64,000 nucleotides of DNA from a bacterium (GTDB lineage Bacteria > Patescibacteriota > Microgenomatia > Curtissbacterales > GWA2-41-24). Made by a program: the position numbers and the translations under genes. The stretch covers positions 432,412 through 496,411 of the forward strand of contig JAKAJD010000001.1 of the NCBI GenBank assembly GCA_021813945.1, written 5' to 3'. A model generated the notes under the pieces. It ran no database searches and had not been told where the DNA came from. It saw nothing but the letters and a program-made list of their open reading frames with translations. How positions within the stretch are numbered: position 1 is the first letter of the stretch; every line of letters begins with the position of its first letter. Shown piece after piece: positions 1 through 64,000 of the stretch.

Positions 1-241
1 CCAATTTTTTGTTTGCCAATTGTAAGTTTGCAGATAAATGGTTACCGAAACGTAGTAGATCTTTTGTGAACACTGTGTTTGGGCGCTAAACATATAATAT
101 CCATTAGAAGAGCTCTTCCAGTCGGCCGAATGCCCCCAGCAATCAACAGCGTAGGCGGGTGCGCTTACCCCAAAAAGAGAAAGTGGAATAACCACCGAAA
201 CCAAAGCCAAAAGAATTTTATAGATTGTTTTTTTAATAGGC

Positions 242-266
242 AGGCTAAGTTTTGTTAGCCTTTTTG
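242..266 (+). terminator. Candidate rho-independent terminator: hairpin AGGCTAA-gttttg-TTAGCCT followed by TTTTTG
   Basis: Perfect 7-bp inverted repeat with a 6-nt loop and a T5 run, read directly from sequence. It would serve a plus-strand transcript entering from upstream of the window. It does not fit the minus-strand gene ending at 267. Confidence 0.25.
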
Positions 267-602
267 TCATGGAAGAGTTACTCCGTTGTCTTGACCTGTG
301 CCTTCGATTACTTTTCCGTCTTTTTCTTCCTTATCAAGTTCATCTGCATACTGTCCCCACGATTTACAACCGGGCGGAGGGTCACCTCGAAATTGAGCTT
401 GTTCTGCTGGAGTTAGTTGTCTAATTGAATTTGGAACGTCGGCACAAACATTCACTTTTACGTCATTTGCCGATGCGCCCCTTGAAAGAAGCCCACCACC
501 TACCGCAACACCAACTACTGCGGCACCTGTTAATGTCGTTCGCAAACTGAACCTTGTTCGCCTCTGATTGGGACTTGGCCTGTATTCGCTATCCGGACGC
601 AT
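267..602 (-). CDS. Hypothetical exported protein with an N-terminal twin-arginine-like signal (QRRTRFSL followed by a hydrophobic stretch) and two Cys
   Basis: ORF of 111 aa. It has an RR motif plus an Ala/Val/Gly hydrophobic region. I recognise no catalytic motifs. Confidence 0.4.
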   Translation of the reverse strand: MRPDSEYRPSPNQRRTRFSLRTTLTGAAVVGVAVGGGLLSRGASANDVKVNVCADVPNSIRQLTPAEQAQFRGDPPPGCKSWGQYADELDKEEKDGKVIEGTGQDNGVTLP

Positions 603-658
603 TAAAATACCCTTCCAATTCTGACAGCATAATTATACTCTCCTGTGTCAACAGCCTA

Positions 659-859
659 TTAGCTCTCACGAATTGTCGATTCGATCATTTGCCTAACATC
701 TTCCTGCGAAGGAATTGGTGATCCAGGATGCCTGTCCGCCATATGGACATTTAGCGCATTTGGACTCATCATATTGATAAGATGCTTAATTGCATCATCC
801 TTTGAATCAGCATCAGTTTTCATTTTTATTCCACATCGACATTGTGCAGCGTAAGTCAT
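659..859 (-). CDS. Small hypothetical protein, possibly a DUF1059-like small metal-binding protein
   Basis: ORF of 66 aa with an N-terminal CxC motif. Assignment is weak and rests on length and composition only. Confidence 0.3.
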   Translation of the reverse strand: MTYAAQCRCGIKMKTDADSKDDAIKHLINMMSPNALNVHMADRHPGSPIPSQEDVRQMIESTIRES

Positions 860-878
860 TTTTCACCCCCTTAAAACA

Positions 879-1157
879 TTAATAGTTGTAAGTCGGTTGA
901 CCTTGATTCTGGCTTGGATTTTGATTTTGCAAAGGAGCACCATCAGGCATCGTGGGCGAAGGGGTTGGGGTGGAACTTGTAGTGCTATAAGATGGCACCA
1001 TATAATTGCCAGATGTGTTATATCCGCCCTTTCCGGCAATAAAGAAAAAATAAATTAGCCCATAAATGATAATTGCTGCAACAAGATATATCGCAATCCA
1101 CTGCCAAAGCGGCCTTTTTGCATAACTACCGCTGCTTTTTCCGTATTGTATTGCCAT
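879..1157 (-). CDS. Small membrane protein with one TM helix and a Ser/Thr/Pro/Gln-rich tail
   Basis: ORF of 92 aa. It has a hydrophobic helix (WIAIYLVAAIIIYGLIYFFFIA) followed by a low-complexity, probably extracellular tail. Confidence 0.35.
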   Translation of the reverse strand: MAIQYGKSSGSYAKRPLWQWIAIYLVAAIIIYGLIYFFFIAGKGGYNTSGNYMVPSYSTTSSTPTPSPTMPDGAPLQNQNPSQNQGQPTYNY

Positions 1158-1315
1158 TTCAAAAATACGTTATATTAATGGGATAAAAGCTAAATTAGAA
1201 TTTAGTAAGAACTTGGAAAGAAAATTTAACTTAGGATCTTTGCAATCACTATCATTCTATACCTCAAGAAAAGCTGCCACTTTAATAACTATTGCTATAA
1301 TTCAAAGTACTAGCT

Positions 1316-2959
1316 ATGTTTTCCAAATGGAAAATTAAATTTGCTCCTGCAAACTTTTTCGCAATCCTTATTCTTTTAAATGGCCTTTTAATAACAGTTG
1401 AAACCCTAACTGAACGCTTTCACAGAAGGTTTGACATCCTTTATCAATTTTTGCCCATAGAACTGCACTATTACCACAGAGTCATATCCGCCGTTATAGG
1501 CATTTCCCTAGTTTACCTTTCCATAAACCTCTTTGCCCGAAAGAGAATAGCCTATATCATTGCGTTGGTTCTTCTGGTTGTTGATGTAGCATTTGACATA
1601 AACTCACACCACCTAAGTCTTGGTTTAATCTTTTCTTCAGCACTGATTATTATTCTTGCCCTAAGAAGTCGTGATTTTCCAGTCAAAGTAGAGCCTGTTT
1701 ACGTTGGCAGAGGTCTTCTAATTTTCTCATTTGCAATTTTATTTGCCCTATTTTATGGAACCCTAGGCTTCTGGCTTTTGGACAAACGCGACTTTGGAAT
1801 CGACTTTAACATTCTAGAATCGTTTATAAGAACCCTCAAAGCATTCACTTTAGTTGGCAACAGTGATCTTATCGCAAGAACTCGAAACGCCCGTTGGTTT
1901 TTAGACTCCATTTCAGCAGTAGGCATAACATCCATTGCTGTTGGAATCTACAACCTCTTTCGCCCAATAGCCTACATACTGCGTACAAGACCGCAGGAAC
2001 GCGCTGAAGTTAAAACTATAGTAGAAAAGTTCGGCAGAAGCGATATGGATTTTTTCAAAACCTCAAGCGACAAATCTTATTTCTTTTCCGCAGGTCATCA
2101 AAGCGTTATTGCATATAAAACTGTCGGCGGTATTGCGCTGGCATTAGGTGATCCGGTTGGCCCAAATGCTCAGCTTCCTCAACTAATCAAAGACTTCCTC
2201 GCCTTTTGCAATACTTTAGGCTGGCGTCCAGTTTTTGTTTCAGTATCCGTTGAGTTACAACAAGTTTATAAAAATTTAGAGCTAAAAAGAATTAAAATTG
2301 GCGAAGAAGCAATAATCGACCTCGACTATTTCCTTACAGAAACAATCCGCAAAAAAGATTACCGACGTGTACTAAAAAAATTCGACGAGTTAGGTTACAC
2401 AGCAATATTTTCCAATCCTCCACAAGATCAAAATCTCGTCGCCTCTCTTTTTGAAGTCAACAAAAGCTGGCTTACCTTAGAAGGTCGCCGCGATATGGCT
2501 TTTGCTCTAGGCAAGTTTGAAACAAACTACATTACCCAAAGTCCTATTTTTTACATTACAGACCCGACAGGAAAAATCATTGCCTTTGTCAACGAAATCC
2601 CCGCCTACCAACAAGGTATGGCCAACATAGATCTGATGAGGCACGTTCGTGAAATCCCAAACGGTATGATGGATTATCTTTTTGCTAAATATTTTATTAA
2701 CTTAAAGGAGCGCGGATTTGAAAAGTTTAACCTCGGGCTTGCCCCATTGGCCGGATATTCACCCGAAAAAGGCAGCTACGGCGAACAACTTATCTATCGA
2801 ATAATAAATTATCTGGACAGGTTTTTCTCTTTTTCAGGTCTCAGGTCCTATAAACAAAAATTCGATCCTGTCTGGCAAAGCAGTTATCTGGTATACCAAG
2901 GGAATCCTGTCGCCCTAGTCCCAATCGCCCTTGCTATCCAAAAAGCAATGGAGGCCTAA
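1316..2959 (+). CDS. MprF-like phosphatidylglycerol lysyltransferase. It has about 6 TM helices fused to a C-terminal LPG-synthase (DUF2156-type) domain
   Basis: The N-terminal polytopic hydrophobic region is followed by a roughly 300-aa soluble domain. That domain has the look of the aminoacyl-PG synthase C-terminal family. Recall-based, not searched. Confidence 0.55.
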   Translation: MFSKWKIKFAPANFFAILILLNGLLITVETLTERFHRRFDILYQFLPIELHYYHRVISAVIGISLVYLSINLFARKRIAYIIALVLLVVDVAFDINSHHLSLGLIFSSALIIILALRSRDFPVKVEPVYVGRGLLIFSFAILFALFYGTLGFWLLDKRDFGIDFNILESFIRTLKAFTLVGNSDLIARTRNARWFLDSISAVGITSIAVGIYNLFRPIAYILRTRPQERAEVKTIVEKFGRSDMDFFKTSSDKSYFFSAGHQSVIAYKTVGGIALALGDPVGPNAQLPQLIKDFLAFCNTLGWRPVFVSVSVELQQVYKNLELKRIKIGEEAIIDLDYFLTETIRKKDYRRVLKKFDELGYTAIFSNPPQDQNLVASLFEVNKSWLTLEGRRDMAFALGKFETNYITQSPIFYITDPTGKIIAFVNEIPAYQQGMANIDLMRHVREIPNGMMDYLFAKYFINLKERGFEKFNLGLAPLAGYSPEKGSYGEQLIYRIINYLDRFFSFSGLRSYKQKFDPVWQSSYLVYQGNPVALVPIALAIQKAMEA

Positions 2960-2993
2960 GGGCCGTATTTTATAAAAAGAAGCATCCGCATAC

Positions 2994-3881
2994 CTACCTC
3001 AAATTAATTCTCATTCTATCAAATGCAAACTGCAAAGCCCGCAAAAACGGTGAAATCAATAAGCCCACGCGCGGATGCAATATTGGATATACTTTTATCG
3101 CCCTCCAATATCTGTAAGGGTTTTTCGGTGGTCGCACAAGCCCTTTAGTTGTTAAAACCCAGTCCGCATCGTCTATCCTAAAGGAACGATCTTTGTCCGG
3201 AGTCAGCTGGAGGTTTCTTTTGCGCTCTTGCCCCAAAAACAGGTCCTCAAAACCGCCCGCATGGGAATAATCATGGTCTTGATGCACTGCACAAATGGAA
3301 TTGGTTGCATCAATTAGGGGTATTTTTAAGTTTCTTGCCTGATACAAAAACCAATTGTCCCAAACCCACCTCCCAATAACAAATGGGGGGATATCAAAAT
3401 TCATGTTTTTTGGGAATATAAAGTAATCTACCGCCTTATTGGATTTAACTTGCGTCCTTTCATTAAGTTTTTTTGAAAGTTCTTTCCTCCAATTTTTCTC
3501 AAAATTAATCTTAGAATTCACTTCAAGTTCAAATCTTCTCCCAACCACTAAAAATTTAGAAAATTTAATCTTCTGGAGGCCCCTTTGGAAATCCTCAAGA
3601 AAAATTATGTCGGCATTTACATACGCCATAATCGGAAATTTAGATGCACTTTTCGCTTTGGCAAACAAATCCGACACTAAAGGTGTTCCGAGCTTACTGA
3701 TTTTTACCTTGGGAATGTGAAGTAATCCGTACTTTTTAGCAATCTGGCCAACACCAAAACTGCTGCCTAAAAGAATTATTTCTGGTCTTGGCCTAAGTTT
3801 GCACCAACTGGCAATAGCATTTTCTTGAATAACCGCAAAGTGGCCCTTAAAATCCTTTGGGGTCGCAAATAATGTCAGCAT
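2994..3881 (-). CDS. Hypothetical protein in the glycan cluster, possibly a nucleotide-sugar transferase or glycosyltransferase fold
   Basis: ORF of 295 aa, immediately downstream of and co-oriented with the epimerase/dehydrogenase genes. I see no diagnostic motif. Confidence 0.35.
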   Translation of the reverse strand: MLTLFATPKDFKGHFAVIQENAIASWCKLRPRPEIILLGSSFGVGQIAKKYGLLHIPKVKISKLGTPLVSDLFAKAKSASKFPIMAYVNADIIFLEDFQRGLQKIKFSKFLVVGRRFELEVNSKINFEKNWRKELSKKLNERTQVKSNKAVDYFIFPKNMNFDIPPFVIGRWVWDNWFLYQARNLKIPLIDATNSICAVHQDHDYSHAGGFEDLFLGQERKRNLQLTPDKDRSFRIDDADWVLTTKGLVRPPKNPYRYWRAIKVYPILHPRVGLLISPFLRALQFAFDRMRINLR

Positions 3882-3903
3882 CTAAAGCAAACCTCATTTT
3901 CCC

Positions 3904-5007
3904 CTAGCCTATTTCGTAAAATCTTCCCTTATCCATAACCCCATTGGTTTTCTTCTTCGCCCGCGCAACCCGAGCCAGATGTTTTCGCTCTATTAGCATG
4001 CCATTTAGCATTTTTTCAATCTTACTAGTGTCTTTGCTGGCAAAATACCATTCAATAGTTTCCTTAACCCCATCTGCAAATTTCACTTTAGGTTCCCAGC
4101 CAAGAAGCTCTTTTGCCAAACTGTTATTTGCAACGCGATTCGCCGGCCCAGTCGGCATTTCGGGGTGAAGTTCAATCTCGGCTTGATGACCAGTTAAAGA
4201 AAGAATCGTCTGGGCAGTTTCCAAAACCGAAAGCCTTTCCTCCGTACCAAGATTAACACTCGTACCGTCATCAATTTTCTCAGCGGCCAAAACAAAACCG
4301 GAAACTATATCTCCTACATATGTCCAGTTCCTAACCTGCCTGCCGTTACCCCAAACAATAAAAGGGTTTTGTTTGATAAATGCTCTGGCAATCATAGCTA
4401 CAACCGCGTGGTCTTCCTTTGCCCTCGGGCCGTAAACCACGAAAAAGCGGCAGGAAGCAGACTTCATACCAAACTCCTTTGTATAAGCCTTAAGGGTCAT
4501 TTCGGCCATCAATTTTGCCCAACCGTACATATTATCGGCGTCATATGGTGGGCCTACTTGCTGCTCGGAAAGATAAAGTTTTTTGGTTGGATCTATTTGT
4601 AAATAGTTTGGGTAAACACAACCCGAAGACGCAAAAACTATTTTCTCTACACCGCTTTTGTGTGCCTGCCAAAAAAGGTTGCCATCTAAAAGCAGATTCC
4701 CCGCCGGACCCGCTTGATGAAGGTCTACATATCCGCGCCCACCATGGTCGCCAGCCAAATGAAAAATTAAGTCCACTCCCTTAACAGATTTTTTGGCAAC
4801 CTTCGTCTCTCTTAAATCACCTTTTATAAATTCTATGTTTTTATTTGTGACATGGTGTCTGATATTTTCCAAAGTTCCAGAAGACAAATCGTCAACGACC
4901 CTGACATCCACATTTTTGCAAACTAAAAGGTCCACCAAGTGTGAGCCGATAAATGAAGCCCCACCAGTCACCAAAACCTTCTTTCTTTTCCAAAAATTTT
5001 TGTTCAT
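3904..5007 (-). CDS. NAD-dependent nucleotide-sugar epimerase/dehydratase (SDR extended family)
   Basis: N-terminal Rossmann motif VLVTGGASFIGSHLV. The length is typical of an extended SDR. It overlaps the dehydrogenase gene by 4 nt. Confidence 0.8.
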   Translation of the reverse strand: MNKNFWKRKKVLVTGGASFIGSHLVDLLVCKNVDVRVVDDLSSGTLENIRHHVTNKNIEFIKGDLRETKVAKKSVKGVDLIFHLAGDHGGRGYVDLHQAGPAGNLLLDGNLFWQAHKSGVEKIVFASSGCVYPNYLQIDPTKKLYLSEQQVGPPYDADNMYGWAKLMAEMTLKAYTKEFGMKSASCRFFVVYGPRAKEDHAVVAMIARAFIKQNPFIVWGNGRQVRNWTYVGDIVSGFVLAAEKIDDGTSVNLGTEERLSVLETAQTILSLTGHQAEIELHPEMPTGPANRVANNSLAKELLGWEPKVKFADGVKETIEWYFASKDTSKIEKMLNGMLIERKHLARVARAKKKTNGVMDKGRFYEIG

Positions 5008-6338
5008 CTGAAATTTCGCAAAGAACCAGTACCTAGTGTCTCGTATAAAAAACGCTTACTGTATTTTAGCGGATCAAGAATTCGCCAGCAATCCACTAAA
5101 ACCGGCTTTTTTGCTCCGGAATTTTTTGCCCCCACCCCAATCTTTTTAAAATCCTCCCAGGGGGTGGTAATAACTATTACACCTGCACCATCGACAGAAT
5201 CTTTCATTGACTTGGCAAAAATTATGTTTGGTAAAACCAGGTCTTTTGCTTTTGCCATCGCTTTTGGGTCCCATACTGAAACCCGAAAGCCGCTTTGCGA
5301 CAACATGTTGGCGATCCGAACACCTGCGGACTCCTCTGCTACATCAGTTCCTGCTTTATACGCCAAACCAAGTATTGCTATCTTAGGCCGCTTCGTCGAT
5401 AGAATTTTGTTAAGCTTCTCAGCAACCCTAAAAGCCATGTCCTCGTTGACTAAATCGGAAGCCTTAGCAATCGGTGCCCAAACTCCGACCTTCTTGGCAA
5501 AAGACGAAAAAGCCCGGTTGTCTCGTGGAAAACAGGGGCCGCCATAAGGAAGGCCACCTTTCAGATACCTCCCGCCTACCCGAACATCTTGCCCGATTGC
5601 CCCAGTTATCAAATCGCAATCGCCACCAGGCACCTTTTCGCAAATTACAGAAAGAGTATTGGCAAAAGAGATTTTCGTTGTAATATAAGAATTCAGGGCA
5701 ATCTTGGCAATTTCCGCGTTGACGAAATTCATTCTGGAAACCGGAGGCTTATTCATACAAAACCTAAGATAAAAACCCTTTAGTATATCCCCCGATCTTT
5801 TGTCCGATTCTCCAATCAGAACAAAGTCCGGTCTTATAAGATTTGCAACAACCGAGCCCAAAGCTATAAATTCCGGGTTGTAACACACCCCAATGTCCAG
5901 GCCAACTTTTTTACCGGACGATCTCTCGAGCTCAGGAACAATTTCCGCATCCATCGAGGTAGGCATAACCGTTGATACAACAACAACTAAATGAAATTTA
6001 TTTTTTGTTGCCAAAACTTTCCCTACATTTTGAATAACGCCCAATACGTACTTATTGGAAAACGCTCCACTTTTTGTACTTGGAGTTGGCACAATTATAA
6101 AAGTGATGTCGGAATTATAAATAGCATCACTGTAATCTAAAGTAGCTCTAATCCTTCTGCGGTTTTTGGCAATCAGCTTACTAAGCCCCGGTTCATCAAC
6201 GGGGGCCTTGCCGCGATTTAAAAGTCTGACAAAATTTTCGTTAGTATCTACACCTATAACACCGAATCCACGGGAAGCGCAGACCGCCAAAAGAGGGCTA
6301 CCTAATTTACCAAGTCCTACAACAGAAATAGTTTGCAT
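5004..6338 (-). CDS. Nucleotide-sugar dehydrogenase (UDP-glucose / UDP-ManNAc / GDP-mannose dehydrogenase family)
   Basis: N-terminal VVGLGKLGSP NAD-binding motif. Catalytic Cys motif GGPCFPRD. Length 444 aa. Confidence 0.85.
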   Translation of the reverse strand: MQTISVVGLGKLGSPLLAVCASRGFGVIGVDTNENFVRLLNRGKAPVDEPGLSKLIAKNRRRIRATLDYSDAIYNSDITFIIVPTPSTKSGAFSNKYVLGVIQNVGKVLATKNKFHLVVVVSTVMPTSMDAEIVPELERSSGKKVGLDIGVCYNPEFIALGSVVANLIRPDFVLIGESDKRSGDILKGFYLRFCMNKPPVSRMNFVNAEIAKIALNSYITTKISFANTLSVICEKVPGGDCDLITGAIGQDVRVGGRYLKGGLPYGGPCFPRDNRAFSSFAKKVGVWAPIAKASDLVNEDMAFRVAEKLNKILSTKRPKIAILGLAYKAGTDVAEESAGVRIANMLSQSGFRVSVWDPKAMAKAKDLVLPNIIFAKSMKDSVDGAGVIVITTPWEDFKKIGVGAKNSGAKKPVLVDCWRILDPLKYSKRFLYETLGTGSLRNFR

Positions 6339-7984
6339 TATTTAATAAAAAGATGTTTGGCAGCAACAGGCATCCTCCACCCCGGTCCAAACGCCCGCCC
6401 GGTCACCTTTAACGTTGGTGGAGCTTGCCGTCTTTTAAACTCTGCGTTAGCTATCATAGAAAAAACTTTCCTGACAAGTTTTTTTTCAAAACCTTCCTTA
6501 ACAATCTCATTAGGTCCTTTCTGTTTTTCGACATATAAGTAAAGAATCTTATCAAGAACATCATAAGGCGGCAAGATGTCTTGATCCTTTTGGTTTGGCC
6601 GAAGTTCTGCAGAGGGCGGCTTTCTGATCACATTCTTTGGGATAACCTCATTTTTTCTGTTTATCCACTTTGCTAAGTTATAAACTTGCGTTTTGAAAAG
6701 ATCTCCAATCACAGCTTGCCCCCCCGCCAAATCCCCATAAAGAGTGGTATAGCCGACAGTCAGTTCCGATTTATTACCAGTAGAAAGAACCAACGATCCG
6801 TATTTATTGGAAAGAGCCATTAAGATATTGCCTCTAATTCTCGCTTGAATATTTTCCTCGGTAATATCCCTTTTAAACGGCGCAAATGCTTTTTCCAAAG
6901 ACTTGCCGTAAGACTCCATAAGTGGTGTTATGGGAATAGTGACCGTTCTGATCCCAAGATTTTTCGCTAGTTTCAATGCGTCGCTAATACTTTCTGAAGC
7001 AGTATAAGGCGATGGCATAAGTACACCGGTAACGCCTTTTTTGCCCAACGCATTTTGGGCAATACAGGCAACAACTGAAGAATCAATCCCACCGGAAAGT
7101 CCGATCAGCGCACTTTTAAACCCGCACTTTCCCATATAATCGGAAAGCCCCAGGGACAAAGCTTTGTAAATACTCTCGATATCTGAAGGGTACTTGCTAA
7201 TTTGACTGCCAGAAAGCTTCTCAATATCCAAAACCAAAACATCTTCTTCAAACGCCCTCGCGCGGGCCCTTAGCTTTCCTTTTTTATCAAAAATCAAACT
7301 GGCGCCATCAAAAATTAAATCATCATTTGAACCAACTTGATTGACATAAATTATCGCCACTTTGTGCTTCCTGCTTGCGCTTTTTATCATCAATTCTCGA
7401 AGTTTTTGTTTTCCGGCGCTAAAGGGTGACGAAGACAAGTTAATTATGAGGTCAACTTTATCTTGAGCAAGCATTTCAACCGGGTCATACTTATATCGTG
7501 GCCGTTTCCAAAAATCGCGGTCATTCCACAAATCCTCACAAATGGAAACACCTATCTTTTGGTTCCGAAAACTCAAAGTTTGAACGCCTTCGCCAGGCTC
7601 AAAATACCTGTCTTCATCAAAAACATCGTATGTCGGAAGAAGTGATTTGAGAAATATTTTTTTAACAATTCCGTCTTCCAAAAAAGCCGCACAATTATAA
7701 AGCGGCCTGCCTTGCTTGTTTTTATTGGCAGTGGCAGTACCAACCAAAATGGGTGGCAAAGATTTGCTGTCTTTCGCAAGTTTTTGCATAACATTCCAAG
7801 ATTTTTTTATAAAGTCCGCGCTAAGCAACAAGTCACGGGGCGGATATCCCAAAAGGGCCAGCTCCGAGGTAACGCAAAGTTCCGCGCCTTTTGACTTTGC
7901 CATTTTGGCAAACTTTAAAATCTTGTTTGCGTTGCCAGCCAAATCCCCAACCGTTGGATTAAATTGTAATAATGCAACTTTCAT
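6338..7984 (-). CDS. nadE: Glutamine-dependent NAD+ synthetase (N-terminal CN-hydrolase domain plus C-terminal NAD synthase domain)
   Basis: N-terminal nitrilase-like MKVALLQFNPTVGDL. PP-loop SGGIDSS in the C-terminal half. Length 548 aa. Confidence 0.85.
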   Translation of the reverse strand: MKVALLQFNPTVGDLAGNANKILKFAKMAKSKGAELCVTSELALLGYPPRDLLLSADFIKKSWNVMQKLAKDSKSLPPILVGTATANKNKQGRPLYNCAAFLEDGIVKKIFLKSLLPTYDVFDEDRYFEPGEGVQTLSFRNQKIGVSICEDLWNDRDFWKRPRYKYDPVEMLAQDKVDLIINLSSSPFSAGKQKLRELMIKSASRKHKVAIIYVNQVGSNDDLIFDGASLIFDKKGKLRARARAFEEDVLVLDIEKLSGSQISKYPSDIESIYKALSLGLSDYMGKCGFKSALIGLSGGIDSSVVACIAQNALGKKGVTGVLMPSPYTASESISDALKLAKNLGIRTVTIPITPLMESYGKSLEKAFAPFKRDITEENIQARIRGNILMALSNKYGSLVLSTGNKSELTVGYTTLYGDLAGGQAVIGDLFKTQVYNLAKWINRKNEVIPKNVIRKPPSAELRPNQKDQDILPPYDVLDKILYLYVEKQKGPNEIVKEGFEKKLVRKVFSMIANAEFKRRQAPPTLKVTGRAFGPGWRMPVAAKHLFIK

Positions 7985-7993
7985 CTAAAATCT

Positions 7994-9610
7994 TTAGGGT
8001 TTAAACACCTGATACGAGGCAATTATATTTTCTGTTCCATTTATAGCTTTAAGGCTGGTCAATTTTCCAATTAGCCCTGACCTTTTGTTAAATGTGTAGA
8101 AATGATAACCAAATTTTCTTAAAAATTTTAAAGGTTCCAAGTTAGAGACCTCTACCAAAATCAATGGTTTAAACTTTTTAATTACATCTATTGCACCTAA
8201 AATAACTTTCATCTCATGACCCTCAACATCAATCTTTAAAACATCCAAAGAGGATACTGGGTGCTTTTTAAAAAACCAGTCGAGTGTAATCGTTTTAACT
8301 TTTTCAACTCGGATCGGTTTTATCGCATCATAAATAAATTCACCGAGTGTATTGTGACCACTGTAAAAATTATTTGCGACATGCAACTTTGCCCAGTGAT
8401 TTTTTTCACCCACTGCATATTCAAAACTTCTGATGACTTTTTTAAATCTTCTTGCGTTTTGTCTAAGCAACCTATACTCTCTTCTACTGGGTTCAAAACA
8501 AAAAACTCGCCCTTTTTCTCCAACGATAGACGCCGCGAAAACCGAATAAAGCCCAATGTTTGCGCCAACGTCTACAAATTTCATTTCTTTTTTTAGAAAA
8601 CGGCTCAAAAACAAGAACTGCAACGGCTCATAGACACCTTCAACAAAAACACATCTTGAAATCTCGCTCTCAAGATCAATTGTTAATTTTGCCTTGTTGT
8701 ACCATAAAATTGTTAGCCTCCTCGGCTTTCCCATTTTTATTTCCAGAAGCTCCCATAAGCGTTTTAAGAAAGTCCTGTATCCGTTTAAATTACCCTCCAA
8801 TAATCCAGTGTGCCAATTAAAAATATTAGATATTTCTCTCGGTCTATAAATAAATTGTGCAAAAGATTTTAATATTAAAGAAGGTAATTTCGAAAGAAAA
8901 TCTCTTCGATAGAGTTCATGGCCATCAAAAACTGGGGTCAGCTTATCGTTTACTAATTTGGTCCTTGAGGCAATAAATATTTGCCTTATTAAATGACCGT
9001 CTTTTAAATGCGTTTTATCTGCCCTATATTTGAACAGAAAATCAGGATGCTTTGGTACAACTCTTGGAACATAAACATAACCAAAACCGTTTGCCCTAAG
9101 GTGAGAAATTACAAACCGTGGAGACGGTCGACAACCGACTCCCGCAAGCGCCTGATTAACTGACTGGGTATCTTTGACCAGCTGTACTTCAAATTCGTCG
9201 GAATCAACAATACAAGTTTCTATTAACATCAACTCTTTGCAAATCCTGCTTAGGTTTTTGATGACATAATCCGGCTTTTTGGTGTGGTACAAAAGTCCGT
9301 AACAAAAAACAACGTCGAAGTTTCCGTATTTAGAGAAATCCTCACTCTCAACATCTGCAACCCTGCCCTTAAGTTTCGGATAACGCGCCCTAAGGCTTAT
9401 GATGTTCTCCTTTCTACCGTCTATACCTAATACATCGCAATTATTTTTAAGAAAAAATTGGGCAAGATGGCCAACACCACAACCCACATCAATAACTTTT
9501 CTGCCGGAAAAATCCAGCCCAAGTGATCCCAAATGTTTTAATCTGGCCTTATTAATCCGAATTGCCTTTGGCTCGTCAAAAACCCAAGTTTTTTCAGATA
9601 ACTTAATCAT
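7994..9610 (-). CDS. Double-domain methyltransferase: an N-terminal class I SAM-MTase fused to a C-terminal FkbM-family MTase
   Basis: N-terminal VIDVGCGVGHLAQ glycine-rich SAM motif. The C-terminal VDVGANIGLYSV motif is typical of the FkbM family. Confidence 0.7.
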   Translation of the reverse strand: MIKLSEKTWVFDEPKAIRINKARLKHLGSLGLDFSGRKVIDVGCGVGHLAQFFLKNNCDVLGIDGRKENIISLRARYPKLKGRVADVESEDFSKYGNFDVVFCYGLLYHTKKPDYVIKNLSRICKELMLIETCIVDSDEFEVQLVKDTQSVNQALAGVGCRPSPRFVISHLRANGFGYVYVPRVVPKHPDFLFKYRADKTHLKDGHLIRQIFIASRTKLVNDKLTPVFDGHELYRRDFLSKLPSLILKSFAQFIYRPREISNIFNWHTGLLEGNLNGYRTFLKRLWELLEIKMGKPRRLTILWYNKAKLTIDLESEISRCVFVEGVYEPLQFLFLSRFLKKEMKFVDVGANIGLYSVFAASIVGEKGRVFCFEPSRREYRLLRQNARRFKKVIRSFEYAVGEKNHWAKLHVANNFYSGHNTLGEFIYDAIKPIRVEKVKTITLDWFFKKHPVSSLDVLKIDVEGHEMKVILGAIDVIKKFKPLILVEVSNLEPLKFLRKFGYHFYTFNKRSGLIGKLTSLKAINGTENIIASYQVFKP

Positions 9611-10442
9611 TTGCCAAGGTGGGTTTTGCAGTAATTAGTAAATGCCAACCGATTGAAGTTTCAAGCAATCTAAATAGTGATTTCGGCAAGTATCGGAAAT
9701 ACCAAACTTTTCTATATCGGTATTTCTTATAATCGGGTATTTGGTAAGGAAAAATATGGTCTGCGCAAATGTCTTTAATTTTAAAACCTCTTAAAAGTTT
9801 TTTTGCCTGTGTTCTCGAATATACATAAGTCACAGGCGAGCCTGTTGCCGCCTCTGAGTGTCTGGCAATAAGTTCGTCCAAGGTCCAAAATGCGCCCTTA
9901 CCATATTTAAAAAGTATCCAAAGTACCTTCCAGGAGTATCGGTTATAGATCATTAATTTAAATACAGTGTTTTTATCTGCGTATTTTTTTATTTCTTTGA
10001 TAGCTTTTTCGGGGTGGGGTGTATGATGGATAACACCAAAGGAATAAATTAAATCGTATCGTCTAATAGGAACGGTTTTCGATAATTCCTCAACATTTGC
10101 AAGATAAAATTTAATCTTGTTTTGCAACCCAAAAACCTTAGCCCTGCGCTTGGCAATATCCAATGATTTTTTCGAAAGTTCAACGGCGGTAACTTTTGCG
10201 CCATGTCTTGCAAAATTTATAGTATCGGTTCCAATACCGCAGCCGATTTCCAAAACACTTTTCCCGCGCCACTTGTCAAATTGTGCAAACGAGACAATAT
10301 GCTGTTCAACAAAATATTTTCTTTTCTCAACCTCGTTGAAGTATTTTTTTGTCCCAATCCTGGATTTTGAGTGTCTAATATTGCAAGGTCTTGCATCCCA
10401 AAACCGTTGAACATCGCCTACAGTTGCTTTCCCAAACCCCAT
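9603..10442 (-). CDS. Class I SAM-dependent methyltransferase
   Basis: VLEIGCGIGTDT motif. Length 279 aa. Co-directional within the glycan cluster. Confidence 0.7.
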   Translation of the reverse strand: MGFGKATVGDVQRFWDARPCNIRHSKSRIGTKKYFNEVEKRKYFVEQHIVSFAQFDKWRGKSVLEIGCGIGTDTINFARHGAKVTAVELSKKSLDIAKRRAKVFGLQNKIKFYLANVEELSKTVPIRRYDLIYSFGVIHHTPHPEKAIKEIKKYADKNTVFKLMIYNRYSWKVLWILFKYGKGAFWTLDELIARHSEAATGSPVTYVYSRTQAKKLLRGFKIKDICADHIFPYQIPDYKKYRYRKVWYFRYLPKSLFRLLETSIGWHLLITAKPTLAND

Positions 10443-10443
10443 T

Positions 10444-11388
10444 TCAAATACTTCTCCAGACTAAAGACAACCTGTAAACCGAAAAGGCTTTCAGCTCTTT
10501 TATTATCTTTTGCAATTTACCAAACGAAGGCTGAAGCAAAAAACTTTTAATCAGGTATAAAAATGCCTGCTTTGGCTGCCCTAAACCGTAGGCGCATTGG
10601 CTTGCCCACAAGTTTAAACTCGCATATGCACGCCTTTTTAATTTTTTGATTCTAAGAGGTGTTTTTTTTGATTCAAACAATCTGTCCATTACCTCCTTCT
10701 TAGCCGCAACAAACCTTGCCGTCATTCTCGGCTTCTTACTGTCAAGCTGTGGACTTTCATAAACTCTATATTTGGTAACCACACCAAAGACATGCTTCAT
10801 TGGAAACTTTTGACTGATCCTAACCCACATCTCAAAATCGGGACATGTGTCCAGTGTCGCATCTGCCCAAAAACCGACTCTTTCCAGAGCCGACCTTCTT
10901 ATAAAGGCCGCCTGTGCAGGAGGCACAAGCTCAACACACAAAAGTTTTTCAAAATCATATTCGTGCGCCTTGTAAATGTCGGTTATTTCTCCCTTTTCGT
11001 CAATAATGTACGCATCACCGTAAACAACTCCTACCTTTGGGTATTTGTTAAGTTGTTCAACACCCCAAGAAACCGCTCCAGGCGCCAGCATATCATCGGC
11101 GTTTAGAACCAGAATAATTTCCCCTTTGGCCTTTTGGATTGCCCGGTTTAAGCCGTCAGATTGCCCATTGTCTGGCTCTACAAAAATCTTAATTCTTCCC
11201 CCATATTTAGGACTTTTATACTTTCTCAAAATGCTTTTAGTCTGATCTTTTGAATCTCCGTCCTGGATAATGTGTTCTACATTTGGATAATCTTGGGAAA
11301 GAATACTTATGATGCAATCTTCTATAAACCGTCCGCTGTTGTAAGACGTCGTCACAATCGAAACCATCTGGCTTTTGTTCTTAACCAT
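10444..11388 (-). CDS. Family 2 glycosyltransferase
   Basis: N-terminal VSIVTTSYN, a DGDSKD motif and an NADD (DxD-like) motif, which is the GT-A signature. Confidence 0.75.
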   Translation of the reverse strand: MVKNKSQMVSIVTTSYNSGRFIEDCIISILSQDYPNVEHIIQDGDSKDQTKSILRKYKSPKYGGRIKIFVEPDNGQSDGLNRAIQKAKGEIILVLNADDMLAPGAVSWGVEQLNKYPKVGVVYGDAYIIDEKGEITDIYKAHEYDFEKLLCVELVPPAQAAFIRRSALERVGFWADATLDTCPDFEMWVRISQKFPMKHVFGVVTKYRVYESPQLDSKKPRMTARFVAAKKEVMDRLFESKKTPLRIKKLKRRAYASLNLWASQCAYGLGQPKQAFLYLIKSFLLQPSFGKLQKIIKELKAFSVYRLSLVWRSI

Positions 11389-12124
11389 GCTTCAAGTAAT
11401 AATTTATAACAGGGTTGGGTTTGCCAATTTTGCACACTTTACCGCCGCGAAGATACAAAACCCTGTTAGAAAACTTTCTTATCATATCAAAATTATGACT
11501 AACCAATATCAAAGTTTTCTTATGATCCAGGGATTGCTCAATTTTTACAAGGCACTTCTTTTGAAAGTCCGCATCGCCGACTGCCAAAACCTCGTCAATT
11601 AAAAGAACGTCCCAATCCAAGTGAATTGCCACAGAAAAGGCAAGCCTGACATACATTCCGGAAGAATAGTATTTAACCGGCGTATCTAAAAACTTTCCGA
11701 TCCCAGAAAATGCGACTATCTGGTCAAACCTTTGCCTAACACTTGCCAAATCCATCCCCAGTATTGTCCCGTATAAATAAACATTCTCCCTACCTGTAAA
11801 ATCAGGGTGGAACCCCGTCCCGACTTCCAAAAGTGCTGCAACCTTGCCATCAATTCTAAATTTTCCCGACGTTGGGTAAGTCACCCCGGAAAGTATTTTA
11901 AGAAGCGTGGATTTCCCCGATCCGTTTGCCCCGATTATCCCTAACCTTTCCCCCTGTGAAACTGACAAATTAATGTCGCGAAGAGCCCAAAACCCCTTAA
12001 GCTTTTGCTTAAATAAAAATATCGGCAATGCGTCACCTAACTTTTTGGGTTGGCCGATTTTGTATCTTTTTGAAAGCTTGTCTATGGCAATCACATCTTC
12101 AGCTACTTTAAATGACATCGGCAA
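11381..12124 (-). CDS. ABC transporter ATP-binding protein of the polysaccharide/O-antigen/teichoic-acid exporter type (Wzt/TagH-like). It has no C-terminal carbohydrate-binding domain
   Basis: Walker A GANGSGKST. Length 247 aa. It sits next to the ABC-2 permease. Confidence 0.8.
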   Translation of the reverse strand: MPMSFKVAEDVIAIDKLSKRYKIGQPKKLGDALPIFLFKQKLKGFWALRDINLSVSQGERLGIIGANGSGKSTLLKILSGVTYPTSGKFRIDGKVAALLEVGTGFHPDFTGRENVYLYGTILGMDLASVRQRFDQIVAFSGIGKFLDTPVKYYSSGMYVRLAFSVAIHLDWDVLLIDEVLAVGDADFQKKCLVKIEQSLDHKKTLILVSHNFDMIRKFSNRVLYLRGGKVCKIGKPNPVINYYLKHG

Positions 12125-12920
12125 ATCCTTTCTCTAGTTTTTTAAACAGCACATAACTTACGACAATCAGGACAAATGTAACGGCAAGCGTAATTAGCAT
12201 TGAAGCTACTTCCGGTGGACCACTGGTTAAAACTGCTCTGCGCAGTCCTTCCAAAACTCCGGTCATTGGATTTAGTTTTGCAATCAGCTGGTACTTTGCT
12301 GGTACCAAATCCAGAGGGTACAAAACCGGCGTGAGAAAAAGCCATGCCATTAAAATAATCGGGATAATCGCCGTTACATCGCGAAAGTAAACATTAATGG
12401 ACGAAAAAAACATCCCTATTGCCAGAGCCAGCAGCATTTCAATAATCAGAATTGGAACGACCCAAAAAATATAGACTGAAATACCTATGTGAAAGAAAAC
12501 GATGATAATAATAAGCACAAGAAGCGACGCAACAAGATCAGGTATTCTGCTTAAAACTGACGATAAGATGAGGATCTCTTTGGGAAAAGCCACCTTTGTC
12601 ACCAAATTAGAATTACCGGTAACCGAAAGCGTAGCACTGGAAACAGACTGAGAGAAAAAGTTCCAAAAAATAAAGCCTGTAAAAACTAAAGGCAAATAAG
12701 GAATTTTACCTTGAGGCACTTTAAATACCATCCCAAAAACAAGCCAAAATACTAAAGCTTGAAATGTGGGCGTCAAAACTGCCCAGGCAAAACCGAAAAG
12801 CGCCTGTTTGTATCGGCTTTTAACATCGCGCCAAACCAAAAGTAAGAGCAAGTACCGAAAGCGCCAAAGACTAATTTTATTCTGAAGCTGCCAAAACACT
12901 GAGCAAGAGTATAACATCAA
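12108..12920 (-). CDS. ABC-2 type polysaccharide export permease (Wzm/TagG-like)
   Basis: About 6 TM helices, length 270 aa, overlapping the ATPase gene. Confidence 0.75.
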   Translation of the reverse strand: MMLYSCSVFWQLQNKISLWRFRYLLLLLVWRDVKSRYKQALFGFAWAVLTPTFQALVFWLVFGMVFKVPQGKIPYLPLVFTGFIFWNFFSQSVSSATLSVTGNSNLVTKVAFPKEILILSSVLSRIPDLVASLLVLIIIIVFFHIGISVYIFWVVPILIIEMLLALAIGMFFSSINVYFRDVTAIIPIILMAWLFLTPVLYPLDLVPAKYQLIAKLNPMTGVLEGLRRAVLTSGPPEVASMLITLAVTFVLIVVSYVLFKKLEKGFADVI

Positions 12921-12972
12921 ACTCGAAACTAGTGATTTGGCAACTCTATGTGGCTTTCTAATACCTAGAAAG

Positions 12973-13407
12973 CTATTGCGCTGCGGGCGAAGCAGATGGC
13001 CTAAACTGTGGTGGGTTTATCTGCACACTTTGGGCATTTATAGACCCGTCCGAATTTGCCGTTCCAAATACCATAACCGTGTCACCGTTTTGAATATCCG
13101 ATTTTGCTGCCGGCTGCTGTTTGCCAACTTGGGTACCAGAAGAAATTATTACAATTTTGCTGGAACCGTCGGGTAGCTTAACAGTTATTCCGTTGTCATT
13201 TGAAGATATGACCTGGCCTCTTGCCCCGGTTTCTCCGTTTCTGCCACCGAACCTCCCTTGGCCACCGTTTCTGCCTTGCAGGCCAGCTTGAGCCCCTCGG
13301 CCCATCATCGGAGTTTTACCTTTCTGGTACTCAATTCCTCCCCAAAAAGCAGCTGCTCCTACAGCTAAAACTAAAATTATCGTAAAAACTATTTGTTGTG
13401 CTTTCAT
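12973..13407 (-). CDS. Secreted Gly/Gln/Arg-rich protein of unknown function with a signal anchor
   Basis: An N-terminal hydrophobic helix, a GRGAQAGLQGRNGGQGRFGGRNG low-complexity stretch, and a strong SD (AAGGAGGTG) upstream. Confidence 0.5.
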   Translation of the reverse strand: MKAQQIVFTIILVLAVGAAAFWGGIEYQKGKTPMMGRGAQAGLQGRNGGQGRFGGRNGETGARGQVISSNDNGITVKLPDGSSKIVIISSGTQVGKQQPAAKSDIQNGDTVMVFGTANSDGSINAQSVQINPPQFRPSASPAAQ

Positions 13408-13456
13408 TTTTTCACCTCCTTTTTATAAATTCTAATTTCGAAATACTCTTCTGCGC

Positions 13457-13509
13457 AAAAAGGTCAGGCCTTTTACAAAAGGTAAACCAAAGTCAAGACC
13501 TGACCTTAA
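13457..13509. repeat. Two copies of a dispersed short palindrome (AAAAAGGTCAGGCCTTTT and AAGACCTGACCTTAA). They lie just upstream of a candidate -35 box for the 12973-13407 gene
   Basis: Read directly from sequence. It belongs to the same motif family as the elements at 32475, 40812, 43968, 53922 and 61823. Confidence 0.6.
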
Positions 13510-13537
13510 CATGCGATTAACCCGGAACCGAAAATCA

Positions 13538-14764
13538 CTATTCATATCTCAACGCCTCTATTGGCTGCAAATTTGCGGCTTTTCTTGCCGGGTAAAGTCC
13601 AAAAATTATGCCGATACCTCCGGAAACCCCGATTGCCAAAGCAATAGAAGTTGGCGAAATCACAAATGGCGCACCGGTCAAGCGCGAAATGAGAAACGAT
13701 GCCACGACCCCAAAAATCATTCCGATTATTCCGCCTGCAAAGGTTAAAATTACGGCTTCTGTTAAAAACTGGGTTATTATCACTTTCTTTTTGGCTCCAA
13801 GCGCTTTTCGAAGGCCAATCTCGCGAGTCCGCTCAGTAACCGTCACAAGCATAATATTCATGATTCCAATTCCACCAACCAAAAGCGAAATTGCCGCAAT
13901 GCCCGCAAGAAGAGTTGTAAATGTGGCAGTAGTCGCCGAAACGGTATTTAAAATATCCTGTTGGGAAAAAATGGAAAAATCAGCTTGCGACGGATCCCTC
14001 AATTTATGTCTCGAAAGCAAAAGGTAACCAACCTGGTTTTCGGCTTCTACCATCACATCTTGGCTTTTGGCTTCAAGCGAAATGGCAGTCAGGTAGTTGA
14101 TTCCAAAAATTTGCCTTTGGGCTGTTGTCAATGGAATCCAGACAATATCATCCTGGTTGCCAAAACCGGTCCCACCTTTGGAAACCGTCTCGCCGACAAT
14201 TTTGAATATCTGTCCGTTTATTCGAATCTGTTGGCCAACACCGCTACTGCCCGCGCCGAATAAATCGCTGGCAACAGTTGGGCCAATAACGGCTACCTTT
14301 GAGGCTCCGTCGACATCCCGAGCCGAAATAAACTGGCCAGTATCAACTTGGACTTTATGGACTTGTGCATAAGCAGGCGTTACTCCGATAACCTGGACAT
14401 TACTGTTTGCACTGCCGGTTGAAACTTGCGCCCGCCTGGAAACTTCCGGAGAAACCGCACTTATGTTTGTCACCGCTCCCAAAGAATTGGAAATTGCATT
14501 AGCATCATCCAAAGTTAGGGTTGTGGACGATCCGGCTGCTTGGCGCACACCACCGGTATTGGGTGCGCCCGGACTAACAGTTAGCAAATTTGCGCCCAAT
14601 GACTGGATTCTACTTTGGACGGATTGGGAAGTTGCCTGCCCTAACGATATCAGGGCAATTACACTCCCAATCCCAATAACAATTCCTAAAATCGCCAAAC
14701 CGGTCCTGAGTTTATTGATAAAAAGGGTTCCAAAAGATTCGTTAACAACCTCCGAAAACTGCAT
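13538..14764 (-). CDS. ABC transporter permease, FtsX/MacB-type (4 TM helices with a large extracytoplasmic domain)
   Basis: The N-terminal TM helix is followed by a roughly 220-aa loop. The C-terminal FtsX-like TM bundle has a conserved RE(I/V)G(I/L)(R/K)KALGA motif. Confidence 0.8.
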   Translation of the reverse strand: MQFSEVVNESFGTLFINKLRTGLAILGIVIGIGSVIALISLGQATSQSVQSRIQSLGANLLTVSPGAPNTGGVRQAAGSSTTLTLDDANAISNSLGAVTNISAVSPEVSRRAQVSTGSANSNVQVIGVTPAYAQVHKVQVDTGQFISARDVDGASKVAVIGPTVASDLFGAGSSGVGQQIRINGQIFKIVGETVSKGGTGFGNQDDIVWIPLTTAQRQIFGINYLTAISLEAKSQDVMVEAENQVGYLLLSRHKLRDPSQADFSIFSQQDILNTVSATTATFTTLLAGIAAISLLVGGIGIMNIMLVTVTERTREIGLRKALGAKKKVIITQFLTEAVILTFAGGIIGMIFGVVASFLISRLTGAPFVISPTSIALAIGVSGGIGIIFGLYPARKAANLQPIEALRYE

Positions 14765-15471
14765 TAATTCACCCTTCTTGCCTTCCTGCGCACTCCGTTT
14801 TTATGATCAGATATTATTTTTCCGTCTTTTATCTGGATAATTCGTTTGGCATGTTCGGCAATATCCGGCTCATGCGTAATCATAATTATTGTGTGGCCCT
14901 GGGAATTTAATTTTTTAAAAATTGCCATGATCTCTTCAGCTTGGTTGGAAGCGATATTACCGGTTGGCTCGTCCGCCAAAATTATGCTCGGATCCAAAAC
15001 CAGCGCCCTGGCTATTGCCACGCGTTGCTGCTGACCACCCGAAAGCTGGTTGGAGGTGTGATCCAGCCGATCTCCCAACCCAACCATTTCTAGATATTTT
15101 CTAGCCCGCTGCCGCCTTTCCTCTTTGGGAATCTCGGCGTAAATCATAGGAATCATCACATTCTGAAGAGCTGTCCTTCGAGGCAATAAGTTAAAAGCCT
15201 GGAAAACAAAACCGATTTTGCGGTTTCTGATATCTGCCAAATCGTCATCCGACATATCTTCGACATCCTCACCGTCCAGCTCATATTTACCGCTCGTCGG
15301 CTTATCTAAAGCCCCCAGCATATGCATCAGGGTAGATTTGCCTGATCCGGAAGGACCCATAATGGCCACAAATTCGCCTTTTTGAACATTGAAGGAAACA
15401 TCATCAAGGGCAACCGTCTCAACGTCACCCGTTTGGTAAATTTTCGATAAGTTGGAAATCGTAATCATCAT
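14764..15471 (-). CDS. ABC transporter ATP-binding protein (MacB/LolD-type)
   Basis: Walker A GPSGSGKST. Signature LSGGQQQRVAIARAL. Walker B ILADEPTG. Confidence 0.85.
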   Translation of the reverse strand: MMITISNLSKIYQTGDVETVALDDVSFNVQKGEFVAIMGPSGSGKSTLMHMLGALDKPTSGKYELDGEDVEDMSDDDLADIRNRKIGFVFQAFNLLPRRTALQNVMIPMIYAEIPKEERRQRARKYLEMVGLGDRLDHTSNQLSGGQQQRVAIARALVLDPSIILADEPTGNIASNQAEEIMAIFKKLNSQGHTIIMITHEPDIAEHAKRIIQIKDGKIISDHKNGVRRKARRVN

Positions 15472-15477
15472 AACCTG

Positions 15478-16824
15478 TCATCTTCCTCCACCGCCGCCAA
15501 CAGCTCTAAAGAAACCGCCGCCTCCGCCACCGCTAAATGGCGAGGTGGAAGCCCCAGTTGTTCCACTTTTTGTGGGAGTGCTTGAAGAAGTAACAACCGT
15601 ATCGCCTTCGTTTATTCCGGATACTATCTCGGTTTGCGTATCGTTGGCCCCGCCGACAACAACAGGCACAGATTGAACATTTCCGTTTTTAAGAATCCTG
15701 ACTGTTGCCTGCCCACCTGCATTTTGCACCGCCGCAGAAGGAACCAAAAGCACATCACTTTTTACATCGGTAATAATGCTGGCAGATGCCGCCATATTTG
15801 GTAAAACTCCGGGCGCGTCGCTGTCAAATGCCACAAGAACTGTATAATTTGTGACTCCACTTGAAACTGTCCCAATGTTATCAACAGCAGCCACCTTGCC
15901 GGTGAAAGTTTTGCCCGGAAAAGCGTTAAGAGAAACAGTCACGTCTTGGCCAAGCTTAATTGAGCCAATATCGGTTTCCGAAGCATTAAAAGTGGCAACC
16001 GGCAAACCATTGTTTTGAATAACTGCAACCCTTTGGGAATTTTGGTTAGATCCGACAGACCCACCAGTTCCAACAGAAACAGATGACCCCTGACTTCCTA
16101 AAACCATTCCGGGAATAATCTGCACATTAGAAACCGTGCCAGCAATCGTGGAAGTGACGGCAGGTGACGCCAGCTGGAAGACAGACGATGCATTGCTAAG
16201 GCTGGCTTGGGAAGCCGCAATTGCCCCTTGCTGGTTTTTATAATTAGCTTCCGCTGCCAGCCAATCGTCCTGAACCGTTGTAAAAGCCGGCAGAGCCCTA
16301 TTGCCAACATTTGGGCTCCCATCTGCGTTTTGGTACGTAGAGTTAGTCGCAAGGTCTGTATACGTTTTCCATTTGGAATACATAGTAGATTGCAGACTAA
16401 AAAGTGTAGCATTGGCAGCATCCAAGTTGTGTTTAGCCAAAAGAAGTGACGCCTGTGCTTGGGTAAATTGTTGCTGGCCAACCGGATCTAGTGTTATCTG
16501 GGCAATTTGCTGCCCCGCAGAAACAGTATCACCATTTTTGACATAAACGTTAGAAACCACACCGCTTGCCGATGTAGATATATTAATTATGTTTGTGGAA
16601 AGTATTTGCCCGGATTCAGAAACACTTTGAACCAAAGTACCTTTCTGGGCCTGGGTTGATTGGTACGTAGGTTTTTGGGTTGAGGCTTTGTATCTTTGAA
16701 ACCCAAAATATCCCAAAACAACGATAATAATCAGCAAAATTGCCAACCTCTTGCGGCTTGAGAAAACTGAAAAAAAACGGCTTTTCCCCGCAGGCGAACT
16801 GTTTTTTCTCTTTACGTTTGCCAT
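15478..16824 (-). CDS. HlyD/MacA-family periplasmic adaptor subunit with a C-terminal poly-Gly tail
   Basis: The N-terminal TM anchor is followed by long coiled-coil/lipoyl-like regions. The protein ends in GGGGGGFFRAVGGGGGR. Confidence 0.65.
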   Translation of the reverse strand: MANVKRKNSSPAGKSRFFSVFSSRKRLAILLIIIVVLGYFGFQRYKASTQKPTYQSTQAQKGTLVQSVSESGQILSTNIINISTSASGVVSNVYVKNGDTVSAGQQIAQITLDPVGQQQFTQAQASLLLAKHNLDAANATLFSLQSTMYSKWKTYTDLATNSTYQNADGSPNVGNRALPAFTTVQDDWLAAEANYKNQQGAIAASQASLSNASSVFQLASPAVTSTIAGTVSNVQIIPGMVLGSQGSSVSVGTGGSVGSNQNSQRVAVIQNNGLPVATFNASETDIGSIKLGQDVTVSLNAFPGKTFTGKVAAVDNIGTVSSGVTNYTVLVAFDSDAPGVLPNMAASASIITDVKSDVLLVPSAAVQNAGGQATVRILKNGNVQSVPVVVGGANDTQTEIVSGINEGDTVVTSSSTPTKSGTTGASTSPFSGGGGGGFFRAVGGGGGR

Positions 16825-16861
16825 TTGCCAGTATTTTAAAAAAAAGTTGCTGAGAATAAGC

Positions 16862-17866
16862 TTAAGAATTTGGTAATAAGACGGTAAAAGTACTGCCTTT
16901 ACCTTCCTGGCTTTGTACGCTAATAGATCCGCCGTAAAGTTCCGCTATTTTTTTGGCAATGGAAAGCCCTAATCCATAACCATTGGCATTTACCTTAGAC
17001 CTGGCTTTATCGCCTCTATAAAATCTTTCAAAAACATGCTCTAAATTCTTTTTGGAAATTCCCATTCCGTTATCTGTTATTTTGACTGCAACATCATTGT
17101 TAATTTTTTCTACTTTTACTTTAACTGTTAATCCTTTCGGGCTGTACTTTATAGCATTATCAAAAAGAATAACCATAAGCTCAACAAGGCTTTCCCTTTC
17201 CGCCCTAACTTTGTATTTCGAATCTGAAATATCTAAAGTTATACTCCTTGATTTAGAAAGTGTTCTTACTCTGCGCTTTGCCTCCTCAAGTATTTGTGAA
17301 ACAGCAATAACCTCTAAAGGCAAATCCCCATTTAGCTTCTCAAACTGGGAAAGCCTTAAGAGCTTGTCTGTCAAAACTCTAAGATTCTCAATCTCTTCCA
17401 AGTTATCCCTCAGAAGACTTTTTGCTTCTGCCGAACTAAGGTTCTTTTCCCGAAGTCCAACTTCTGTCGACGTCTTAAGGGCAGTTAAAGGGGTTCTCAA
17501 CTCATGGGACGCACCCGAAATAAACTTATTCTGTTCGTCTATCATTTCCTCAATCGGATTTAAGGTTCTCCCTGCTAAAAAATATCCGGCCGCGCCGGAA
17601 AAGCCTAAAATCATGAGGTTAAAAATTATGAGGGCTATTCTTATTCTGGACCTGCTTTCTTCCAAAACTTCCGGATCGATCCTAAAAATACGGCCCGATG
17701 GCGCAAGACCCTGACTTTTTTCTTGCTGCCTTATTCGCTGAACCCTTTCGATCCTTGAAAGCTCATTTGTAGATCCAGCATAAATCATCACACTAAAAAT
17801 CGAACTAATCAACATGATAATTAGTAAATAGAAAAATGTAAGCTTTAACCGTGCCCGCTCAAACAT
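16862..17866 (-). CDS. Sensor histidine kinase (HisKA plus HATPase_c)
   Basis: H-box SHELRTPL. G-boxes DNGMGI and GLGLSIAKKIAELYGG. An N-terminal TM helix. Confidence 0.8.
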   Translation of the reverse strand: MFERARLKLTFFYLLIIMLISSIFSVMIYAGSTNELSRIERVQRIRQQEKSQGLAPSGRIFRIDPEVLEESRSRIRIALIIFNLMILGFSGAAGYFLAGRTLNPIEEMIDEQNKFISGASHELRTPLTALKTSTEVGLREKNLSSAEAKSLLRDNLEEIENLRVLTDKLLRLSQFEKLNGDLPLEVIAVSQILEEAKRRVRTLSKSRSITLDISDSKYKVRAERESLVELMVILFDNAIKYSPKGLTVKVKVEKINNDVAVKITDNGMGISKKNLEHVFERFYRGDKARSKVNANGYGLGLSIAKKIAELYGGSISVQSQEGKGSTFTVLLPNS

Positions 17867-18547
17867 TTAATTACTTTCTCCAATTTTGTAACCAAAACCG
17901 CGCTGTGTGTGGATAAGTTGCGGTAAATTTTTAAAAGCCCTGTCTACTTTATTTCTTAAATAACCCATGTATACCTCAACTGTATTAGGCAAGACATCAG
18001 AATCGTAATCCCAAACATGACCTATTATCTGGTCCTTTGTGAGTGTTTGACCAGTGTGCCGCATTAAATACTCCAAAAGCGCAAATTCACGGCTGGTAAG
18101 ATTGATTTTATTTTTACCCCGAAACACCTCGTAAGTTGTTGTATTTAAGGTTAAATTTGATACTTTAAGAGTGGTCTCCAAAGAATTTTTAGGTCTTCTT
18201 GAAAGCGCACGTACTCGGGCTAAAAGCTCTTCGAATGCAAACGGCTTAACCAGGTAATCGTCTGCCCCGGAATTTAAGCCCTCAACTTTATCGGAAATTT
18301 GCCCCCTGGCAGTTAAAATCAAAATTGGGGTGTGAATACCCTCCCCCCTGAGTTTCTTGCAAATTTCTACTCCGTCCATCTCGGGAAGCATCCGATCTAA
18401 GATAATCGCATCGTAATCTTCGCTGGAAGCCAAATCATATCCGTTGCTTCCTGTGTAAGCCACATCCACAGCTAAAGATTCTTGCTCCAAACCGCGCTTT
18501 ATAGAACCTGCAATTTTATGGTCATCCTCAACGACAAGCACTCTCAT
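17867..18547 (-). CDS. OmpR-family response regulator (receiver plus winged-helix domain)
   Basis: VLVVEDD at the N-terminus. Phospho-acceptor region ILDRMLP. KPF motif. C-terminal trans_reg_C domain. Confidence 0.85.
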   Translation of the reverse strand: MRVLVVEDDHKIAGSIKRGLEQESLAVDVAYTGSNGYDLASSEDYDAIILDRMLPEMDGVEICKKLRGEGIHTPILILTARGQISDKVEGLNSGADDYLVKPFAFEELLARVRALSRRPKNSLETTLKVSNLTLNTTTYEVFRGKNKINLTSREFALLEYLMRHTGQTLTKDQIIGHVWDYDSDVLPNTVEVYMGYLRNKVDRAFKNLPQLIHTQRGFGYKIGESN

Positions 18548-18593
18548 GCGAAGCCATATTATACAACCTCGCTGAGAAAAACCTTAAAAATGG

Positions 18594-20156
18594 CTAGACA
18601 AAACCTGGAAAGAAATCGGTTTTGATATTCCTATTTAGAACGCCCATCGAAAGGAGTGTTTTTTCAAATGCGCTAACCATCGTGTGCGAGCCGGAAATAT
18701 AAAAAATGCGCTGCCTCCAGTCCGACACCTCTTCCATAATCATTTTTGAATCAACATAACCTCGCTTACCTTGCCAATTGCCTGGCGTGTCGGAACCTGT
18801 CAGGGTATAAATAGTCCTTATGCCAAGTTTATTTTCTGCTTCATCTAAAACATCTTTGTAGACAATTTCGCCGGCCTCTCTATTGCTGAAAAAAACAGTC
18901 ACATCCCGCTTTTCACCTGTATCCAACATATATTTGATCATGCTCCTAAAGGGGGTAATCCCAATTCCACCGGCCATAAAAACAAGCTTTGCAGTCTTGT
19001 CCTTAGGCAAAGTAAAATCACCGGCAAGCTGGGAAGCAATTATCACCGCGCCGCTTGAAAGCCCCGAAAGCGACTTTTTGAAACTGCTTGGAGGAGTGTA
19101 AAACTTGACTCCCAAAAGTATTTCATCCTCCGTTGGCGACGAAGCAATCGTAAAATAACGCCGCATTCCCCGGCTGTCTATATCATCGTGCCCCAAAGTC
19201 CATTCCAAGTACTGGCCTGGCAAAAAGGAAAATTTTTTATTTTTTTGGAAAACAAAATCCCAAACATCTTCTGATCGTTTCATTTTCTCTTTAAGTTTTA
19301 AATTCAACCTTCCCTTTGAACTGGTTAAGTAGGAAAAAACATTACCTAAAACCAAAGCAATCTCGGGTGTCGTATAAAAATCACCCAAATGAACCTGGGG
19401 AGCAAACAAAAAACCGACAAGTGCTCCATAAAAGGACTGTAAATTCTTTGTAGGGGGTGTTGTCATTGGCTCTGTTAACATCACGAACGCAAAAAACAAA
19501 ATTGGAGTGTAAAAAAGCGCATTTTTAAGCTGAGAAACAAGGTCTCCCCCTTTGACAATCACCGACAAACCTATCGTGGAAACCGAAACTAAAAGAAAGT
19601 AAAAAACCAAATCAAACCTTCTGATTTTTCGAACAATCAAAACTCCTAAAAGCACAAATGGCACAATTGGCAGTGTTCCCACCCACCAGCTTGCCGATTG
19701 TCCTAATACGAAAGAAGTAATAACTACAGATAAAGCAGCAGGGTTAAATATGTGTTTTGCCCGAAAAGCAATTATATATTTTGACGAAATCGCTAGAACT
19801 GCCGCCCAAAACAAAAGCCCAAAACCGTTGTAATTTGTTGCTGGCGAAATTATAAGGGCCAAAATCAAAGCGCTAATGTGAACCGACTCAACATTGGCTG
19901 GAACCCTAAAAACGTTCGCAAAAACGATATTGGTAACGTAACAAACGCCTAAAAGAAACAGTGTGGAAATTGTAAGGTAAACAGGGTTTATAGAAACAAT
20001 GCCCAAAAACCCCATCCCGACTGCCGCCAAAATTAAAAAAATCAAGTAGTACAAAACGAGTTTGTACATCGTGATCCGGTTTAAAAAACCGTCCACAAAA
20101 TCAAGCACCGGAAATAACATACCTAGAAAAGCCGGAGGTAAAAGTTGCCAACCCAT
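18594..20156 (-). CDS. Polytopic membrane protein (about 10 TM helices) fused to a C-terminal ferredoxin-NADP-reductase-like FAD/NAD(P)-binding module
   Basis: C-terminal FAD motif RRYFTIAS and NAD(P) motif GGIGITP. The listed start overlaps the apbE 3' end. The true start is probably an internal Met, around 20120 or 20069. Confidence 0.6.
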   Translation of the reverse strand: MGWQLLPPAFLGMLFPVLDFVDGFLNRITMYKLVLYYLIFLILAAVGMGFLGIVSINPVYLTISTLFLLGVCYVTNIVFANVFRVPANVESVHISALILALIISPATNYNGFGLLFWAAVLAISSKYIIAFRAKHIFNPAALSVVITSFVLGQSASWWVGTLPIVPFVLLGVLIVRKIRRFDLVFYFLLVSVSTIGLSVIVKGGDLVSQLKNALFYTPILFFAFVMLTEPMTTPPTKNLQSFYGALVGFLFAPQVHLGDFYTTPEIALVLGNVFSYLTSSKGRLNLKLKEKMKRSEDVWDFVFQKNKKFSFLPGQYLEWTLGHDDIDSRGMRRYFTIASSPTEDEILLGVKFYTPPSSFKKSLSGLSSGAVIIASQLAGDFTLPKDKTAKLVFMAGGIGITPFRSMIKYMLDTGEKRDVTVFFSNREAGEIVYKDVLDEAENKLGIRTIYTLTGSDTPGNWQGKRGYVDSKMIMEEVSDWRQRIFYISGSHTMVSAFEKTLLSMGVLNRNIKTDFFPGFV

Positions 20157-20844
20157 CTCTTCCTATCATATACCCTTCTAAACCTGGCTTGCCCTCAATA
20201 AAGTTGATGCCTGCCTTGCCCATTGCAAACGCAGAAGTTGCAAACCTGTCTGCTTCGTAAACATCCGAGCCTACAACAGTTAGGCTTTTAACGTGATTTT
20301 CCAAATGTCCGTTCGGATTATAAATATGGTCTCCCCGCTCATAAGTGCCGGACGTTGCAACTCCCCCGTCTGCAATATTTATTACTTTTACAATTTCCCC
20401 GCTGTTAAATGGGTTTTTTATACCAACCCTCCAAGGCCTCAAATATTTATTCAAACCCCGGGTTTGAATATCCCCCCCGGCATCAATATAGTAATTTTTG
20501 TAACCTTCCAAATCTAAAATCCTACCTGCATTATAGATTGCCCACCCCTTCACAATTCCCGAAGGGTCCATCACCCCGTTGCGCCAAATGTCGAAATATC
20601 CATTAGATTCCCTCTTTGTTTTTTCTGCAAGCTTCAATATCGTCCACATACCTTCACTGTAGTCTTTTTTATGAATCTCACCCCTGTTAATTCGCGAAAC
20701 TTCACTATCCTTTTTATATGGGCTGAATTTCGAATCTACATATCTAAAATAGGCAAAAACTTTATCAAACGACTCTTTTCGGCAATAACCATCGACTACC
20801 TCCAGTGTTATATGCATCCCCATTATGTTTTTTGTTCTCTTCAT
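20101..20844 (-). CDS. apbE: ApbE-family FAD:protein FMN transferase (flavin transferase)
   Basis: N-terminal MGMHITLEV (MGT-type start). C-terminal ATSGTYERGDHIYNPNGH, the typical ApbE C-terminal motif. Its ATG overlaps the upstream stop as ATGA. Confidence 0.7.
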   Translation of the reverse strand: MKRTKNIMGMHITLEVVDGYCRKESFDKVFAYFRYVDSKFSPYKKDSEVSRINRGEIHKKDYSEGMWTILKLAEKTKRESNGYFDIWRNGVMDPSGIVKGWAIYNAGRILDLEGYKNYYIDAGGDIQTRGLNKYLRPWRVGIKNPFNSGEIVKVINIADGGVATSGTYERGDHIYNPNGHLENHVKSLTVVGSDVYEADRFATSAFAMGKAGINFIEGKPGLEGYMIGRDGLATFTSGFSRYVISGA

Positions 20845-21347
20845 GTTCTTGCCTTTGCTAGCGCAGAACCCAGCGACTGAATAAATGCCCTGCTGGAATC
20901 ACTCGCCCCGGAAACTATATCCACACTGGCGCTTTGCGCCGCTATTGCTTCCTGCTTTAAATATGGCATCGCCTGAGTGTTAATTTCGACGGAGGTTCTT
21001 CTATCGTGCGGATAGTCCAAAAACGTAACATCCGCTATCTTTCCACCGGAAATCGAGACTGCTACCTGAATATTCCCGTAATAGGCATCCGCCGAACTAC
21101 CGGTGTATTGACCATCACGATACTGGCCTGAAGGTTTTGGGGTAGGTGGCGCGCTGACGGGAGTACTCACAGGTTGCCCGAGCGGCGTAGGGCTAGAAAC
21201 AGCTCCTGGTGTAGGTGAAGTACTTGGAAAGGCTTTTGCTTGATCCGGAGAAAAGGCCTGGGTATCCAATTTGCCCCCTATTCCTTTATGCAGCGCGTAA
21301 AAAATAAAGGAAATAACTACAAATGCAGATAGCGAAACCTTTCTCAT
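20841..21347 (-). CDS. Exported FMN-binding-domain protein: a signal anchor, a Pro/Ser/Thr linker and an FMN_bind domain carrying the candidate flavinylation motif DIVSGAS
   Basis: An N-terminal hydrophobic anchor, a PTP-rich linker, and a C-terminal DxxSGA(S/T) motif characteristic of ApbE substrates. Translationally coupled to apbE. Confidence 0.6.
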   Translation of the reverse strand: MRKVSLSAFVVISFIFYALHKGIGGKLDTQAFSPDQAKAFPSTSPTPGAVSSPTPLGQPVSTPVSAPPTPKPSGQYRDGQYTGSSADAYYGNIQVAVSISGGKIADVTFLDYPHDRRTSVEINTQAMPYLKQEAIAAQSASVDIVSGASDSSRAFIQSLGSALAKART

Positions 21348-21389
21348 CCGAGTGAGTATATAAGTTATAACTGAGAAAATCCTTAAACG

Positions 21390-21418
21390 TTACTTAGCTC
21401 TTGCCAATTTGCTATAAT
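21390..21418 (+). promoter_or_regulatory. Candidate sigma70-type promoter for ddl (TTACTT-N17-TATAAT)
   Basis: A perfect -10 hexamer lies 16 nt upstream of the ddl ATG. The -35 is weak. Confidence 0.25.
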
Positions 21419-21434
21419 CCTCAAAGCCCGCATT

Positions 21435-22427
21435 ATGCCAAAAACAGTAGCAGTAATCTTCGGTGGCAAATCCGCAGAACACGAAGTATCTGTAATCTCA
21501 GGAAAAAGCGTCGCCAAAAACTTAGACCCTAAAAAATTTAAAGTCCGTCAGATTTTTATAGATAAAAAAGCTATCTGGCACAAAAACGGCAAAAAACAGA
21601 CAGCGGAAAGCTGTCTAAAAGGCGCAGATGTTGCATTTCCTGTCCTTCACGGCAACTACGGTGAAGACGGAACCATCCAGGGCTTATTTGAAATGCTAAA
21701 TGTCCCCTACGTTGGCTGTGGTGTTACCCAATCCGTACTCGGAATGGACAAGGAATTTTCCAAAATTATCTGGCAGCAAAACAGCCTGCCTGTTTGCAAA
21801 TTCAAAGCAGTCACCAAAGGAGACTGGCTAAAAAGCAAAAGGCCCCTTGTAAAAGAAATCCTTAAACTCAAGTTTCCTTTATTTGTTAAACCCGCAAACC
21901 TTGGATCAAGCGTTGGAATCACAAAAGTCAAAACCCCAAAAGACTTGGAAAAAGCAATAAGGCTAGCTTTTTCCTACGGCTATAAAATTATTGTGGAAGA
22001 AGGTGTTGTAGACGCCCGCGAAATCGAGGTGTCGGTTTTAGGAGCCGACACAATCATATCTAGCATTTGTGGTGAAATTATTCCGGCAAATGAATTTTAT
22101 GATTACGAGGCCAAATACAGTGACGTTGGCTCAAAACTTCTAATTCCTGCTCCTATCGACAGAAAAACAGCATCACAAATTAAAAAAACAGCCGAAGAAG
22201 CGTACAAGCTTCTTAACCTCGATAGTTTAGCCCGAGCAGATTTTCTACTCTCCAAAAAAAGTGGCAAATTTGTAATCAATGAAGTTAACACAATGCCCGG
22301 ATTTACCCCAATTTCAATGTATCCCAAACTTTGGGAAGCATCTGGCCTTCCCTATCAAAAGCTTTTAACCAAGCTAATATCAATCGCCGAGCAGAATTTT
22401 CGCCAAAAATCCGGTTGGAAAATTTAA
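21435..22427 (+). CDS. ddl: D-alanine--D-alanine ligase
   Basis: N-terminal VAVIFGGKSAEHEVS. ATP-grasp fold. Length 330 aa. Confidence 0.85.
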   Translation: MPKTVAVIFGGKSAEHEVSVISGKSVAKNLDPKKFKVRQIFIDKKAIWHKNGKKQTAESCLKGADVAFPVLHGNYGEDGTIQGLFEMLNVPYVGCGVTQSVLGMDKEFSKIIWQQNSLPVCKFKAVTKGDWLKSKRPLVKEILKLKFPLFVKPANLGSSVGITKVKTPKDLEKAIRLAFSYGYKIIVEEGVVDAREIEVSVLGADTIISSICGEIIPANEFYDYEAKYSDVGSKLLIPAPIDRKTASQIKKTAEEAYKLLNLDSLARADFLLSKKSGKFVINEVNTMPGFTPISMYPKLWEASGLPYQKLLTKLISIAEQNFRQKSGWKI

Positions 22428-23147
22428 CTATTGGGAAGAAGCACCGTTCACAAATTTATAGCCAACGTTCCACACGGTAATAAAGTGCTGGGGGTCTTTA
22501 GGGTCTTTCTCAAAAGCTCTTCTAAGATTCGAAATTACGTCACTAACCAATGGATACTCACCATCCACCACCTGTTCCAGTTCTTTTTTTCCTATAACTC
22601 TTCCAGGATTGTCTACAAATAGCTCAAGCAGTTTCCAGGCCCTCAATTTAATTCTTAAATCGACCCCATCTCTTGTAAGTGCACGCCCTTTAAAGTCTAC
22701 ATTTACGTCACCAATTTTTATAGGTTTAAGCTCTTCCTTACTAACAAGAATGGGTCTTCTCCTGGCAATAACCGCTCTCATATAAGAAAGGGCTAGTCTG
22801 GAGTTCATTGGGAGAGCTAAAAACTGTTCGGCTCCGGAATCAAGAACTTCTTCTGCGATATCAAAGTTACCGGAAGCAACTGCATACCCGATATTTCTTT
22901 TTTTAAGTTCATCAACGAGCGGCAGTCTATAAGTTTGGTCGTCTAAAACCACGAGCTGAGGCCGTGTTGCCAGGATTCTTCTAGCTCCGTCAAATTTTAC
23001 CGGAAACAGTGTCACATCCAATCCGTAAGTGCCAAATCTCTTTTTCCACTCTTCAAAAGGCTCACGGTTGGAATAAACAACCGCCACCTTATGCCTTTTA
23101 GCCGCTTCCACCAGTCTGCCCGGAAAAACCGCACAACGTTCACACAT
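22428..23147 (-). CDS. Atypical OmpR/PhoB-type transcriptional regulator: a degenerate receiver-like N-domain plus a winged-helix DNA-binding domain
   Basis: C-terminal wHTH (LTRDGVDLRIKLRAWKLLELF...VWNVGYKF). The N-domain lacks the N-terminal DD pair and the conserved Lys. Its stop codon directly abuts the ddl stop. Confidence 0.55.
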   Translation of the reverse strand: MCERCAVFPGRLVEAAKRHKVAVVYSNREPFEEWKKRFGTYGLDVTLFPVKFDGARRILATRPQLVVLDDQTYRLPLVDELKKRNIGYAVASGNFDIAEEVLDSGAEQFLALPMNSRLALSYMRAVIARRRPILVSKEELKPIKIGDVNVDFKGRALTRDGVDLRIKLRAWKLLELFVDNPGRVIGKKELEQVVDGEYPLVSDVISNLRRAFEKDPKDPQHFITVWNVGYKFVNGASSQ

Positions 23148-23208
23148 AGCAGGAAATTATATACTTTTCAGCCTAAAACTCAACTTTCTGCCGGGCAACA
23201 CTTCCCTA

Positions 23209-23238
23209 TTGCAATAATTCTTACCCTAGTAATATAAT
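23209..23238 (+). promoter_or_regulatory. Candidate sigma70-type promoter (TTGCAA-N18-TATAAT) with a very short leader to the 23248 ATG
   Basis: Hexamers read directly from sequence. The -10 ends 9 nt before the start codon, so the transcript would be leaderless or nearly so. Confidence 0.4.
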
Positions 23239-23247
23239 CCGCCCATT

Positions 23248-24357
23248 ATGGCATCGGTGGATCAAGTTGAGCTGAGGGGCAAACCGGAATCGGCCCCATT
23301 TCCCGAACCTGGTATTGTCAGAATTTGGATTTCCAGGGCAACCGCAAACGCAGCCATCTCCGCCCACCAACACGTCCAGAGAATAACAAACGGAGTACCG
23401 CTAGAAGTCGATCATCCTAAAGACCGAAAAAACAAACTCACAGAAGATATAGACAGCGACGCCGTCCCGGCAATGAGGGTTATTCTGGAAAGAGCCCCAT
23501 TCCAGTCTGATTGCAAGGACTCAGAAGGTGGCAAAGAAGCTAGTCCTGAAAAGCTTGGAAAACCGATGCCAACCCTTATTGGTACATTCGGAAATGGAAT
23601 AGAAAAATTAAGCTTTGTAAATGACCCTGTTGAGAACACGACCGCAGCAACCCATGGGAGGGCCAACGCAGTTTCGATAATTGGGCTTACAGACTACAAC
23701 AACATAACCGAAATCCCACTTGTGGAAGATGGTGATAAAGCTCATTACTTCGCAAAACTTTTCGCCCCAAGCTCTTTAAATGGTGTAGTTTCGCTTGAAA
23801 TGTCTACCGCAGAAAATCTCCACGCAGCTATGAAGGAACTGCAAATTCCCGCAAGTCGAATAAGAGTTGCTGTTATGGACCGAAAAGCAAATCTTTCAAT
23901 AATAGAAAGTATCCAAAAAGTCGGAGCAGAATACGTGCCGATTAAATCCGGAGATCTGATGTGGTGTCTTGAGGCAATATCCTCAGACCTCAAAAATCCT
24001 GAAAGACCAATCCTTATGATGGGCCGAGGCGGTGCAGAAGAGGGATCTATTGCTGCAATTGGCGCCCACGCGCGAGGAGCAGTAGGACAACTTAGGGTGG
24101 TACCAAGGGAAGACGAAGAAGCAGACTTGGACATAGTAAAACGTGGACAACTTTGGAATGCCGAGGAATTCATTACCGGCCAAAGTGAGCATTCAATGGT
24201 GATCTTTTCGGCAATTACCAAAAATCTCCATTTCGACATACCGAGCGTTTATGAAGATCCCCAGCACCCAGGCCTCTATGTGGTAACTTCAGCTATTTTT
24301 GATTCTCAGGGAGTCAAATTCAGAACCGATTCATTACGCTTCCAAAAAGCTGCCTAA
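23248..24357 (+). CDS. GlpX-like class II fructose-1,6-bisphosphatase / sedoheptulose-bisphosphatase homolog with an N-terminal extension
   Basis: Segments resemble GlpX (DPVENT versus DPIDGT; VAVMDRKANLSII; LMMGRGGAEEGSIAA). The metal-site residues are partly substituted. Confidence 0.5.
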   Translation: MASVDQVELRGKPESAPFPEPGIVRIWISRATANAAISAHQHVQRITNGVPLEVDHPKDRKNKLTEDIDSDAVPAMRVILERAPFQSDCKDSEGGKEASPEKLGKPMPTLIGTFGNGIEKLSFVNDPVENTTAATHGRANAVSIIGLTDYNNITEIPLVEDGDKAHYFAKLFAPSSLNGVVSLEMSTAENLHAAMKELQIPASRIRVAVMDRKANLSIIESIQKVGAEYVPIKSGDLMWCLEAISSDLKNPERPILMMGRGGAEEGSIAAIGAHARGAVGQLRVVPREDEEADLDIVKRGQLWNAEEFITGQSEHSMVIFSAITKNLHFDIPSVYEDPQHPGLYVVTSAIFDSQGVKFRTDSLRFQKAA

Positions 24358-24373
24358 TTTCCTAAGCAAAAAT

Positions 24374-24925
24374 TCAATTATTTTGCAAAATTTGTGTATC
24401 TCTAGGCGGCCGAGGACGGCTTGCAAATGGCAAAAGTTCTCTACCCACATCCCCAAAAAGCCTTAGATACTCCTCCTCGCCTAAAAAGCGGTAAAAACGC
24501 TCAGGCCCAACAACTGTCCTAAATGGCTCCTCCGATTTAAAATCGAATGACAAATGGGGATCGCAAGGTCTACTAAAATCCACACCGATATTCATTCCGT
24601 CTAATCCTGATTCATTCTTTTGCCTTAGGGCCTGTATCAATACGTCGTGCTTAAAAATGTAAAATTTACGCCTCCAAGAATCCAACCCTTTTCTCTTTGC
24701 GTTTCCAGCTCTTCGGCTTGCAGTTCTCACAAGCTCCGCATACTCATCTACCGTTGTGGCCACAGACAGATCGCGCTCCAAAGCCTTATAGATTGCCGGC
24801 CACTTGCACTCCAACTCCCGGGGGCTCCTTATGGTTTCAATAATATCCGGCCTGTAATAACTGCTAAATCGGGGCCTTGCCTCAACCATAAAAGAAATTT
24901 TACTCTTCGCTTTTTTAGACATCAA
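24374..24925 (-). CDS. Hypothetical Arg-rich protein
   Basis: ORF of 183 aa with no competing ORF. I recognise no motif. Confidence 0.35.
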   Translation of the reverse strand: MMSKKAKSKISFMVEARPRFSSYYRPDIIETIRSPRELECKWPAIYKALERDLSVATTVDEYAELVRTASRRAGNAKRKGLDSWRRKFYIFKHDVLIQALRQKNESGLDGMNIGVDFSRPCDPHLSFDFKSEEPFRTVVGPERFYRFLGEEEYLRLFGDVGRELLPFASRPRPPRDTQILQNN

Positions 24926-24984
24926 GCCGCAATAACCTAAACGGCTGATATCGATATAGGTCGATTCGGGTTAAAATATATCTA

Positions 24985-25203
24985 ATGAAAGTGGCAGTTG
25001 TTGCCCACCCTAACTCAAAACGGCCAAGAGTCGAAAAAGACCTTTTGGGAACCCTGCACGTTTACGTAAAATCCCCGCCCCTGGAAGGAAAAGCCAACGG
25101 AGAGATAATCGATGCTTTATCAGATTATTTCCAAGTTAAAAAATCTCAAGTGGAACTTGTCTCCGGCCAAAAATCCAAAGCCAAACTCTTTGAGATCAGC
25201 TAA
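24985..25203 (+). CDS. DUF167 (YggU/UPF0235) family protein
   Basis: Length 72 aa, with the VKVAVVAHPNSKRPRVEKD...EGKANGE pattern typical of DUF167. Confidence 0.6.
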   Translation: MKVAVVAHPNSKRPRVEKDLLGTLHVYVKSPPLEGKANGEIIDALSDYFQVKKSQVELVSGQKSKAKLFEIS

Positions 25204-25814
25204 TCCCCATGGCCGTCTTCTTGTCTGTTGTGTGATCCTTCTGAACTATCCTTTACCCCTTTTATTTCTCCCTGAACTTCATTGGTTTTTTCGATAACTT
25301 GTTGCAACTTTTCCCTGTCTTGCGAATTACTGCTGTGCTCCTGTGCCTGCCTTAGCTGGTCCTCCTGGTCTTGAAGTGTTGCCTTAAACTCGTCACGACT
25401 TTTCTCGTCCTGCGGTTGGTTTTTACTTTGATCTAAAGTGTTGTTGTATTGCTTAATTGCCTCATCGAAGTTTCCATCGCCCTGACCCGAGGTTTTTATA
25501 ACATCCTGCGTGCGGTTTTCTATCGGCTTTTGGTAATTTCCGCTTAATTTCGCATATAAATTTTCGCTGGCAACCTTAACGGGATAAAGGAAATCACCCG
25601 GTGCCGCAGCCCGCGAAGTTGTTACAACACCGCCAAATATCAAGGCTAAAAACAGCGCCGCCAGAGAGATTCGCCTAAAAACGAGCCAAAAGCTTCCAAA
25701 CTTGCGATCCATAAGCTGGGATCGGACATTGGTCCATCCGTTATAAATTAGATAATCCGGAGTTTTTGTCTCCTGATATTCTCGCTTTAACCTACTAAAT
25801 TCACTATCAAGCAT
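25200..25814 (-). CDS. Putative anti-sigma factor / DUF5667-like membrane-anchored partner of the upstream ECF sigma
   Basis: One TM helix (FWLVFRRISLAALFLALIFGGVV) followed by a helical extracytoplasmic region. It overlaps the sigma gene by 8 nt. Confidence 0.5.
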   Translation of the reverse strand: MLDSEFSRLKREYQETKTPDYLIYNGWTNVRSQLMDRKFGSFWLVFRRISLAALFLALIFGGVVTTSRAAAPGDFLYPVKVASENLYAKLSGNYQKPIENRTQDVIKTSGQGDGNFDEAIKQYNNTLDQSKNQPQDEKSRDEFKATLQDQEDQLRQAQEHSSNSQDREKLQQVIEKTNEVQGEIKGVKDSSEGSHNRQEDGHGD

Positions 25815-26349
25815 GATCCTCCTCCATTAAATCTTTTAATTTTTTTATAATTCTGTGTGTCCTCACTCTTAGTGCTCCTTCTCTAATTCCAACAACTTTG
25901 GCAATCTCTGCTCCAGACAGTTCTTCAAAATAATGAAGGACTATTATTTGTCTTTCTTTTTCGCTTAATATCGATATTGCCTTCTTTAACCTCTTGTTTT
26001 CGTCTTTCCTGTCAAGATTTTCTGCCAAATCCTCACTGCTTGCCAGGTTTTGATAATTTTCCAAAGATGCATTTTTTTTCTTTCTCGAAGCGTCAATTAT
26101 TAAATTTCTGGCAATTCGAAAAAGAAACGCCTGCAGCGATCCACCTTTTTTGATAGAGAACCCCGGTAGAGCTTTCCATGCCCTAACAAATGTTTCCTGG
26201 CAAATGTCCTGGGCAATAACAGCATCGTAGGTATTAAACTGGCAATACCTATATATACGCTGGTAAAACTGGCTGTATATTTTCCCATATGCATCTCGGT
26301 CCCCTTCCTGTGCCAAGATGATAAGTTGGGTCAGGTCATCCATTGGCAC
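25807..26349 (-). CDS. ECF-type sigma-70 family RNA polymerase sigma factor
   Basis: Region 2 (YGKIYSQFYQRIYRYC...AQDICQETFVRAW) and region 4 (ELSGAEIAKVVGIREGALRVRTHR) are present. Length 180 aa. Confidence 0.8.
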   Translation of the reverse strand: MPMDDLTQLIILAQEGDRDAYGKIYSQFYQRIYRYCQFNTYDAVIAQDICQETFVRAWKALPGFSIKKGGSLQAFLFRIARNLIIDASRKKKNASLENYQNLASSEDLAENLDRKDENKRLKKAISILSEKERQIIVLHYFEELSGAEIAKVVGIREGALRVRTHRIIKKLKDLMEEDHA

Positions 26350-26432
26350 ATTCTACAATATTTCCTACATCTTTAAACGTAAAACAAGGCAAAATGTAAC
26401 ATTTTTGGCGAGGATCCGTTTTACTTTTCAGA

Positions 26433-26894
26433 ATGTACAAAAAACTTTTACCGCTCCTAACTCTCGCATTTATACTTATAGCAACACCGGTTTTAGCAAA
26501 TGAAGACAGCAACAAACCGCAAAACCACGGATTCTTTGTTTCCGCAGAAGCACACGAACATGAGGGCGGAGCCGCAGTTTCCGCAGTTGCCAAATCAGAC
26601 ATCGGCAAGCATCACGACGAAGATGAAAACGAAAATGAAGATGAAGACTTGGACGATGATGACAACATAATCGTTTCTCCAAACCCAAGCGCTTCTCCTA
26701 TCGTATCGCCCAGTCCAACAGTAGAGCCATCTGCAACTCCAAGCCCGAGTGTTCTACCTTCAGCATCACCAAGTCCTTCTGTTTCACCAAGCCCGAGCCC
26801 AACTGCAACAGTGACAGTCAACACAAATGTTATCCAAGGATTAATCGACCAGCTAAATAACCTCATAGCAAGCCTCAAGAACCTGCTTTCGTAA
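26433..26894 (+). CDS. Secreted low-complexity protein: signal peptide, an acidic HHDEDENENEDEDLDDDDN block and SP(S/T)-rich repeats
   Basis: Signal peptide MYKKLLPLLTLAFILIATPVLA. Repeated SPSPS/SPTV units. Divergent from the ECF sigma operon. Confidence 0.5.
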   Translation: MYKKLLPLLTLAFILIATPVLANEDSNKPQNHGFFVSAEAHEHEGGAAVSAVAKSDIGKHHDEDENENEDEDLDDDDNIIVSPNPSASPIVSPSPTVEPSATPSPSVLPSASPSPSVSPSPSPTATVTVNTNVIQGLIDQLNNLIASLKNLLS

Positions 26895-26914
26895 AATGCA
26901 CGATCCAGAAAAAT

Positions 26915-28246
26915 TTAAGATCTGAATTTTGCGCGGTTAAAATAGAGCCAAGCACCAGATGCTAAGACCATAACAACACCAAGCCTAAGCGCTAAATCCG
27001 TCCCGAAGCGATCAGATACAAGTCCAACTTCAAAATTTCCTATCGGGAAAAATCCCAAAAACGTAATGGTATAAAGACTCAAAACTCTGCCTCGATACCT
27101 ATCTTCGACTAGATGCTGAATCGTGCTATTTATGGTTGGAAACACCATTAAAAGCCCGAACCCGACAAAAAACAAAAGTACGAGTGCCAAAATAAAATTT
27201 GCAGTCATTGTAAAAAGTGTGAGAGACAAAACAAAAAGAACAGTGCCGGAAATCATATAAATAAACGGCTCAAATTTATTGCCAAGCGCAGAAACAATCA
27301 TTGCCGCCAAAAACGCCCCCACACCGGAAGCCGCGTAAAGTTGTCCTAAACCGCTTGGGCCAACATGAAACGTGTTTTGTGCAATAACCGGCATCATTGT
27401 GGAATATGACCAGCCGAAAATCGAAACAATTCCTGAATAAATCAAAAGGGGTTTTATGACAGGATGGGAAAGCGAATAAGAAACACCTTCACGTATAGCC
27501 TGAATCGGATGCGGATGCACATCGTGCGTCTTAAAAGCAGCAAGCCTCATCAAAATTAAAGCTACAATTACCGCAATATAAGAAATTCCATTTATAATGA
27601 AGGCTCCTCCAACACCAACCAGGGCAATCAAAATTCCCGCAACACTAGGCCCGATTACGCGCGCTCCATTCCAGGTTCCGGAAACAAGCGCTATAGCAGA
27701 AGAGATATGTTCCTTCTCCACCATTTCGCCGACAAATGCTTGCCTGGCCGGTGCATCTAGTGCATTCACAATTCCTAACAAAAACGCCAAAGTAAAAATT
27801 TCAGAAATATTTATTAGATGAAAAACAGTTAAAAATCCGTAAATCAATGCCAGAACCATCGAGGCACCTTGGGTAAAAAACAAAATATTGCGCTTGGGTA
27901 ACCTGTCTACTATCACCCCTCCAAAAAGTGCCAAAACCAGAGTCGGCAAGGTGGCCAAAGCCGCAACTGCTCCCACATAAAACGCCGAATGGGTGATCTG
28001 AAAAACCAAAAATCCCTCGGCAACTATTTGGAGCCAGGTACCGATTAAAGAAACCAGCTGACCAAAAAAGTAGAGGCGGAAATTGCGGTTACTTAAAGCA
28101 GGAAATACACCTAAAAATTTCAATGCCCAACCACCTGCCTCGCCTACCGAGATTTCGGAAGATTCAGAAATGATATACTTTTCGCCAGCGGAAAATTCCC
28201 CGCTCCCATCATTTTTTTGCTCCATTGGATCATTATAAACTTCCAA
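26915..28246 (-). CDS. MFS transporter
   Basis: About 12 TM helices and a DRLPKRN-type motif after TM2. Length 443 aa. Confidence 0.8.
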   Translation of the reverse strand: MEVYNDPMEQKNDGSGEFSAGEKYIISESSEISVGEAGGWALKFLGVFPALSNRNFRLYFFGQLVSLIGTWLQIVAEGFLVFQITHSAFYVGAVAALATLPTLVLALFGGVIVDRLPKRNILFFTQGASMVLALIYGFLTVFHLINISEIFTLAFLLGIVNALDAPARQAFVGEMVEKEHISSAIALVSGTWNGARVIGPSVAGILIALVGVGGAFIINGISYIAVIVALILMRLAAFKTHDVHPHPIQAIREGVSYSLSHPVIKPLLIYSGIVSIFGWSYSTMMPVIAQNTFHVGPSGLGQLYAASGVGAFLAAMIVSALGNKFEPFIYMISGTVLFVLSLTLFTMTANFILALVLLFFVGFGLLMVFPTINSTIQHLVEDRYRGRVLSLYTITFLGFFPIGNFEVGLVSDRFGTDLALRLGVVMVLASGAWLYFNRAKFRS

Positions 28247-28321
28247 GTCCTAAAAAACCCATCTCGCCAAAGTAGCCATATTGTCTAAGCCATCTGGAAA
28301 AACCGTCGCAGTCAAAGTAAA

Positions 28322-29545
28322 ATGACAAGAATGCAAACTGACAAATTCGATGTAATAGTAGCAGGCGCGGGACCGGCCGGAAGCAACTTAGCAAGACAAC
28401 TAAGCCAAAAAAATTACAAAGTGCTCCTTCTGGAAAAAAGCCAGGAAATAGGAAGTCCCAACTTTTCAAGTGCTGGCTCCCCAGACTATATTGTAAAAGA
28501 TTTTTCCCTACCCCAAAGCGTGGTTGCGGCTACTTGGGATAAATTTGAAATCGTAACGCCCAAAAACTCGCACATTTGGAATTACAAAAAAGCTCGAGGC
28601 GTTGTTTTAAAATTTAATAAACTAAAGCGCTTTCTAACAGAAGTTGCTGCCAAAAATGGTGCAAAAGTATTAGTTGGGACTTATGCAACCGATCTCATTT
28701 TTGAGGGGAAAAAACCAATCGGTGTTAAATTTTCCGGACTCCAAAAAGGTGAAGCCTTTGCAAAAATTATAGTCGATGCCTCAGGCCCAAGCGGAATGCT
28801 TGCCCGGCAAGCCGGTTTGCGAAGCGCAAAACTTTGCCCGCCTTCAATAGGCTTAGAATACATTGTCACAAACGTTAAATTCCCAAACCAGAATACAATT
28901 TCGTTTTACCTGGGCAACAGCTTCGCCCCTAAAGGTTATGCATGGGTTTTTCCGATGGGTAAAAATGAAGCCAAAATCGGCATAGGAATTTACGAATCAA
29001 GCACATTCAAACACAAAACAGAGCTTGAAATCTTAAACGAGTTTAAAAACAAGCTTCCATACATGAATGACGCCCAACCTCTGGAGTTGCATGGGAGCAC
29101 ACTTTTTATCTCAAAAGGTTCAACAGCTGCGGTAAATGGAAATATCATATCAATCGGCGATTCGGCAGCCCAAATTAATCCGCTTGGCGGCGAGGGTGTC
29201 CGCCACGCTCTACAGGCCTCCCAAATGGCCCAAGAAGCAATAGATTTAGCCATGAAAAAAGGCAATCTCGCCCTTTTAGAAAATTACCAAAAAGAATGGA
29301 AAAAATATACCGGCCGCAAATGGCAAATTTCTTATCTTTTGACCAAAGTAGTCTACAGAAATTTCACCGACGACATGTATGATGAAGCACTAAACTTAGC
29401 CAAAAGCCTGACTCCAGATGAAATTTTTCAGGTATTTTTTGAATATAATTTCAAAATAGGCTTAAAAGCCCTAAGGGGAAACTTAAAGAGAAAAATGTTT
29501 GCACTTGCCCTAAAAAACCGGATTGCTTCTACGGCTCCTTTTTAG
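28322..29545 (+). CDS. Geranylgeranyl-reductase-family FAD-dependent oxidoreductase
   Basis: N-terminal DVIVAGAGPAGS dinucleotide motif. The overall length and GD motif region fit the GGR family. Confidence 0.7.
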   Translation: MTRMQTDKFDVIVAGAGPAGSNLARQLSQKNYKVLLLEKSQEIGSPNFSSAGSPDYIVKDFSLPQSVVAATWDKFEIVTPKNSHIWNYKKARGVVLKFNKLKRFLTEVAAKNGAKVLVGTYATDLIFEGKKPIGVKFSGLQKGEAFAKIIVDASGPSGMLARQAGLRSAKLCPPSIGLEYIVTNVKFPNQNTISFYLGNSFAPKGYAWVFPMGKNEAKIGIGIYESSTFKHKTELEILNEFKNKLPYMNDAQPLELHGSTLFISKGSTAAVNGNIISIGDSAAQINPLGGEGVRHALQASQMAQEAIDLAMKKGNLALLENYQKEWKKYTGRKWQISYLLTKVVYRNFTDDMYDEALNLAKSLTPDEIFQVFFEYNFKIGLKALRGNLKRKMFALALKNRIASTAPF

Positions 29546-29927
29546 GGACAAAATCTAAAGCAAGCGAATTGATACAGTACCTTTTGCCTCCATGGTCACC
29601 GGGCCCGTCATCAAAAACGTGGCCTAAATGGGCTCCGCAAGTTTTGCAAAGCACCTCAGTCCTTTCTTCACCTAAGCTGTAATCCGGCTCAAGCTTAACA
29701 TTGGCGCTTTTTATAACATCCCAAAAGCTTGGCCAACCGGTTCCGCTATCGTACTTTGTACTTGATGAAAAAAGCCGCGTCTTGCAAACCACGCACAAAT
29801 ATTCACCTTTGTCCTTAACGTAAGTATATCTTCCCGAAAAGGGTAGTTCAGTTCCCTTCAAAAAGCATATGTTGTACCTTTCCTGAGAAAGACTTTTTTT
29901 GGCCTTATCAATTGCAGCTCTATTCAT
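29529..29927 (-). CDS. msrB: Peptide-methionine (R)-S-oxide reductase
   Basis: Two CxxC pairs plus the RYCINS catalytic motif and a GWPSF motif. Confidence 0.85.
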   Translation of the reverse strand: MNRAAIDKAKKSLSQERYNICFLKGTELPFSGRYTYVKDKGEYLCVVCKTRLFSSSTKYDSGTGWPSFWDVIKSANVKLEPDYSLGEERTEVLCKTCGAHLGHVFDDGPGDHGGKRYCINSLALDFVPKKEP

Positions 29928-30292
29928 GCTAGAAAGATATCTATACGAAATGAAAAATCGACTGTCAAGAAGTTCTTAAGACTGCGAAGCCAAAAATGCC
30001 CCAAAAACGACAATTCCCACCAAAATAAAAAGGACGAAAAGAAACCAGATTTTTTTCCACATCAAATCAATAATACCCCAGTGCCATAAGCAGCAAAAGG
30101 CAGTGGAATCTTTAAAGAAGCATTAAAAATACAAGGCCGATTGTTGCGGCCACAACAAGAACAAAAATCCAAAACAAGTTAACATTGTAACTTCTTGGAT
30201 CGGTAAAATTTACCTTTCTTGCCCGGGATTTTTTCATAGGCAGTAATTTAACTTTAAAACAACTGAAATACTTCTGTCAAAGGGGCAAAAGA

Positions 30293-30823
30293 CTATCTCT
30301 TCAGATAAAATCGGTAGAGTTTGTCTGCCCATTCTCCGGCATAATCTACACCTATCCGCTTCGAGCTGGCAATTTGGTCTTTTTTAATTTTTAAGCCCCT
30401 ATCCTCAAACCACAAGCTGATATCTTTAGCGGCTAATTTTCCGTTAAAAGATTTGTCTATTTTTAAAAATTTTGTCAGCTTTGCCGGCCCGTCGAGCCTT
30501 AAGCCTTCAATCTCTACACCTCTGATTAAAACTCCTGCCGGGAAATCTCTCCTGCCACAAACAATATTTAAAAGCCAGTGCATTCCGTAAACGAAATAGA
30601 CATAAAACCTTCCAGCTTCTTCAAACAGAACTTCATTTCTTGGTGTTTTGCCGTGGCTGCCATGGGCCGCCTTGTCCTCCGCGCCATCATAAGCTTCCGT
30701 TTCCACAATTTTGGCAACAATTTCCCTTACGCCAATCTTCCTCACCAAAAATTTACCGAGAAGTTCCTGCGCTACCATAACAGTATTTCTCTCAAAAAAA
30801 CTCTTTGGCAAAACCTTTCGCAT
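30293..30823 (-). CDS. mpg: DNA-3-methyladenine glycosylase (Mpg/AAG family)
   Basis: TEAYDG...HG..G.T.RNEVLFEEAGRFYVY signature. Length 176 aa. Confidence 0.8.
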   Translation of the reverse strand: MRKVLPKSFFERNTVMVAQELLGKFLVRKIGVREIVAKIVETEAYDGAEDKAAHGSHGKTPRNEVLFEEAGRFYVYFVYGMHWLLNIVCGRRDFPAGVLIRGVEIEGLRLDGPAKLTKFLKIDKSFNGKLAAKDISLWFEDRGLKIKKDQIASSKRIGVDYAGEWADKLYRFYLKR

Positions 30824-30830
30824 TTAAAAA

Positions 30831-31229
30831 CTACGAGGCAGCAACTGTAGATACAATTATTTCCCTGTCTCTGGGACCATAAAGCTCAATTAAAACCACC
30901 TTTTGCCATTGCCCCAAAACCAGCTTTCTTGCTTCAAAGGGAAGCATTATTGAAGGGCCGATTAAAGAACCGTTGATGTGGTCTGTAGCATGGCTTGGAT
31001 CATGTGGATGTCTGTACTTTATGCCGGCACCGAGTGAAGCAATAAAGTCCAAAGCGTCCAAGTCCGTCCCGGGATCCATATCAGCCGTGGTTAATCCTGC
31101 GGTAGTGTGCGTTAAAAACAGGTAGCAAAGACCGGAGTCTAAACTTTGCTTTGCCAAATAATCATTAACATCAAGTGTGATGTCTAAAACCTGTTTCTTT
31201 TGAGTTGTTTTTAAATATATTCTATTCAT
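30831..31229 (-). CDS. yjbQ: YjbQ/UPF0047 family protein
   Basis: Length 132 aa, with the conserved YLFLTHTTAGLT and HPHDPSH motifs. Confidence 0.75.
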   Translation of the reverse strand: MNRIYLKTTQKKQVLDITLDVNDYLAKQSLDSGLCYLFLTHTTAGLTTADMDPGTDLDALDFIASLGAGIKYRHPHDPSHATDHINGSLIGPSIMLPFEARKLVLGQWQKVVLIELYGPRDREIIVSTVAAS

Positions 31230-31236
31230 AATTCAC

Positions 31237-31578
31237 TTATTCCATATATTCAATTTGCGATACTTCATAGCGCGGTGACGAAAAAACCAAAAGTGTCATT
31301 TGGCCGGAATCTACAAAAGCTGTATTTCTCGGAATAAAGATCAAATCGCCAGTAGCAACGGGGCTTGCCTCTTCATCGTCGACAGCAAAAGTTCCGGTTC
31401 CCTCTAAAACGTAATAAAACTCATCACTTTTCCTATTTATATGACGTCTATTAACACCTTGAACGCGAATCATTGCAACGCTCATTTGCTCAAACTCTGG
31501 CTTGTTGAATAAGTTTTTAACCTTTATTGCCCCAAAATCTTCTTCCGAAATCTGCTGAGTTTTGATAATTATTGCCAT
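31237..31578 (-). CDS. Cupin-domain protein
   Basis: Length 113 aa, with a small beta-barrel motif pattern (EFYYVLEGTG...GDLIFIP). Confidence 0.55.
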   Translation of the reverse strand: MAIIIKTQQISEEDFGAIKVKNLFNKPEFEQMSVAMIRVQGVNRRHINRKSDEFYYVLEGTGTFAVDDEEASPVATGDLIFIPRNTAFVDSGQMTLLVFSSPRYEVSQIEYME

Positions 31579-31624
31579 ATTCTATTTTTAGCTTTTTAGT
31601 CCGCTTTTTGCAATTCTAGCTAAT

Positions 31625-31972
31625 TTATTCTTGCCCCAAATTATTTATTTTAGCAGCAAGAATGAAGTCGTTTTCAGAAAGACCCGAAACCGCATGAGTG
31701 TAAAGTGTCACAACAGCTTTGCCCCACCCAAAAATAATCTCCGGATGGTGCCCTTCTTCTTCTGCAATTTTCCCGACTTCGTTAACAAAACCTAAAGCGG
31801 ACTTAAAATCATCAAACTTGAACTTGCGTTGGATCTTTAAAACGCCATCTTCTGCTAAATTCCAGCCGTCGACTTCTGCCAACATATTTTCAGCCTCGAC
31901 TCGCCTCATCGGTGGCGTTCCACCTTCGCAAGGTACGCATCTTTTACTGGCTAAATCGTTCATATTAGACAT
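31625..31972 (-). CDS. Pterin-4-alpha-carbinolamine dehydratase
   Basis: EEGHHPEI and GLSEND motifs. Length 115 aa. Confidence 0.8.
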   Translation of the reverse strand: MSNMNDLASKRCVPCEGGTPPMRRVEAENMLAEVDGWNLAEDGVLKIQRKFKFDDFKSALGFVNEVGKIAEEEGHHPEIIFGWGKAVVTLYTHAVSGLSENDFILAAKINNLGQE

Positions 31973-32000
31973 TATACCCCTGCTAATATATATTTAAATT

Positions 32001-32435
32001 ATGAAAGGCAAATACCTCCTTGCCGGACAAGTAATTTTATTTCTGATTTTAATTTACTTTTCCAACTTTTCTCTTCTTTTCACCAACGGATTTTTACTGG
32101 TTCTTTTTGCTTTGGCAGTCGGCTTAGGATTGTATTCTATCTATAACATGGGCTTTGACACACTTTCACCATTTCCCGAACCCAAAAAGGGCGGCAAACA
32201 TGTACAGGAAGGTGCCTATAAATTCATGAGACACCCAATGTATACTGCTCTTATCATTTTTGGCCTGAGCTTTGTTTTATCCAGCCCAGAGCTTTTAAAC
32301 ACAATTACTTACTTAATCTTGATATACATTCTGGATGCAAAAGCTTCTTACGAAGAAGGGTTCTTAATTAAAATTTACCCAACTTACGAGGTTTATTTAG
32401 AAAACACCAAAAAATTCATCCCGTTCATCTATTAA
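32001..32435 (+). CDS. Isoprenylcysteine carboxyl methyltransferase (ICMT)-family membrane methyltransferase
   Basis: Four TM helices. C-terminal GAYKFMRHPMY and EEGFL motifs. Confidence 0.7.
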   Translation: MKGKYLLAGQVILFLILIYFSNFSLLFTNGFLLVLFALAVGLGLYSIYNMGFDTLSPFPEPKKGGKHVQEGAYKFMRHPMYTALIIFGLSFVLSSPELLNTITYLILIYILDAKASYEEGFLIKIYPTYEVYLENTKKFIPFIY

Positions 32436-32474
32436 ACCCGTTCTAATTCCCTGCTAACTGACCACTTTTAGCCT

Positions 32475-32491
32475 CCAAGGCCAGGCCTTGG
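32475..32491. repeat. Perfect 17-nt palindrome CCAAGGCCAGGCCTTGG, a member of the dispersed AAGGCCWGRCCTT family
   Basis: Read directly from sequence. It sits in the spacer upstream of the ABC exporter gene. Confidence 0.6.
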
Positions 32492-32521
32492 TTTCAATAA
32501 AATGGTATCATAACTGGTTAT

Positions 32522-34291
32522 ATGCAAAATATCTGGCGGATCATAAAAATCTCTAAACCCCTGCACAACATTGCAGCAATCATTGGGCTTTTGATTCTGG
32601 CAAGCTCCTTTCTCGAGCTTCTCCCGCCGATTATTTCCAAATACATTGTCGACGAAATCTTAAGCCAGATCCAAAACCACAGCGGCAACCTGGGAAAACT
32701 CATCTCGCTTATCGTCTTAAGCTTTGTTCTGAGCTTTATCGGTGTAATAATAACCACAGCTTCCGATCGTCTGGGCGACCATTTTGCAGGCAAACTCCGC
32801 CAGTTTTTAACGGAAAAATTCTACGACAAGGTACTCACGCTTCCCCAATCCTATTTTGACGGCGAAATTTCCGGAAAAATCGTAAACCAGCTAAACCGGG
32901 CAATCCAATCCATCCAGAACTTCATAAACGGTTCAACCAACTTCATGCTTCCGACTTTTCTGCAAAGCATTTTTACAATTGTGGTTTTAGCCTACTACAG
33001 CCTCCCTATAGCCCTTTTTATAACTATCCTTTTCCCAATCTACCTGTCGCTTTCCTACTACTCAACTAAGCGTTGGGGTGAAAAAGAGGTTGAAAAGAAC
33101 AAGTTTGAAGATTTAAACCGCGGCAGAATAACAGAGGTAATCGGAAACATAAAGCTAGTCAAAAGCTCCAATAACCAGCTTTTTGAATTCAAATACCTCT
33201 CCGAAAATCTCACAACGATTAACAAAATCTATGCCAAACAAAGCTGGACTTTCCATAAATTCGATTTTGCCAGAAACTTAAGCCTGATTTTAATTATCCT
33301 CGGCATCTCCATCGTCGCTTTTTACAGCGCCTTTACGGGTGCAATTACAGTCGGAACCCTAGTCCTTATCCTTCAGCTTGTAAACCAGGCCCGCCGGCCG
33401 CTTTTTGCCATGAGCTTTATATTAACCAACATCCAGCAAGCCGAAGCCGGAAGCAAGGAATATTTTGAAATTTTGTCACTTTCTTCCGCCGAAAACTATA
33501 AAAAACGAATTCCCTCCCAAAAAATCCCAAACCCTACTATTAAATTTAAAGATGTATCCTTTTCCTACGAAAAATCAAAAGGCATCCTTAAAAACGTCTC
33601 CTTTGACCTTAGGGAAAACGACACAATTGCCCTGGTCGGCCCATCCGGAGCCGGTAAGACAACGATTGTGAATTTGATTTTGAAATTCTATAACCCAACA
33701 TCCGGAGATATATTTTTAAAGGGTAAAAATTATAAAAAACTTGACCACCAACTGGTTAGAAACAACATTGCCCTCGTTTTCCAAGAGAGCGAACTCTTTT
33801 CAACAACAATTGCCGAAAATGTCCGCTACGGCAAACCGGAAGCTAAGGATTCGGAAGTCATCGATGCCCTTAAAAAGGCAAACGCATACGATTTTGTCCA
33901 AAGCTTTAAAGATGGGATCCAAACAGAAGTTGGAGAACGCGGCGTCCGCCTTTCGGGAGGCCAAAAACAAAGGATCCAAGTTGCCCGCGCAATCCTAAAA
34001 AACGCCCCGATTTTGATTTTAGATGAAGCTACCTCGTCACTTGATGCCAAAAGCGAACGCGAAGTCCAAATTGCCCTCGAAAACCTTATGAAAAATAAGC
34101 TGGTTATTATAATCGCCCACCGTTTTTCAACAATCCAAAGCGCCAAAAAAATAATCGTTATCTCCGAAGGTAAAATTGTTGGCCAAGGCAAGCCAAAGGA
34201 CCTTGCTTCCAAACCTGGAATTTACCGGGACCTTTTGCATTACCAAATAGAAGGCAACAAAAAATTACTGGAGAAATTTGAAATTTACTGA
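32522..34291 (+). CDS. ABC transporter permease/ATP-binding fusion protein (MsbA-like exporter)
   Basis: 6 TM helices in the N-terminal half. Walker A GPSGAGKTT. Signature LSGGQKQR. Walker B ILILDEATS. Confidence 0.85.
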   Translation: MQNIWRIIKISKPLHNIAAIIGLLILASSFLELLPPIISKYIVDEILSQIQNHSGNLGKLISLIVLSFVLSFIGVIITTASDRLGDHFAGKLRQFLTEKFYDKVLTLPQSYFDGEISGKIVNQLNRAIQSIQNFINGSTNFMLPTFLQSIFTIVVLAYYSLPIALFITILFPIYLSLSYYSTKRWGEKEVEKNKFEDLNRGRITEVIGNIKLVKSSNNQLFEFKYLSENLTTINKIYAKQSWTFHKFDFARNLSLILIILGISIVAFYSAFTGAITVGTLVLILQLVNQARRPLFAMSFILTNIQQAEAGSKEYFEILSLSSAENYKKRIPSQKIPNPTIKFKDVSFSYEKSKGILKNVSFDLRENDTIALVGPSGAGKTTIVNLILKFYNPTSGDIFLKGKNYKKLDHQLVRNNIALVFQESELFSTTIAENVRYGKPEAKDSEVIDALKKANAYDFVQSFKDGIQTEVGERGVRLSGGQKQRIQVARAILKNAPILILDEATSSLDAKSEREVQIALENLMKNKLVIIIAHRFSTIQSAKKIIVISEGKIVGQGKPKDLASKPGIYRDLLHYQIEGNKKLLEKFEIY

Positions 34292-34740
34292 GATTCGGGT
34301 GGTTTCACCAAATCATCGGAAACAAAATCGATTAAATCTTCAAAAACCGCTTCCGGATTTTTGGGCATTCCTTTTTGGCCAGGATTTGTCACTTTAAACT
34401 TTTTTCTGTCATAGCAAAATGTTACAGAACTCCCTCCAACCGCAAATTTGAAAGCCGTTTCACGCTTCGAGATGGGTAAAAAAGCAAATTCTACTGAATC
34501 GGCAGTTCTAAAAGCAGGGATAGAATCGAGCAAAAACCGGGCCGCTTGGCCTCCTGTCAAGGCAGAGGCGCGAATACTTTCGGCTAGCGAATCAGAAGTA
34601 TAATGAAGCCATCTCTCATATGGATCATCTGGACGAGGCATCAAAACATAAACCGTATCCAGTGTGTCGTTAATATGTTCTCTTCTCTGATCTTCTTCAG
34701 CAGATAGTTTCCAAAATGGAAATCTTTCTCGAATCGACAT
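34285..34740 (-). CDS. Hypothetical protein (acidic, R/D/E-rich)
   Basis: ORF of 151 aa with no competing ORF. It overlaps the ABC exporter stop by 7 nt. Confidence 0.4.
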   Translation of the reverse strand: MSIRERFPFWKLSAEEDQRREHINDTLDTVYVLMPRPDDPYERWLHYTSDSLAESIRASALTGGQAARFLLDSIPAFRTADSVEFAFLPISKRETAFKFAVGGSSVTFCYDRKKFKVTNPGQKGMPKNPEAVFEDLIDFVSDDLVKPPESQ

Positions 34741-34892
34741 ATTGAGAAAGGTTTATACACTCAAATGAGAATTAAGTCAACAAAAATTCCTATCTTGTTA
34801 AAAGAGTTCTCAGTTTGGTATAATTATTTTATAGTCGCCTTTGGCGATTTTTTCGTTTTTTACCACTTTTTGCCAAATCACTACTCATTTTT

Positions 34893-34918
34893 TCAAAAAT
34901 TTGACCAAAAGAAGTCAA
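34893..34918 (-). terminator. Candidate rho-independent terminator after the LUD gene (TTGAC-loop-GTCAA hairpin followed by ATTTTTG on the minus strand)
   Basis: 5-bp stem with an 8-nt loop and a T-run, read directly from sequence. The hairpin is weak. Confidence 0.2.
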
Positions 34919-34975
34919 AATTGTCGAAATTTGGACTAAAATCCTGCTAATTAGCTACTTTTTTTATTTGGGGAC

Positions 34976-35638
34976 TTAAAAACCTAAAACTTCTTTAACT
35001 AAAATTACCCTTATTCTGCCCGGTTTATTTTCGCGGTTCATAATAAGAAGCTTGCTTACATTGCTTCCTTCCGTACCATAGGCCTCATGAGCCCTTATTG
35101 CCTCCAAGGGTAACGATCTTTCGTTAATTCGCCTGAACCCAGCATCAATATCTTTAACAATCTTCTGTACCCCCACAACCCAAATTACGTTTTTCGACCC
35201 ATTTGCATAACCTGGGAGCTGGCTTCCCGAATTGGAAGCAATCATCACATGTCCGTCTTGGGTCACGGCATGAACAGACCCAATAGCATATTCTGCAGCA
35301 GCACCCATTTTTAACATTTCAAGCTCTTGGGTTACTCGATCCATAGTTTTAAGTTTGGATTTTACGGAATTATATTTGCCCGATTCATTAATCTGCGATG
35401 TGACACCAATTGTATCCAATGTTCTCGAGGTCATAACCATCACTTCCGCACCGTCAGGGAGAATTTCAAACACCCTTTCTTTTGCCTTAATACCGTTTTC
35501 GACTATCTCTGCTTGGAAATTATTGGCAGAAAGCGCCTTAGCAGCCTTTTCTATGACATCATCTGCGGGAATTGTCGCCCACTTACCGCTTTTTTCAAGT
35601 TCTTCAACCTGTTTTTGGGCTTGAATATAATTCAACAC
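34976..35638 (-). CDS. LUD-domain (LutC/DUF162-like) protein
   Basis: Length 220 aa. It resembles lactate-utilisation LutC/YkgG-type proteins in length and in its central Gly-rich segments. Recall-based. Confidence 0.55.
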   Translation of the reverse strand: MLNYIQAQKQVEELEKSGKWATIPADDVIEKAAKALSANNFQAEIVENGIKAKERVFEILPDGAEVMVMTSRTLDTIGVTSQINESGKYNSVKSKLKTMDRVTQELEMLKMGAAAEYAIGSVHAVTQDGHVMIASNSGSQLPGYANGSKNVIWVVGVQKIVKDIDAGFRRINERSLPLEAIRAHEAYGTEGSNVSKLLIMNRENKPGRIRVILVKEVLGF

Positions 35639-35664
35639 AGCAACATTTTAGCACCCTGAAAGCA

Positions 35665-36021
35665 TTATTTTCCTGTCTGAACAACTGTACCCTCTGGAGC
35701 CAAAACTTTAAAAACTCTTGTCATACCTGTTGCCTCACCCGCAATGATCCTTGCGACACCACTCTCAAGATCAACATCATAACTTTCTCCTTCGGATAAT
35801 CTCACATTACCCCAAACCGATTCTTTGCCACCGTGGCATTCTCTAGCAAAAAGTTTTCGTGCACCCTTCACACGTACACTGGCAAAGTTTCCTTCACTGT
35901 CAGCAACCCCCAAGAACCTTCCGATTGGTACAGAAATATCTACTTCAGTGGTCTCACGCCTTGCCTCTGGAAAAGGCATTGTGTCAGACCGTGACCTTCC
36001 ATTTTGATATTCACATGTCAT
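35665..36021 (-). CDS. Hypothetical protein of 118 aa with a very strong SD (AAAAAGGAGGTGAAAAAAG-ATG)
   Basis: ORF preceded by a perfect SD at 7-nt spacing. I recognise no motif. Confidence 0.45.
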   Translation of the reverse strand: MTCEYQNGRSRSDTMPFPEARRETTEVDISVPIGRFLGVADSEGNFASVRVKGARKLFARECHGGKESVWGNVRLSEGESYDVDLESGVARIIAGEATGMTRVFKVLAPEGTVVQTGK

Positions 36022-36044
36022 CTTTTTTCACCTCCTTTTTGGTT

Positions 36045-36064
36045 TCAAAAAAACCGCCGGCGGT
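36045..36064 (-). terminator. Candidate terminator on the minus strand: palindrome ACCGCCGGCGGT followed by T7
   Basis: A GC-rich 12-nt palindrome plus a U-run, read directly from sequence. It lies between the 36158 gene stop and the 36021 gene start. Confidence 0.3.
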
Positions 36065-36157
36065 CAATTAACCTCTTGCCGTGCGGTTTTATTTAGTTTT
36101 CTAATATAATTTTAGCTTAGGCTGAAGCTAAATGTAAACCCCTTAATAATATAGGCT

Positions 36158-36685
36158 TTAAAAATCAGGATCCTCGTGTTCCCTGGAAACAATTATGGCT
36201 GCGGTTCCAATTGATCGCATTCTAAGCCAATACAAAGCGCTGGCATCCGGGTTTAACATTCTATTGTCTTGCTGAGGGCTGGTACTACGCCTAAATTTTT
36301 TGAATGCATCATCTGCCAACTCGACAACAGTATCAATTTTAAAGTCACGAGCTGCTTCTCGCTCAGCATCTGTGAATTGGGGACTGTTTAACTTTAGCTG
36401 CAAACCAGTTTTAACTTGATGAAAACCTCCTGCCAACCTTTCAGCATCTTCCCATAAATTTCCCTGGGGCATCTGCGGAAAGCAGAGGGAAACCAAACCG
36501 TGGGCAATCTTTTTGGCATAATCCTCATCGATAACACCGTCTGGCACATCGCAAAGACCTAAAGTGCCCCCACCCCGGTCAAAAACGCGCTCAATTGGCA
36601 ATCCCCGACGAACGGCATAATCCAAAGCCGTAATTTCTTCGTCCAATTCGATTTCCCTACCAATTTTTTCTCTATCGGCGCTCAT
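36158..36685 (-). CDS. Hypothetical protein (175 aa, R/D/E/G-rich)
   Basis: ORF with no competing ORF. Local GC is higher than in the neighbouring genes. Confidence 0.4.
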   Translation of the reverse strand: MSADREKIGREIELDEEITALDYAVRRGLPIERVFDRGGGTLGLCDVPDGVIDEDYAKKIAHGLVSLCFPQMPQGNLWEDAERLAGGFHQVKTGLQLKLNSPQFTDAEREAARDFKIDTVVELADDAFKKFRRSTSPQQDNRMLNPDASALYWLRMRSIGTAAIIVSREHEDPDF

Positions 36686-36778
36686 AAATCCGTTAAAAAG
36701 CGGCCTTGTGGTCGCAAAATGAACGGAAATTATAGCAAATTTAGGAATTTAGGGCAAGTTTGAATTATAAGAAAAAAA

Positions 36779-37207
36779 CTAAATTTCGCCCCTTGCCATT
36801 TTACCTTTTACAATCTCGGCTATTTCTTTCAACCTGAACCAGTAACTAGCCACCTCGAGTTGATGGCCAACATCCGCATTGTCTTCAACCAAAGCTTGGA
36901 CTAGCGGCTCCCGATTAGCATTAAACTGGCTTTCCGGGAATTCGAGAACCCTTCCTAAAGGAATTCCTCCAAGCAGAGCGGGACTTCCTTTGAATCGATC
37001 AACTAAACTGGTAGCATTCTCGTCGTCGTCATCATCAGGCATAGATTCAAATAAATTGGCATAAAATTCAAAAATCCTGTCTTGTTCGGTATTTGCTTCT
37101 CTTAATTCAGGCGCACGGGAAGATCCGTCAGGTTGAAGCACTTGGAAGGTGCGTCGCCTCCAATCATCATTATGGGAGGAAGGATCAGGACTGGTTTCTT
37201 GAATCAT
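36779..37207 (-). CDS. Hypothetical acidic protein (142 aa, with a DDDDDEN stretch)
   Basis: ORF with no competing ORF and no recognisable motif. Confidence 0.4.
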   Translation of the reverse strand: MIQETSPDPSSHNDDWRRRTFQVLQPDGSSRAPELREANTEQDRIFEFYANLFESMPDDDDDENATSLVDRFKGSPALLGGIPLGRVLEFPESQFNANREPLVQALVEDNADVGHQLEVASYWFRLKEIAEIVKGKMARGEI

Positions 37208-37328
37208 TTATAATCTTTGGGCAATTTCTGCACTTGGACTTGGCAGTCCGGCTCTTCCATAAATTTAAGGCCGTGAAAACAGCCTCAACTAAATTATAAT
37301 CCTTAGATGCAAATTGTCTAGGTAAAAA

Positions 37329-37661
37329 TCAACGTCTGACTGGATATTTTTTTTCGTTTTTTTTCATTTTAGCTTCAAATTCACGCTCTAAATCGATTTT
37401 AAATTCCTCAGCTATTAAAAGCACATTATGCAAAACGTCCGAAAGCTCTTCGGCAACTTCTCTGCCCTTTTTGGATTTTAGGTATTTACGCATCTCGGCA
37501 TCGGTTTTCCACTTAAAATGCTCCAAAAATTCGGCCGTTTCCAAAGCTAAACTAATAGCCAAATCTTTTGGCCTATGAAACTTTTTCCAGCCACGAGCGT
37601 CGCGAAAATCCCGCACGCGCTTTTGCAAGTCGGCAAGCGTTTTCATAAGCGAATTATACAA
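37329..37661 (-). CDS. MazG-like nucleotide pyrophosphohydrolase
   Basis: LADLQKRVRDFRDARGW...EFLEHFKW, the classic MazG/NTP-PPase helix motifs. Confidence 0.75.
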   Translation of the reverse strand: MYNSLMKTLADLQKRVRDFRDARGWKKFHRPKDLAISLALETAEFLEHFKWKTDAEMRKYLKSKKGREVAEELSDVLHNVLLIAEEFKIDLEREFEAKMKKNEKKYPVRR

Positions 37662-37674
37662 TTTACGATTGACT

Positions 37675-38139
37675 TTATCGAGGTTTTTTTACCAGTTTTG
37701 CAACGTAGACAATTTCTCGGAGTTCCCCGTCTTCCCCTTCAATCTCGGTAATTCCTGAAAGTCTGTTAAATTCTCCAAGATAATCGGAAAGTGCCGATTG
37801 CAGCTCTTTCATCTGAGAACTTAGCGATTTAACCTTCTCCGCAATCGTAGCAACTGCCGGTCGCTTTAGAATCTCCGCTTTGGTTGCCGATTTAACCTTT
37901 TGAGCGGCCTTGGCGGCCTCTGCGTGCTCTTTATAAGTGGGGTCGCCTTCAAAAGTATCGGAAAGCATTGCCTTTTGTTCCGAAAGTTCAATTCTTAATT
38001 TATCGATTTGGGAAATATGGTTTTTGATAAGCCCTTCAAGCTGAATAATCAGATTTGCCTCATCTTTCTTTTCATTCAAACGAGCTCCGGAATCGTCAAC
38101 AATTTTTGCTGGTAGCTGCACAGGTTTTGAATCTGCCAT
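37675..38139 (-). CDS. Coiled-coil protein of unknown function
   Basis: Length 154 aa with heptad-like, highly charged helical composition. Confidence 0.45.
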   Translation of the reverse strand: MADSKPVQLPAKIVDDSGARLNEKKDEANLIIQLEGLIKNHISQIDKLRIELSEQKAMLSDTFEGDPTYKEHAEAAKAAQKVKSATKAEILKRPAVATIAEKVKSLSSQMKELQSALSDYLGEFNRLSGITEIEGEDGELREIVYVAKLVKKPR

Positions 38140-38198
38140 AAAAATAATTATTATATGGAATTTAGCCTAAAAACAAGACCTTGAAATTAAACCGGTTT

Positions 38199-39077
38199 CT
38201 ATGCAAGTTTCGTACCGCAGTTAACACAAAAAGAGCTTGAAGCACTATTTTCCTTACCGCACTTTGAACAAAACTTCGGCTTAACGGCTTTTGGCTCAGC
38301 CGCTTTTAGGCTCGGCAAGGCCGCAACCTTCTGCTCAACTTGGGCAAAATCGTTTCCTCTTAAAAGGTAAAAATGATAACCAAAAACCGCCGCTGCCACA
38401 ACTGTATAGCCAATAGGCGCCGCAAAACTCGAAAGCTGAATCCCAGTTGCTCCAAGTAAAAATGAAAGAAGTTGGTAAACAAACCATATTCCAAAAACAA
38501 TAATTATGGCCAAATTAATCCCCATCACCAGATAAAGATAGGATTTATAAGTGCGAAATGTAATTTTAAGTTCCGTCGAATCGGTTATTTTAGAAAGGTT
38601 CTCACTAATATGAAACCAGTGGAAAAACCAAATCGGCAGTGCAACTATTATCGTTGCCAGCCTAAACGCGACATCTCGAGTAAATGAATCGGAAGAATAA
38701 CTGGAATAGCTGGAATAATAACTGCGAGCAACAGTTGGAGCAGCTCCTCCCCAGTTATAGTTCAAAATCACCCTGATAAAATCCGCTATTCCGAAAAAAA
38801 GTATCCCAAGTGTAATAAATGAGAAAACAAAAAAATATCCTCTTTTGAACCCTTGGCCCACAAAATCTTCCTCCTCATTATATTCTGCATCCTCTTGGCC
38901 CCTTGTTGCAAGATAAAGAACTAAAACCACTACCCCGCCGGTTAAAAATGCCGCTAGCGGCCATAAGATAAAATTCCGGTGGGTTTTAATGCTGTCTGCC
39001 AAAATATAGACAGTTATTACGACTTCTAAAAGCAAAAAAAGCCAGGCAAAGTTGAAATATGAAAGGAATGGAAACAT
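38199..39077 (-). CDS. Polytopic membrane protein with a C-terminal zinc-ribbon (CSKCGKEN...CVNCGTKL) and a YSSYSSYSS repeat
   Basis: Multiple TM helices and a C-terminal CxxC-N13-CxxC motif. Confidence 0.5.
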   Translation of the reverse strand: MFPFLSYFNFAWLFLLLEVVITVYILADSIKTHRNFILWPLAAFLTGGVVVLVLYLATRGQEDAEYNEEEDFVGQGFKRGYFFVFSFITLGILFFGIADFIRVILNYNWGGAAPTVARSYYSSYSSYSSDSFTRDVAFRLATIIVALPIWFFHWFHISENLSKITDSTELKITFRTYKSYLYLVMGINLAIIIVFGIWFVYQLLSFLLGATGIQLSSFAAPIGYTVVAAAVFGYHFYLLRGNDFAQVEQKVAALPSLKAAEPKAVKPKFCSKCGKENSASSSFCVNCGTKLA

Positions 39078-40765
39078 TAGAAACTCGACTTTTTGCTTTC
39101 GGGTTTGGTTGCAACTTTTGTTTCTGACTCAGCAGGTTTAATCTCTGCATTTTTCTTTTTGCGAAACTTCAAAAACCAAACGATACCGACAACCTCCAAA
39201 AGTAAAACCAAAACGATAACGCCAAAAAACCTAAACGTCGAAACCTCAACCGCTGTATCCGCATTGACCGGAGTATCGTTAGCAGCATCCCTAAAAACCA
39301 AATCGTCCTGCATTTCCGCTGTTGTCATAGATCTTGAAAGCTTCGTTAAATACATCTTCTTTTTAGCTTTAACCCAAGGCGACTGGCCATCTGCAGAAAA
39401 AGCCAGTTTTTCTATTTGTTTTGGTGATACGAAAGAAGCGTAAGAAATGTTAAAGCCGGGTAGTTCCTTTTTGTGGTCAGCAAAAACATAAAGGAGTACC
39501 GTCTGAGAAGCATTTCCTCCATTTTTTAAGGTGCCTGCCCGTCCCAAAGAAGGCAAAATTTCTACAGTAAAATCTGTCGGCTTTGAACCTTCTTCAATTT
39601 GAACGCCGTCCCAATTGACAGTGTCGCCGTCCGAAAAACCGGATGCTGAAAGAGAAATGTTAACGCTAGAAGCCGGAGCGGTAAAAACAACGGCAAGCTG
39701 TTTCCAACTGCTGGCATCGGCAACGCTAACAGCACTAGACGAATAAGAGGTGGCGCCGGTTATATTTACCTTCAAAGATCCGCTTTTGGCGTCGGATTTT
39801 GCCCATGCGCTTGCAACATAAGTCTTGCCGGGTTTTAAATTCGAAGCGTAGCTCTGGGCAACAACATCTTGACCTGTTAAATTTGCACCGGTAGCTTGAA
39901 GCGAAACATTCCCATACTTTGCTGTTGAATTATCTAGACTTAAGTTCACTTTTGGATATGTATATTGAGTTCCGCCACCCGTTGGGGGCGTATATTTGCC
40001 TTGAAATACGCCATAAAAGTTTTCGACTCCTTGCTCAAACGAAAAGGCGGCAACTTTAGTAGAAGATGCACCCGAATCGATTCCCGGACCCGAAAGCTTC
40101 AGTGGGTAAATTATTCGATTTGTAGCAAACTTAATCTGAAGGGGCGTGGCATGTCCTTGAGATAAATAGTCTGATGCGGAAGAAGCGTCTGGATTGACCT
40201 TTACGGCCACAAAATACCAACCACCCGAAACGTAAGACTGGATAACATTAGTCCTGTCAGTTGGATACGGATAATTATGATTTGTTAGCCAATCTCTTAA
40301 ACCCTTATCGTCAGAAGCCGAAAGCACCGTAATATCAAAAATACCAGCAGTCTCCCCCTCGGAAATCGTTGGCGCAACCGGTGCGGTTTGCATATCCCGA
40401 AGACCGGAAGCTCCAAAAAGCGGCCCAATTGGCCCGGTATTCGTTCTATACTTGGGAACGGTCAAGTCCGCAAGAGATGTAAAAAGCTCGTCGCTCGCCT
40501 TCTCTACCGTTGGTTTGGAAGGCACCGGAATCAGCCAACCAAAATCGCTAGGGTTACCCTGAAAAACAGTCGAGATGGTAAGCGTCTCTTGGCCGTTTTC
40601 ATACCAAATAACACCCTTTTGGCCCGTTTCGGAAAACGGGTACGAAGCAATATTTGGATCTCTAACAGGACTTGAAGGGTTAACCAACTCAAGAGATGCG
40701 AAAACCGGAATGGGTGCAAGAACCAGCACCAACAAAAAGACTAATGTGGCAAGACTTTTTCTCAC
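39077..40765 (-). CDS. Cell-surface protein: signal peptide, large extracytoplasmic domain with a carbohydrate-binding-like segment, C-terminal TM anchor and basic tail
   Basis: The track ORF starts at a TTG at 40804. A GTG with a GGAG SD at 40765 gives an MRKSLATLVFLLVLVLAPIPVFA signal peptide. The C-terminal hydrophobic helix plus KFRKKK is a stop-transfer anchor. Confidence 0.5.
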   Translation of the reverse strand: MRKSLATLVFLLVLVLAPIPVFASLELVNPSSPVRDPNIASYPFSETGQKGVIWYENGQETLTISTVFQGNPSDFGWLIPVPSKPTVEKASDELFTSLADLTVPKYRTNTGPIGPLFGASGLRDMQTAPVAPTISEGETAGIFDITVLSASDDKGLRDWLTNHNYPYPTDRTNVIQSYVSGGWYFVAVKVNPDASSASDYLSQGHATPLQIKFATNRIIYPLKLSGPGIDSGASSTKVAAFSFEQGVENFYGVFQGKYTPPTGGGTQYTYPKVNLSLDNSTAKYGNVSLQATGANLTGQDVVAQSYASNLKPGKTYVASAWAKSDAKSGSLKVNITGATSYSSSAVSVADASSWKQLAVVFTAPASSVNISLSASGFSDGDTVNWDGVQIEEGSKPTDFTVEILPSLGRAGTLKNGGNASQTVLLYVFADHKKELPGFNISYASFVSPKQIEKLAFSADGQSPWVKAKKKMYLTKLSRSMTTAEMQDDLVFRDAANDTPVNADTAVEVSTFRFFGVIVLVLLLEVVGIVWFLKFRKKKNAEIKPAESETKVATKPESKKSSF

Positions 40766-40811
40766 CTTAACTCCATTATAGAAACAAACTAGCCGAAAAA
40801 ACAAAGGACAG

Positions 40812-40827
40812 AAAAAGGTCAGGCTTT
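40812..40827. repeat. Copy of the dispersed palindrome family (AAAAAGGTCAGGCTTT), nearly identical to the copy at 13457
   Basis: Read directly from sequence. It lies immediately upstream of the surface-protein gene. Confidence 0.5.
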
Positions 40828-40872
40828 ACGAAAGCCAAGCAATCGAACTTTAATCGCTTATTCAATTGAAAT

Positions 40873-41415
40873 TTACCGGACGTGCGGACCTTTGGCCCTA
40901 TCCCGAGCCACATCTACAATCCAACCTGCCAAGGGTTCCAAAAAAGTTGCCTCAGCATCATGAATATTCGGCGCTAAATGAGAAAATTTGTCTACTAAAT
41001 GATGGTTTTTGAATAACCGGCCAACAACAACCTTGCCTCCTTCAGTAAGAACTTGGGCTGCATGCGGTCCTTTCCTTACAGCTTCAATAGCTGATTTAGC
41101 AAGAGGAGGGCCAACTTCAAGATAAAACGACGGTTTTCCGGCAACAGCCGCTTTTTGCAAAATCACAGAAACTCTGCTCCCAGTCTCAGGATTCAGACCC
41201 AGCCTGCTGAAAAGGATCTTTACGTCATGAGGAGCTCGATGCATTTCCCCCCAAGTTAACTCGAATGTTTCAGTCAGCTCATTACTACGCTTTGATTTAG
41301 GCCTTAACCTCCAGAGCTCGTGCAATTTATTTCCGGTTCGCGAAACTAAGGTTTCGGGGCCTCCTTGTTGGACTGTTTCGTGGCTCATAGTAGTAAATGA
41401 TAAATTAACTGGCAA
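40873..41415 (-). CDS. Hypothetical protein (180 aa)
   Basis: ORF with no competing ORF. I could not place it in a family. Confidence 0.35.
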   Translation of the reverse strand: MPVNLSFTTMSHETVQQGGPETLVSRTGNKLHELWRLRPKSKRSNELTETFELTWGEMHRAPHDVKILFSRLGLNPETGSRVSVILQKAAVAGKPSFYLEVGPPLAKSAIEAVRKGPHAAQVLTEGGKVVVGRLFKNHHLVDKFSHLAPNIHDAEATFLEPLAGWIVDVARDRAKGPHVR

Positions 41416-41457
41416 TATTATGTCAAGAAGATTATTGGACTGAAAAAAGTTCTATAT

Positions 41458-41844
41458 TTGGCACCAAAACTATATAATGCCCTTATGAAACCATTTTCTA
41501 TTGCTGCAAACTGGATTATTTCCGCACTTGCTCTTTTAGTTGTTTCCCGATACGTTCCTGGATTTCATGTTAACTCGTTTACAACGGCGTTGGTTGTGGC
41601 AATCGGGCTGGGCATAATAAATGCCCTCATAAAACCGATTATTCTGATTCTAACCCTTCCCATAAATATTCTCACTCTTGGTTTATTTACTTTTGTCATA
41701 AACGCATTACTTCTGCTTTTAGTGGCCAAATTAGTTCCAGGCTTTACAATAGACGGTTTCATTCCCGCATTAATTGGCGCAGTTGTCCTCTGGCTAATAT
41801 CAACAATCGTGCATTTGGTACCGTTCCCTGTTAAAGCAGCCTAA
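41458..41844 (+). CDS. Phage-holin-family-4 / DUF360-like small membrane protein (4 TM helices)
   Basis: Length 128 aa with a repeated ...L(V)PGF.V..F..AL... motif. This family is common as a chromosomal membrane protein and is not by itself evidence of a prophage. Confidence 0.6.
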   Translation: MAPKLYNALMKPFSIAANWIISALALLVVSRYVPGFHVNSFTTALVVAIGLGIINALIKPIILILTLPINILTLGLFTFVINALLLLLVAKLVPGFTIDGFIPALIGAVVLWLISTIVHLVPFPVKAA

Positions 41845-41892
41845 AACTCTTGCGCTGGTCTGATATAATTTTTCTGCTACTCCTGTCCTCTT

Positions 41893-42435
41893 TTGATGAA
41901 CAATCTTAAAATCGCGATACTAATTTCCATAATTACTATTCTGGCGCTAGGTGGATTCTATTATCTTTACACGAAAAACCTCCAAAAAACCAAGAAGGCT
42001 AACGTAGAGCAAGCTCAAACTTCTCAGTCAAATTTTCCTTCTGCTTCCGCATCTGCAAGCCCAGTTGAAAACACCCAAGAAACCCAAACAAAATTTCCCT
42101 CGACACAACCTGAAACCGGCACAGCCCAAATACAAGTGCAAGGAGAGGGAATTCAAATTGAATCGCCGGCAAACGGAGCACAAATTACCTCGCCGGTAAC
42201 TATAACTGGAGCCGCCAACGTACCAAACGGGCTTGTTGTTGAGGTTAAAGACGCAAACGGCCAAATACTTGGTATTCGCAAAGCTGAAGCATGTTTCGGT
42301 TATAATGCTTGTCCTTTTTTCACCTCAGTGGTTTTTTCCAGCCCTGCAACTGCCAACGGGCAAATCACAGTTTATAGTCCTTCGCTTTCAGGCGATGCTC
42401 CGGAATATACCCAAACCGTTCCCGTCACATTTTAA
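41893..42435 (+). CDS. Membrane-anchored Gmad2 immunoglobulin-like domain protein
   Basis: An N-terminal TM helix. The C-terminal ~100 aa have the ...SP..G..I.SPV.I.G.A......EV.D.NG... Gmad2-like pattern. Confidence 0.55.
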   Translation: MMNNLKIAILISIITILALGGFYYLYTKNLQKTKKANVEQAQTSQSNFPSASASASPVENTQETQTKFPSTQPETGTAQIQVQGEGIQIESPANGAQITSPVTITGAANVPNGLVVEVKDANGQILGIRKAEACFGYNACPFFTSVVFSSPATANGQITVYSPSLSGDAPEYTQTVPVTF

Positions 42436-42461
42436 ATTTCTCCCAAAGTTCCGATTAGCTA

Positions 42462-43964
42462 GTGTACAATAAGCCTTGTATGGCAACACCAAAAGACATA
42501 GAAGATGTCAAAAAAAGCGCTTCGGTGTTTGTAATTTTTGGTGCAACCGGGGACCTTTCCAGAAGAAAAATTTTCCCTTCTTTTTTCGAACTATCGAAGA
42601 ATAGTCTCCTTCCAGAAAAATTCAAAATAATAGCTTGTGCCAGGTCAAAATTCACCTCAAGCGATTTTACAGATAGTTTAAAAGAGTTAATCAATCCAAA
42701 AGATCCAAAGTCTTGGGAGGCTTTTGCCAAAAAAATCGAATATGTTTCCGCCGATGTCGAAAAAAATATCGATCTGCCAAAAGTTTCTGCCGCAATTTCA
42801 AAATTCGAAGATGCCGCCCAAGTTTGCCCCCAGCAAATCTTCTACATGGCAATTTCGCCTTTTATTTTTAAAGAGTCTATCAAAAACCTCGGCAAAAATA
42901 AACTTAATTTAGGTTGTTCCCGCCACCCAAAGCGAGCAAGAATAGTAATCGAAAAGCCTTTTGGATTCGATCTAAAATCAGCTTTAGAGCTAGACGCCCA
43001 ACTTCACGAACTTTTTGAGGAAAACCACATCTACAGAATCGACCATTTCTTAGGCAAAGAAACTGTCCAGAATATTTTTGCCTTCCGCTTTGGCAATGAA
43101 CTTTTCGAACCAATTTGGAACAACCTTTATGTAGACAACGTGCAGATAACTGCAGCTGAACGCATAGGCATTGAAAGACGGGGCGAGTACTACGACAAAA
43201 CAGGAGCCCTTCGCGACTTCATCCAAAACCATCTCCTGCAGCTTTTGGCAATAACTACCATGGAAATGCCTGGGAAATTTGACCACAACCACATCCGTGA
43301 CAAAAAACTGGAAATAATAAAAAGCATCAAAAAATTAACAGCAGATGAAGTTGTTTCATCAACAGTTCGAGGCCAATATGAGGGATATCGCCAAGAAGAA
43401 AAGGTTGACCCGAACTCCCAAACCGAAACCTATGCAATGGTTAAGTTTGAAATCGAAAACAAAAGATGGCAAGGAGTCCCCTTTTATCTTCGGACTGGAA
43501 AACACCTAGAGGGTAAAGTTTCTTCTATTATCTTTTCTTTCAAAGAAAAAGGCCACAAATTTTTCGAAAATTTCTGGGACAGGTCCATGCCAAACCATAT
43601 AACCTTGCAAATTCAGCCAAACGAAGGAATCGGCATACGCCTAGTTGCAAAAAAGCCCGGCTTAACAACTGCGCTTGAACCGGTCGACATGGAATTTTGC
43701 TACAGGACATCTTTTGATACACCGCAACCGGACGCGTACGAAAGGCTTTTGATGGATATTATGATTGGTGACCAGACGCTATTTTTGGGCGATGTCACCG
43801 AAAGCTGGAAGCTCATTGACCCTATCGAGGAAGTTTGGCAAAGCGGCAAACCGCCACTCCACATTTACAAACACGGTTCTTGGGGACCCGAAGCTGCTGA
43901 CGAGTTTATCAAAAAAGAAGGCAGCGAGTGGCTTGCGCCTCTTCTCACAATCTGCAAAATCTAG
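42462..43964 (+). CDS. zwf: Glucose-6-phosphate 1-dehydrogenase
   Basis: IFGATGDLSRRK NADP motif. RIDHFLGKE active-site motif. Length 500 aa. Confidence 0.9.
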   Translation: MYNKPCMATPKDIEDVKKSASVFVIFGATGDLSRRKIFPSFFELSKNSLLPEKFKIIACARSKFTSSDFTDSLKELINPKDPKSWEAFAKKIEYVSADVEKNIDLPKVSAAISKFEDAAQVCPQQIFYMAISPFIFKESIKNLGKNKLNLGCSRHPKRARIVIEKPFGFDLKSALELDAQLHELFEENHIYRIDHFLGKETVQNIFAFRFGNELFEPIWNNLYVDNVQITAAERIGIERRGEYYDKTGALRDFIQNHLLQLLAITTMEMPGKFDHNHIRDKKLEIIKSIKKLTADEVVSSTVRGQYEGYRQEEKVDPNSQTETYAMVKFEIENKRWQGVPFYLRTGKHLEGKVSSIIFSFKEKGHKFFENFWDRSMPNHITLQIQPNEGIGIRLVAKKPGLTTALEPVDMEFCYRTSFDTPQPDAYERLLMDIMIGDQTLFLGDVTESWKLIDPIEEVWQSGKPPLHIYKHGSWGPEAADEFIKKEGSEWLAPLLTICKI

Positions 43965-43967
43965 AGG

Positions 43968-44056
43968 TTAAGGCCAGGCCTTAACTTTTGATCATTCTAT
44001 TTAAAAGGCCTGGCCTTCTGCGCAGATAATTCATTTCCCAACAAAGGCCTGACCTT
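43968..44056. repeat. Three copies of the dispersed palindrome (TTAAGGCCAGGCCTTAA, AAGGCCTGGCCTT, AAGGCCTGACCTT) in the convergent zwf/gnd spacer
   Basis: Read directly from sequence. The first is a perfect 17-mer palindrome. They probably act as bidirectional terminator-like or protein-binding elements. Confidence 0.6.
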
Positions 44057-44103
44057 GGAGGCTAAAGGTGGCAAGTTAGCACGGTAAATTAGCAAAATGG
44101 AAG

Positions 44104-45033
44104 CTACTTTTTCTTGACAGGATGTCCGCCGAAGGCAATTCTAAGCGACCCAACTAAACGAGCCGCAAATGACCTTTGAATTTTTTCATCTATCTCCGAT
44201 TCCCGCCTTATCTCTAAAGACCTTTTAATAATTTCTATTGGTAAGTCATTTTTCTTTGCATAATCAACAGTCCAAACAGTCTCACCCGAAGCGCTGCCAA
44301 TAACTCCTGCAACCTGCTCCATTTGGGGGTCATTTTCTAACGCCTCAATAGTTCTCTCCATCATAAACCCGGAAATCAGTGTCCCTTTCTGGTAAAGCCT
44401 GCTCACCTTTTCCAGATCCAATTTATAAGGCGCTTTTTCCAAAACCCCAAAACCTTCACCAATTGCCTGCATGTAGCCGTACTCAATTGCGTTATGGACC
44501 ATTTTGACAAAATGCCCGGCGCCGCTTTCACCAAAATAATCATAACCACCATGAGGTTTTGCCAAGGAATCTAAAATGGGACGAATGTGCTCAAATGCAG
44601 ATTTATCTCCGCCAGCCATCATCGGATAACCTTCCGTCGCAGCAATCAACCCCCCGGAAACTCCGATCCCCAAAAACCTTACATTTTTCTCCTTAAACTT
44701 TTTGGCTTCTTCTTCTGTATCTGAAAATTTCGAATTTCCTCCATCAACCGCTACATCGTTAGCATCTACATATTTCCTAACCTCAGCCAAAACCTCTTTC
44801 GTTGCATCACCAGCCGGCACCATTGACCAAACAACTCGCGGAGCTTCAAGTCCTTTGACTAAATCTTCAATGGAGTCCGCTGAACCCAATTTCCAGTCTG
44901 GTTTTGAATCTTTTTTCAGCTCATCAACCTTAGTTGATGTCCTATTCCAAACCACAACCTCATGACCTTCACTAAGAAGCTTTATAACCATCCTATTTCC
45001 CATTTTGCCAAGTCCAATAAATCCTATTTTCAT
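44104..45033 (-). CDS. gnd: 6-phosphogluconate dehydrogenase, short NAD(P)-binding form
   Basis: N-terminal MKIGFIGLGKMG. Length about 300 aa. It sits next to pgl and zwf. Confidence 0.8.
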   Translation of the reverse strand: MKIGFIGLGKMGNRMVIKLLSEGHEVVVWNRTSTKVDELKKDSKPDWKLGSADSIEDLVKGLEAPRVVWSMVPAGDATKEVLAEVRKYVDANDVAVDGGNSKFSDTEEEAKKFKEKNVRFLGIGVSGGLIAATEGYPMMAGGDKSAFEHIRPILDSLAKPHGGYDYFGESGAGHFVKMVHNAIEYGYMQAIGEGFGVLEKAPYKLDLEKVSRLYQKGTLISGFMMERTIEALENDPQMEQVAGVIGSASGETVWTVDYAKKNDLPIEIIKRSLEIRRESEIDEKIQRSFAARLVGSLRIAFGGHPVKKK

Positions 45034-45094
45034 AACTTTGTTAAGTTTACAATTTTTAAATTTTTATTTATAGTTTTGACTTTTGAATTTTGAC

Positions 45095-45766
45095 TTAAAT
45101 CTGTATATCAGTTATTAAATACGATTTTATCTTACTTTTTCTATAAAAAATCGCAGGGTATTTTTGCATATCATTTTCCTTCTCATCGAGCATAATCTTA
45201 ACCGCCTCACGCTTTGCAGCACCAAACATCATAACCACAAATCCCGTAAATTCGCCAAGCGCCCTCATCGTAATTGTAATTCTTAAAGGAAATTTATCCT
45301 CAACTTCTTCCGCTTCCACAAAATTAGGACTTTTAGCAGCGACACTATATGGGAAAATCCCTGCCGTGTGCAGATTATCGCCGACTCCCATCACGCCTAC
45401 TTTATTTTTAAACATTGAAAAAAGCTGTTCGATATCCTTCTCGTAACTTTTTGCCGTTTCCAAAAAGTCTTCTCCTCTTAAAACTTTATGCGATTCAACA
45501 CACTTTTCGTCTACAAAATCCTTAACTCCTGCGTTTTTCATCAAAAGCTCGTTGCTATTTTCGTGAAATGGCTCACCGTATCTTTCGTCTACAACACAAA
45601 TCGCACCGGGCACAACATCGCCGGGTCCAACAAGCATCACGCCATAATCCATTGAGGTCCCGCCCGAAAGCGCCAAAAGCGTTTCTCCGTTTACAATTTT
45701 TTTGAGAATGTCATGCGCCTTTCGCTGTCCCTCATCCCGATCTTTAACTTTGACAACATCTATCAC
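45095..45766 (-). CDS. pgl: 6-phosphogluconolactonase (NagB/Pgl family)
   Basis: LALSGGTS motif. Length 223 aa. The PPP context favours Pgl over a glucosamine-6-P deaminase. Confidence 0.7.
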   Translation of the reverse strand: MIDVVKVKDRDEGQRKAHDILKKIVNGETLLALSGGTSMDYGVMLVGPGDVVPGAICVVDERYGEPFHENSNELLMKNAGVKDFVDEKCVESHKVLRGEDFLETAKSYEKDIEQLFSMFKNKVGVMGVGDNLHTAGIFPYSVAAKSPNFVEAEEVEDKFPLRITITMRALGEFTGFVVMMFGAAKREAVKIMLDEKENDMQKYPAIFYRKSKIKSYLITDIQI

Positions 45767-47113
45767 TTATTTAACCTTCCATTTTGGACCCGCAGCTGTG
45801 TCTTCGACCTCCACACCCATACCTTTTAACTGATCCCTAATCTTATCAGACCCAGCAAAGTCACCTCTTTTTCTAAACTCTTCCCTCTTGTCAATTAATT
45901 CTCTGGCCCCTTCTGGAAGTTGTGCTTTTTTGACATCTGAAAGATCCAATCCCAAAACCTCGTCCATTACCAAAGCTGACTTATGTTTAGCTGACGCAGG
46001 ATAATCGCTTTTTACCATTTCCCAAAAAATGGCAACCGCCTTCGGCATATTTAAATCATCACTAACTGCTTTTTTGAAATTATCTTCAAATTCTGCACAA
46101 CCTACCTTTGGTTCTTCCCAAGTCGAAACTTCATTTTTCAAGTTTGAAAGTGCCCTTTGAGCCGCTTCTAAGCTTTCCCAAGTAAAGTTTAACTTGGATC
46201 GATAGTGTGCCGTTAAAAACAGGTAGCGCAAAGCCAACGGGTCAAAACCCTTTTTAGAAATATCCGAAAGCGTGTAAATATTGCCAAGCCGTTTGGCCAT
46301 TTTCTCCCCATTTACTAGCAAATGCTCACCTTCCATCCATACATTCACAAACTTTTTGCCAGTTGAAGCTTCCGACTGGGCGATTTCATTTTCGTGATGG
46401 GGAAAAAGCAAATCCACACCGCCTGTATGAATATCAAAAGTCTCTCCCAAATATTGGGTACTCATCGCCGAACATTCGATGTGCCAACCTGGCCGGCCGA
46501 TTCCCCATGGCGAATCAAAAGCCTCGTGCCGGCTTTTTGCATCACTATCAGAAGCTTTCCAAAGCACAAAGTCCTGAGGATTATCCTTGTCGTATTCGTC
46601 TACATCTACTCGCGCCCCCGCTTTAACGCCCTTAACATTAGTTCCGGAAAGTTTGCCGTAATCTTTAAACTTGGAAATCGAAAAGTATACCGAACCGTCT
46701 TTGACATACGCCAAACCTTTGTCGATCAACGAACCAACCATCTTCAACATCTGATCAATGTGTTCCGTCGCCTGCGGATATACGTCAGCAGGAAGAATAT
46801 TGAGCCTCCCCAAGTCCGCAAAGAAAGCGTCTGTATATTCCTTTGTGAGTTCGTTTATGGGAATTTTTTCTTCTTTAGCTTTGTTAATTATCTTGTCGTC
46901 TATATCTGTGATATTCATCACATGCTTTACCTTATAGTCATTGAAAACAAGCGCGCGCCTTAAAATATCTTCAAAAACAAACGTGCGCCAGTTACCAATA
47001 TGCACAAAGTTGTAAACCGTTGGCCCGCAGGTATACAAACCAACATTTGGAGGATTTATCGGTTTAAACTCCTCAACTTTCCGGGTCAAATAATTGTAAA
47101 GCTTTAGGGACAT
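45767..47113 (-). CDS. cysS: Cysteine--tRNA ligase
   Basis: HIGN (HIGH-class) motif. KMAKRLGN (KMSKS). Zinc ligands. Length 448 aa. Confidence 0.9.
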
Positions 47114-47115
47114 AT

Positions 47116-47652
47116 TTAAACTTGAGCAAGTTTCTGCATTAGTTGAACAAAATTTCTAGCGGAAGCTTGATCTGAATGTGTTTCAAGCCAAGTTGAGATT
47201 TCACCTACGGCCGCCTCACCTTTCGCCACGCCAACAATGAAGTCAAAAATTTCATCGTCGGGAACATCATCCCGCAACCCATAACCATGCTCAAAAAGAT
47301 ACCACTCAGTCATTGCAAAGCCAACTCTCTTGTTTCCATCAACATATGGATGGTTTTGAATTAAAGAACGCATCAGTGCAGCAGCTTGGTTAAACACTGT
47401 CTGATGTAACATTTCGCCACCAAAAGAGGCGAAAGGCGCCGCAACTGCAGATCTTAGGCCACCTTCATCGCGTATTCCAGGAGTTCCGCCTGTTTCCTCT
47501 ATTATCCTGTCATGGAACGTTTTAGTCTGGTGAAGTAAATTGTCAACATGTTCACTAATTCTTTCAAAACCACGACGCCCCTGTTCTCCTGCGACCCCCT
47601 GCTTACCCTCGCTCATTACCCCTATCCCTGTCGTATTCAGCAAGGCGCCCAT
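47116..47652 (-). CDS. Doc/Fic-family (death-on-curing type) toxin domain protein
   Basis: HPYVDGNKRVG matches the Doc H-x-F-x-(D/N)-G-N-K-R motif. The track start is a TTG at 47688. I prefer the ATG with an AAGGCGAGG SD at 47652. Confidence 0.6.
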   Translation of the reverse strand: MGALLNTTGIGVMSEGKQGVAGEQGRRGFERISEHVDNLLHQTKTFHDRIIEETGGTPGIRDEGGLRSAVAAPFASFGGEMLHQTVFNQAAALMRSLIQNHPYVDGNKRVGFAMTEWYLFEHGYGLRDDVPDDEIFDFIVGVAKGEAAVGEISTWLETHSDQASARNFVQLMQKLAQV

Positions 47653-47845
47653 GTAAGCCTCGCCTTCTTTGTAAATTAGCTCGCACAAAATTTGTGAACC
47701 TCTGAGTCATCCCTTCAAGCTCTCCCTCCGGCAAGGGTGGTGGAGCTTCACCGAAGTTCACTTTAGGGCTTTTATTCTCTTCCCCGCTTGATTTTGTATC
47801 ATCCATATGTGCAAATTTTAAACCTATACCGAAAATAAATCAAAG

Positions 47846-48295
47846 CTATTCGGATCCCCAATTCCTGCCGGTTTCGGCACTTCCCTTTGAAACCGCAGCT
47901 TTTACATCCGCCCCGGCACCAATCGGTCCTTTCCTAAGCTCATATAGCCTTGCCAGCTGGTTTGCTTGTTTTTGCTCTTCGTCGCGTTTTTTCTCTTCTT
48001 CCTCTTTTCTCTTTTGGGCCCTGTATTCGTCGTAAATTGCCTGAATTTTTTGCCTTAACTTCAAATATTCTTCCTCACTGAATTCGTCATCGTCCTTCTT
48101 GAGTGCTTTCAACTCCTCGTCCGACATGGGCTTTGAATAGCCAACACCTCTTCCCAAAATTTGGTTTAAAGCCGCCCTTCCCATTTTGATAAATTCGTTT
48201 CCAATAGGGTTATTGGAACTTGTCGGCATCTTGGAAACCGTCTCAAGATCAAGTTGGTTCAAATCGGAAGAAGGGCTTTTCCCCGAAGAATCCAT
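47846..48295 (-). CDS. Hypothetical highly charged coiled-coil protein downstream of an ECF sigma
   Basis: Length 149 aa with an EEEEKKRDEEQKQ helical stretch and no TM helix. Confidence 0.4.
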   Translation of the reverse strand: MDSSGKSPSSDLNQLDLETVSKMPTSSNNPIGNEFIKMGRAALNQILGRGVGYSKPMSDEELKALKKDDDEFSEEEYLKLRQKIQAIYDEYRAQKRKEEEEKKRDEEQKQANQLARLYELRKGPIGAGADVKAAVSKGSAETGRNWGSE

Positions 48296-48342
48296 AATTT
48301 AATTGTAGTATGGGTGAAGCTGAAAGGACAATGGAGGCAAAA

Positions 48343-48963
48343 TTAAGCTGCAGTCTGGTTACCCAACTCAACAGTATTTAGCGAATCTGGCCCCAATACC
48401 TGCTTCAATTTATCAATACCACGTTTTGCAAATACTTGTGAGGTGTTAACAGGTATTTTTAACGTCTGGGCTATTTCTTGATGGCTTCTTCCTTCTATGA
48501 ACCTCAAGTAGACAACAGGCTGGTGTTGAGTGGGCAATTCCCCAAACGCGCTCTCAAGATCTATAATTTCCTCTACTCTCTCAAGGTCAGCAAAAATGCT
48601 CCTATCTTCTAAGCCCCCGTGTGCTGCTATGATGTCTTTTCTTGAGCGCCAATAATCTACAGCTTCATTGTGAGCAATCCTGAAAAGCCAACCAGAAAAA
48701 GGCACACCTTCCCTTACTTCGAACTTGGGCAAACCGGAGAATGCCTTTAAAAAAGCTTGTGAAGTCACATCCTCAGCATCGTTTGGCCCAATTCGACATG
48801 TGACGTATTTTAAAACTCTCGGATGAAATTCGCTGTAAAGTCTACCAAATGATTCGCCACAACCACCCTGGGCCTTCCTTACCCAATCGTCGATTTCCAC
48901 CGTGGTAGGAAACGAGGTCCTTTCTTCCACCAAAAAACCGGCAACATCCGGTCTGCGTTCCAT
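48343..48963 (-). CDS. ECF-type sigma-70 family sigma factor
   Basis: Region 2 (FSGWLFRIAHNEAVDYWR) and region 4 (LEGRSHQEIAQTLKIPVNTSQVFAKRGIDKL). Confidence 0.75.
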   Translation of the reverse strand: MERRPDVAGFLVEERTSFPTTVEIDDWVRKAQGGCGESFGRLYSEFHPRVLKYVTCRIGPNDAEDVTSQAFLKAFSGLPKFEVREGVPFSGWLFRIAHNEAVDYWRSRKDIIAAHGGLEDRSIFADLERVEEIIDLESAFGELPTQHQPVVYLRFIEGRSHQEIAQTLKIPVNTSQVFAKRGIDKLKQVLGPDSLNTVELGNQTAA

Positions 48964-49015
48964 AATTGTGATTATATCTTAAATAGCTTCAAATTGTCAA
49001 CCTATAGTATGTAAA

Positions 49016-49612
49016 TTAGAAATCTTTTCTGCCTTCAAATGCCCGCCTTACCGTTACCTCGTCCGCGTATTCAAGCTCCGCACCAATTGGTATTCCGCGG
49101 GCGATGCGTGTAGTTTTAATCTTTAAAGGTCCAATTAAACGTTGAATATACATTGCCGTCGCCTCCCCTTCCATTGAGGGGTTTGTCGCTAAAATTACTT
49201 CCTTTACTTTTCCGTCTTTTAATCGAGGCAAAAGCTGGCGGATTCGAAGCTCTTCCGGCCCAATGTTCTCCAAGGGGGCAATAACACCGTGCAAGACGTG
49301 ATAAAAGCCCGAAAAGCTACCGCTTTTTTCAATTGCCCAAACATCCAAAGGATCCTCAACCACGCAGATAATAGATGGGTCTCGATCAGGATCAGAACAA
49401 ACATCGCACGGGTCGCTTTCCGTAATATTTTGGCAAGTAGAGCAAATTTTCGTCCTCGCCTTAAGTTCGCTAACCGATTGGGAAAGTTTTTCCGAAAGCG
49501 AATCCGGCGCGTGCAAAAGATAATATGTGAGCCTTGCCGCCGTTTTTGGCCCAATCCCCGGCAAAGCCTCAAACGCATCGATCAAATTGGCAACAGCCTT
49601 TGGAACTTTCAT
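49016..49612 (-). CDS. recR: Recombination protein RecR
   Basis: HhH LPGIGPKTAARL. C4 zinc finger CSTCQN...CDVC. Toprim segment. Confidence 0.9.
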   Translation of the reverse strand: MKVPKAVANLIDAFEALPGIGPKTAARLTYYLLHAPDSLSEKLSQSVSELKARTKICSTCQNITESDPCDVCSDPDRDPSIICVVEDPLDVWAIEKSGSFSGFYHVLHGVIAPLENIGPEELRIRQLLPRLKDGKVKEVILATNPSMEGEATAMYIQRLIGPLKIKTTRIARGIPIGAELEYADEVTVRRAFEGRKDF

Positions 49613-50151
49613 AAATTCGCAACTTCCTTTGCAAGTAAAATAGCGCTAACCGTTAGACCATCTGTTATTTCCTGAGATTTTATCATTTTCAAAACGTTCT
49701 CCAGGCTTACACTTTTAACATCAGAAATTTCTTCATCTTTGGATAGAACCGAGGTCAATCCTCTAGCAATATAAATCTTTGCTTCTTCGTCTATCAGTCC
49801 AATCGATAGCCGTAGCGATCCTAATAACCTTATGGTTTTACACTTAACACCTGCTTCCTCGGCCAATTCTCTTCTTGCCGCTTCCAGTGAAGACTCATTT
49901 CGTTCAACAAACCCTCTAGGTATTTCCCAAGAATCTTCTCTGAAGATATATCTATACTGCTTACAAAGCAAAATATTTGATTTATCGTCGATGGCGACAA
50001 CACCAACAGTTCCTGGAACTTTAACAAAACCATAAATTCCTTTCGACCCATCCGGTTTAGTAACTTGGTCTTCTACAACTTCTATAAACTGATTACTATA
50101 AACTTTTCTAGAAGATAAGGTGCTCCATTTACCGTTGTTCTTCATGATCAA
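49609..50151 (-). CDS. NUDIX hydrolase
   Basis: Nudix box GFVERNESSLEAARRELAEEAGV. Confidence 0.75.
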   Translation of the reverse strand: MIMKNNGKWSTLSSRKVYSNQFIEVVEDQVTKPDGSKGIYGFVKVPGTVGVVAIDDKSNILLCKQYRYIFREDSWEIPRGFVERNESSLEAARRELAEEAGVKCKTIRLLGSLRLSIGLIDEEAKIYIARGLTSVLSKDEEISDVKSVSLENVLKMIKSQEITDGLTVSAILLAKEVANL

Positions 50152-50618
50152 ACTAGCTTATAAGGTGTCTCGTCCTCTTCAAGACCTGGAGCAGTTGCCG
50201 AAACAAAAAGTATTGCGTCCTTAGTTTCAGCTCTGACAGCGTGGGCTAGCCCAACATGTATATAGATCATTTCGTGATCGCGAGCATCCATTTCAACTGT
50301 TTCTTTCGTTTTCGTTTTTATATCTTCCAGAAAAATGCTGAATTTGCCCGAAAGTGGCGTAAACAGTTCCTGCTTTATCTTGTGATAGTGGTTACCCGCA
50401 ACAGCTTTAGATTTTTTAAAAATAACAGTGTAAGAATACCTATTATCAAATCCCGAAACATAGGGTTTCCTTCTGTCCCACAAAACCTCAAGAATCCTAC
50501 CTGGCTTATCCTTGCGATCTCTTGGATTGAGCTTATAAATGGTCGCTAGCTTTGTTTTCCTTTGTGATTTTGGGATGGAATACTGATCTATCTCATTTGC
50601 CCCAAACGTCAAATCCAT
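50148..50618 (-). CDS. Cupin-fold protein (sugar epimerase/ketoisomerase-like)
   Basis: Length 156 aa with beta-barrel motif spacing (GNHYHK...IYIHVGLAHAV). Confidence 0.4.
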   Translation of the reverse strand: MDLTFGANEIDQYSIPKSQRKTKLATIYKLNPRDRKDKPGRILEVLWDRRKPYVSGFDNRYSYTVIFKKSKAVAGNHYHKIKQELFTPLSGKFSIFLEDIKTKTKETVEMDARDHEMIYIHVGLAHAVRAETKDAILFVSATAPGLEEDETPYKLV

Positions 50619-50646
50619 ATGTGGGTATTATACTTAAAAAAGAAGC

Positions 50647-50934
50647 TTACTGTCCGCCGAGCATTCCTTTGAGGCCTTCAAAACCGCCCATTTGCTGCAT
50701 TTTCTTGGCAGCTTCCTTTTGGCTTTCTTTAACAGCCTCGTTTACCGCCTCAACAATATCTTCGTTGCTTTTGCCGTCACCTTCAATCGAAATAAATCTT
50801 TGAGCCAAAGTCACCTTAACTTTAACCCCATGTTTTTCAACTTCGACAATTTCCGCATCCAAAGCCTTTTGAATGGCCATCGCCTCATCACGCATTTTCT
50901 TAAGCTCTTTTAGCTGCTGCAACTTATCAAACAT
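50647..50934 (-). CDS. ybaB: YbaB/EbfC nucleoid-associated protein
   Basis: Length 95 aa with an N-terminal LQQLKELKKMRDEAMAIQKAL helix typical of YbaB. Confidence 0.8.
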   Translation of the reverse strand: MFDKLQQLKELKKMRDEAMAIQKALDAEIVEVEKHGVKVKVTLAQRFISIEGDGKSNEDIVEAVNEAVKESQKEAAKKMQQMGGFEGLKGMLGGQ

Positions 50935-51011
50935 TAACCTAAATACTATCTTTTTGAGCTTATATTGTCAATTTGTTGCAACAAAAAAGCATCTGAATTA
51001 GAATAAGCTCG

Positions 51012-51365
51012 ATGAAAACTACAATCAGTGCAATCCACTATAATAAAAATCCAAAAACCAAGGTATATACACTTGAAAAAGTTAAGAAACTTGCCAAATT
51101 TCACCCAAAAATTCAAGAAGCCCACGTTCGGCTCTTTTCCGAAAAAGCCCATAGAGGCGAAGAGCACGACTTTTACTGTGAAATAGAAATCGCAGTTCCG
51201 GGCAGAATCATAACTATTATTGATACTGAGCGGGAAATTGACAAAGCTATTGATAAAGCCGTTGAGCGCATGCGAAGAACCTTAACAAAACACAAGGAAA
51301 AAGATATCACCAAAAAGCACCGAGAAGGTCTAAAAACCAAAAGAAGCGCAAGGAGACTTTCCTAA
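51012..51365 (+). CDS. hpf: Ribosome hibernation-promoting factor (HPF/YfiA/RaiA family, short form)
   Basis: Length 117 aa, with beta-alpha-beta-beta-beta-alpha pattern motifs (HVRL...YCEIEIAVPG). Confidence 0.7.
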   Translation: MKTTISAIHYNKNPKTKVYTLEKVKKLAKFHPKIQEAHVRLFSEKAHRGEEHDFYCEIEIAVPGRIITIIDTEREIDKAIDKAVERMRRTLTKHKEKDITKKHREGLKTKRSARRLS

Positions 51366-51796
51366 AAATCGACCGATTTTGTTTTTGTAATCGTGGATTT
51401 CGCTCGATACTTTTCGTAAGGCTTTAGCCTATAAATTTCAACGTTTTCAAGTCCCACCCTTTTAAGTTCAGCCCTCAAATCACCTTCTTTTGCCCATTGG
51501 TCGTAACCTAAACACAAAACGTCAGGTTCTACAGATTTAATATGGTGCATGAAATCATCCTCTTCTCCTAAAACTGCTTTATCTACTAGGCTGCAGTTAG
51601 AAACCAAGTCTAATCTTTCGTCCTGGTTGAATAGTGGTTTTTTACCCTTAATTTTCTCAACGTTTCTATCGGTCCCAACCGAAACGACCAAAACATCGCC
51701 GAAAGCCTTTGCCTGCTTAAAATAATCCAAGTGGCCTGGGTGAAGACCGTCAAACGCCCCAAAAGCCATTACCTTCTTCATTAGGTAAATTGTCAA
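51362..51796 (-). CDS. Cytidylyltransferase-like nucleotidyltransferase (RibL/TagD/CoaD superfamily)
   Basis: FGAFDGLHPGHL (HxGH) motif. Length 144 aa. Confidence 0.65.
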   Translation of the reverse strand: MTIYLMKKVMAFGAFDGLHPGHLDYFKQAKAFGDVLVVSVGTDRNVEKIKGKKPLFNQDERLDLVSNCSLVDKAVLGEEDDFMHHIKSVEPDVLCLGYDQWAKEGDLRAELKRVGLENVEIYRLKPYEKYRAKSTITKTKSVDF

Positions 51797-51818
51797 TTGT
51801 TAGAGGTTGATTGTCAAA

Positions 51819-52373
51819 TCAGAAGCTTCCTTCAAGAATATGAGTTTCCGGAGTTTTAAATTCCTTAGTTATTTTTTCCGTAATCCAGATTCTATTGAGA
51901 GTTGAATATTTATCTTTGTCGTTAAAGTTTAATGACCAACTCGTTCCAGACCCGCTCATAAAATCCAAAAAAACGGGCCCACCGGAGCCAACTAAAAAGA
52001 CAGCATAAGAATCACCGTGAGGGTTGGGCAAAGTTGCGTTTACAGTTAAGTTATAGCTGCCGTCACCATAAGTTCTGGTCGCAGTTGCACTACCAGAAAT
52101 CCCTGACTTAACCGGTCCAAGGTTTGCAGTCTGCGATGACAAATTGACTCCCCCGGCATTGCTCACGCCCGATACCGAAACCGGTGTTAAGCCGTGCGGC
52201 GCGTCCGAAAGTCCGGCTGAAGAACCACCTATAAAACTACCGGAAGTTAACTTCTGCTTAACAATAAAAAGCAGGCCGATTACTAAAATTACAACTATTG
52301 CAGCCTTAATAATCGGCGTCTTACTAGACCCGCTAGGCTTTGTCCATCCACTCTGTCCAGATAAATCTCTCAC
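51819..52373 (-). CDS. Secreted hypothetical protein with a signal anchor
   Basis: N-terminal TM/signal (IIKAAIVVILVIGLLFIV). Ser/Gly-rich. Confidence 0.4.
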   Translation of the reverse strand: MRDLSGQSGWTKPSGSSKTPIIKAAIVVILVIGLLFIVKQKLTSGSFIGGSSAGLSDAPHGLTPVSVSGVSNAGGVNLSSQTANLGPVKSGISGSATATRTYGDGSYNLTVNATLPNPHGDSYAVFLVGSGGPVFLDFMSGSGTSWSLNFNDKDKYSTLNRIWITEKITKEFKTPETHILEGSF

Positions 52374-52420
52374 CTTGAATTAAATTTAAGCTTAACATTT
52401 TTGGGCGTAATTTGCACCAT

Positions 52421-52969
52421 TTATTTGAAAGCGATATGCCAAGAATGCGGCATGAACATAATTTTTTTGGTTTTTTGTCGTTTCGTCCTGGAAAAGCGCC
52501 TATTTTCCAAAACTATGGCATAAACTACAGGAGTCAAAAGTATAAATGGAAAAATCAGCCAATTTCTTAAATCGGAAAAGTATAACCCGAAATTAAAATA
52601 ATATAGCCCTGCAATTTCCAAACCATTAAGTACCATGATTGTCACAAACCAAATTACGGCGACTCCGAGCCCTATAGCAAAAAGCCGATCCTTAGAACTT
52701 ATTATTTGACCGTCAGCCAGAATTCTAATAGCTTTAACCTGCCGGAAATATAAAAACGTTGCCGCAAGAACTATTACCGGCAAAGTTAAATAAAACCACG
52801 GCAAAATTACAAACCCGCCAAGAACAAAACCCAAAATCCAAATAACTACCGAATACAACGCAATACGCCAATCAATGTAACCCATGCTTTTCATAATATG
52901 TTTTTTGAAGGGAAAAACTTTAGAAGAGGCTTTTTTTGTTTTCCCGCCATGAAAATACGACTTTTTCAA
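52421..52969 (-). CDS. Hypothetical membrane protein (4-5 TM helices)
   Basis: Hydrophobic helices throughout. Length 182 aa. Confidence 0.4.
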   Translation of the reverse strand: MKKSYFHGGKTKKASSKVFPFKKHIMKSMGYIDWRIALYSVVIWILGFVLGGFVILPWFYLTLPVIVLAATFLYFRQVKAIRILADGQIISSKDRLFAIGLGVAVIWFVTIMVLNGLEIAGLYYFNFGLYFSDLRNWLIFPFILLTPVVYAIVLENRRFSRTKRQKTKKIMFMPHSWHIAFK

Positions 52970-52999
52970 AATCGTGTCAAGCAGGGAAAAAGGGCTAAA

Positions 53000-53311
53000 T
53001 CAGTTAGAAGAATTTGTTAACCCGTTTTGGATTTGACCGCTTCCCTCATCAATGTTGTTCAAATTGGTATTATTTAAATCCTTTTCAATTGAATTGACAT
53101 CGTCCGATTGGCTCTGCTGACCAAGACTTTGAACCTGTGAATCTTTTGTAATTGTCGGCCCTTTACTGCCAACAGTCACTCTGACTCCCTCATCGTAAAC
53201 AAAAAACACCAAAATCAAAACTGCAACAGAAGCAGCCAAAAGTAAAAGTAAGGTTTTTAGATTTCCTTTGGGATCTTTACTTGCCACTTTCACTCCCTTC
53301 CTTAAGACCAC
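53000..53311 (-). CDS. Small membrane-anchored hypothetical protein
   Basis: Length 103 aa with a single TM helix (LLLLLAASVAVLILVFFVY). Confidence 0.35.
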   Translation of the reverse strand: MVLRKGVKVASKDPKGNLKTLLLLLAASVAVLILVFFVYDEGVRVTVGSKGPTITKDSQVQSLGQQSQSDDVNSIEKDLNNTNLNNIDEGSGQIQNGLTNSSN

Positions 53312-53870
53312 TTGCGCTCTTCAAATCCCGTACAACCAAAACTAAGGCTTTTTGGTAACTCTTAAGAGAATCTTTCGCTGCTTTAACCGATGCTAGTGCA
53401 GCATGGACTGCATCTTTCACAGAAGAGGATGGATCAATTGCTGCAACATCAGCCTTGGCCTTATCTATTGCGGCTTTTGCAGCTGCTCCGGAATTTTCCG
53501 CAGAAAGAAGTGCAGCTTTTGCAGCCGATGTATCAACACCCTTTGCAGTTAACTTGTCTATTCGCGTTGCCATTCTATTTGAAATTTTATCAAGCCGAAC
53601 CAGGGCCGCATCAAACCTTGATAAAATCCGCTCAAAAGCGGTCTTTATCGCTTCTACTGCTTTTGCCTTAAGGCCTGCAGCTGCACTACCCGCCTTATTA
53701 ATTTCTACATTTTCCCGAATGTCCTGCCTAAGTTCTTGTCTTCTTTCCTTTACCTCTTGAAGCGTTGTCTTAAAACCGGAATTTTGAAGCGAATTTTGGG
53801 CGTAAACAGGGGTAAGGGTTAAAACAAACAGAGGAAGTCCCAGGGCAATTGAAAGGGCAGACCTTTTCAT
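53277..53870 (-). CDS. Secreted Ala-rich alpha-helical protein (DUF5667-like composition)
   Basis: The track start is a TTG at 53918. The ATG at 53870 gives signal peptide MKRSALSIALGLPLFVLTLTPVYA. A candidate promoter TTGACG-N17-TAAGAT lies just upstream. Confidence 0.45.
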   Translation of the reverse strand: MKRSALSIALGLPLFVLTLTPVYAQNSLQNSGFKTTLQEVKERRQELRQDIRENVEINKAGSAAAGLKAKAVEAIKTAFERILSRFDAALVRLDKISNRMATRIDKLTAKGVDTSAAKAALLSAENSGAAAKAAIDKAKADVAAIDPSSSVKDAVHAALASVKAAKDSLKSYQKALVLVVRDLKSASGLKEGSESGK

Positions 53871-53921
53871 TGGTACATTTTTTATCTTAGCAGGCTCTAA
53901 AAAACCCGTCAAGACCAAGAT

Positions 53922-53971
53922 AAAGGCCAGGCCTTTGTCGGGAATCCCTCAAAGTTAAGGCCTCGCCTTAA
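53922..53971. repeat. Two copies of the dispersed palindrome (AAAGGCCAGGCCTTT and TTAAGGCCTCGCCTTAA). They lie about 10 nt upstream of a TTGACG -35 box
   Basis: Read directly from sequence. Confidence 0.6.
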
Positions 53972-53986
53972 CTGGGGTCAAAAAAC

Positions 53987-54394
53987 TTATCTCGGCGCAA
54001 TAGATACCGTAATCCCCGTCTTTTTACCGTCAACTGTAGTGTTTATGATGATAGAGCCTTGTTGCCTGGCATTATTTATGGAGTACTCAAAGCTTGTTGC
54101 GGAATTTTGACGAACGGAAAAATCCCAACCTAATTGCTTTAGCGACTCGTCAAAAAATTTCGTGACTTTGGTGATGTCGTCATTGGTTACAGAAGCTGAT
54201 CCAAAATATCCTTGATTACCATACGACTCCAGGACTTTAGAGTTTTTATAATAAGGAATTGCTGGAAAACCTGCAGCGTAAACTCCTTTTTTGAATTCAT
54301 CTTTTGAACTGCGCGGTTCAGAATTGCCTATCGTAGGAATACAAGCAGAAAGCAAGAATGAAAGGGCAATAATGGCAAAAAGCCGTATTTTCAT
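53987..54394 (-). CDS. Lipoprotein of unknown function
   Basis: Lipobox LLSAC after a signal peptide. Length 135 aa. It overlaps the dnaX stop by 4 nt. Confidence 0.5.
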   Translation of the reverse strand: MKIRLFAIIALSFLLSACIPTIGNSEPRSSKDEFKKGVYAAGFPAIPYYKNSKVLESYGNQGYFGSASVTNDDITKVTKFFDESLKQLGWDFSVRQNSATSFEYSINNARQQGSIIINTTVDGKKTGITVSIAPR

Positions 54395-55995
54395 TTGGAA
54401 AATATTTCCTGTGCTATAAGCTCCAATTCGTTTTCCCGAATATCCACAACATCGCTTGCAGAAACTACGCTTGTTGGCTTAGATTCTTTTTTTGCCAGAA
54501 CAAATTTAAATCCAATAGGCTTTTTCATAAGATCTCCCATGTTTTTGTCCAAAACGGAAAGTATTTTCGGCTCCTCCAGCTTTTCTTTATGGAACCGATA
54601 AAATACCTCAAGAGTTATTACTCTGCCGTCAAAATCAACAGGTTTGGTTGATCTTAAAAGTGCAACGACATGGGCGTTAACCCTCTTAACTCTATTTAAA
54701 AACTCTGACCAATTTTTCTCAATATCCCCATACGAAACTTTCCTTCTTGAGACTTTTTTGAAATCAGGCTTTTCGACAACTTTTTCCGGCTTTTTTTGCT
54801 CACTCCGATCTTTAACTAACTCGTCTTGATCTAGCCCGCCCTCATCATCTTCTAAAACTTCATTTTGTGGCGTAGAAACACCTAAATACTTACAAACAGC
54901 AAGCACCATCGGAATTTGAGGCAAAGGATAAAGCTTCATTTCATTTTCGGAAATGGCCAAACTTCTTATCAGCTCTTGCAGTCTGTCTGAATCAAATTTC
55001 TCTGAAAGTTCCCTGACCTTTTTAAGTTGACCTTCGTCGTAGTCCGAAAAGGTGTCCGCAGGGAGCCCTATTTGCAAAAAAAGCACTTTTTCCAAAAAAA
55101 TAATAACTTGCTTGGCAAAAAAGGGTACGTCCCCACCAGCCTCAGCTATCTCCTCGATTGTCGAAATTGCGCCTTTGATGTCAGAACTTGCCAATGAGTT
55201 TGCAAACTCAAAAAGTTGATTCCAGCCACTTAGGCGCGCCAAACGAAAAACATCAGCCGGGCTCACTTTTTTCCCCGAAGCGCCAAGCTGGTCCAAAAGA
55301 GAAACGGCATCTCTAAACGAGCCATCCGCAGCCGTTGCTATAGCCATAGTTGAATCCTCTTCAATTTTAATACCTTCATCTTTGGAAATTTTAATAAGCA
55401 TTTTGGAAATATCGGCATTCGTGGCCCTTTGAAAATTGAATCTTTGAAGTCTGGACACAATTGTTGCCGGCAACTTTCCGAGTTCCGTTGTGCACAAAAT
55501 GAAAATCACGTGTCTCGGTGGTTCTTCCAACGTTTTTAAAAGGGCATTAAAAGCTTCAGTTGTAAGCATGTGCGCTTCGTCTACAATGTAGACCTTAAAC
55601 TTTGCAGAAACGGGCGAAAGTTTAACCTTCTCGCGAAGGTCACGGATCTCGTCTATTCCCCGATTAGAGGCCGCATCGATTTCGATTAAATCAAGGCTAG
55701 TTCCGTTAGTTATAGAAAGGCACGAATTACACTTTCCACACGGCTCCCCGAATTTAGATTTTGGAGTTTGGATTTTGGAGTTTTTGTCGGATCCGTATTT
55801 TTCGCAATTAACTGCCTTTGCAAAAATCCTTGCTGTTGAAGTTTTTCCGGTTCCTCTTTGGCCCCAAAATAAATATCCATGCCCAATCTTCCCCGATTCA
55901 AGTTGAGCCAAAAGTGTCTCAGCAATTGGCCCTTGCCCCACCAAATCAGAAAATTTTTGCGGCCTGTATTTGCGGTAAAAAACTTCACTTCTCAT
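54391..55995 (-). CDS. dnaX: DNA polymerase III subunit gamma/tau
   Basis: N-terminal YRPQKFSDLVGQ. Walker A GQRGTGKTS. Zinc module C...CGKCNSC. Length 534 aa. Confidence 0.9.
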   Translation of the reverse strand: MRSEVFYRKYRPQKFSDLVGQGPIAETLLAQLESGKIGHGYLFWGQRGTGKTSTARIFAKAVNCEKYGSDKNSKIQTPKSKFGEPCGKCNSCLSITNGTSLDLIEIDAASNRGIDEIRDLREKVKLSPVSAKFKVYIVDEAHMLTTEAFNALLKTLEEPPRHVIFILCTTELGKLPATIVSRLQRFNFQRATNADISKMLIKISKDEGIKIEEDSTMAIATAADGSFRDAVSLLDQLGASGKKVSPADVFRLARLSGWNQLFEFANSLASSDIKGAISTIEEIAEAGGDVPFFAKQVIIFLEKVLFLQIGLPADTFSDYDEGQLKKVRELSEKFDSDRLQELIRSLAISENEMKLYPLPQIPMVLAVCKYLGVSTPQNEVLEDDEGGLDQDELVKDRSEQKKPEKVVEKPDFKKVSRRKVSYGDIEKNWSEFLNRVKRVNAHVVALLRSTKPVDFDGRVITLEVFYRFHKEKLEEPKILSVLDKNMGDLMKKPIGFKFVLAKKESKPTSVVSASDVVDIRENELELIAQEIFSK

Positions 55996-56005
55996 AAAAA
56001 CTCGT

Positions 56006-56407
56006 TTACTCGTGATGCTGCCCTAAAAGGTGTTCAACTCCATGGCAGACCAACTTATAAATTTCCTCATCAACCATAATATCATCAACGCTTGCCGCAT
56101 CAAGTACTTTCGGCCAGCACAAAACAATATCGCCCAGTCTTAAAACATCATCTGGGATACTTGCAAAACCGGAAGCAGGCGTTGAAGTAACTTCCTCAAG
56201 AGGAAACGAGAGTATTTCGTGCTCTTTTCCGTCCTTTAAATACTGATCGGTAAGGGTTTTCATCTTTCGACGACCAACAACGGCCACTGACACTTCAGAA
56301 GACAAACTATCAACCTTATGTTTTGTTAAAGTGTCCAAAACGGCTTTTCTCACCATTTTTCGATTGACAGGGAAACGAGCGTCAGAAAAAACTAAAGTCT
56401 TAACCAT
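56006..56407 (-). CDS. ybeY: rRNA maturation endoribonuclease YbeY
   Basis: C-terminal HGVEHLLGQHHE matches the YbeY H-x-x-x-H-x-x-G-x-x-H metal site. Length 133 aa. Confidence 0.75.
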   Translation of the reverse strand: MVKTLVFSDARFPVNRKMVRKAVLDTLTKHKVDSLSSEVSVAVVGRRKMKTLTDQYLKDGKEHEILSFPLEEVTSTPASGFASIPDDVLRLGDIVLCWPKVLDAASVDDIMVDEEIYKLVCHGVEHLLGQHHE

Positions 56408-56413
56408 AAAGTT

Positions 56414-56860
56414 CTAACCTAGTCGGGATTTTACAATAGCAGAAACGGCATTACCATCGGCTCGTCCTTTTACCTTTGCCATAACAGCACCCATAACGCG
56501 ACCCATGTCCGCTGGAGTCGAAGCGCCAACTGACTGGATAACCTCATCAACTATTTTCCCAAGCTCTTCTTCGCCCATCTGATCGGGCAAGTAGACAGAC
56601 AACACCGCAAGCTCCGCTTTTTCCTTTTCGACTAGGTCTTCCCTACCACCACGCTCGTAAGCTTCTATTGATTCTTTATGCTGTTTAGCGCTTTTGGAAA
56701 TTTGATCAAGAATTTCCTGGTCAGAAAGCTCGCCACCTTTGGCAATCTCGGCATTTTTGAAGGCAGCCGCTAGCATTCTCAGAGTAGAAACTTTTACTTC
56801 GTCTCTTGCTTTCTGGGCATCAACTAAATCGCGACTTATCTGATCAGCAACCTGGCTCAT
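56414..56860 (-). CDS. yqeY: GatB/YqeY domain protein
   Basis: Length 148 aa with the characteristic helical pattern (LVDAQKARDEVKVSTLRML...). Confidence 0.75.
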   Translation of the reverse strand: MSQVADQISRDLVDAQKARDEVKVSTLRMLAAAFKNAEIAKGGELSDQEILDQISKSAKQHKESIEAYERGGREDLVEKEKAELAVLSVYLPDQMGEEELGKIVDEVIQSVGASTPADMGRVMGAVMAKVKGRADGNAVSAIVKSRLG

Positions 56861-56898
56861 ATAGTTTTGACTTTTGCCTTTTGATTTTTGATTTTTCT

Positions 56899-57087
56899 TT
56901 AATACTTGCTCCTAATGTACTTTTTCCTGGCCATTTGGATCTTCTGCTGCTTTCTTAAAGATGGCTTAAGATAGTGCTCGCGCTTTTTGATTTCTGTCAA
57001 AATCCCCTCTGCTTGAACTTTTTTGTTGAATTTGCGAATCAGAGCGTCAGCCGATTCTCCAGGCTGTGCAATCACTTTAGTCGACAT
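56899..57087 (-). CDS. rpsU: 30S ribosomal protein S21
   Basis: Length 62 aa with the basic RKQQKIQMARKKYIRSKY tail. Confidence 0.85.
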   Translation of the reverse strand: MSTKVIAQPGESADALIRKFNKKVQAEGILTEIKKREHYLKPSLRKQQKIQMARKKYIRSKY

Positions 57088-57105
57088 TAAAAAACACCAC
57101 CTTTC

Positions 57106-57498
57106 TCATAACTTTCTCCAGTCTATTTTTTTACCAGCTAAAAGATGCATATGCAAATGTGGCACATGCTGAAATCTACCACCATTATAAGCCAAGCGGA
57201 AAGCATCGAGCTTATTGTCTTCGATCAACTTTTTGGCAACTTCGTGCATTGCCATTAAATCGGAAGCTTCCGAGTCAGAAATTGTCAAAACTGATTCGAT
57301 ATGTTTTTTGGGAACAATCAGAAAGTGCACTTCGGCTATTGGATTTATATCTGCAAAAGCAACTACCTTTTCTGTCTCCGCGACAAAGTTGCTTTTAATC
57401 TCCCCTGTTACGATTTTACAAAAAATACAGTCTTTCGAAATCATATATTTAATCCTAAGTTGCGCTTCCTTGGCTAAAAATTTTGCTTTTTTTATCAT
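57106..57498 (-). CDS. HIT-family (histidine triad) nucleotide hydrolase
   Basis: HVPHLHMHLL histidine triad. Length 130 aa. Confidence 0.8.
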   Translation of the reverse strand: MIKKAKFLAKEAQLRIKYMISKDCIFCKIVTGEIKSNFVAETEKVVAFADINPIAEVHFLIVPKKHIESVLTISDSEASDLMAMHEVAKKLIEDNKLDAFRLAYNGGRFQHVPHLHMHLLAGKKIDWRKL

Positions 57499-57511
57499 TT
57501 GAGCTCATAAG

Positions 57512-58360
57512 TTAAGATTTTTCGAGTATTTCGACGATTTCCTCAAGTTTCAAATTGCTAGGTTTCATCGTCGGATTTCTTGTCGAACCATTTCTGAGAA
57601 GTACCTTGGAGGCATGCAGAAACCAAGTTCCTACTTTGTCTTTCTCTTTTATTATCTCATAGGCTCGCGTAAGGTCGACTTTGTGGCTATTGGAACCGGT
57701 AATTCTAACGTAACCTTCCTGTGGGTCTTTTCTAACAACCAAAGAATAACCCTCCTTTATTGCAACCTCCATTATTCCGTCGTTTTTAGTTAAAACCCCG
57801 ACGCCTTTGCCCCAACGCGTATCAAACTTCACTCCGTCTTGCCTAATTTCTTTTTCCGCCTTTACTTTGGACTGCATAAGCCTGTAAACCGCCTCCAAAC
57901 CATCAGTCACAAAGCTAATATGCTTTTCGGTATCTCCAGGGTAAACACCCTTAAAACCGGAAAGAATATTGTGAAGCGAAAACTCCCATCTGTCCGAACC
58001 CGGATCCGCCCACTTGTAAGTATCCCATCCATGGTCAAGCTCCGTAATAACCTCTACAATTCGCTTTAGAGCTTCGTCGTCTGCCTTAACATATCCTTCT
58101 TTTACCAACCACTCGTAAACCAGTTTCGTGCCACAAGTGAATTCATTGGTTTTGTGGTGATCAAATTTGCCGCCACCGACATCAACATGTAAAACATTAG
58201 GATTAGAATCTACAGGCTCGTTGTTGTAAGTATTATCACCGGCAGGAACTAACTCGACCCGGGCATTTTTAAAATCAGGGTGAAATTTCCGAAGCAGCCA
58301 AATAGCCGGAATACCGTCAAAGTCCGGCGAGGTATGGGTAACTATAATTTTTTGCGCCAA
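57512..58360 (-). CDS. DHH-superfamily phosphoesterase-like protein
   Basis: Motifs HTSPDFDG, DVGGG and FDHH, spaced as in the DHH family. Recall-based. Confidence 0.5.
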   Translation of the reverse strand: MAQKIIVTHTSPDFDGIPAIWLLRKFHPDFKNARVELVPAGDNTYNNEPVDSNPNVLHVDVGGGKFDHHKTNEFTCGTKLVYEWLVKEGYVKADDEALKRIVEVITELDHGWDTYKWADPGSDRWEFSLHNILSGFKGVYPGDTEKHISFVTDGLEAVYRLMQSKVKAEKEIRQDGVKFDTRWGKGVGVLTKNDGIMEVAIKEGYSLVVRKDPQEGYVRITGSNSHKVDLTRAYEIIKEKDKVGTWFLHASKVLLRNGSTRNPTMKPSNLKLEEIVEILEKS

Positions 58361-58402
58361 TCAAATAACACATCCTTCCCAATATCCCTAATGGGACTTT
58401 TC

Positions 58403-58431
58403 ATTTTAACTTTTTAAGAGACGTTTGGCAA
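58403..58431 (-). promoter_or_regulatory. Candidate sigma70-type promoter TTGCCA-N17-TAAAAT for the DHH gene
   Basis: Hexamers read directly from the minus strand. The motif is nearly identical to the one at 59042-59071. Confidence 0.45.
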
Positions 58432-58440
58432 GAAAACTCT

Positions 58441-59016
58441 CTAATCAGGAGTTTCGCTTTTCGGAAACTTAGGTAAATCAGGTTCATCTCCATATCTTTT
58501 GATAAATTCGCCTCTCCATGCGGCATAACGAGGAGCAAACTTCTCTGCGAGCATGAGCTCCTTCGCTAGCTCATCATTTCTTAGAAACGAAAGCTCAAAT
58601 ACGGCCATCGCATAAGAAGCATTTTCAAAAACTTGTACTTTATCCGAAAATATACCGCCTTCCGAATCGTCAGCACCTAAAATTTCGCCCAAAACGCGAC
58701 CTACAGCCCCTCCTTCAAAATCGGCTGGAGTTTGACCTACCATATATAAACCTCTCACCCGGCCCAAAATAAATCTTTTGAAACTCTCCGTACCGTTCGA
58801 CCGTTTCAAAAGCCTCTCTAGTGCCGGAATCATTGTCTCGAGAAGCTGCGAGTTGGATTCTCTTCGCTCGGCTCCGCTAAGAATCTCCGCGAATTCTGCC
58901 GAATCAAGAGCGGGTGGTTCTCCATGCATATCTAACTTTGGGGCTAAATCTAAAAACCTTATGAGCCCTCCATTCAGCTCAGCCGGTGACATTTCACTGT
59001 AATCTCGCTCTCTCAT
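58441..59016 (-). CDS. Hypothetical protein (191 aa, acidic)
   Basis: ORF with no competing ORF, preceded by the promoter-like element at 59042-59071. Confidence 0.4.
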   Translation of the reverse strand: MRERDYSEMSPAELNGGLIRFLDLAPKLDMHGEPPALDSAEFAEILSGAERRESNSQLLETMIPALERLLKRSNGTESFKRFILGRVRGLYMVGQTPADFEGGAVGRVLGEILGADDSEGGIFSDKVQVFENASYAMAVFELSFLRNDELAKELMLAEKFAPRYAAWRGEFIKRYGDEPDLPKFPKSETPD

Positions 59017-59041
59017 ATATAAGGATCTTAAATAGTGCTAA

Positions 59042-59071
59042 ATTTTAACTTTTTGAAAAGGCTTTTGGCAA
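59042..59071 (-). promoter_or_regulatory. Candidate sigma70-type promoter TTGCCA-N18-TAAAAT
   Basis: Shares about 30 nt of near-identity (TTTTAACTTTTT..A..G..TTTGGCAAGAA) with the element at 58403-58431. Confidence 0.45.
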
Positions 59072-59075
59072 GAAT

Positions 59076-60176
59076 TTACGCAGCAGTTACTGCTTTTTTA
59101 ACCAACTCCAAAGTTTTGGCCTGAAAAAGCGAGACCGCAATATACTGCTGAAGATCTACTTTTTGCTGCTCCGAAAGTTTAGATTGATCGACTCCGCCAT
59201 AGGCGTTTTCAAGCTCTTCTTTAGAGATCTGCACCTTTTCCTGTTTGCCAATCTCATCCATAATCAGCGTTGTTTTGACATTTTTTTCCGCCTGCGGTCT
59301 CCATTTGGCACGCAGTGCATCCATAGTAGTATTTTCTTCCCTCAAAAAGTCCTCAATCTTTTTGCCTTGCCGCTCGACTTCCTGGTTCAAACGAACCATT
59401 ATTCGGTTAAGCTCGTCGTCTACAAGAATATCCGGAACTTCCACTTCCCCTATTGTAAGAAGACTATCAAATAGCTCTTCCTCCAATTTGTTTTCCGATT
59501 GGTCCGCAACAATTGCTTCCAAGTCCTTCCTAACAAGCTCTTTTAGATGCGCAATATCCCTTGCCCCAACAGCTTTGGCAAACTCATCATCAATCTTGTC
59601 CTGAGCGCTAGTCGAAGGATTTCCGCTTCCTTTCACCGGAATAGGGTTACCATGAGCATCATAAATAACTTTGCTACCCGCCTCCTGGTCACTAGTCTCT
59701 GGCTTCTGGCTACTTTTTTGCTTCAACCAAGCCGCATGAATGTTTTTTATCGACTGTTCGACATCCGCATCCGAAACAGCCTTAACCGCAACTTTTTTAA
59801 CTTTGATAGCCTTCCAGTTGCCAAGCTTAACTTTAGGGCGCTGAATCAAAGACGCCACAAATGAAAAGGGCGAATTTAAAGAAAGCGCCTCAACGGCAAT
59901 TTTGGGATTAACTATAGGAACAATCCCTTCTTTTTGGAAAATCTCGTCCAGATGTTTTGTTACCAGAGAATTTGCCGCTTCGTTTAAAATCCTGCCTATC
60001 CCAATTTGTCCTTCAACTACGTCCCGAGGCACGTGGCCGGGCCTAAAACCGGATACTTTTACGTCCTTTGCTAAATTTTCAACCGCGGCATCATATGCTG
60101 CGGAAAAATCTGCCTTTGGCACATCAACTTTAACCTCAATTTTGCCCTTTTCGCCTGGGGTTATTGTGTATTGCAT
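59076..60176 (-). CDS. tig: Trigger factor, short form
   Basis: N-terminal ribosome-binding domain with the GFRPGHVP signature. Length 366 aa, so the PPIase domain is probably reduced or absent. Confidence 0.8.
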   Translation of the reverse strand: MQYTITPGEKGKIEVKVDVPKADFSAAYDAAVENLAKDVKVSGFRPGHVPRDVVEGQIGIGRILNEAANSLVTKHLDEIFQKEGIVPIVNPKIAVEALSLNSPFSFVASLIQRPKVKLGNWKAIKVKKVAVKAVSDADVEQSIKNIHAAWLKQKSSQKPETSDQEAGSKVIYDAHGNPIPVKGSGNPSTSAQDKIDDEFAKAVGARDIAHLKELVRKDLEAIVADQSENKLEEELFDSLLTIGEVEVPDILVDDELNRIMVRLNQEVERQGKKIEDFLREENTTMDALRAKWRPQAEKNVKTTLIMDEIGKQEKVQISKEELENAYGGVDQSKLSEQQKVDLQQYIAVSLFQAKTLELVKKAVTAA

Positions 60177-60216
60177 TGTAATTGAAAATTATAGCAGGAT
60201 CTTTGATGCATTCAAA

Positions 60217-60501
60217 CTAGAAACGGCCTCCGTACTTCGTGCCATAAGGATTCAATTTCCCAAGATCCTCAAAAGCGTTAAGCCATTTTCGGATGATGCC
60301 TTTTTCCCCGCCTGTTTCTATAGGATTACTATCTACTGTTACCGGTAAGGATCTGACATACCTGTTTGCAGATGCAACAGTCTGCCTAGCCGAAAGCCAA
60401 CCCGAAATACTTCGGCCACCACAAATTTGACCGGTCAACCTGCGGTCAGCTACATCAGCCGTATCACAAGCATCCCTCGAATTAAAAGCTCTCTCAGCCA
60501 T
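60217..60501 (-). CDS. Hypothetical protein (94 aa)
   Basis: ORF between tig and proS with no motif. It may be spurious. Confidence 0.3.
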   Translation of the reverse strand: MAERAFNSRDACDTADVADRRLTGQICGGRSISGWLSARQTVASANRYVRSLPVTVDSNPIETGGEKGIIRKWLNAFEDLGKLNPYGTKYGGRF

Positions 60502-60540
60502 GTGGGAAATTATACTAAAAATTACTATAAGTTACAAAAT

Positions 60541-61770
60541 TTACGATAGCTCCCTTATTAAATCCTCGACAGTAAACACTCTAGGGGTTTCTTTGTCTCT
60601 TTCCTTCATCTCCACTTTTCCTTTACCAACTTTTTTGGAAACGACCAAACGAACCGGAATTCCGATAAGATCGGCATCTGCAAACTTTTCCCCTGCAGAA
60701 ACATTTTCCCTATCATCCCAAAGGACAGCAACACCGGCTTCCGTTAACTTTTTATAGATCTCTTTAACCCAAGGTTCAGTCCCGGTATCTTCGATATGAA
60801 CCAAATGGGCATCGAAAGGTGCAACCGATCTGGGCCAAATTATTCCCCGCTCATCGTGCATCACCTCTACAATTGCCCCCATTAGCCTGGAAATCCCGAT
60901 GCCGTAACAGCCCATGAGAACCGGTTTTTCCTTGCCGTCGGAATCTGTATATTTCAAACCGAATGCGCTACTGTATTTATCCTTTAGCGAAAAAATATTG
61001 CCGACCTCAATTGTTTTGGCCCGAACTAAAGGCCCGTGGCCCAAATCGCATTGCTTTCCTTCTTTGACAGTCGCAATTTCCGTATTTTCGGAAAAATCAC
61101 CGCCCGGGCAGTAAATTATCTCGTCCTCACCCGATTCGCATACAACCTGGTATTCATCCGAATACTTGGAAAAAGTGCCACCGCTAGCCCGCGTTTCAAT
61201 AGCGTTCAAGCCAACACGCTTGAAAACGTTTCTGTAAGCCACTTTTGCCTTTTCGTAGTATTTTTCAAAATCCGCCTCTGTCGCATGGAAAGAATATAAA
61301 TCCTTCATCAAAAATTCGCGCCCCCGCAAGAGCCCCGCCTTTGCCCTTACCTCGTCACGAAATTTTGTCTGGATTTGATAAACGTATTTCGGTAAATCAC
61401 CGTAAGATTTTACAAAGTGTTTTGCCATAGGAACTACGATCTCTTCGTGAGTCGGACCAAGCGCAAATTCACCCGCTTCACCTCTTACTCTAAAAAGAAC
61501 ATCGAAGCTTTTCCACCTGCCTGTTTGCTCCCAATTAGCTTTTGGTTGCAAAACCGGCATCGTAATTTCCTGCCCGCCTATTGCATCCATTTCCTCCCGA
61601 ACAATACTTGAGATGTTGTTGATAACACTCTGACCTAGAGGCAAATATGAATAAATTCCTGCTGCAACCTTATCAACATATCCCGCGCGGATCAAGAGCT
61701 TGGCATTTACCGATGTTTCGTCGGAAGGCACCTGCTTTGAAGTTTTAGAAAAAAGATCAGTTACTCTCAC
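60541..61770 (-). CDS. proS: Proline--tRNA ligase, short bacterial form without the editing insertion
   Basis: Class II aaRS. The N-terminus aligns to ProS from RVTDLFSKTSKQVPSDE...LLIRAGYV. The track start is a TTG at 61824. I prefer the GTG at 61770. Confidence 0.85.
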   Translation of the reverse strand: MRVTDLFSKTSKQVPSDETSVNAKLLIRAGYVDKVAAGIYSYLPLGQSVINNISSIVREEMDAIGGQEITMPVLQPKANWEQTGRWKSFDVLFRVRGEAGEFALGPTHEEIVVPMAKHFVKSYGDLPKYVYQIQTKFRDEVRAKAGLLRGREFLMKDLYSFHATEADFEKYYEKAKVAYRNVFKRVGLNAIETRASGGTFSKYSDEYQVVCESGEDEIIYCPGGDFSENTEIATVKEGKQCDLGHGPLVRAKTIEVGNIFSLKDKYSSAFGLKYTDSDGKEKPVLMGCYGIGISRLMGAIVEVMHDERGIIWPRSVAPFDAHLVHIEDTGTEPWVKEIYKKLTEAGVAVLWDDRENVSAGEKFADADLIGIPVRLVVSKKVGKGKVEMKERDKETPRVFTVEDLIRELS

Positions 61771-61822
61771 AAAATGAAGTATAACAGTTTTGTCGCTGCT
61801 AGCGAAGCAAGTTTGCTTGGTC

Positions 61823-61913
61823 AAGGTCAGGTCTTCTCCTTAGCTAAGGGCAGGCCTTAACATACGGAATTCGCTGCACAAAGGCCTGACCTTTACTCCA
61901 GAAGGCCTGACCC
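61823..61913. repeat. Four copies or variants of the dispersed palindrome (AAGGTCAGGTCTT, AAGGGCAGGCCTTAA, AAAGGCCTGACCTTT, GAAGGCCTGACCC) in the rseP-proS spacer
   Basis: Read directly from sequence. Confidence 0.6.
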
Positions 61914-61952
61914 ATGAATCGTAAATCGTATGTCGTATATCTTTCTTAGAAG

Positions 61953-63065
61953 CTAGTGGTGAAACAACTTTAAAACGTCGTTGTAGGTGATAAGAACGAT
62001 AAGCCCTATCAAAAATGCAAATCCAACCGTATGCACCCATTTTTCAAAAGTGGCATTAGCTCGCCTTCTGGTGACAAGTTCAAAAACAATAAAAGCAAAG
62101 CGGCCACCATCCAAAGCCGGAATGGGTAAAATATTTAAAACGGCAAGGTTTAGAGAAAGAAGCCCAATAAGCTGCAAAACAGAAACGATTCCCAAGGAAA
62201 CCGCCTGTGATGTAATCTGCACAATTCCAACCGGTCCGGAAACATTTTCCGAAACAGGCGCAATTGTGTGTTCGCGCAAAGAGTAAGCAATTAGTTTTCC
62301 AAAAACCGTTACCGAATAATCAAAAGTGTTCCAGCTATGAATAAACCCTGCAAAAAGTTTTTGTGGCAAAGTTGTGTATTTTAGTGCAACAATTTCCCCT
62401 AGCTCCACTCCTAATGCGGGTGCTTTTACATCACTATTGTAAGTTGGTGTCACACTAACTCTCCTTTGACTGTTATTAACCGGATTTTCCAAAACCAACT
62501 CTACCGGCTTATTTTCCGAAGCACGAATCAAGGATTGCAGCTGCGATGTTGAAGTAATTTCTTGCCCGTTTACCGAAATAATGGCACTTCCGGCCTCAAT
62601 TCCCGCCTTTTGAGCTGCTGAGCCGGCAGAGACATCGGCAATCAAAACTTCGTTAGACTGGTTAACAAATGCAAACTTATGGTCAGCAATAAGCGGCAAA
62701 TTAACCTTAAACCCAAGAGCAAAAACAACTATGTAAAAAACGCCAACGGCTACCACAAAATTCATAAAAACGCCGGCAACAACAACAACCATTCGCTGCC
62801 AAATATTTTTTGTGTAAAAACTGTTTTTAGCATCTTTGTGCTTGTCGTCTACATCTTCACCGACAAGCCTCACAAAACCGCCAAAAGGAAGCCAATTTAA
62901 AGAATAAATTGTACCGCCAATTTTTTTGCCCCAAGCCCTTGGAGGTAGACCGAAACCGAATTCTTCAACTCCTATTCCCGACCTTTTGGCCATAATAAAA
63001 TGCCCAAATTCATGGATCATCACCAAAAATGAAAGTATCAGAATGAAAATAATAATCGACAACAT
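61953..63065 (-). CDS. rseP: RIP metalloprotease RseP (site-2 protease with a PDZ domain)
   Basis: HEFGHF zinc motif in TM1, a central PDZ domain, and a C-terminal LDGG motif. Confidence 0.85.
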   Translation of the reverse strand: MLSIIIFILILSFLVMIHEFGHFIMAKRSGIGVEEFGFGLPPRAWGKKIGGTIYSLNWLPFGGFVRLVGEDVDDKHKDAKNSFYTKNIWQRMVVVVAGVFMNFVVAVGVFYIVVFALGFKVNLPLIADHKFAFVNQSNEVLIADVSAGSAAQKAGIEAGSAIISVNGQEITSTSQLQSLIRASENKPVELVLENPVNNSQRRVSVTPTYNSDVKAPALGVELGEIVALKYTTLPQKLFAGFIHSWNTFDYSVTVFGKLIAYSLREHTIAPVSENVSGPVGIVQITSQAVSLGIVSVLQLIGLLSLNLAVLNILPIPALDGGRFAFIVFELVTRRRANATFEKWVHTVGFAFLIGLIVLITYNDVLKLFHH

Positions 63066-63119
63066 TTTTACTATTTTATAGGAAGATTGCCCTTAAGTCG
63101 AACGGTAAGTTCTTGGAAG

Positions 63120-63668
63120 TTATATTTCTCGAAGCTGTTCTTCTTTCGCTTTACCTGCTACTTCTATTGCTTCAACGTACTCGTCATGAAGTTTTTGCAG
63201 CTCCCCTTCCAACCTTTTTTCCTCGTCTTCGGAAATTGCACCGGAATCCTGTTGGTCTTTTAATGACTCCCTCGCTTCGTGCCTAATCTGACGAACCTGC
63301 ACCCTATACTGCTCAAGCGTTGCGTGCATTTGCTTTATAAACTGCTCTCTTCGCTCTGCTGTCAAAGGAGGAATAACAATCCGAATCAAATCACCGTCGA
63401 TAACCGCATTCAGCCCGATATTTGCTTTTGTAATTCCGCCAACAACATTTGTGATAATCGACTTATCCCAAGGAGAAATCAAAATAACAGTTGGCTCGGG
63501 AGTAGATATATTGGCAAGCTCTTTGACCATAAGCTTGCTGTCGTATGCATCGCAGACAATGTCCGAAACCAAAGCAGAATTAGCTCTCCCCGTCCTAATC
63601 TGGGCCAGCTCCGTTTTAAGATGCGCTACCGCATCCTGCATTTTCAATTGGGCTTCGGTTATATCCAT
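63120..63668 (-). CDS. frr: Ribosome recycling factor
   Basis: Length 182 aa with a conserved RRF pattern throughout. Confidence 0.9.
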   Translation of the reverse strand: MDITEAQLKMQDAVAHLKTELAQIRTGRANSALVSDIVCDAYDSKLMVKELANISTPEPTVILISPWDKSIITNVVGGITKANIGLNAVIDGDLIRIVIPPLTAERREQFIKQMHATLEQYRVQVRQIRHEARESLKDQQDSGAISEDEEKRLEGELQKLHDEYVEAIEVAGKAKEEQLREI

Positions 63669-63865
63669 TACACACCTCTACTTTTAACACAATTAATATC
63701 AAATATCACCTCTGTCAACCTAGTTGAAAAAACTTCTTCCGCCTCAACATCGCCCTTTGCGATTGCTAAAGCAATCCCCTGCACGTAAGCATCTTCGTGT
63801 GTCCGTAAATCTTTCAAACGTGCTTCTTGAATAATTGCGAGGGTTTCGCTACTTTCCAAAATCAT
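63668..63865 (-). CDS. Small hypothetical protein translationally coupled (TAATG) to frr
   Basis: ORF of 65 aa whose stop overlaps the frr start by 1 nt. It does not resemble the C-terminus of PyrH. Confidence 0.3.
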   Translation of the reverse strand: MILESSETLAIIQEARLKDLRTHEDAYVQGIALAIAKGDVEAEEVFSTRLTEVIFDINCVKSRGV

Positions 63866-64000
63866 AATTCTGATTGGAACTTTTGCATCATCTAATCATA
63901 TTATCTTCCAGACCAGCTAAGACGTGGTGCGCCTGCTAAATCAGCATGATCAACGGTCGGCCTAGCTTCTAATCGCCTCAAAGTTTGGTAAATTCCATCC

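Follow-up and report, generated by a model that had tools for sequence, protein, structure and literature searches.

The window analyzed here, a 64-kb stretch of patescibacterial DNA, carries on its minus strand (21347..18594) a three-gene module that raises the question of how NAD(P)H electrons might be passed through flavins to the outside of the membrane, and of where the protein that would receive them obtains its own flavin. All three open reading frames (ORFs) were present at the coordinates assigned to them in a first-pass annotation of this DNA.

RESULTS

Layout of the module

Gene 1 (20841..21347, minus strand) encodes a 168-amino-acid protein matching Pfam FMN_bind (36.1 bits; cut-off, 22), and gene 2 (20101..20844, minus strand) encodes a 247-amino-acid ApbE (PF02424, 138.3 bits; cut-off, 25.6), so that both proposed assignments were upheld by the profile searches. 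Gene 3 (18594..20156, minus strand; 520 amino acids from Met1) encodes a membrane domain of the RnfD/NqrB-like type with 10 transmembrane (TM) helices, followed by an FNR-type FAD/NAD(P)H reductase. The three genes had been described as tightly linked through ATGA overlaps. The linkage was confirmed, but the only ATGA junction of the module is that between genes 1 and 2; genes 2 and 3 overlap by 56 nucleotides if gene 3 starts at Met1 or by 20 nucleotides if it starts at Met13. The alignment of homologs favored Met13 (20120) or Met1 (20156) as the likely start, giving a product of 508 to 520 amino acids, while the Met30 start of the ENA annotation was disfavored because the conserved FVDGFLNRIT segment would be lost. 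A weak sigma-70-like promoter match (21414..21441, minus strand; 9/12 matches) lies upstream of gene 1 and is suggestive only, such sites being no more common there than in shuffled sequence. No terminator-like site was found in the interval from gene 3 to the response regulator gene, and Rfam and tRNA scans of the window gave no matches.

Gene 3: an RnfD/NqrB-like membrane domain fused to a reductase

The C-terminal portion of gene 3 (residues 283-520; 18597..19310, minus strand), which ends in FFPGFV, was assigned to the FNR-type module from its match to NAD_binding_1 (66.1 bits), a subthreshold match to FAD_binding_6 (18.9 bits), and the motifs RRYFTIAS (residues 332-339; 19140-19163, minus strand) and GGIGITP (residues 396-402; 18951-18971, minus strand). 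The distribution of basic residues predicted 10 TM helices with the FNR module inside. The earlier description of a roughly 10-TM protein fused to a C-terminal FNR-like module was thus borne out.

The same annotation had held that this protein is neither Nqr nor Rnf, and this could not be maintained. The membrane domain (residues 1-280; 19317..20156, minus strand) is an RnfD/NqrB homolog, and the reductase module is NqrF-like. The homology to RnfD rests on family-level and fold evidence, since the protein itself scored 23.4 bits for NQR2_RnfD_RnfE (PF03116), below the cut-off (27.7), and RnfD escapes detection in single-sequence searches. Neither a phmmer search against the PDB nor a search of the window ORFs with RsxD detected the relationship, which was seen only with profiles and folds. 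The TM fold is that of RnfD/NqrB, and in MAFFT alignments the domain was collinear throughout with Escherichia coli RsxD (anchors NxES..P, FNPA, and LT[DE]P). The RsxD loop segment of about 75 residues that contains GISQATPL, the flavinylated-Thr loop of RnfD/NqrB, had no counterpart in the gene 3 family in these alignments. Its position is occupied by 10 residues, GQSASWWVGT, which include the short loop QSASWW (residues 153-158; 19683..19700, minus strand); residue 156 is S, T, or N in the family, and the predicted topology places the deleted loop outside. The flavinylation Thr of NqrB/RnfD was likewise reported not to be conserved in NQR/RNF-like membrane domains (Huang 2024, PMC11334425).

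Gene 3 contains a single Cys, and the only invariant His residues of its membrane domain are H135 and H256. Fe-S clusters and a bis-heme center are therefore both unlikely. The lack of obvious bis-heme His pairs, previously listed as an oddity, was confirmed and is to be expected, since RnfD/NqrB-type domains carry flavins rather than heme. More than 7,600 homologs of gene 3 were found at E ≤ 1e-5, and at E ≤ 1e-30 the family comprised 374 clusters at 50% identity; mean column identity in the homolog alignment was 67%. A copy of gene 3 with 100% identity is present on a 975,962-bp ENA contig.

Gene 1: an FMN_bind protein with a predicted membrane anchor

The best PDB sequence match of gene 1 was 8p2a, the FMN-binding domain of a multi-flavinylated protein (E = 7e-12). 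Pairwise BLAST against E. coli RsxG was not significant (E = 7.1), and gene 1 was therefore deduced to have a compact FMN_bind domain and not to be a close ortholog of RnfG/NqrC. It had been proposed to be an exported FMN_bind protein with a DxxSGA(S/T) motif; the domain and the motif stand, while its form is corrected to that of a protein probably anchored in the membrane by an N-terminal TM helix (residues 4-20, VSLSAFVVISFIFYALH; 21288..21338, minus strand), with MRK ahead of the anchor. The anchor sequence is conserved in homologs as LSxFV..F..Y. Among 70 module-linked homologs, mean K+R around the anchor was 2.59 for the N flank and 1.14 for the C flank, the N flank being more basic in 50 and less basic in 3. 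The excess of basic residues on the N side predicts an N-in/C-out orientation. The Chloroflexota versions have K/R-rich N-tails of 18 to 45 residues, and the linker that follows the anchor in gene 1 is 52% Pro/Ser/Thr.

The flavinylation motif DIVSGAS (residues 143-149; 20901..20921, minus strand) aligns with the SGAT site of 8p2a, making Ser149 the predicted FMN attachment site. The pattern [DN]xx[ST]GA[ST] was found in 67 of the 70 homologs, with a final Thr in 56 and Ser in 11; GGAT was seen in both of the two inspected among the three that lack it. From these features gene 1 is predicted to be the ApbE substrate and an outward-facing electron carrier. Export of an already flavinylated domain by the Tat pathway was considered and rejected, as gene 1 lacks a twin-arginine motif and, of the 70 module-linked homologs, just one (L022) has RR ahead of the anchor.

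Gene 2: a leaderless, shortened ApbE

The AF2 model of gene 2 (pLDDT, 90.9) matched 39 ApbE/FmnB/Ftp chains in Foldseek with a probability of 1.00. Against FmnB, Vibrio cholerae ApbE, and Ftp, the TM-scores were 0.83 to 0.88 when normalized to query length but only 0.62 to 0.71 when normalized to target length. About 55 residues equivalent to E. coli ApbE residues ~106 to 160 are skipped in the profile alignment, and the helical domain inserted in the N-terminal T-fold of ApbEs (T. maritima residues 88-190; PMC12052999) is missing. The protein begins right at the first beta-strand (MKRTKNIMGMHITLEV). No signal peptide or lipobox was found; the reading frame is closed by a stop 18 codons ahead of the ATG, and no alternative start codon occurs in between. 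The leaderless state was shared by every module locus examined and by all 120 top homologs (238 to 263 amino acids), which bears out the earlier remark that this ApbE has no obvious signal peptide although its likely substrate is exported. The length of the module's ApbE is also constant, at about 248 amino acids.

The segments RGDHIYNP (His173) and EADRFAT (Asp199 and Thr203), which together span 20236..20337 (minus strand), fall in the active-site region when compared with solved ApbEs and correspond to HVIDP and EADAWDT of E. coli ApbE. His173, Asp199, and Thr203, which we take to be the catalytic His and the Mg2+ ligands, are invariant in 31 family members. The core fold and the aligned active-site residues of this ApbE are thus intact. 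An apparent natural fusion of FMN_bind and ApbE (L082, 444 amino acids) would have meant that the two proteins share a compartment, but it was rejected because the ORF runs from a second, frameshifted FMN_bind gene into ApbE; the remaining long "ApbE" ORFs in homologous loci were upstream overextensions by the ORF finder.

Conservation and genomic neighborhood

The module was found in at least 556 species genomes, mostly of Patescibacteria and Chloroflexota (Anaerolineae). Among the 76 loci with enough upstream sequence to be assessed, at least 62 contained all three genes, with the order FMN_bind-ApbE-membrane protein at 58 loci and with ApbE first, then FMN_bind and the membrane protein, at 4. 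These conserved loci span the two phyla and have unrelated flanks. The module is a self-contained and widespread unit.

Downstream on the same strand of the window are genes for a response regulator, a histidine kinase, a membrane-fusion protein, an ABC ATPase, and MacB. The reported position directly upstream of a two-component system and a MacB-type exporter is therefore correct, but a conserved partnership is not: such genes were near the module in only 11 to 13 of 82 loci and were absent at two loci inspected gene by gene, and a functional link was rejected. The most frequent neighbor family occurred in at most 16% of the 82 loci, which provided no conserved neighbor pointing to an electron acceptor. 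Homologs of E. coli RsxA, -B, -C, -E, and -G were not found by phmmer in the 64-kb window, and genes of a six-subunit Rnf/Nqr operon were also absent from the flanks of related loci. The first-pass annotation had also considered that gene 3 might resolve as a canonical NqrB/RnfD or NqrF fragment of a larger operon. The RnfD/NqrB kinship is real; the larger operon is not there.

Comparison with known systems

The closest match was the "NQR/RNF-like system" described in Actinobacteria and CPR (Méheust et al. 2021, eLife 10:e66878, PMC8238504; Huang et al. 2024, mSystems 9:e00375-24, PMC11334425), from which the module has no essential difference. Both place an NqrB/RnfD-like membrane domain (PF03116) and a C-terminal, cytosolic, NqrF-like NAD-binding module (PF00175) on one polypeptide, and both have lost the flavinylation Thr of NqrB/RnfD. 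In both, ApbE and an FMN_bind protein with an anchor are encoded nearby, the published definition allowing either or both within five genes; here the two lie immediately upstream of gene 3, with an N-terminal hydrophobic segment in gene 1 and none in ApbE. CPR occurrence and a proposed one-way flow from NAD(P)H to an extracytosolic flavin are also shared. The system was catalogued from genomes in 2021, and this role was proposed at that time and since (PMC8238504, PMC11334425). The module was therefore already known in silico, and its novelty had been overstated in the first-pass annotation: the fusion with its ApbE and FMN_bind partners was published in 2021 and 2024, CPR included. With at least 556 species genomes found here, it is far more common than the 127 clusters reported. 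An abundance of this order is not mentioned in either paper, nor is the leaderless, insert-less cognate ApbE.

The six-subunit operon, with RnfA/E (NqrD/E), RnfB, and RnfC (NqrA) among its products, and the covalent FMN site in RnfD/NqrB that characterize canonical Rnf and Na+-NQR are both absent from the module. It does share with the RnfC-RnfD-RnfG branch of Rnf (PDB 8ahx and 7zc6) an anchored FMN_bind partner flavinylated by ApbE and a link between NAD(H) and an outer-face flavin through an RnfD domain. Unlike Rnf, it has no RnfA, -E, or -B; RnfC (FMN and two [4Fe-4S] clusters) is replaced by a fused FNR module free of Fe-S, the covalent-FMN loop of RnfD is deleted, and the FMN_bind protein is a compact domain of about 90 residues without significant pairwise similarity to RsxG. 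Its electrons presumably exit the complex, whereas those of Rnf return to the cytoplasm. Compared with the NqrB, NqrC, and NqrF subunits of Na+-NQR (PDB 7xk3 and 8a1t), the module lacks NqrA, -D, and -E as well as the 2Fe-2S ferredoxin domain and TM helix of NqrF. Its reductase is joined to the B-like subunit, whereas NqrF feeds NqrD/E, and the B-like domain has no covalent FMN site and shows no sign of a quinone site.

An ApbE-family transferase, a membrane-tethered outward FMN_bind protein, external acceptors, and monoderm cells are shared with the flavin-based extracellular electron transfer of Listeria (FmnB/PplA/Ndh2/EetAB). There, electrons cross the membrane by the quinone pool and EetA/B, while a single RnfD-like::FNR polypeptide is proposed here; FAD for FmnB, a lipoprotein, comes through a dedicated ECF exporter (PMC9973259), while the ApbE of the module has no export signal. 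A leaderless ApbE adjoining its substrate gene is found with the Klebsiella fumarate reductase and the Vibrio acrylate and cinnamate reductases. Those substrates are soluble and cytoplasmic, whereas for gene 1 the anchor is predicted to run N-in/C-out and the flavin pocket of its partner to lie on the outward side.

DISCUSSION

The domains assigned above, their folds and motifs, the predicted topology, and the conservation of the three genes as a linked set mark the module as what is probably a typical NQR/RNF-like flavinylation system, passing NAD(P)H electrons outward via flavins. We infer its cofactor content, direction of electron flow, acceptor, and place of flavinylation as follows. The cytoplasmic FNR-type module of gene 3 would bind FAD and oxidize NAD(P)H, and would be joined in the same polypeptide to the cytoplasmic C-terminal end of the 10-TM domain. 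This domain, having lost the covalent-FMN loop, presumably keeps noncovalent flavin at the riboflavin and/or FMN sites known from RnfD/NqrB. Beside it, gene 1 would hold its small FMN_bind domain outside the membrane on one conserved TM helix and a Pro/Ser/Thr-rich tether, ApbE having transferred FMN from FAD to Ser149. Electrons would then move from NAD(P)H to FAD, to the flavin(s) of the membrane domain, to the covalent FMN on gene 1, and finally to an extracytosolic acceptor. The module would thus resemble the RnfC-RnfD-RnfG half of Rnf run outward from NAD(P)H, with the fused FNR module in place of RnfC. RnfD/NqrB contains riboflavin and FMN and relays electrons between RnfG/NqrC and the cytoplasmic side (PMC12174285), and in a published AlphaFold-multimer model the flavinylation site of the anchored subunit lies at the flavin pocket of the membrane domain (Huang 2024, PMC11334425). 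The functional idea of a minimal NAD(P)H-to-extracytoplasmic-flavin conduit accordingly survives from the first-pass annotation, in agreement with the published hypothesis, the domains, and the topology, though not as a novelty.

The placement of gene 1 bears on a different reading, modeled on the cytoplasmic fumarate, acrylate, and cinnamate reductases, in which the FMN_bind domain lies inside on an N-out anchor, ApbE is cytosolic, and the membrane domain is a mere anchor or a quinone/substrate site. A leaderless ApbE in every module examined would suit this arrangement, and cytosolic ApbEs serving cytosolic FMN_bind enzymes are documented (PMC12052999), but we consider it unlikely. The anchor flanks (50 homologs against 3), the K/R-rich N-tails in Chloroflexota, and the Pro/Ser/Thr-rich tether all argue against it; with the FNR module inside, the outer face is where both the flavin pocket of RnfD type and what remains of the flavinylation loop come to lie, and the multimer model also docks the subunit on that side (PMC11334425). 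Electrons might instead flow inward, from an extracytosolic donor through the covalent FMN to NAD(P)+. Sequence cannot tell the direction of flow, and Rnf is reversible (PMC12174285). Uphill reduction of NAD(P)+ through flavins would nevertheless be unfavorable for this module, because it has no ion-gradient-coupling apparatus. Where an FNR-type module is joined to a TM domain, its usual role is that of an NAD(P)H-oxidizing input, and inward flow is judged quite improbable.

Electron transfer through the RnfD/NqrB-like domain could also be coupled to Na+ or H+ export. Such an ion pump is given little credence, as coupling in Rnf/NQR is thought to need both the RnfA/E (NqrD/E) switch and an RnfG/NqrC that shuttles between two partners (PMC12174285), both absent here, and the conserved polar residues could equally serve in flavin binding. 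That the module is the degenerate remnant of some canonical rnf or nqr operon would be in keeping with its RnfD/NqrB-like domain, its NqrF-like reductase, and the membership of FMN_bind in the RnfG/NqrC domain family. This explanation is effectively refuted: besides the lack of RsxA/B/C/E/G homologs in the 64 kb, the fusion and three-gene order are kept in at least 62 loci that have unrelated flanks and come from two phyla, the 374 clusters make up a large family, and the ORFs are intact and well conserved. Scarcely any probability attaches to a heme enzyme of the NOX/ferric reductase type, with a bis-heme TM domain and an FNR-like dehydrogenase domain. PF01794 (Ferric_reduct) had no match in gene 3, the two heme-ligand His pairs of the six-TM domain were not found beyond the two invariant His residues noted above, and the TM fold is that of RnfD/NqrB.

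Within the preferred outward NQR/RNF-like reading, one assembly step is hard to account for: the enzyme that would add the flavin carries no export signal, whereas the protein it would modify is predicted to lie on the outer side. It is conceivable, if rather doubtful, that the leaderless, insert-less ApbE works in the cytoplasm, attaching flavin to the FMN_bind subunit ahead of its translocation; alternatively, ApbE may reach the outer face via an unrecognized route. If cytoplasmic flavinylation were true, small-genome CPR and Chloroflexota would possess an extracytosolic flavin wire without FAD export, and this would be the first ApbE-modified protein to cross a membrane with its flavin already attached. 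As a more remote extension, an RnfD-like domain that retained ion translocation would be a two-subunit redox pump, a minimal membrane potential generator for respiratory-chain-poor CPR cells.

The example in the window is clean and complete rather than a new kind of system. The system to which it belongs, built from flavins only, is distributed very widely, with over 7,600 protein clusters and no fewer than 556 species-level genomes, and its conserved leaderless mini-ApbE poses the question of where and how an outward-facing protein is flavinylated. For Patescibacteria (CPR), which are mostly without respiratory chains, the module is among the few candidate routes for disposing of NAD(P)H electrons outside the cell, and it might serve to balance redox state, to reduce iron, or to react with oxygen or the surface of a host.

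Organization of the three-gene module

The module consists of three co-oriented ORFs on the minus strand of the window (18594-21347). The domain identities proposed in the first-pass annotation were borne out by Pfam, with matches to FMN_bind for gene 1 (21347..20841, 168 aa, 36.1 bits), to ApbE for gene 2 (20844..20101, 247 aa, 138.3 bits), and to NAD_binding_1 for gene 3 (20156..18594, 520 aa, 66.1 bits). The motifs quoted there were all located as well: DIVSGAS at residues 143-149 of gene 1, and RRYFTIAS (332-339) and GGIGITP (396-402) in gene 3. Gene 3 also gave sub-threshold Pfam matches to FAD_binding_6 and, at residues 172-275, to NQR2_RnfD_RnfE, for which the score was 23.4 bits and the cut-off is 27.7. 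The ATGA overlaps described for the module were found between genes 1 and 2 but not between genes 2 and 3, which overlap by 56 nt if gene 3 is read from Met1 and by 20 nt if it is read from Met13. Since conservation among gene 3 homologues begins at about residue 17 (FVDGFLNRITMY), the start was deduced to be Met13 or Met1 rather than Met30, which would remove a conserved N-terminal segment. Public annotations differ on this start (window 18594-20156; in the related loci, L001:6001-7476 versus L087:3653-5215), the ENA record giving a 491-aa protein from Met30 and the NCBI MAG GCA_027349345.1 one of 520 aa from Met1.

The membrane protein and its reductase module

The C-terminal half of gene 3 was assigned to FNR-type reductases (flavohemoprotein, Fre, NqrF, and BenC in NCBIfam). 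A database search returned more than 7,600 homologues at E ≤ 1e-5, nearly all of 490-520 aa with the two-part layout in common, and many carried the source tag PF03116 or the name "RnfD subunit / ferredoxin-NADP reductase." Independent tests agree that the membrane domain is RnfD/NqrB-like. PF03116 was matched by all 31 members of the gene 3 family alignment at E ≤ 0.01 (best, 1.4e-10; Pfam), and a profile built from just the membrane domain matched a single PDB sequence, Azotobacter vinelandii RnfD (8ahx_D, E 0.017). An hhalign comparison with E. coli RsxD gave 86.6% probability (E 4e-6) across the last four helices, pairing LTEPxTTPPT with LTDPVTASTT. In a MAFFT alignment, the two proteins were collinear between the NxES...P motif and the C terminus, with FNPA in between, and the outer loop of RsxD (about 75 residues, with the flavinylated Thr in GISQATPL) was absent from gene 3, which has the 10-residue GQSASWWVGT instead. 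The PF03116, RnfD, and hhalign matches overturn the earlier statement that the membrane partner is neither Nqr nor Rnf, as the domain is Rnf/Nqr-derived.

Loops of gene 3 alternate in mean K+R content, with values of 1.8, 3.0, 3.7, and 4.8 on one side and 0.0 to 0.7 on the other. This pattern predicts 10 transmembrane helices, with the FNR module and the two termini on the inside and what is left of the flavinylation loop on the outside, in agreement with the initial description of a roughly 10-TM protein with an FNR-like C terminus. The absence of bis-heme His pairs was likewise confirmed: the membrane domain contains only two invariant His residues, on opposite faces, and gene 3 has one Cys, so neither Fe-S nor bis-heme chemistry is expected.

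The putative flavin carrier and its transferase

Gene 1 begins with MRK and a 17-residue hydrophobic anchor. A linker, 52% of it Pro/Ser/Thr, leads from there to a compact FMN_bind domain, whose nearest solved relatives occur in multi-flavinylated proteins (8p2a, E 7e-12); pairwise comparison with E. coli RsxG gave no significant similarity. Of the two flanks of the anchor, the N-terminal one was richer in basic residues in 50 homologues and poorer in 3, and the Chloroflexota versions have long, K/R-rich N-terminal tails. No twin-arginine motif was present in the window protein, and RR preceded the anchor in only one homologue. From these sequence features, and from the predicted position on the outer face of the gene 3 pocket that it must reach, the FMN_bind domain is predicted to face outward.

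Additional carriers were observed in related loci. The FMN_bind protein encoded at L041:3266-4213, an extra flavin carrier, has two domains and two DLISGAT sites, and L025:3955-4398 is a second FMN_bind gene. An apparent FMN_bind-ApbE fusion at L082:2939-5005 was rejected, as a second, frameshifted FMN_bind copy read through into ApbE only mimics one.

Gene 2 aligns to solved ApbEs over both T-fold halves. Three of its residues, H173, D199, and T203, are invariant across the family and correspond to positions conserved in E. coli ApbE; we take them for the catalytic His and the metal ligands. The model (pLDDT 90.9) gave TM-scores to FmnB, ApbE, and Ftp of 0.83 to 0.88 when normalized to the length of gene 2 and 0.62 to 0.71 on their lengths. 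About 55 residues are skipped in the alignment, corresponding to E. coli ApbE 106-160; these lie in the helical domain, an insert in the N-terminal T-fold (PMC12052999). The lack of a signal peptide, remarked upon in the first-pass annotation, was upheld: an in-frame stop is found 18 codons upstream of the ATG, and no other start codon intervenes. In every locus examined, the module ApbE starts with MKxTRxxMGMP at the first beta-strand, with a median length of 248 aa (range, 244 to 261), and the top 120 database homologues of gene 2 were all 238 to 263 aa. The signal-less ApbE is a conserved feature of the module.

A leaderless ApbE is set against a carrier predicted to face outward. The leaderless ApbEs known so far act on soluble cytoplasmic reductases, and when Salmonella ApbE was expressed in the cytosol, it could not restore growth without thiamine to an apbE mutant (PMC12052999). 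Flavinylation may precede export, or the module ApbE may leave the cytoplasm by an unrecognised route. A third reading places the FMN_bind domain in the cytoplasm, where the cytosolic ApbE would flavinylate it. This all-cytoplasmic arrangement would mean that the outward prediction for gene 1, with the basic flank in 50 homologues, is wrong, and we consider it improbable. No comment on the leaderless ApbE was found in the papers of Méheust et al. 2021 (PMC8238504) or Huang et al. 2024 (PMC11334425).

Distribution and genomic context

A census of one genome per species found a gene 3 relative in at least 556 genomes, the best 80 loci being mostly from Patescibacteria lineages and Chloroflexota/Anaerolineae. 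These 80, together with two loci from homologue contigs, formed the comparison set. All three genes lay on one strand in at least 62 of the 76 loci with enough upstream DNA, a lower bound because over-extended ORFs caused a few further loci to be miscounted. The order was FMN_bind-ApbE-membrane protein in 58 loci and ApbE-FMN_bind-membrane protein in 4 (L006, L024, L040, and L057, at about 3600-5000), three of these four being labelled Candidatus Levyibacteriota. The possibility that gene 3 is a fragment of a larger NqrB/RnfD or NqrF operon held only as far as its RnfD/NqrB-like character, as no further Rnf/Nqr subunit was found in the 64-kb window, which also contained no second ApbE or FMN_bind gene.

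The two-component system and MacB-type exporter reported next to the module were located directly downstream on the minus strand (13538-18547), where an OmpR-type response regulator (17867-18547) and a histidine kinase (16862-17866) are followed by a membrane-fusion protein whose tail is poly-Gly (15478-16824; ...SGGGGGGFFRAVGGGGGR), and this in turn by an ABC ATPase (14764-15471) and the permease, of MacB type (13538-14764). Flanks vary among the module loci. The commonest neighbour families (membrane-fusion protein, ABC, histidine kinase, response regulator, and ECF sigma factor) each occur in only 9 to 13 of the 82 loci, and the two-component system and exporter are therefore not part of the module; genes similar to them were near it in only 11 to 13 of the 82. 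No terminator-like site was found between gene 3 and the response-regulator gene, and the genes may be co-transcribed in this genome.

Elsewhere in the window, immediately upstream of ddl, a divergent gene that adjoins the module, a minus-strand gene (22428-23147) encodes a 239-aa protein whose sole match was a C-terminal Trans_reg_C winged helix (residues 165-232). No receiver domain was recognised, and the protein resembles an orphan regulator of the OmpR family. On the plus strand, a 153-aa protein (26433-26894) combines an N-terminal hydrophobic segment with a stretch that is acidic and rich in His and with extended Ser/Pro/Thr repeats (SPSPTVEPSATPSPSVLPSASPSPSVSPSPSP); its sole Pfam match was a far-sub-threshold one to Trypan_PARP. 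Also on the plus strand, a geranylgeranyl-reductase-like FAD protein (28322-29545; GGR_cat, 61.9 bits) adjoins an MFS_3 transporter (26915-28246) and is a second flavoenzyme in an otherwise reduced-looking genome. GC skew was negative in all 2-kb bins of the window (1-64000; cumulative, -4.87), long ORFs were mostly on the minus strand, and no tRNA genes or Rfam families were found across the 64 kb.

Relation to known systems and proposed electron path

An "NQR/RNF-like system" has been defined as a flavinylation-associated cluster in which an N-terminal membrane domain of NqrB/RnfD type (PF03116) is fused to an NqrF-like NAD-binding domain (PF00175) at the C terminus (Méheust et al. 2021, PMC8238504). 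Huang et al. 2024 (PMC11334425) modelled a two-subunit complex from Ktedonobacter, pointed out the loss of the NqrB/RnfD flavinylation site, and suggested that the anchored subunit's covalent flavin samples the membrane domain's non-covalent flavin site. The defining fusion, its linkage to ApbE and FMN_bind genes, and the loss of the flavinylation site are all found in the window module, which is almost certainly a member. The published survey retrieved just 127 clusters and considered flavinylation "strikingly underrepresented" in CPR. Our literature search located the architecture only in these two papers and found no description with experiments. The module is not a new system, its architecture and proposed role having been published in 2021 and 2024; the functional interpretation in the first-pass annotation was largely right.

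In the known RnfD/NqrB path, the FMN on RnfG/NqrC donates electrons to that on RnfD/NqrB, from which they pass via riboflavin to the cytoplasmic partner (PMC12174285). By analogy, the window module would most likely run this branch outward. From its domains, folds, motifs, predicted topology, and linkage, we infer cofactor occupancy, direction, and acceptor as follows. NAD(P)H would reduce the FAD of the fused FNR module, from which electrons would move to one or more non-covalent flavins in the membrane domain of gene 3, then to the FMN carried by Ser149 in the tethered domain of gene 1, and finally to an external acceptor. We regard this path as probable; its physiological role would be to regenerate NAD(P)+ or to reduce iron or oxygen. 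The interest of the module is modest and lies in how widely the system occurs, and in its conserved mini-ApbE, leaderless and without the helical insert domain, which poses a sharp puzzle that is open to test.
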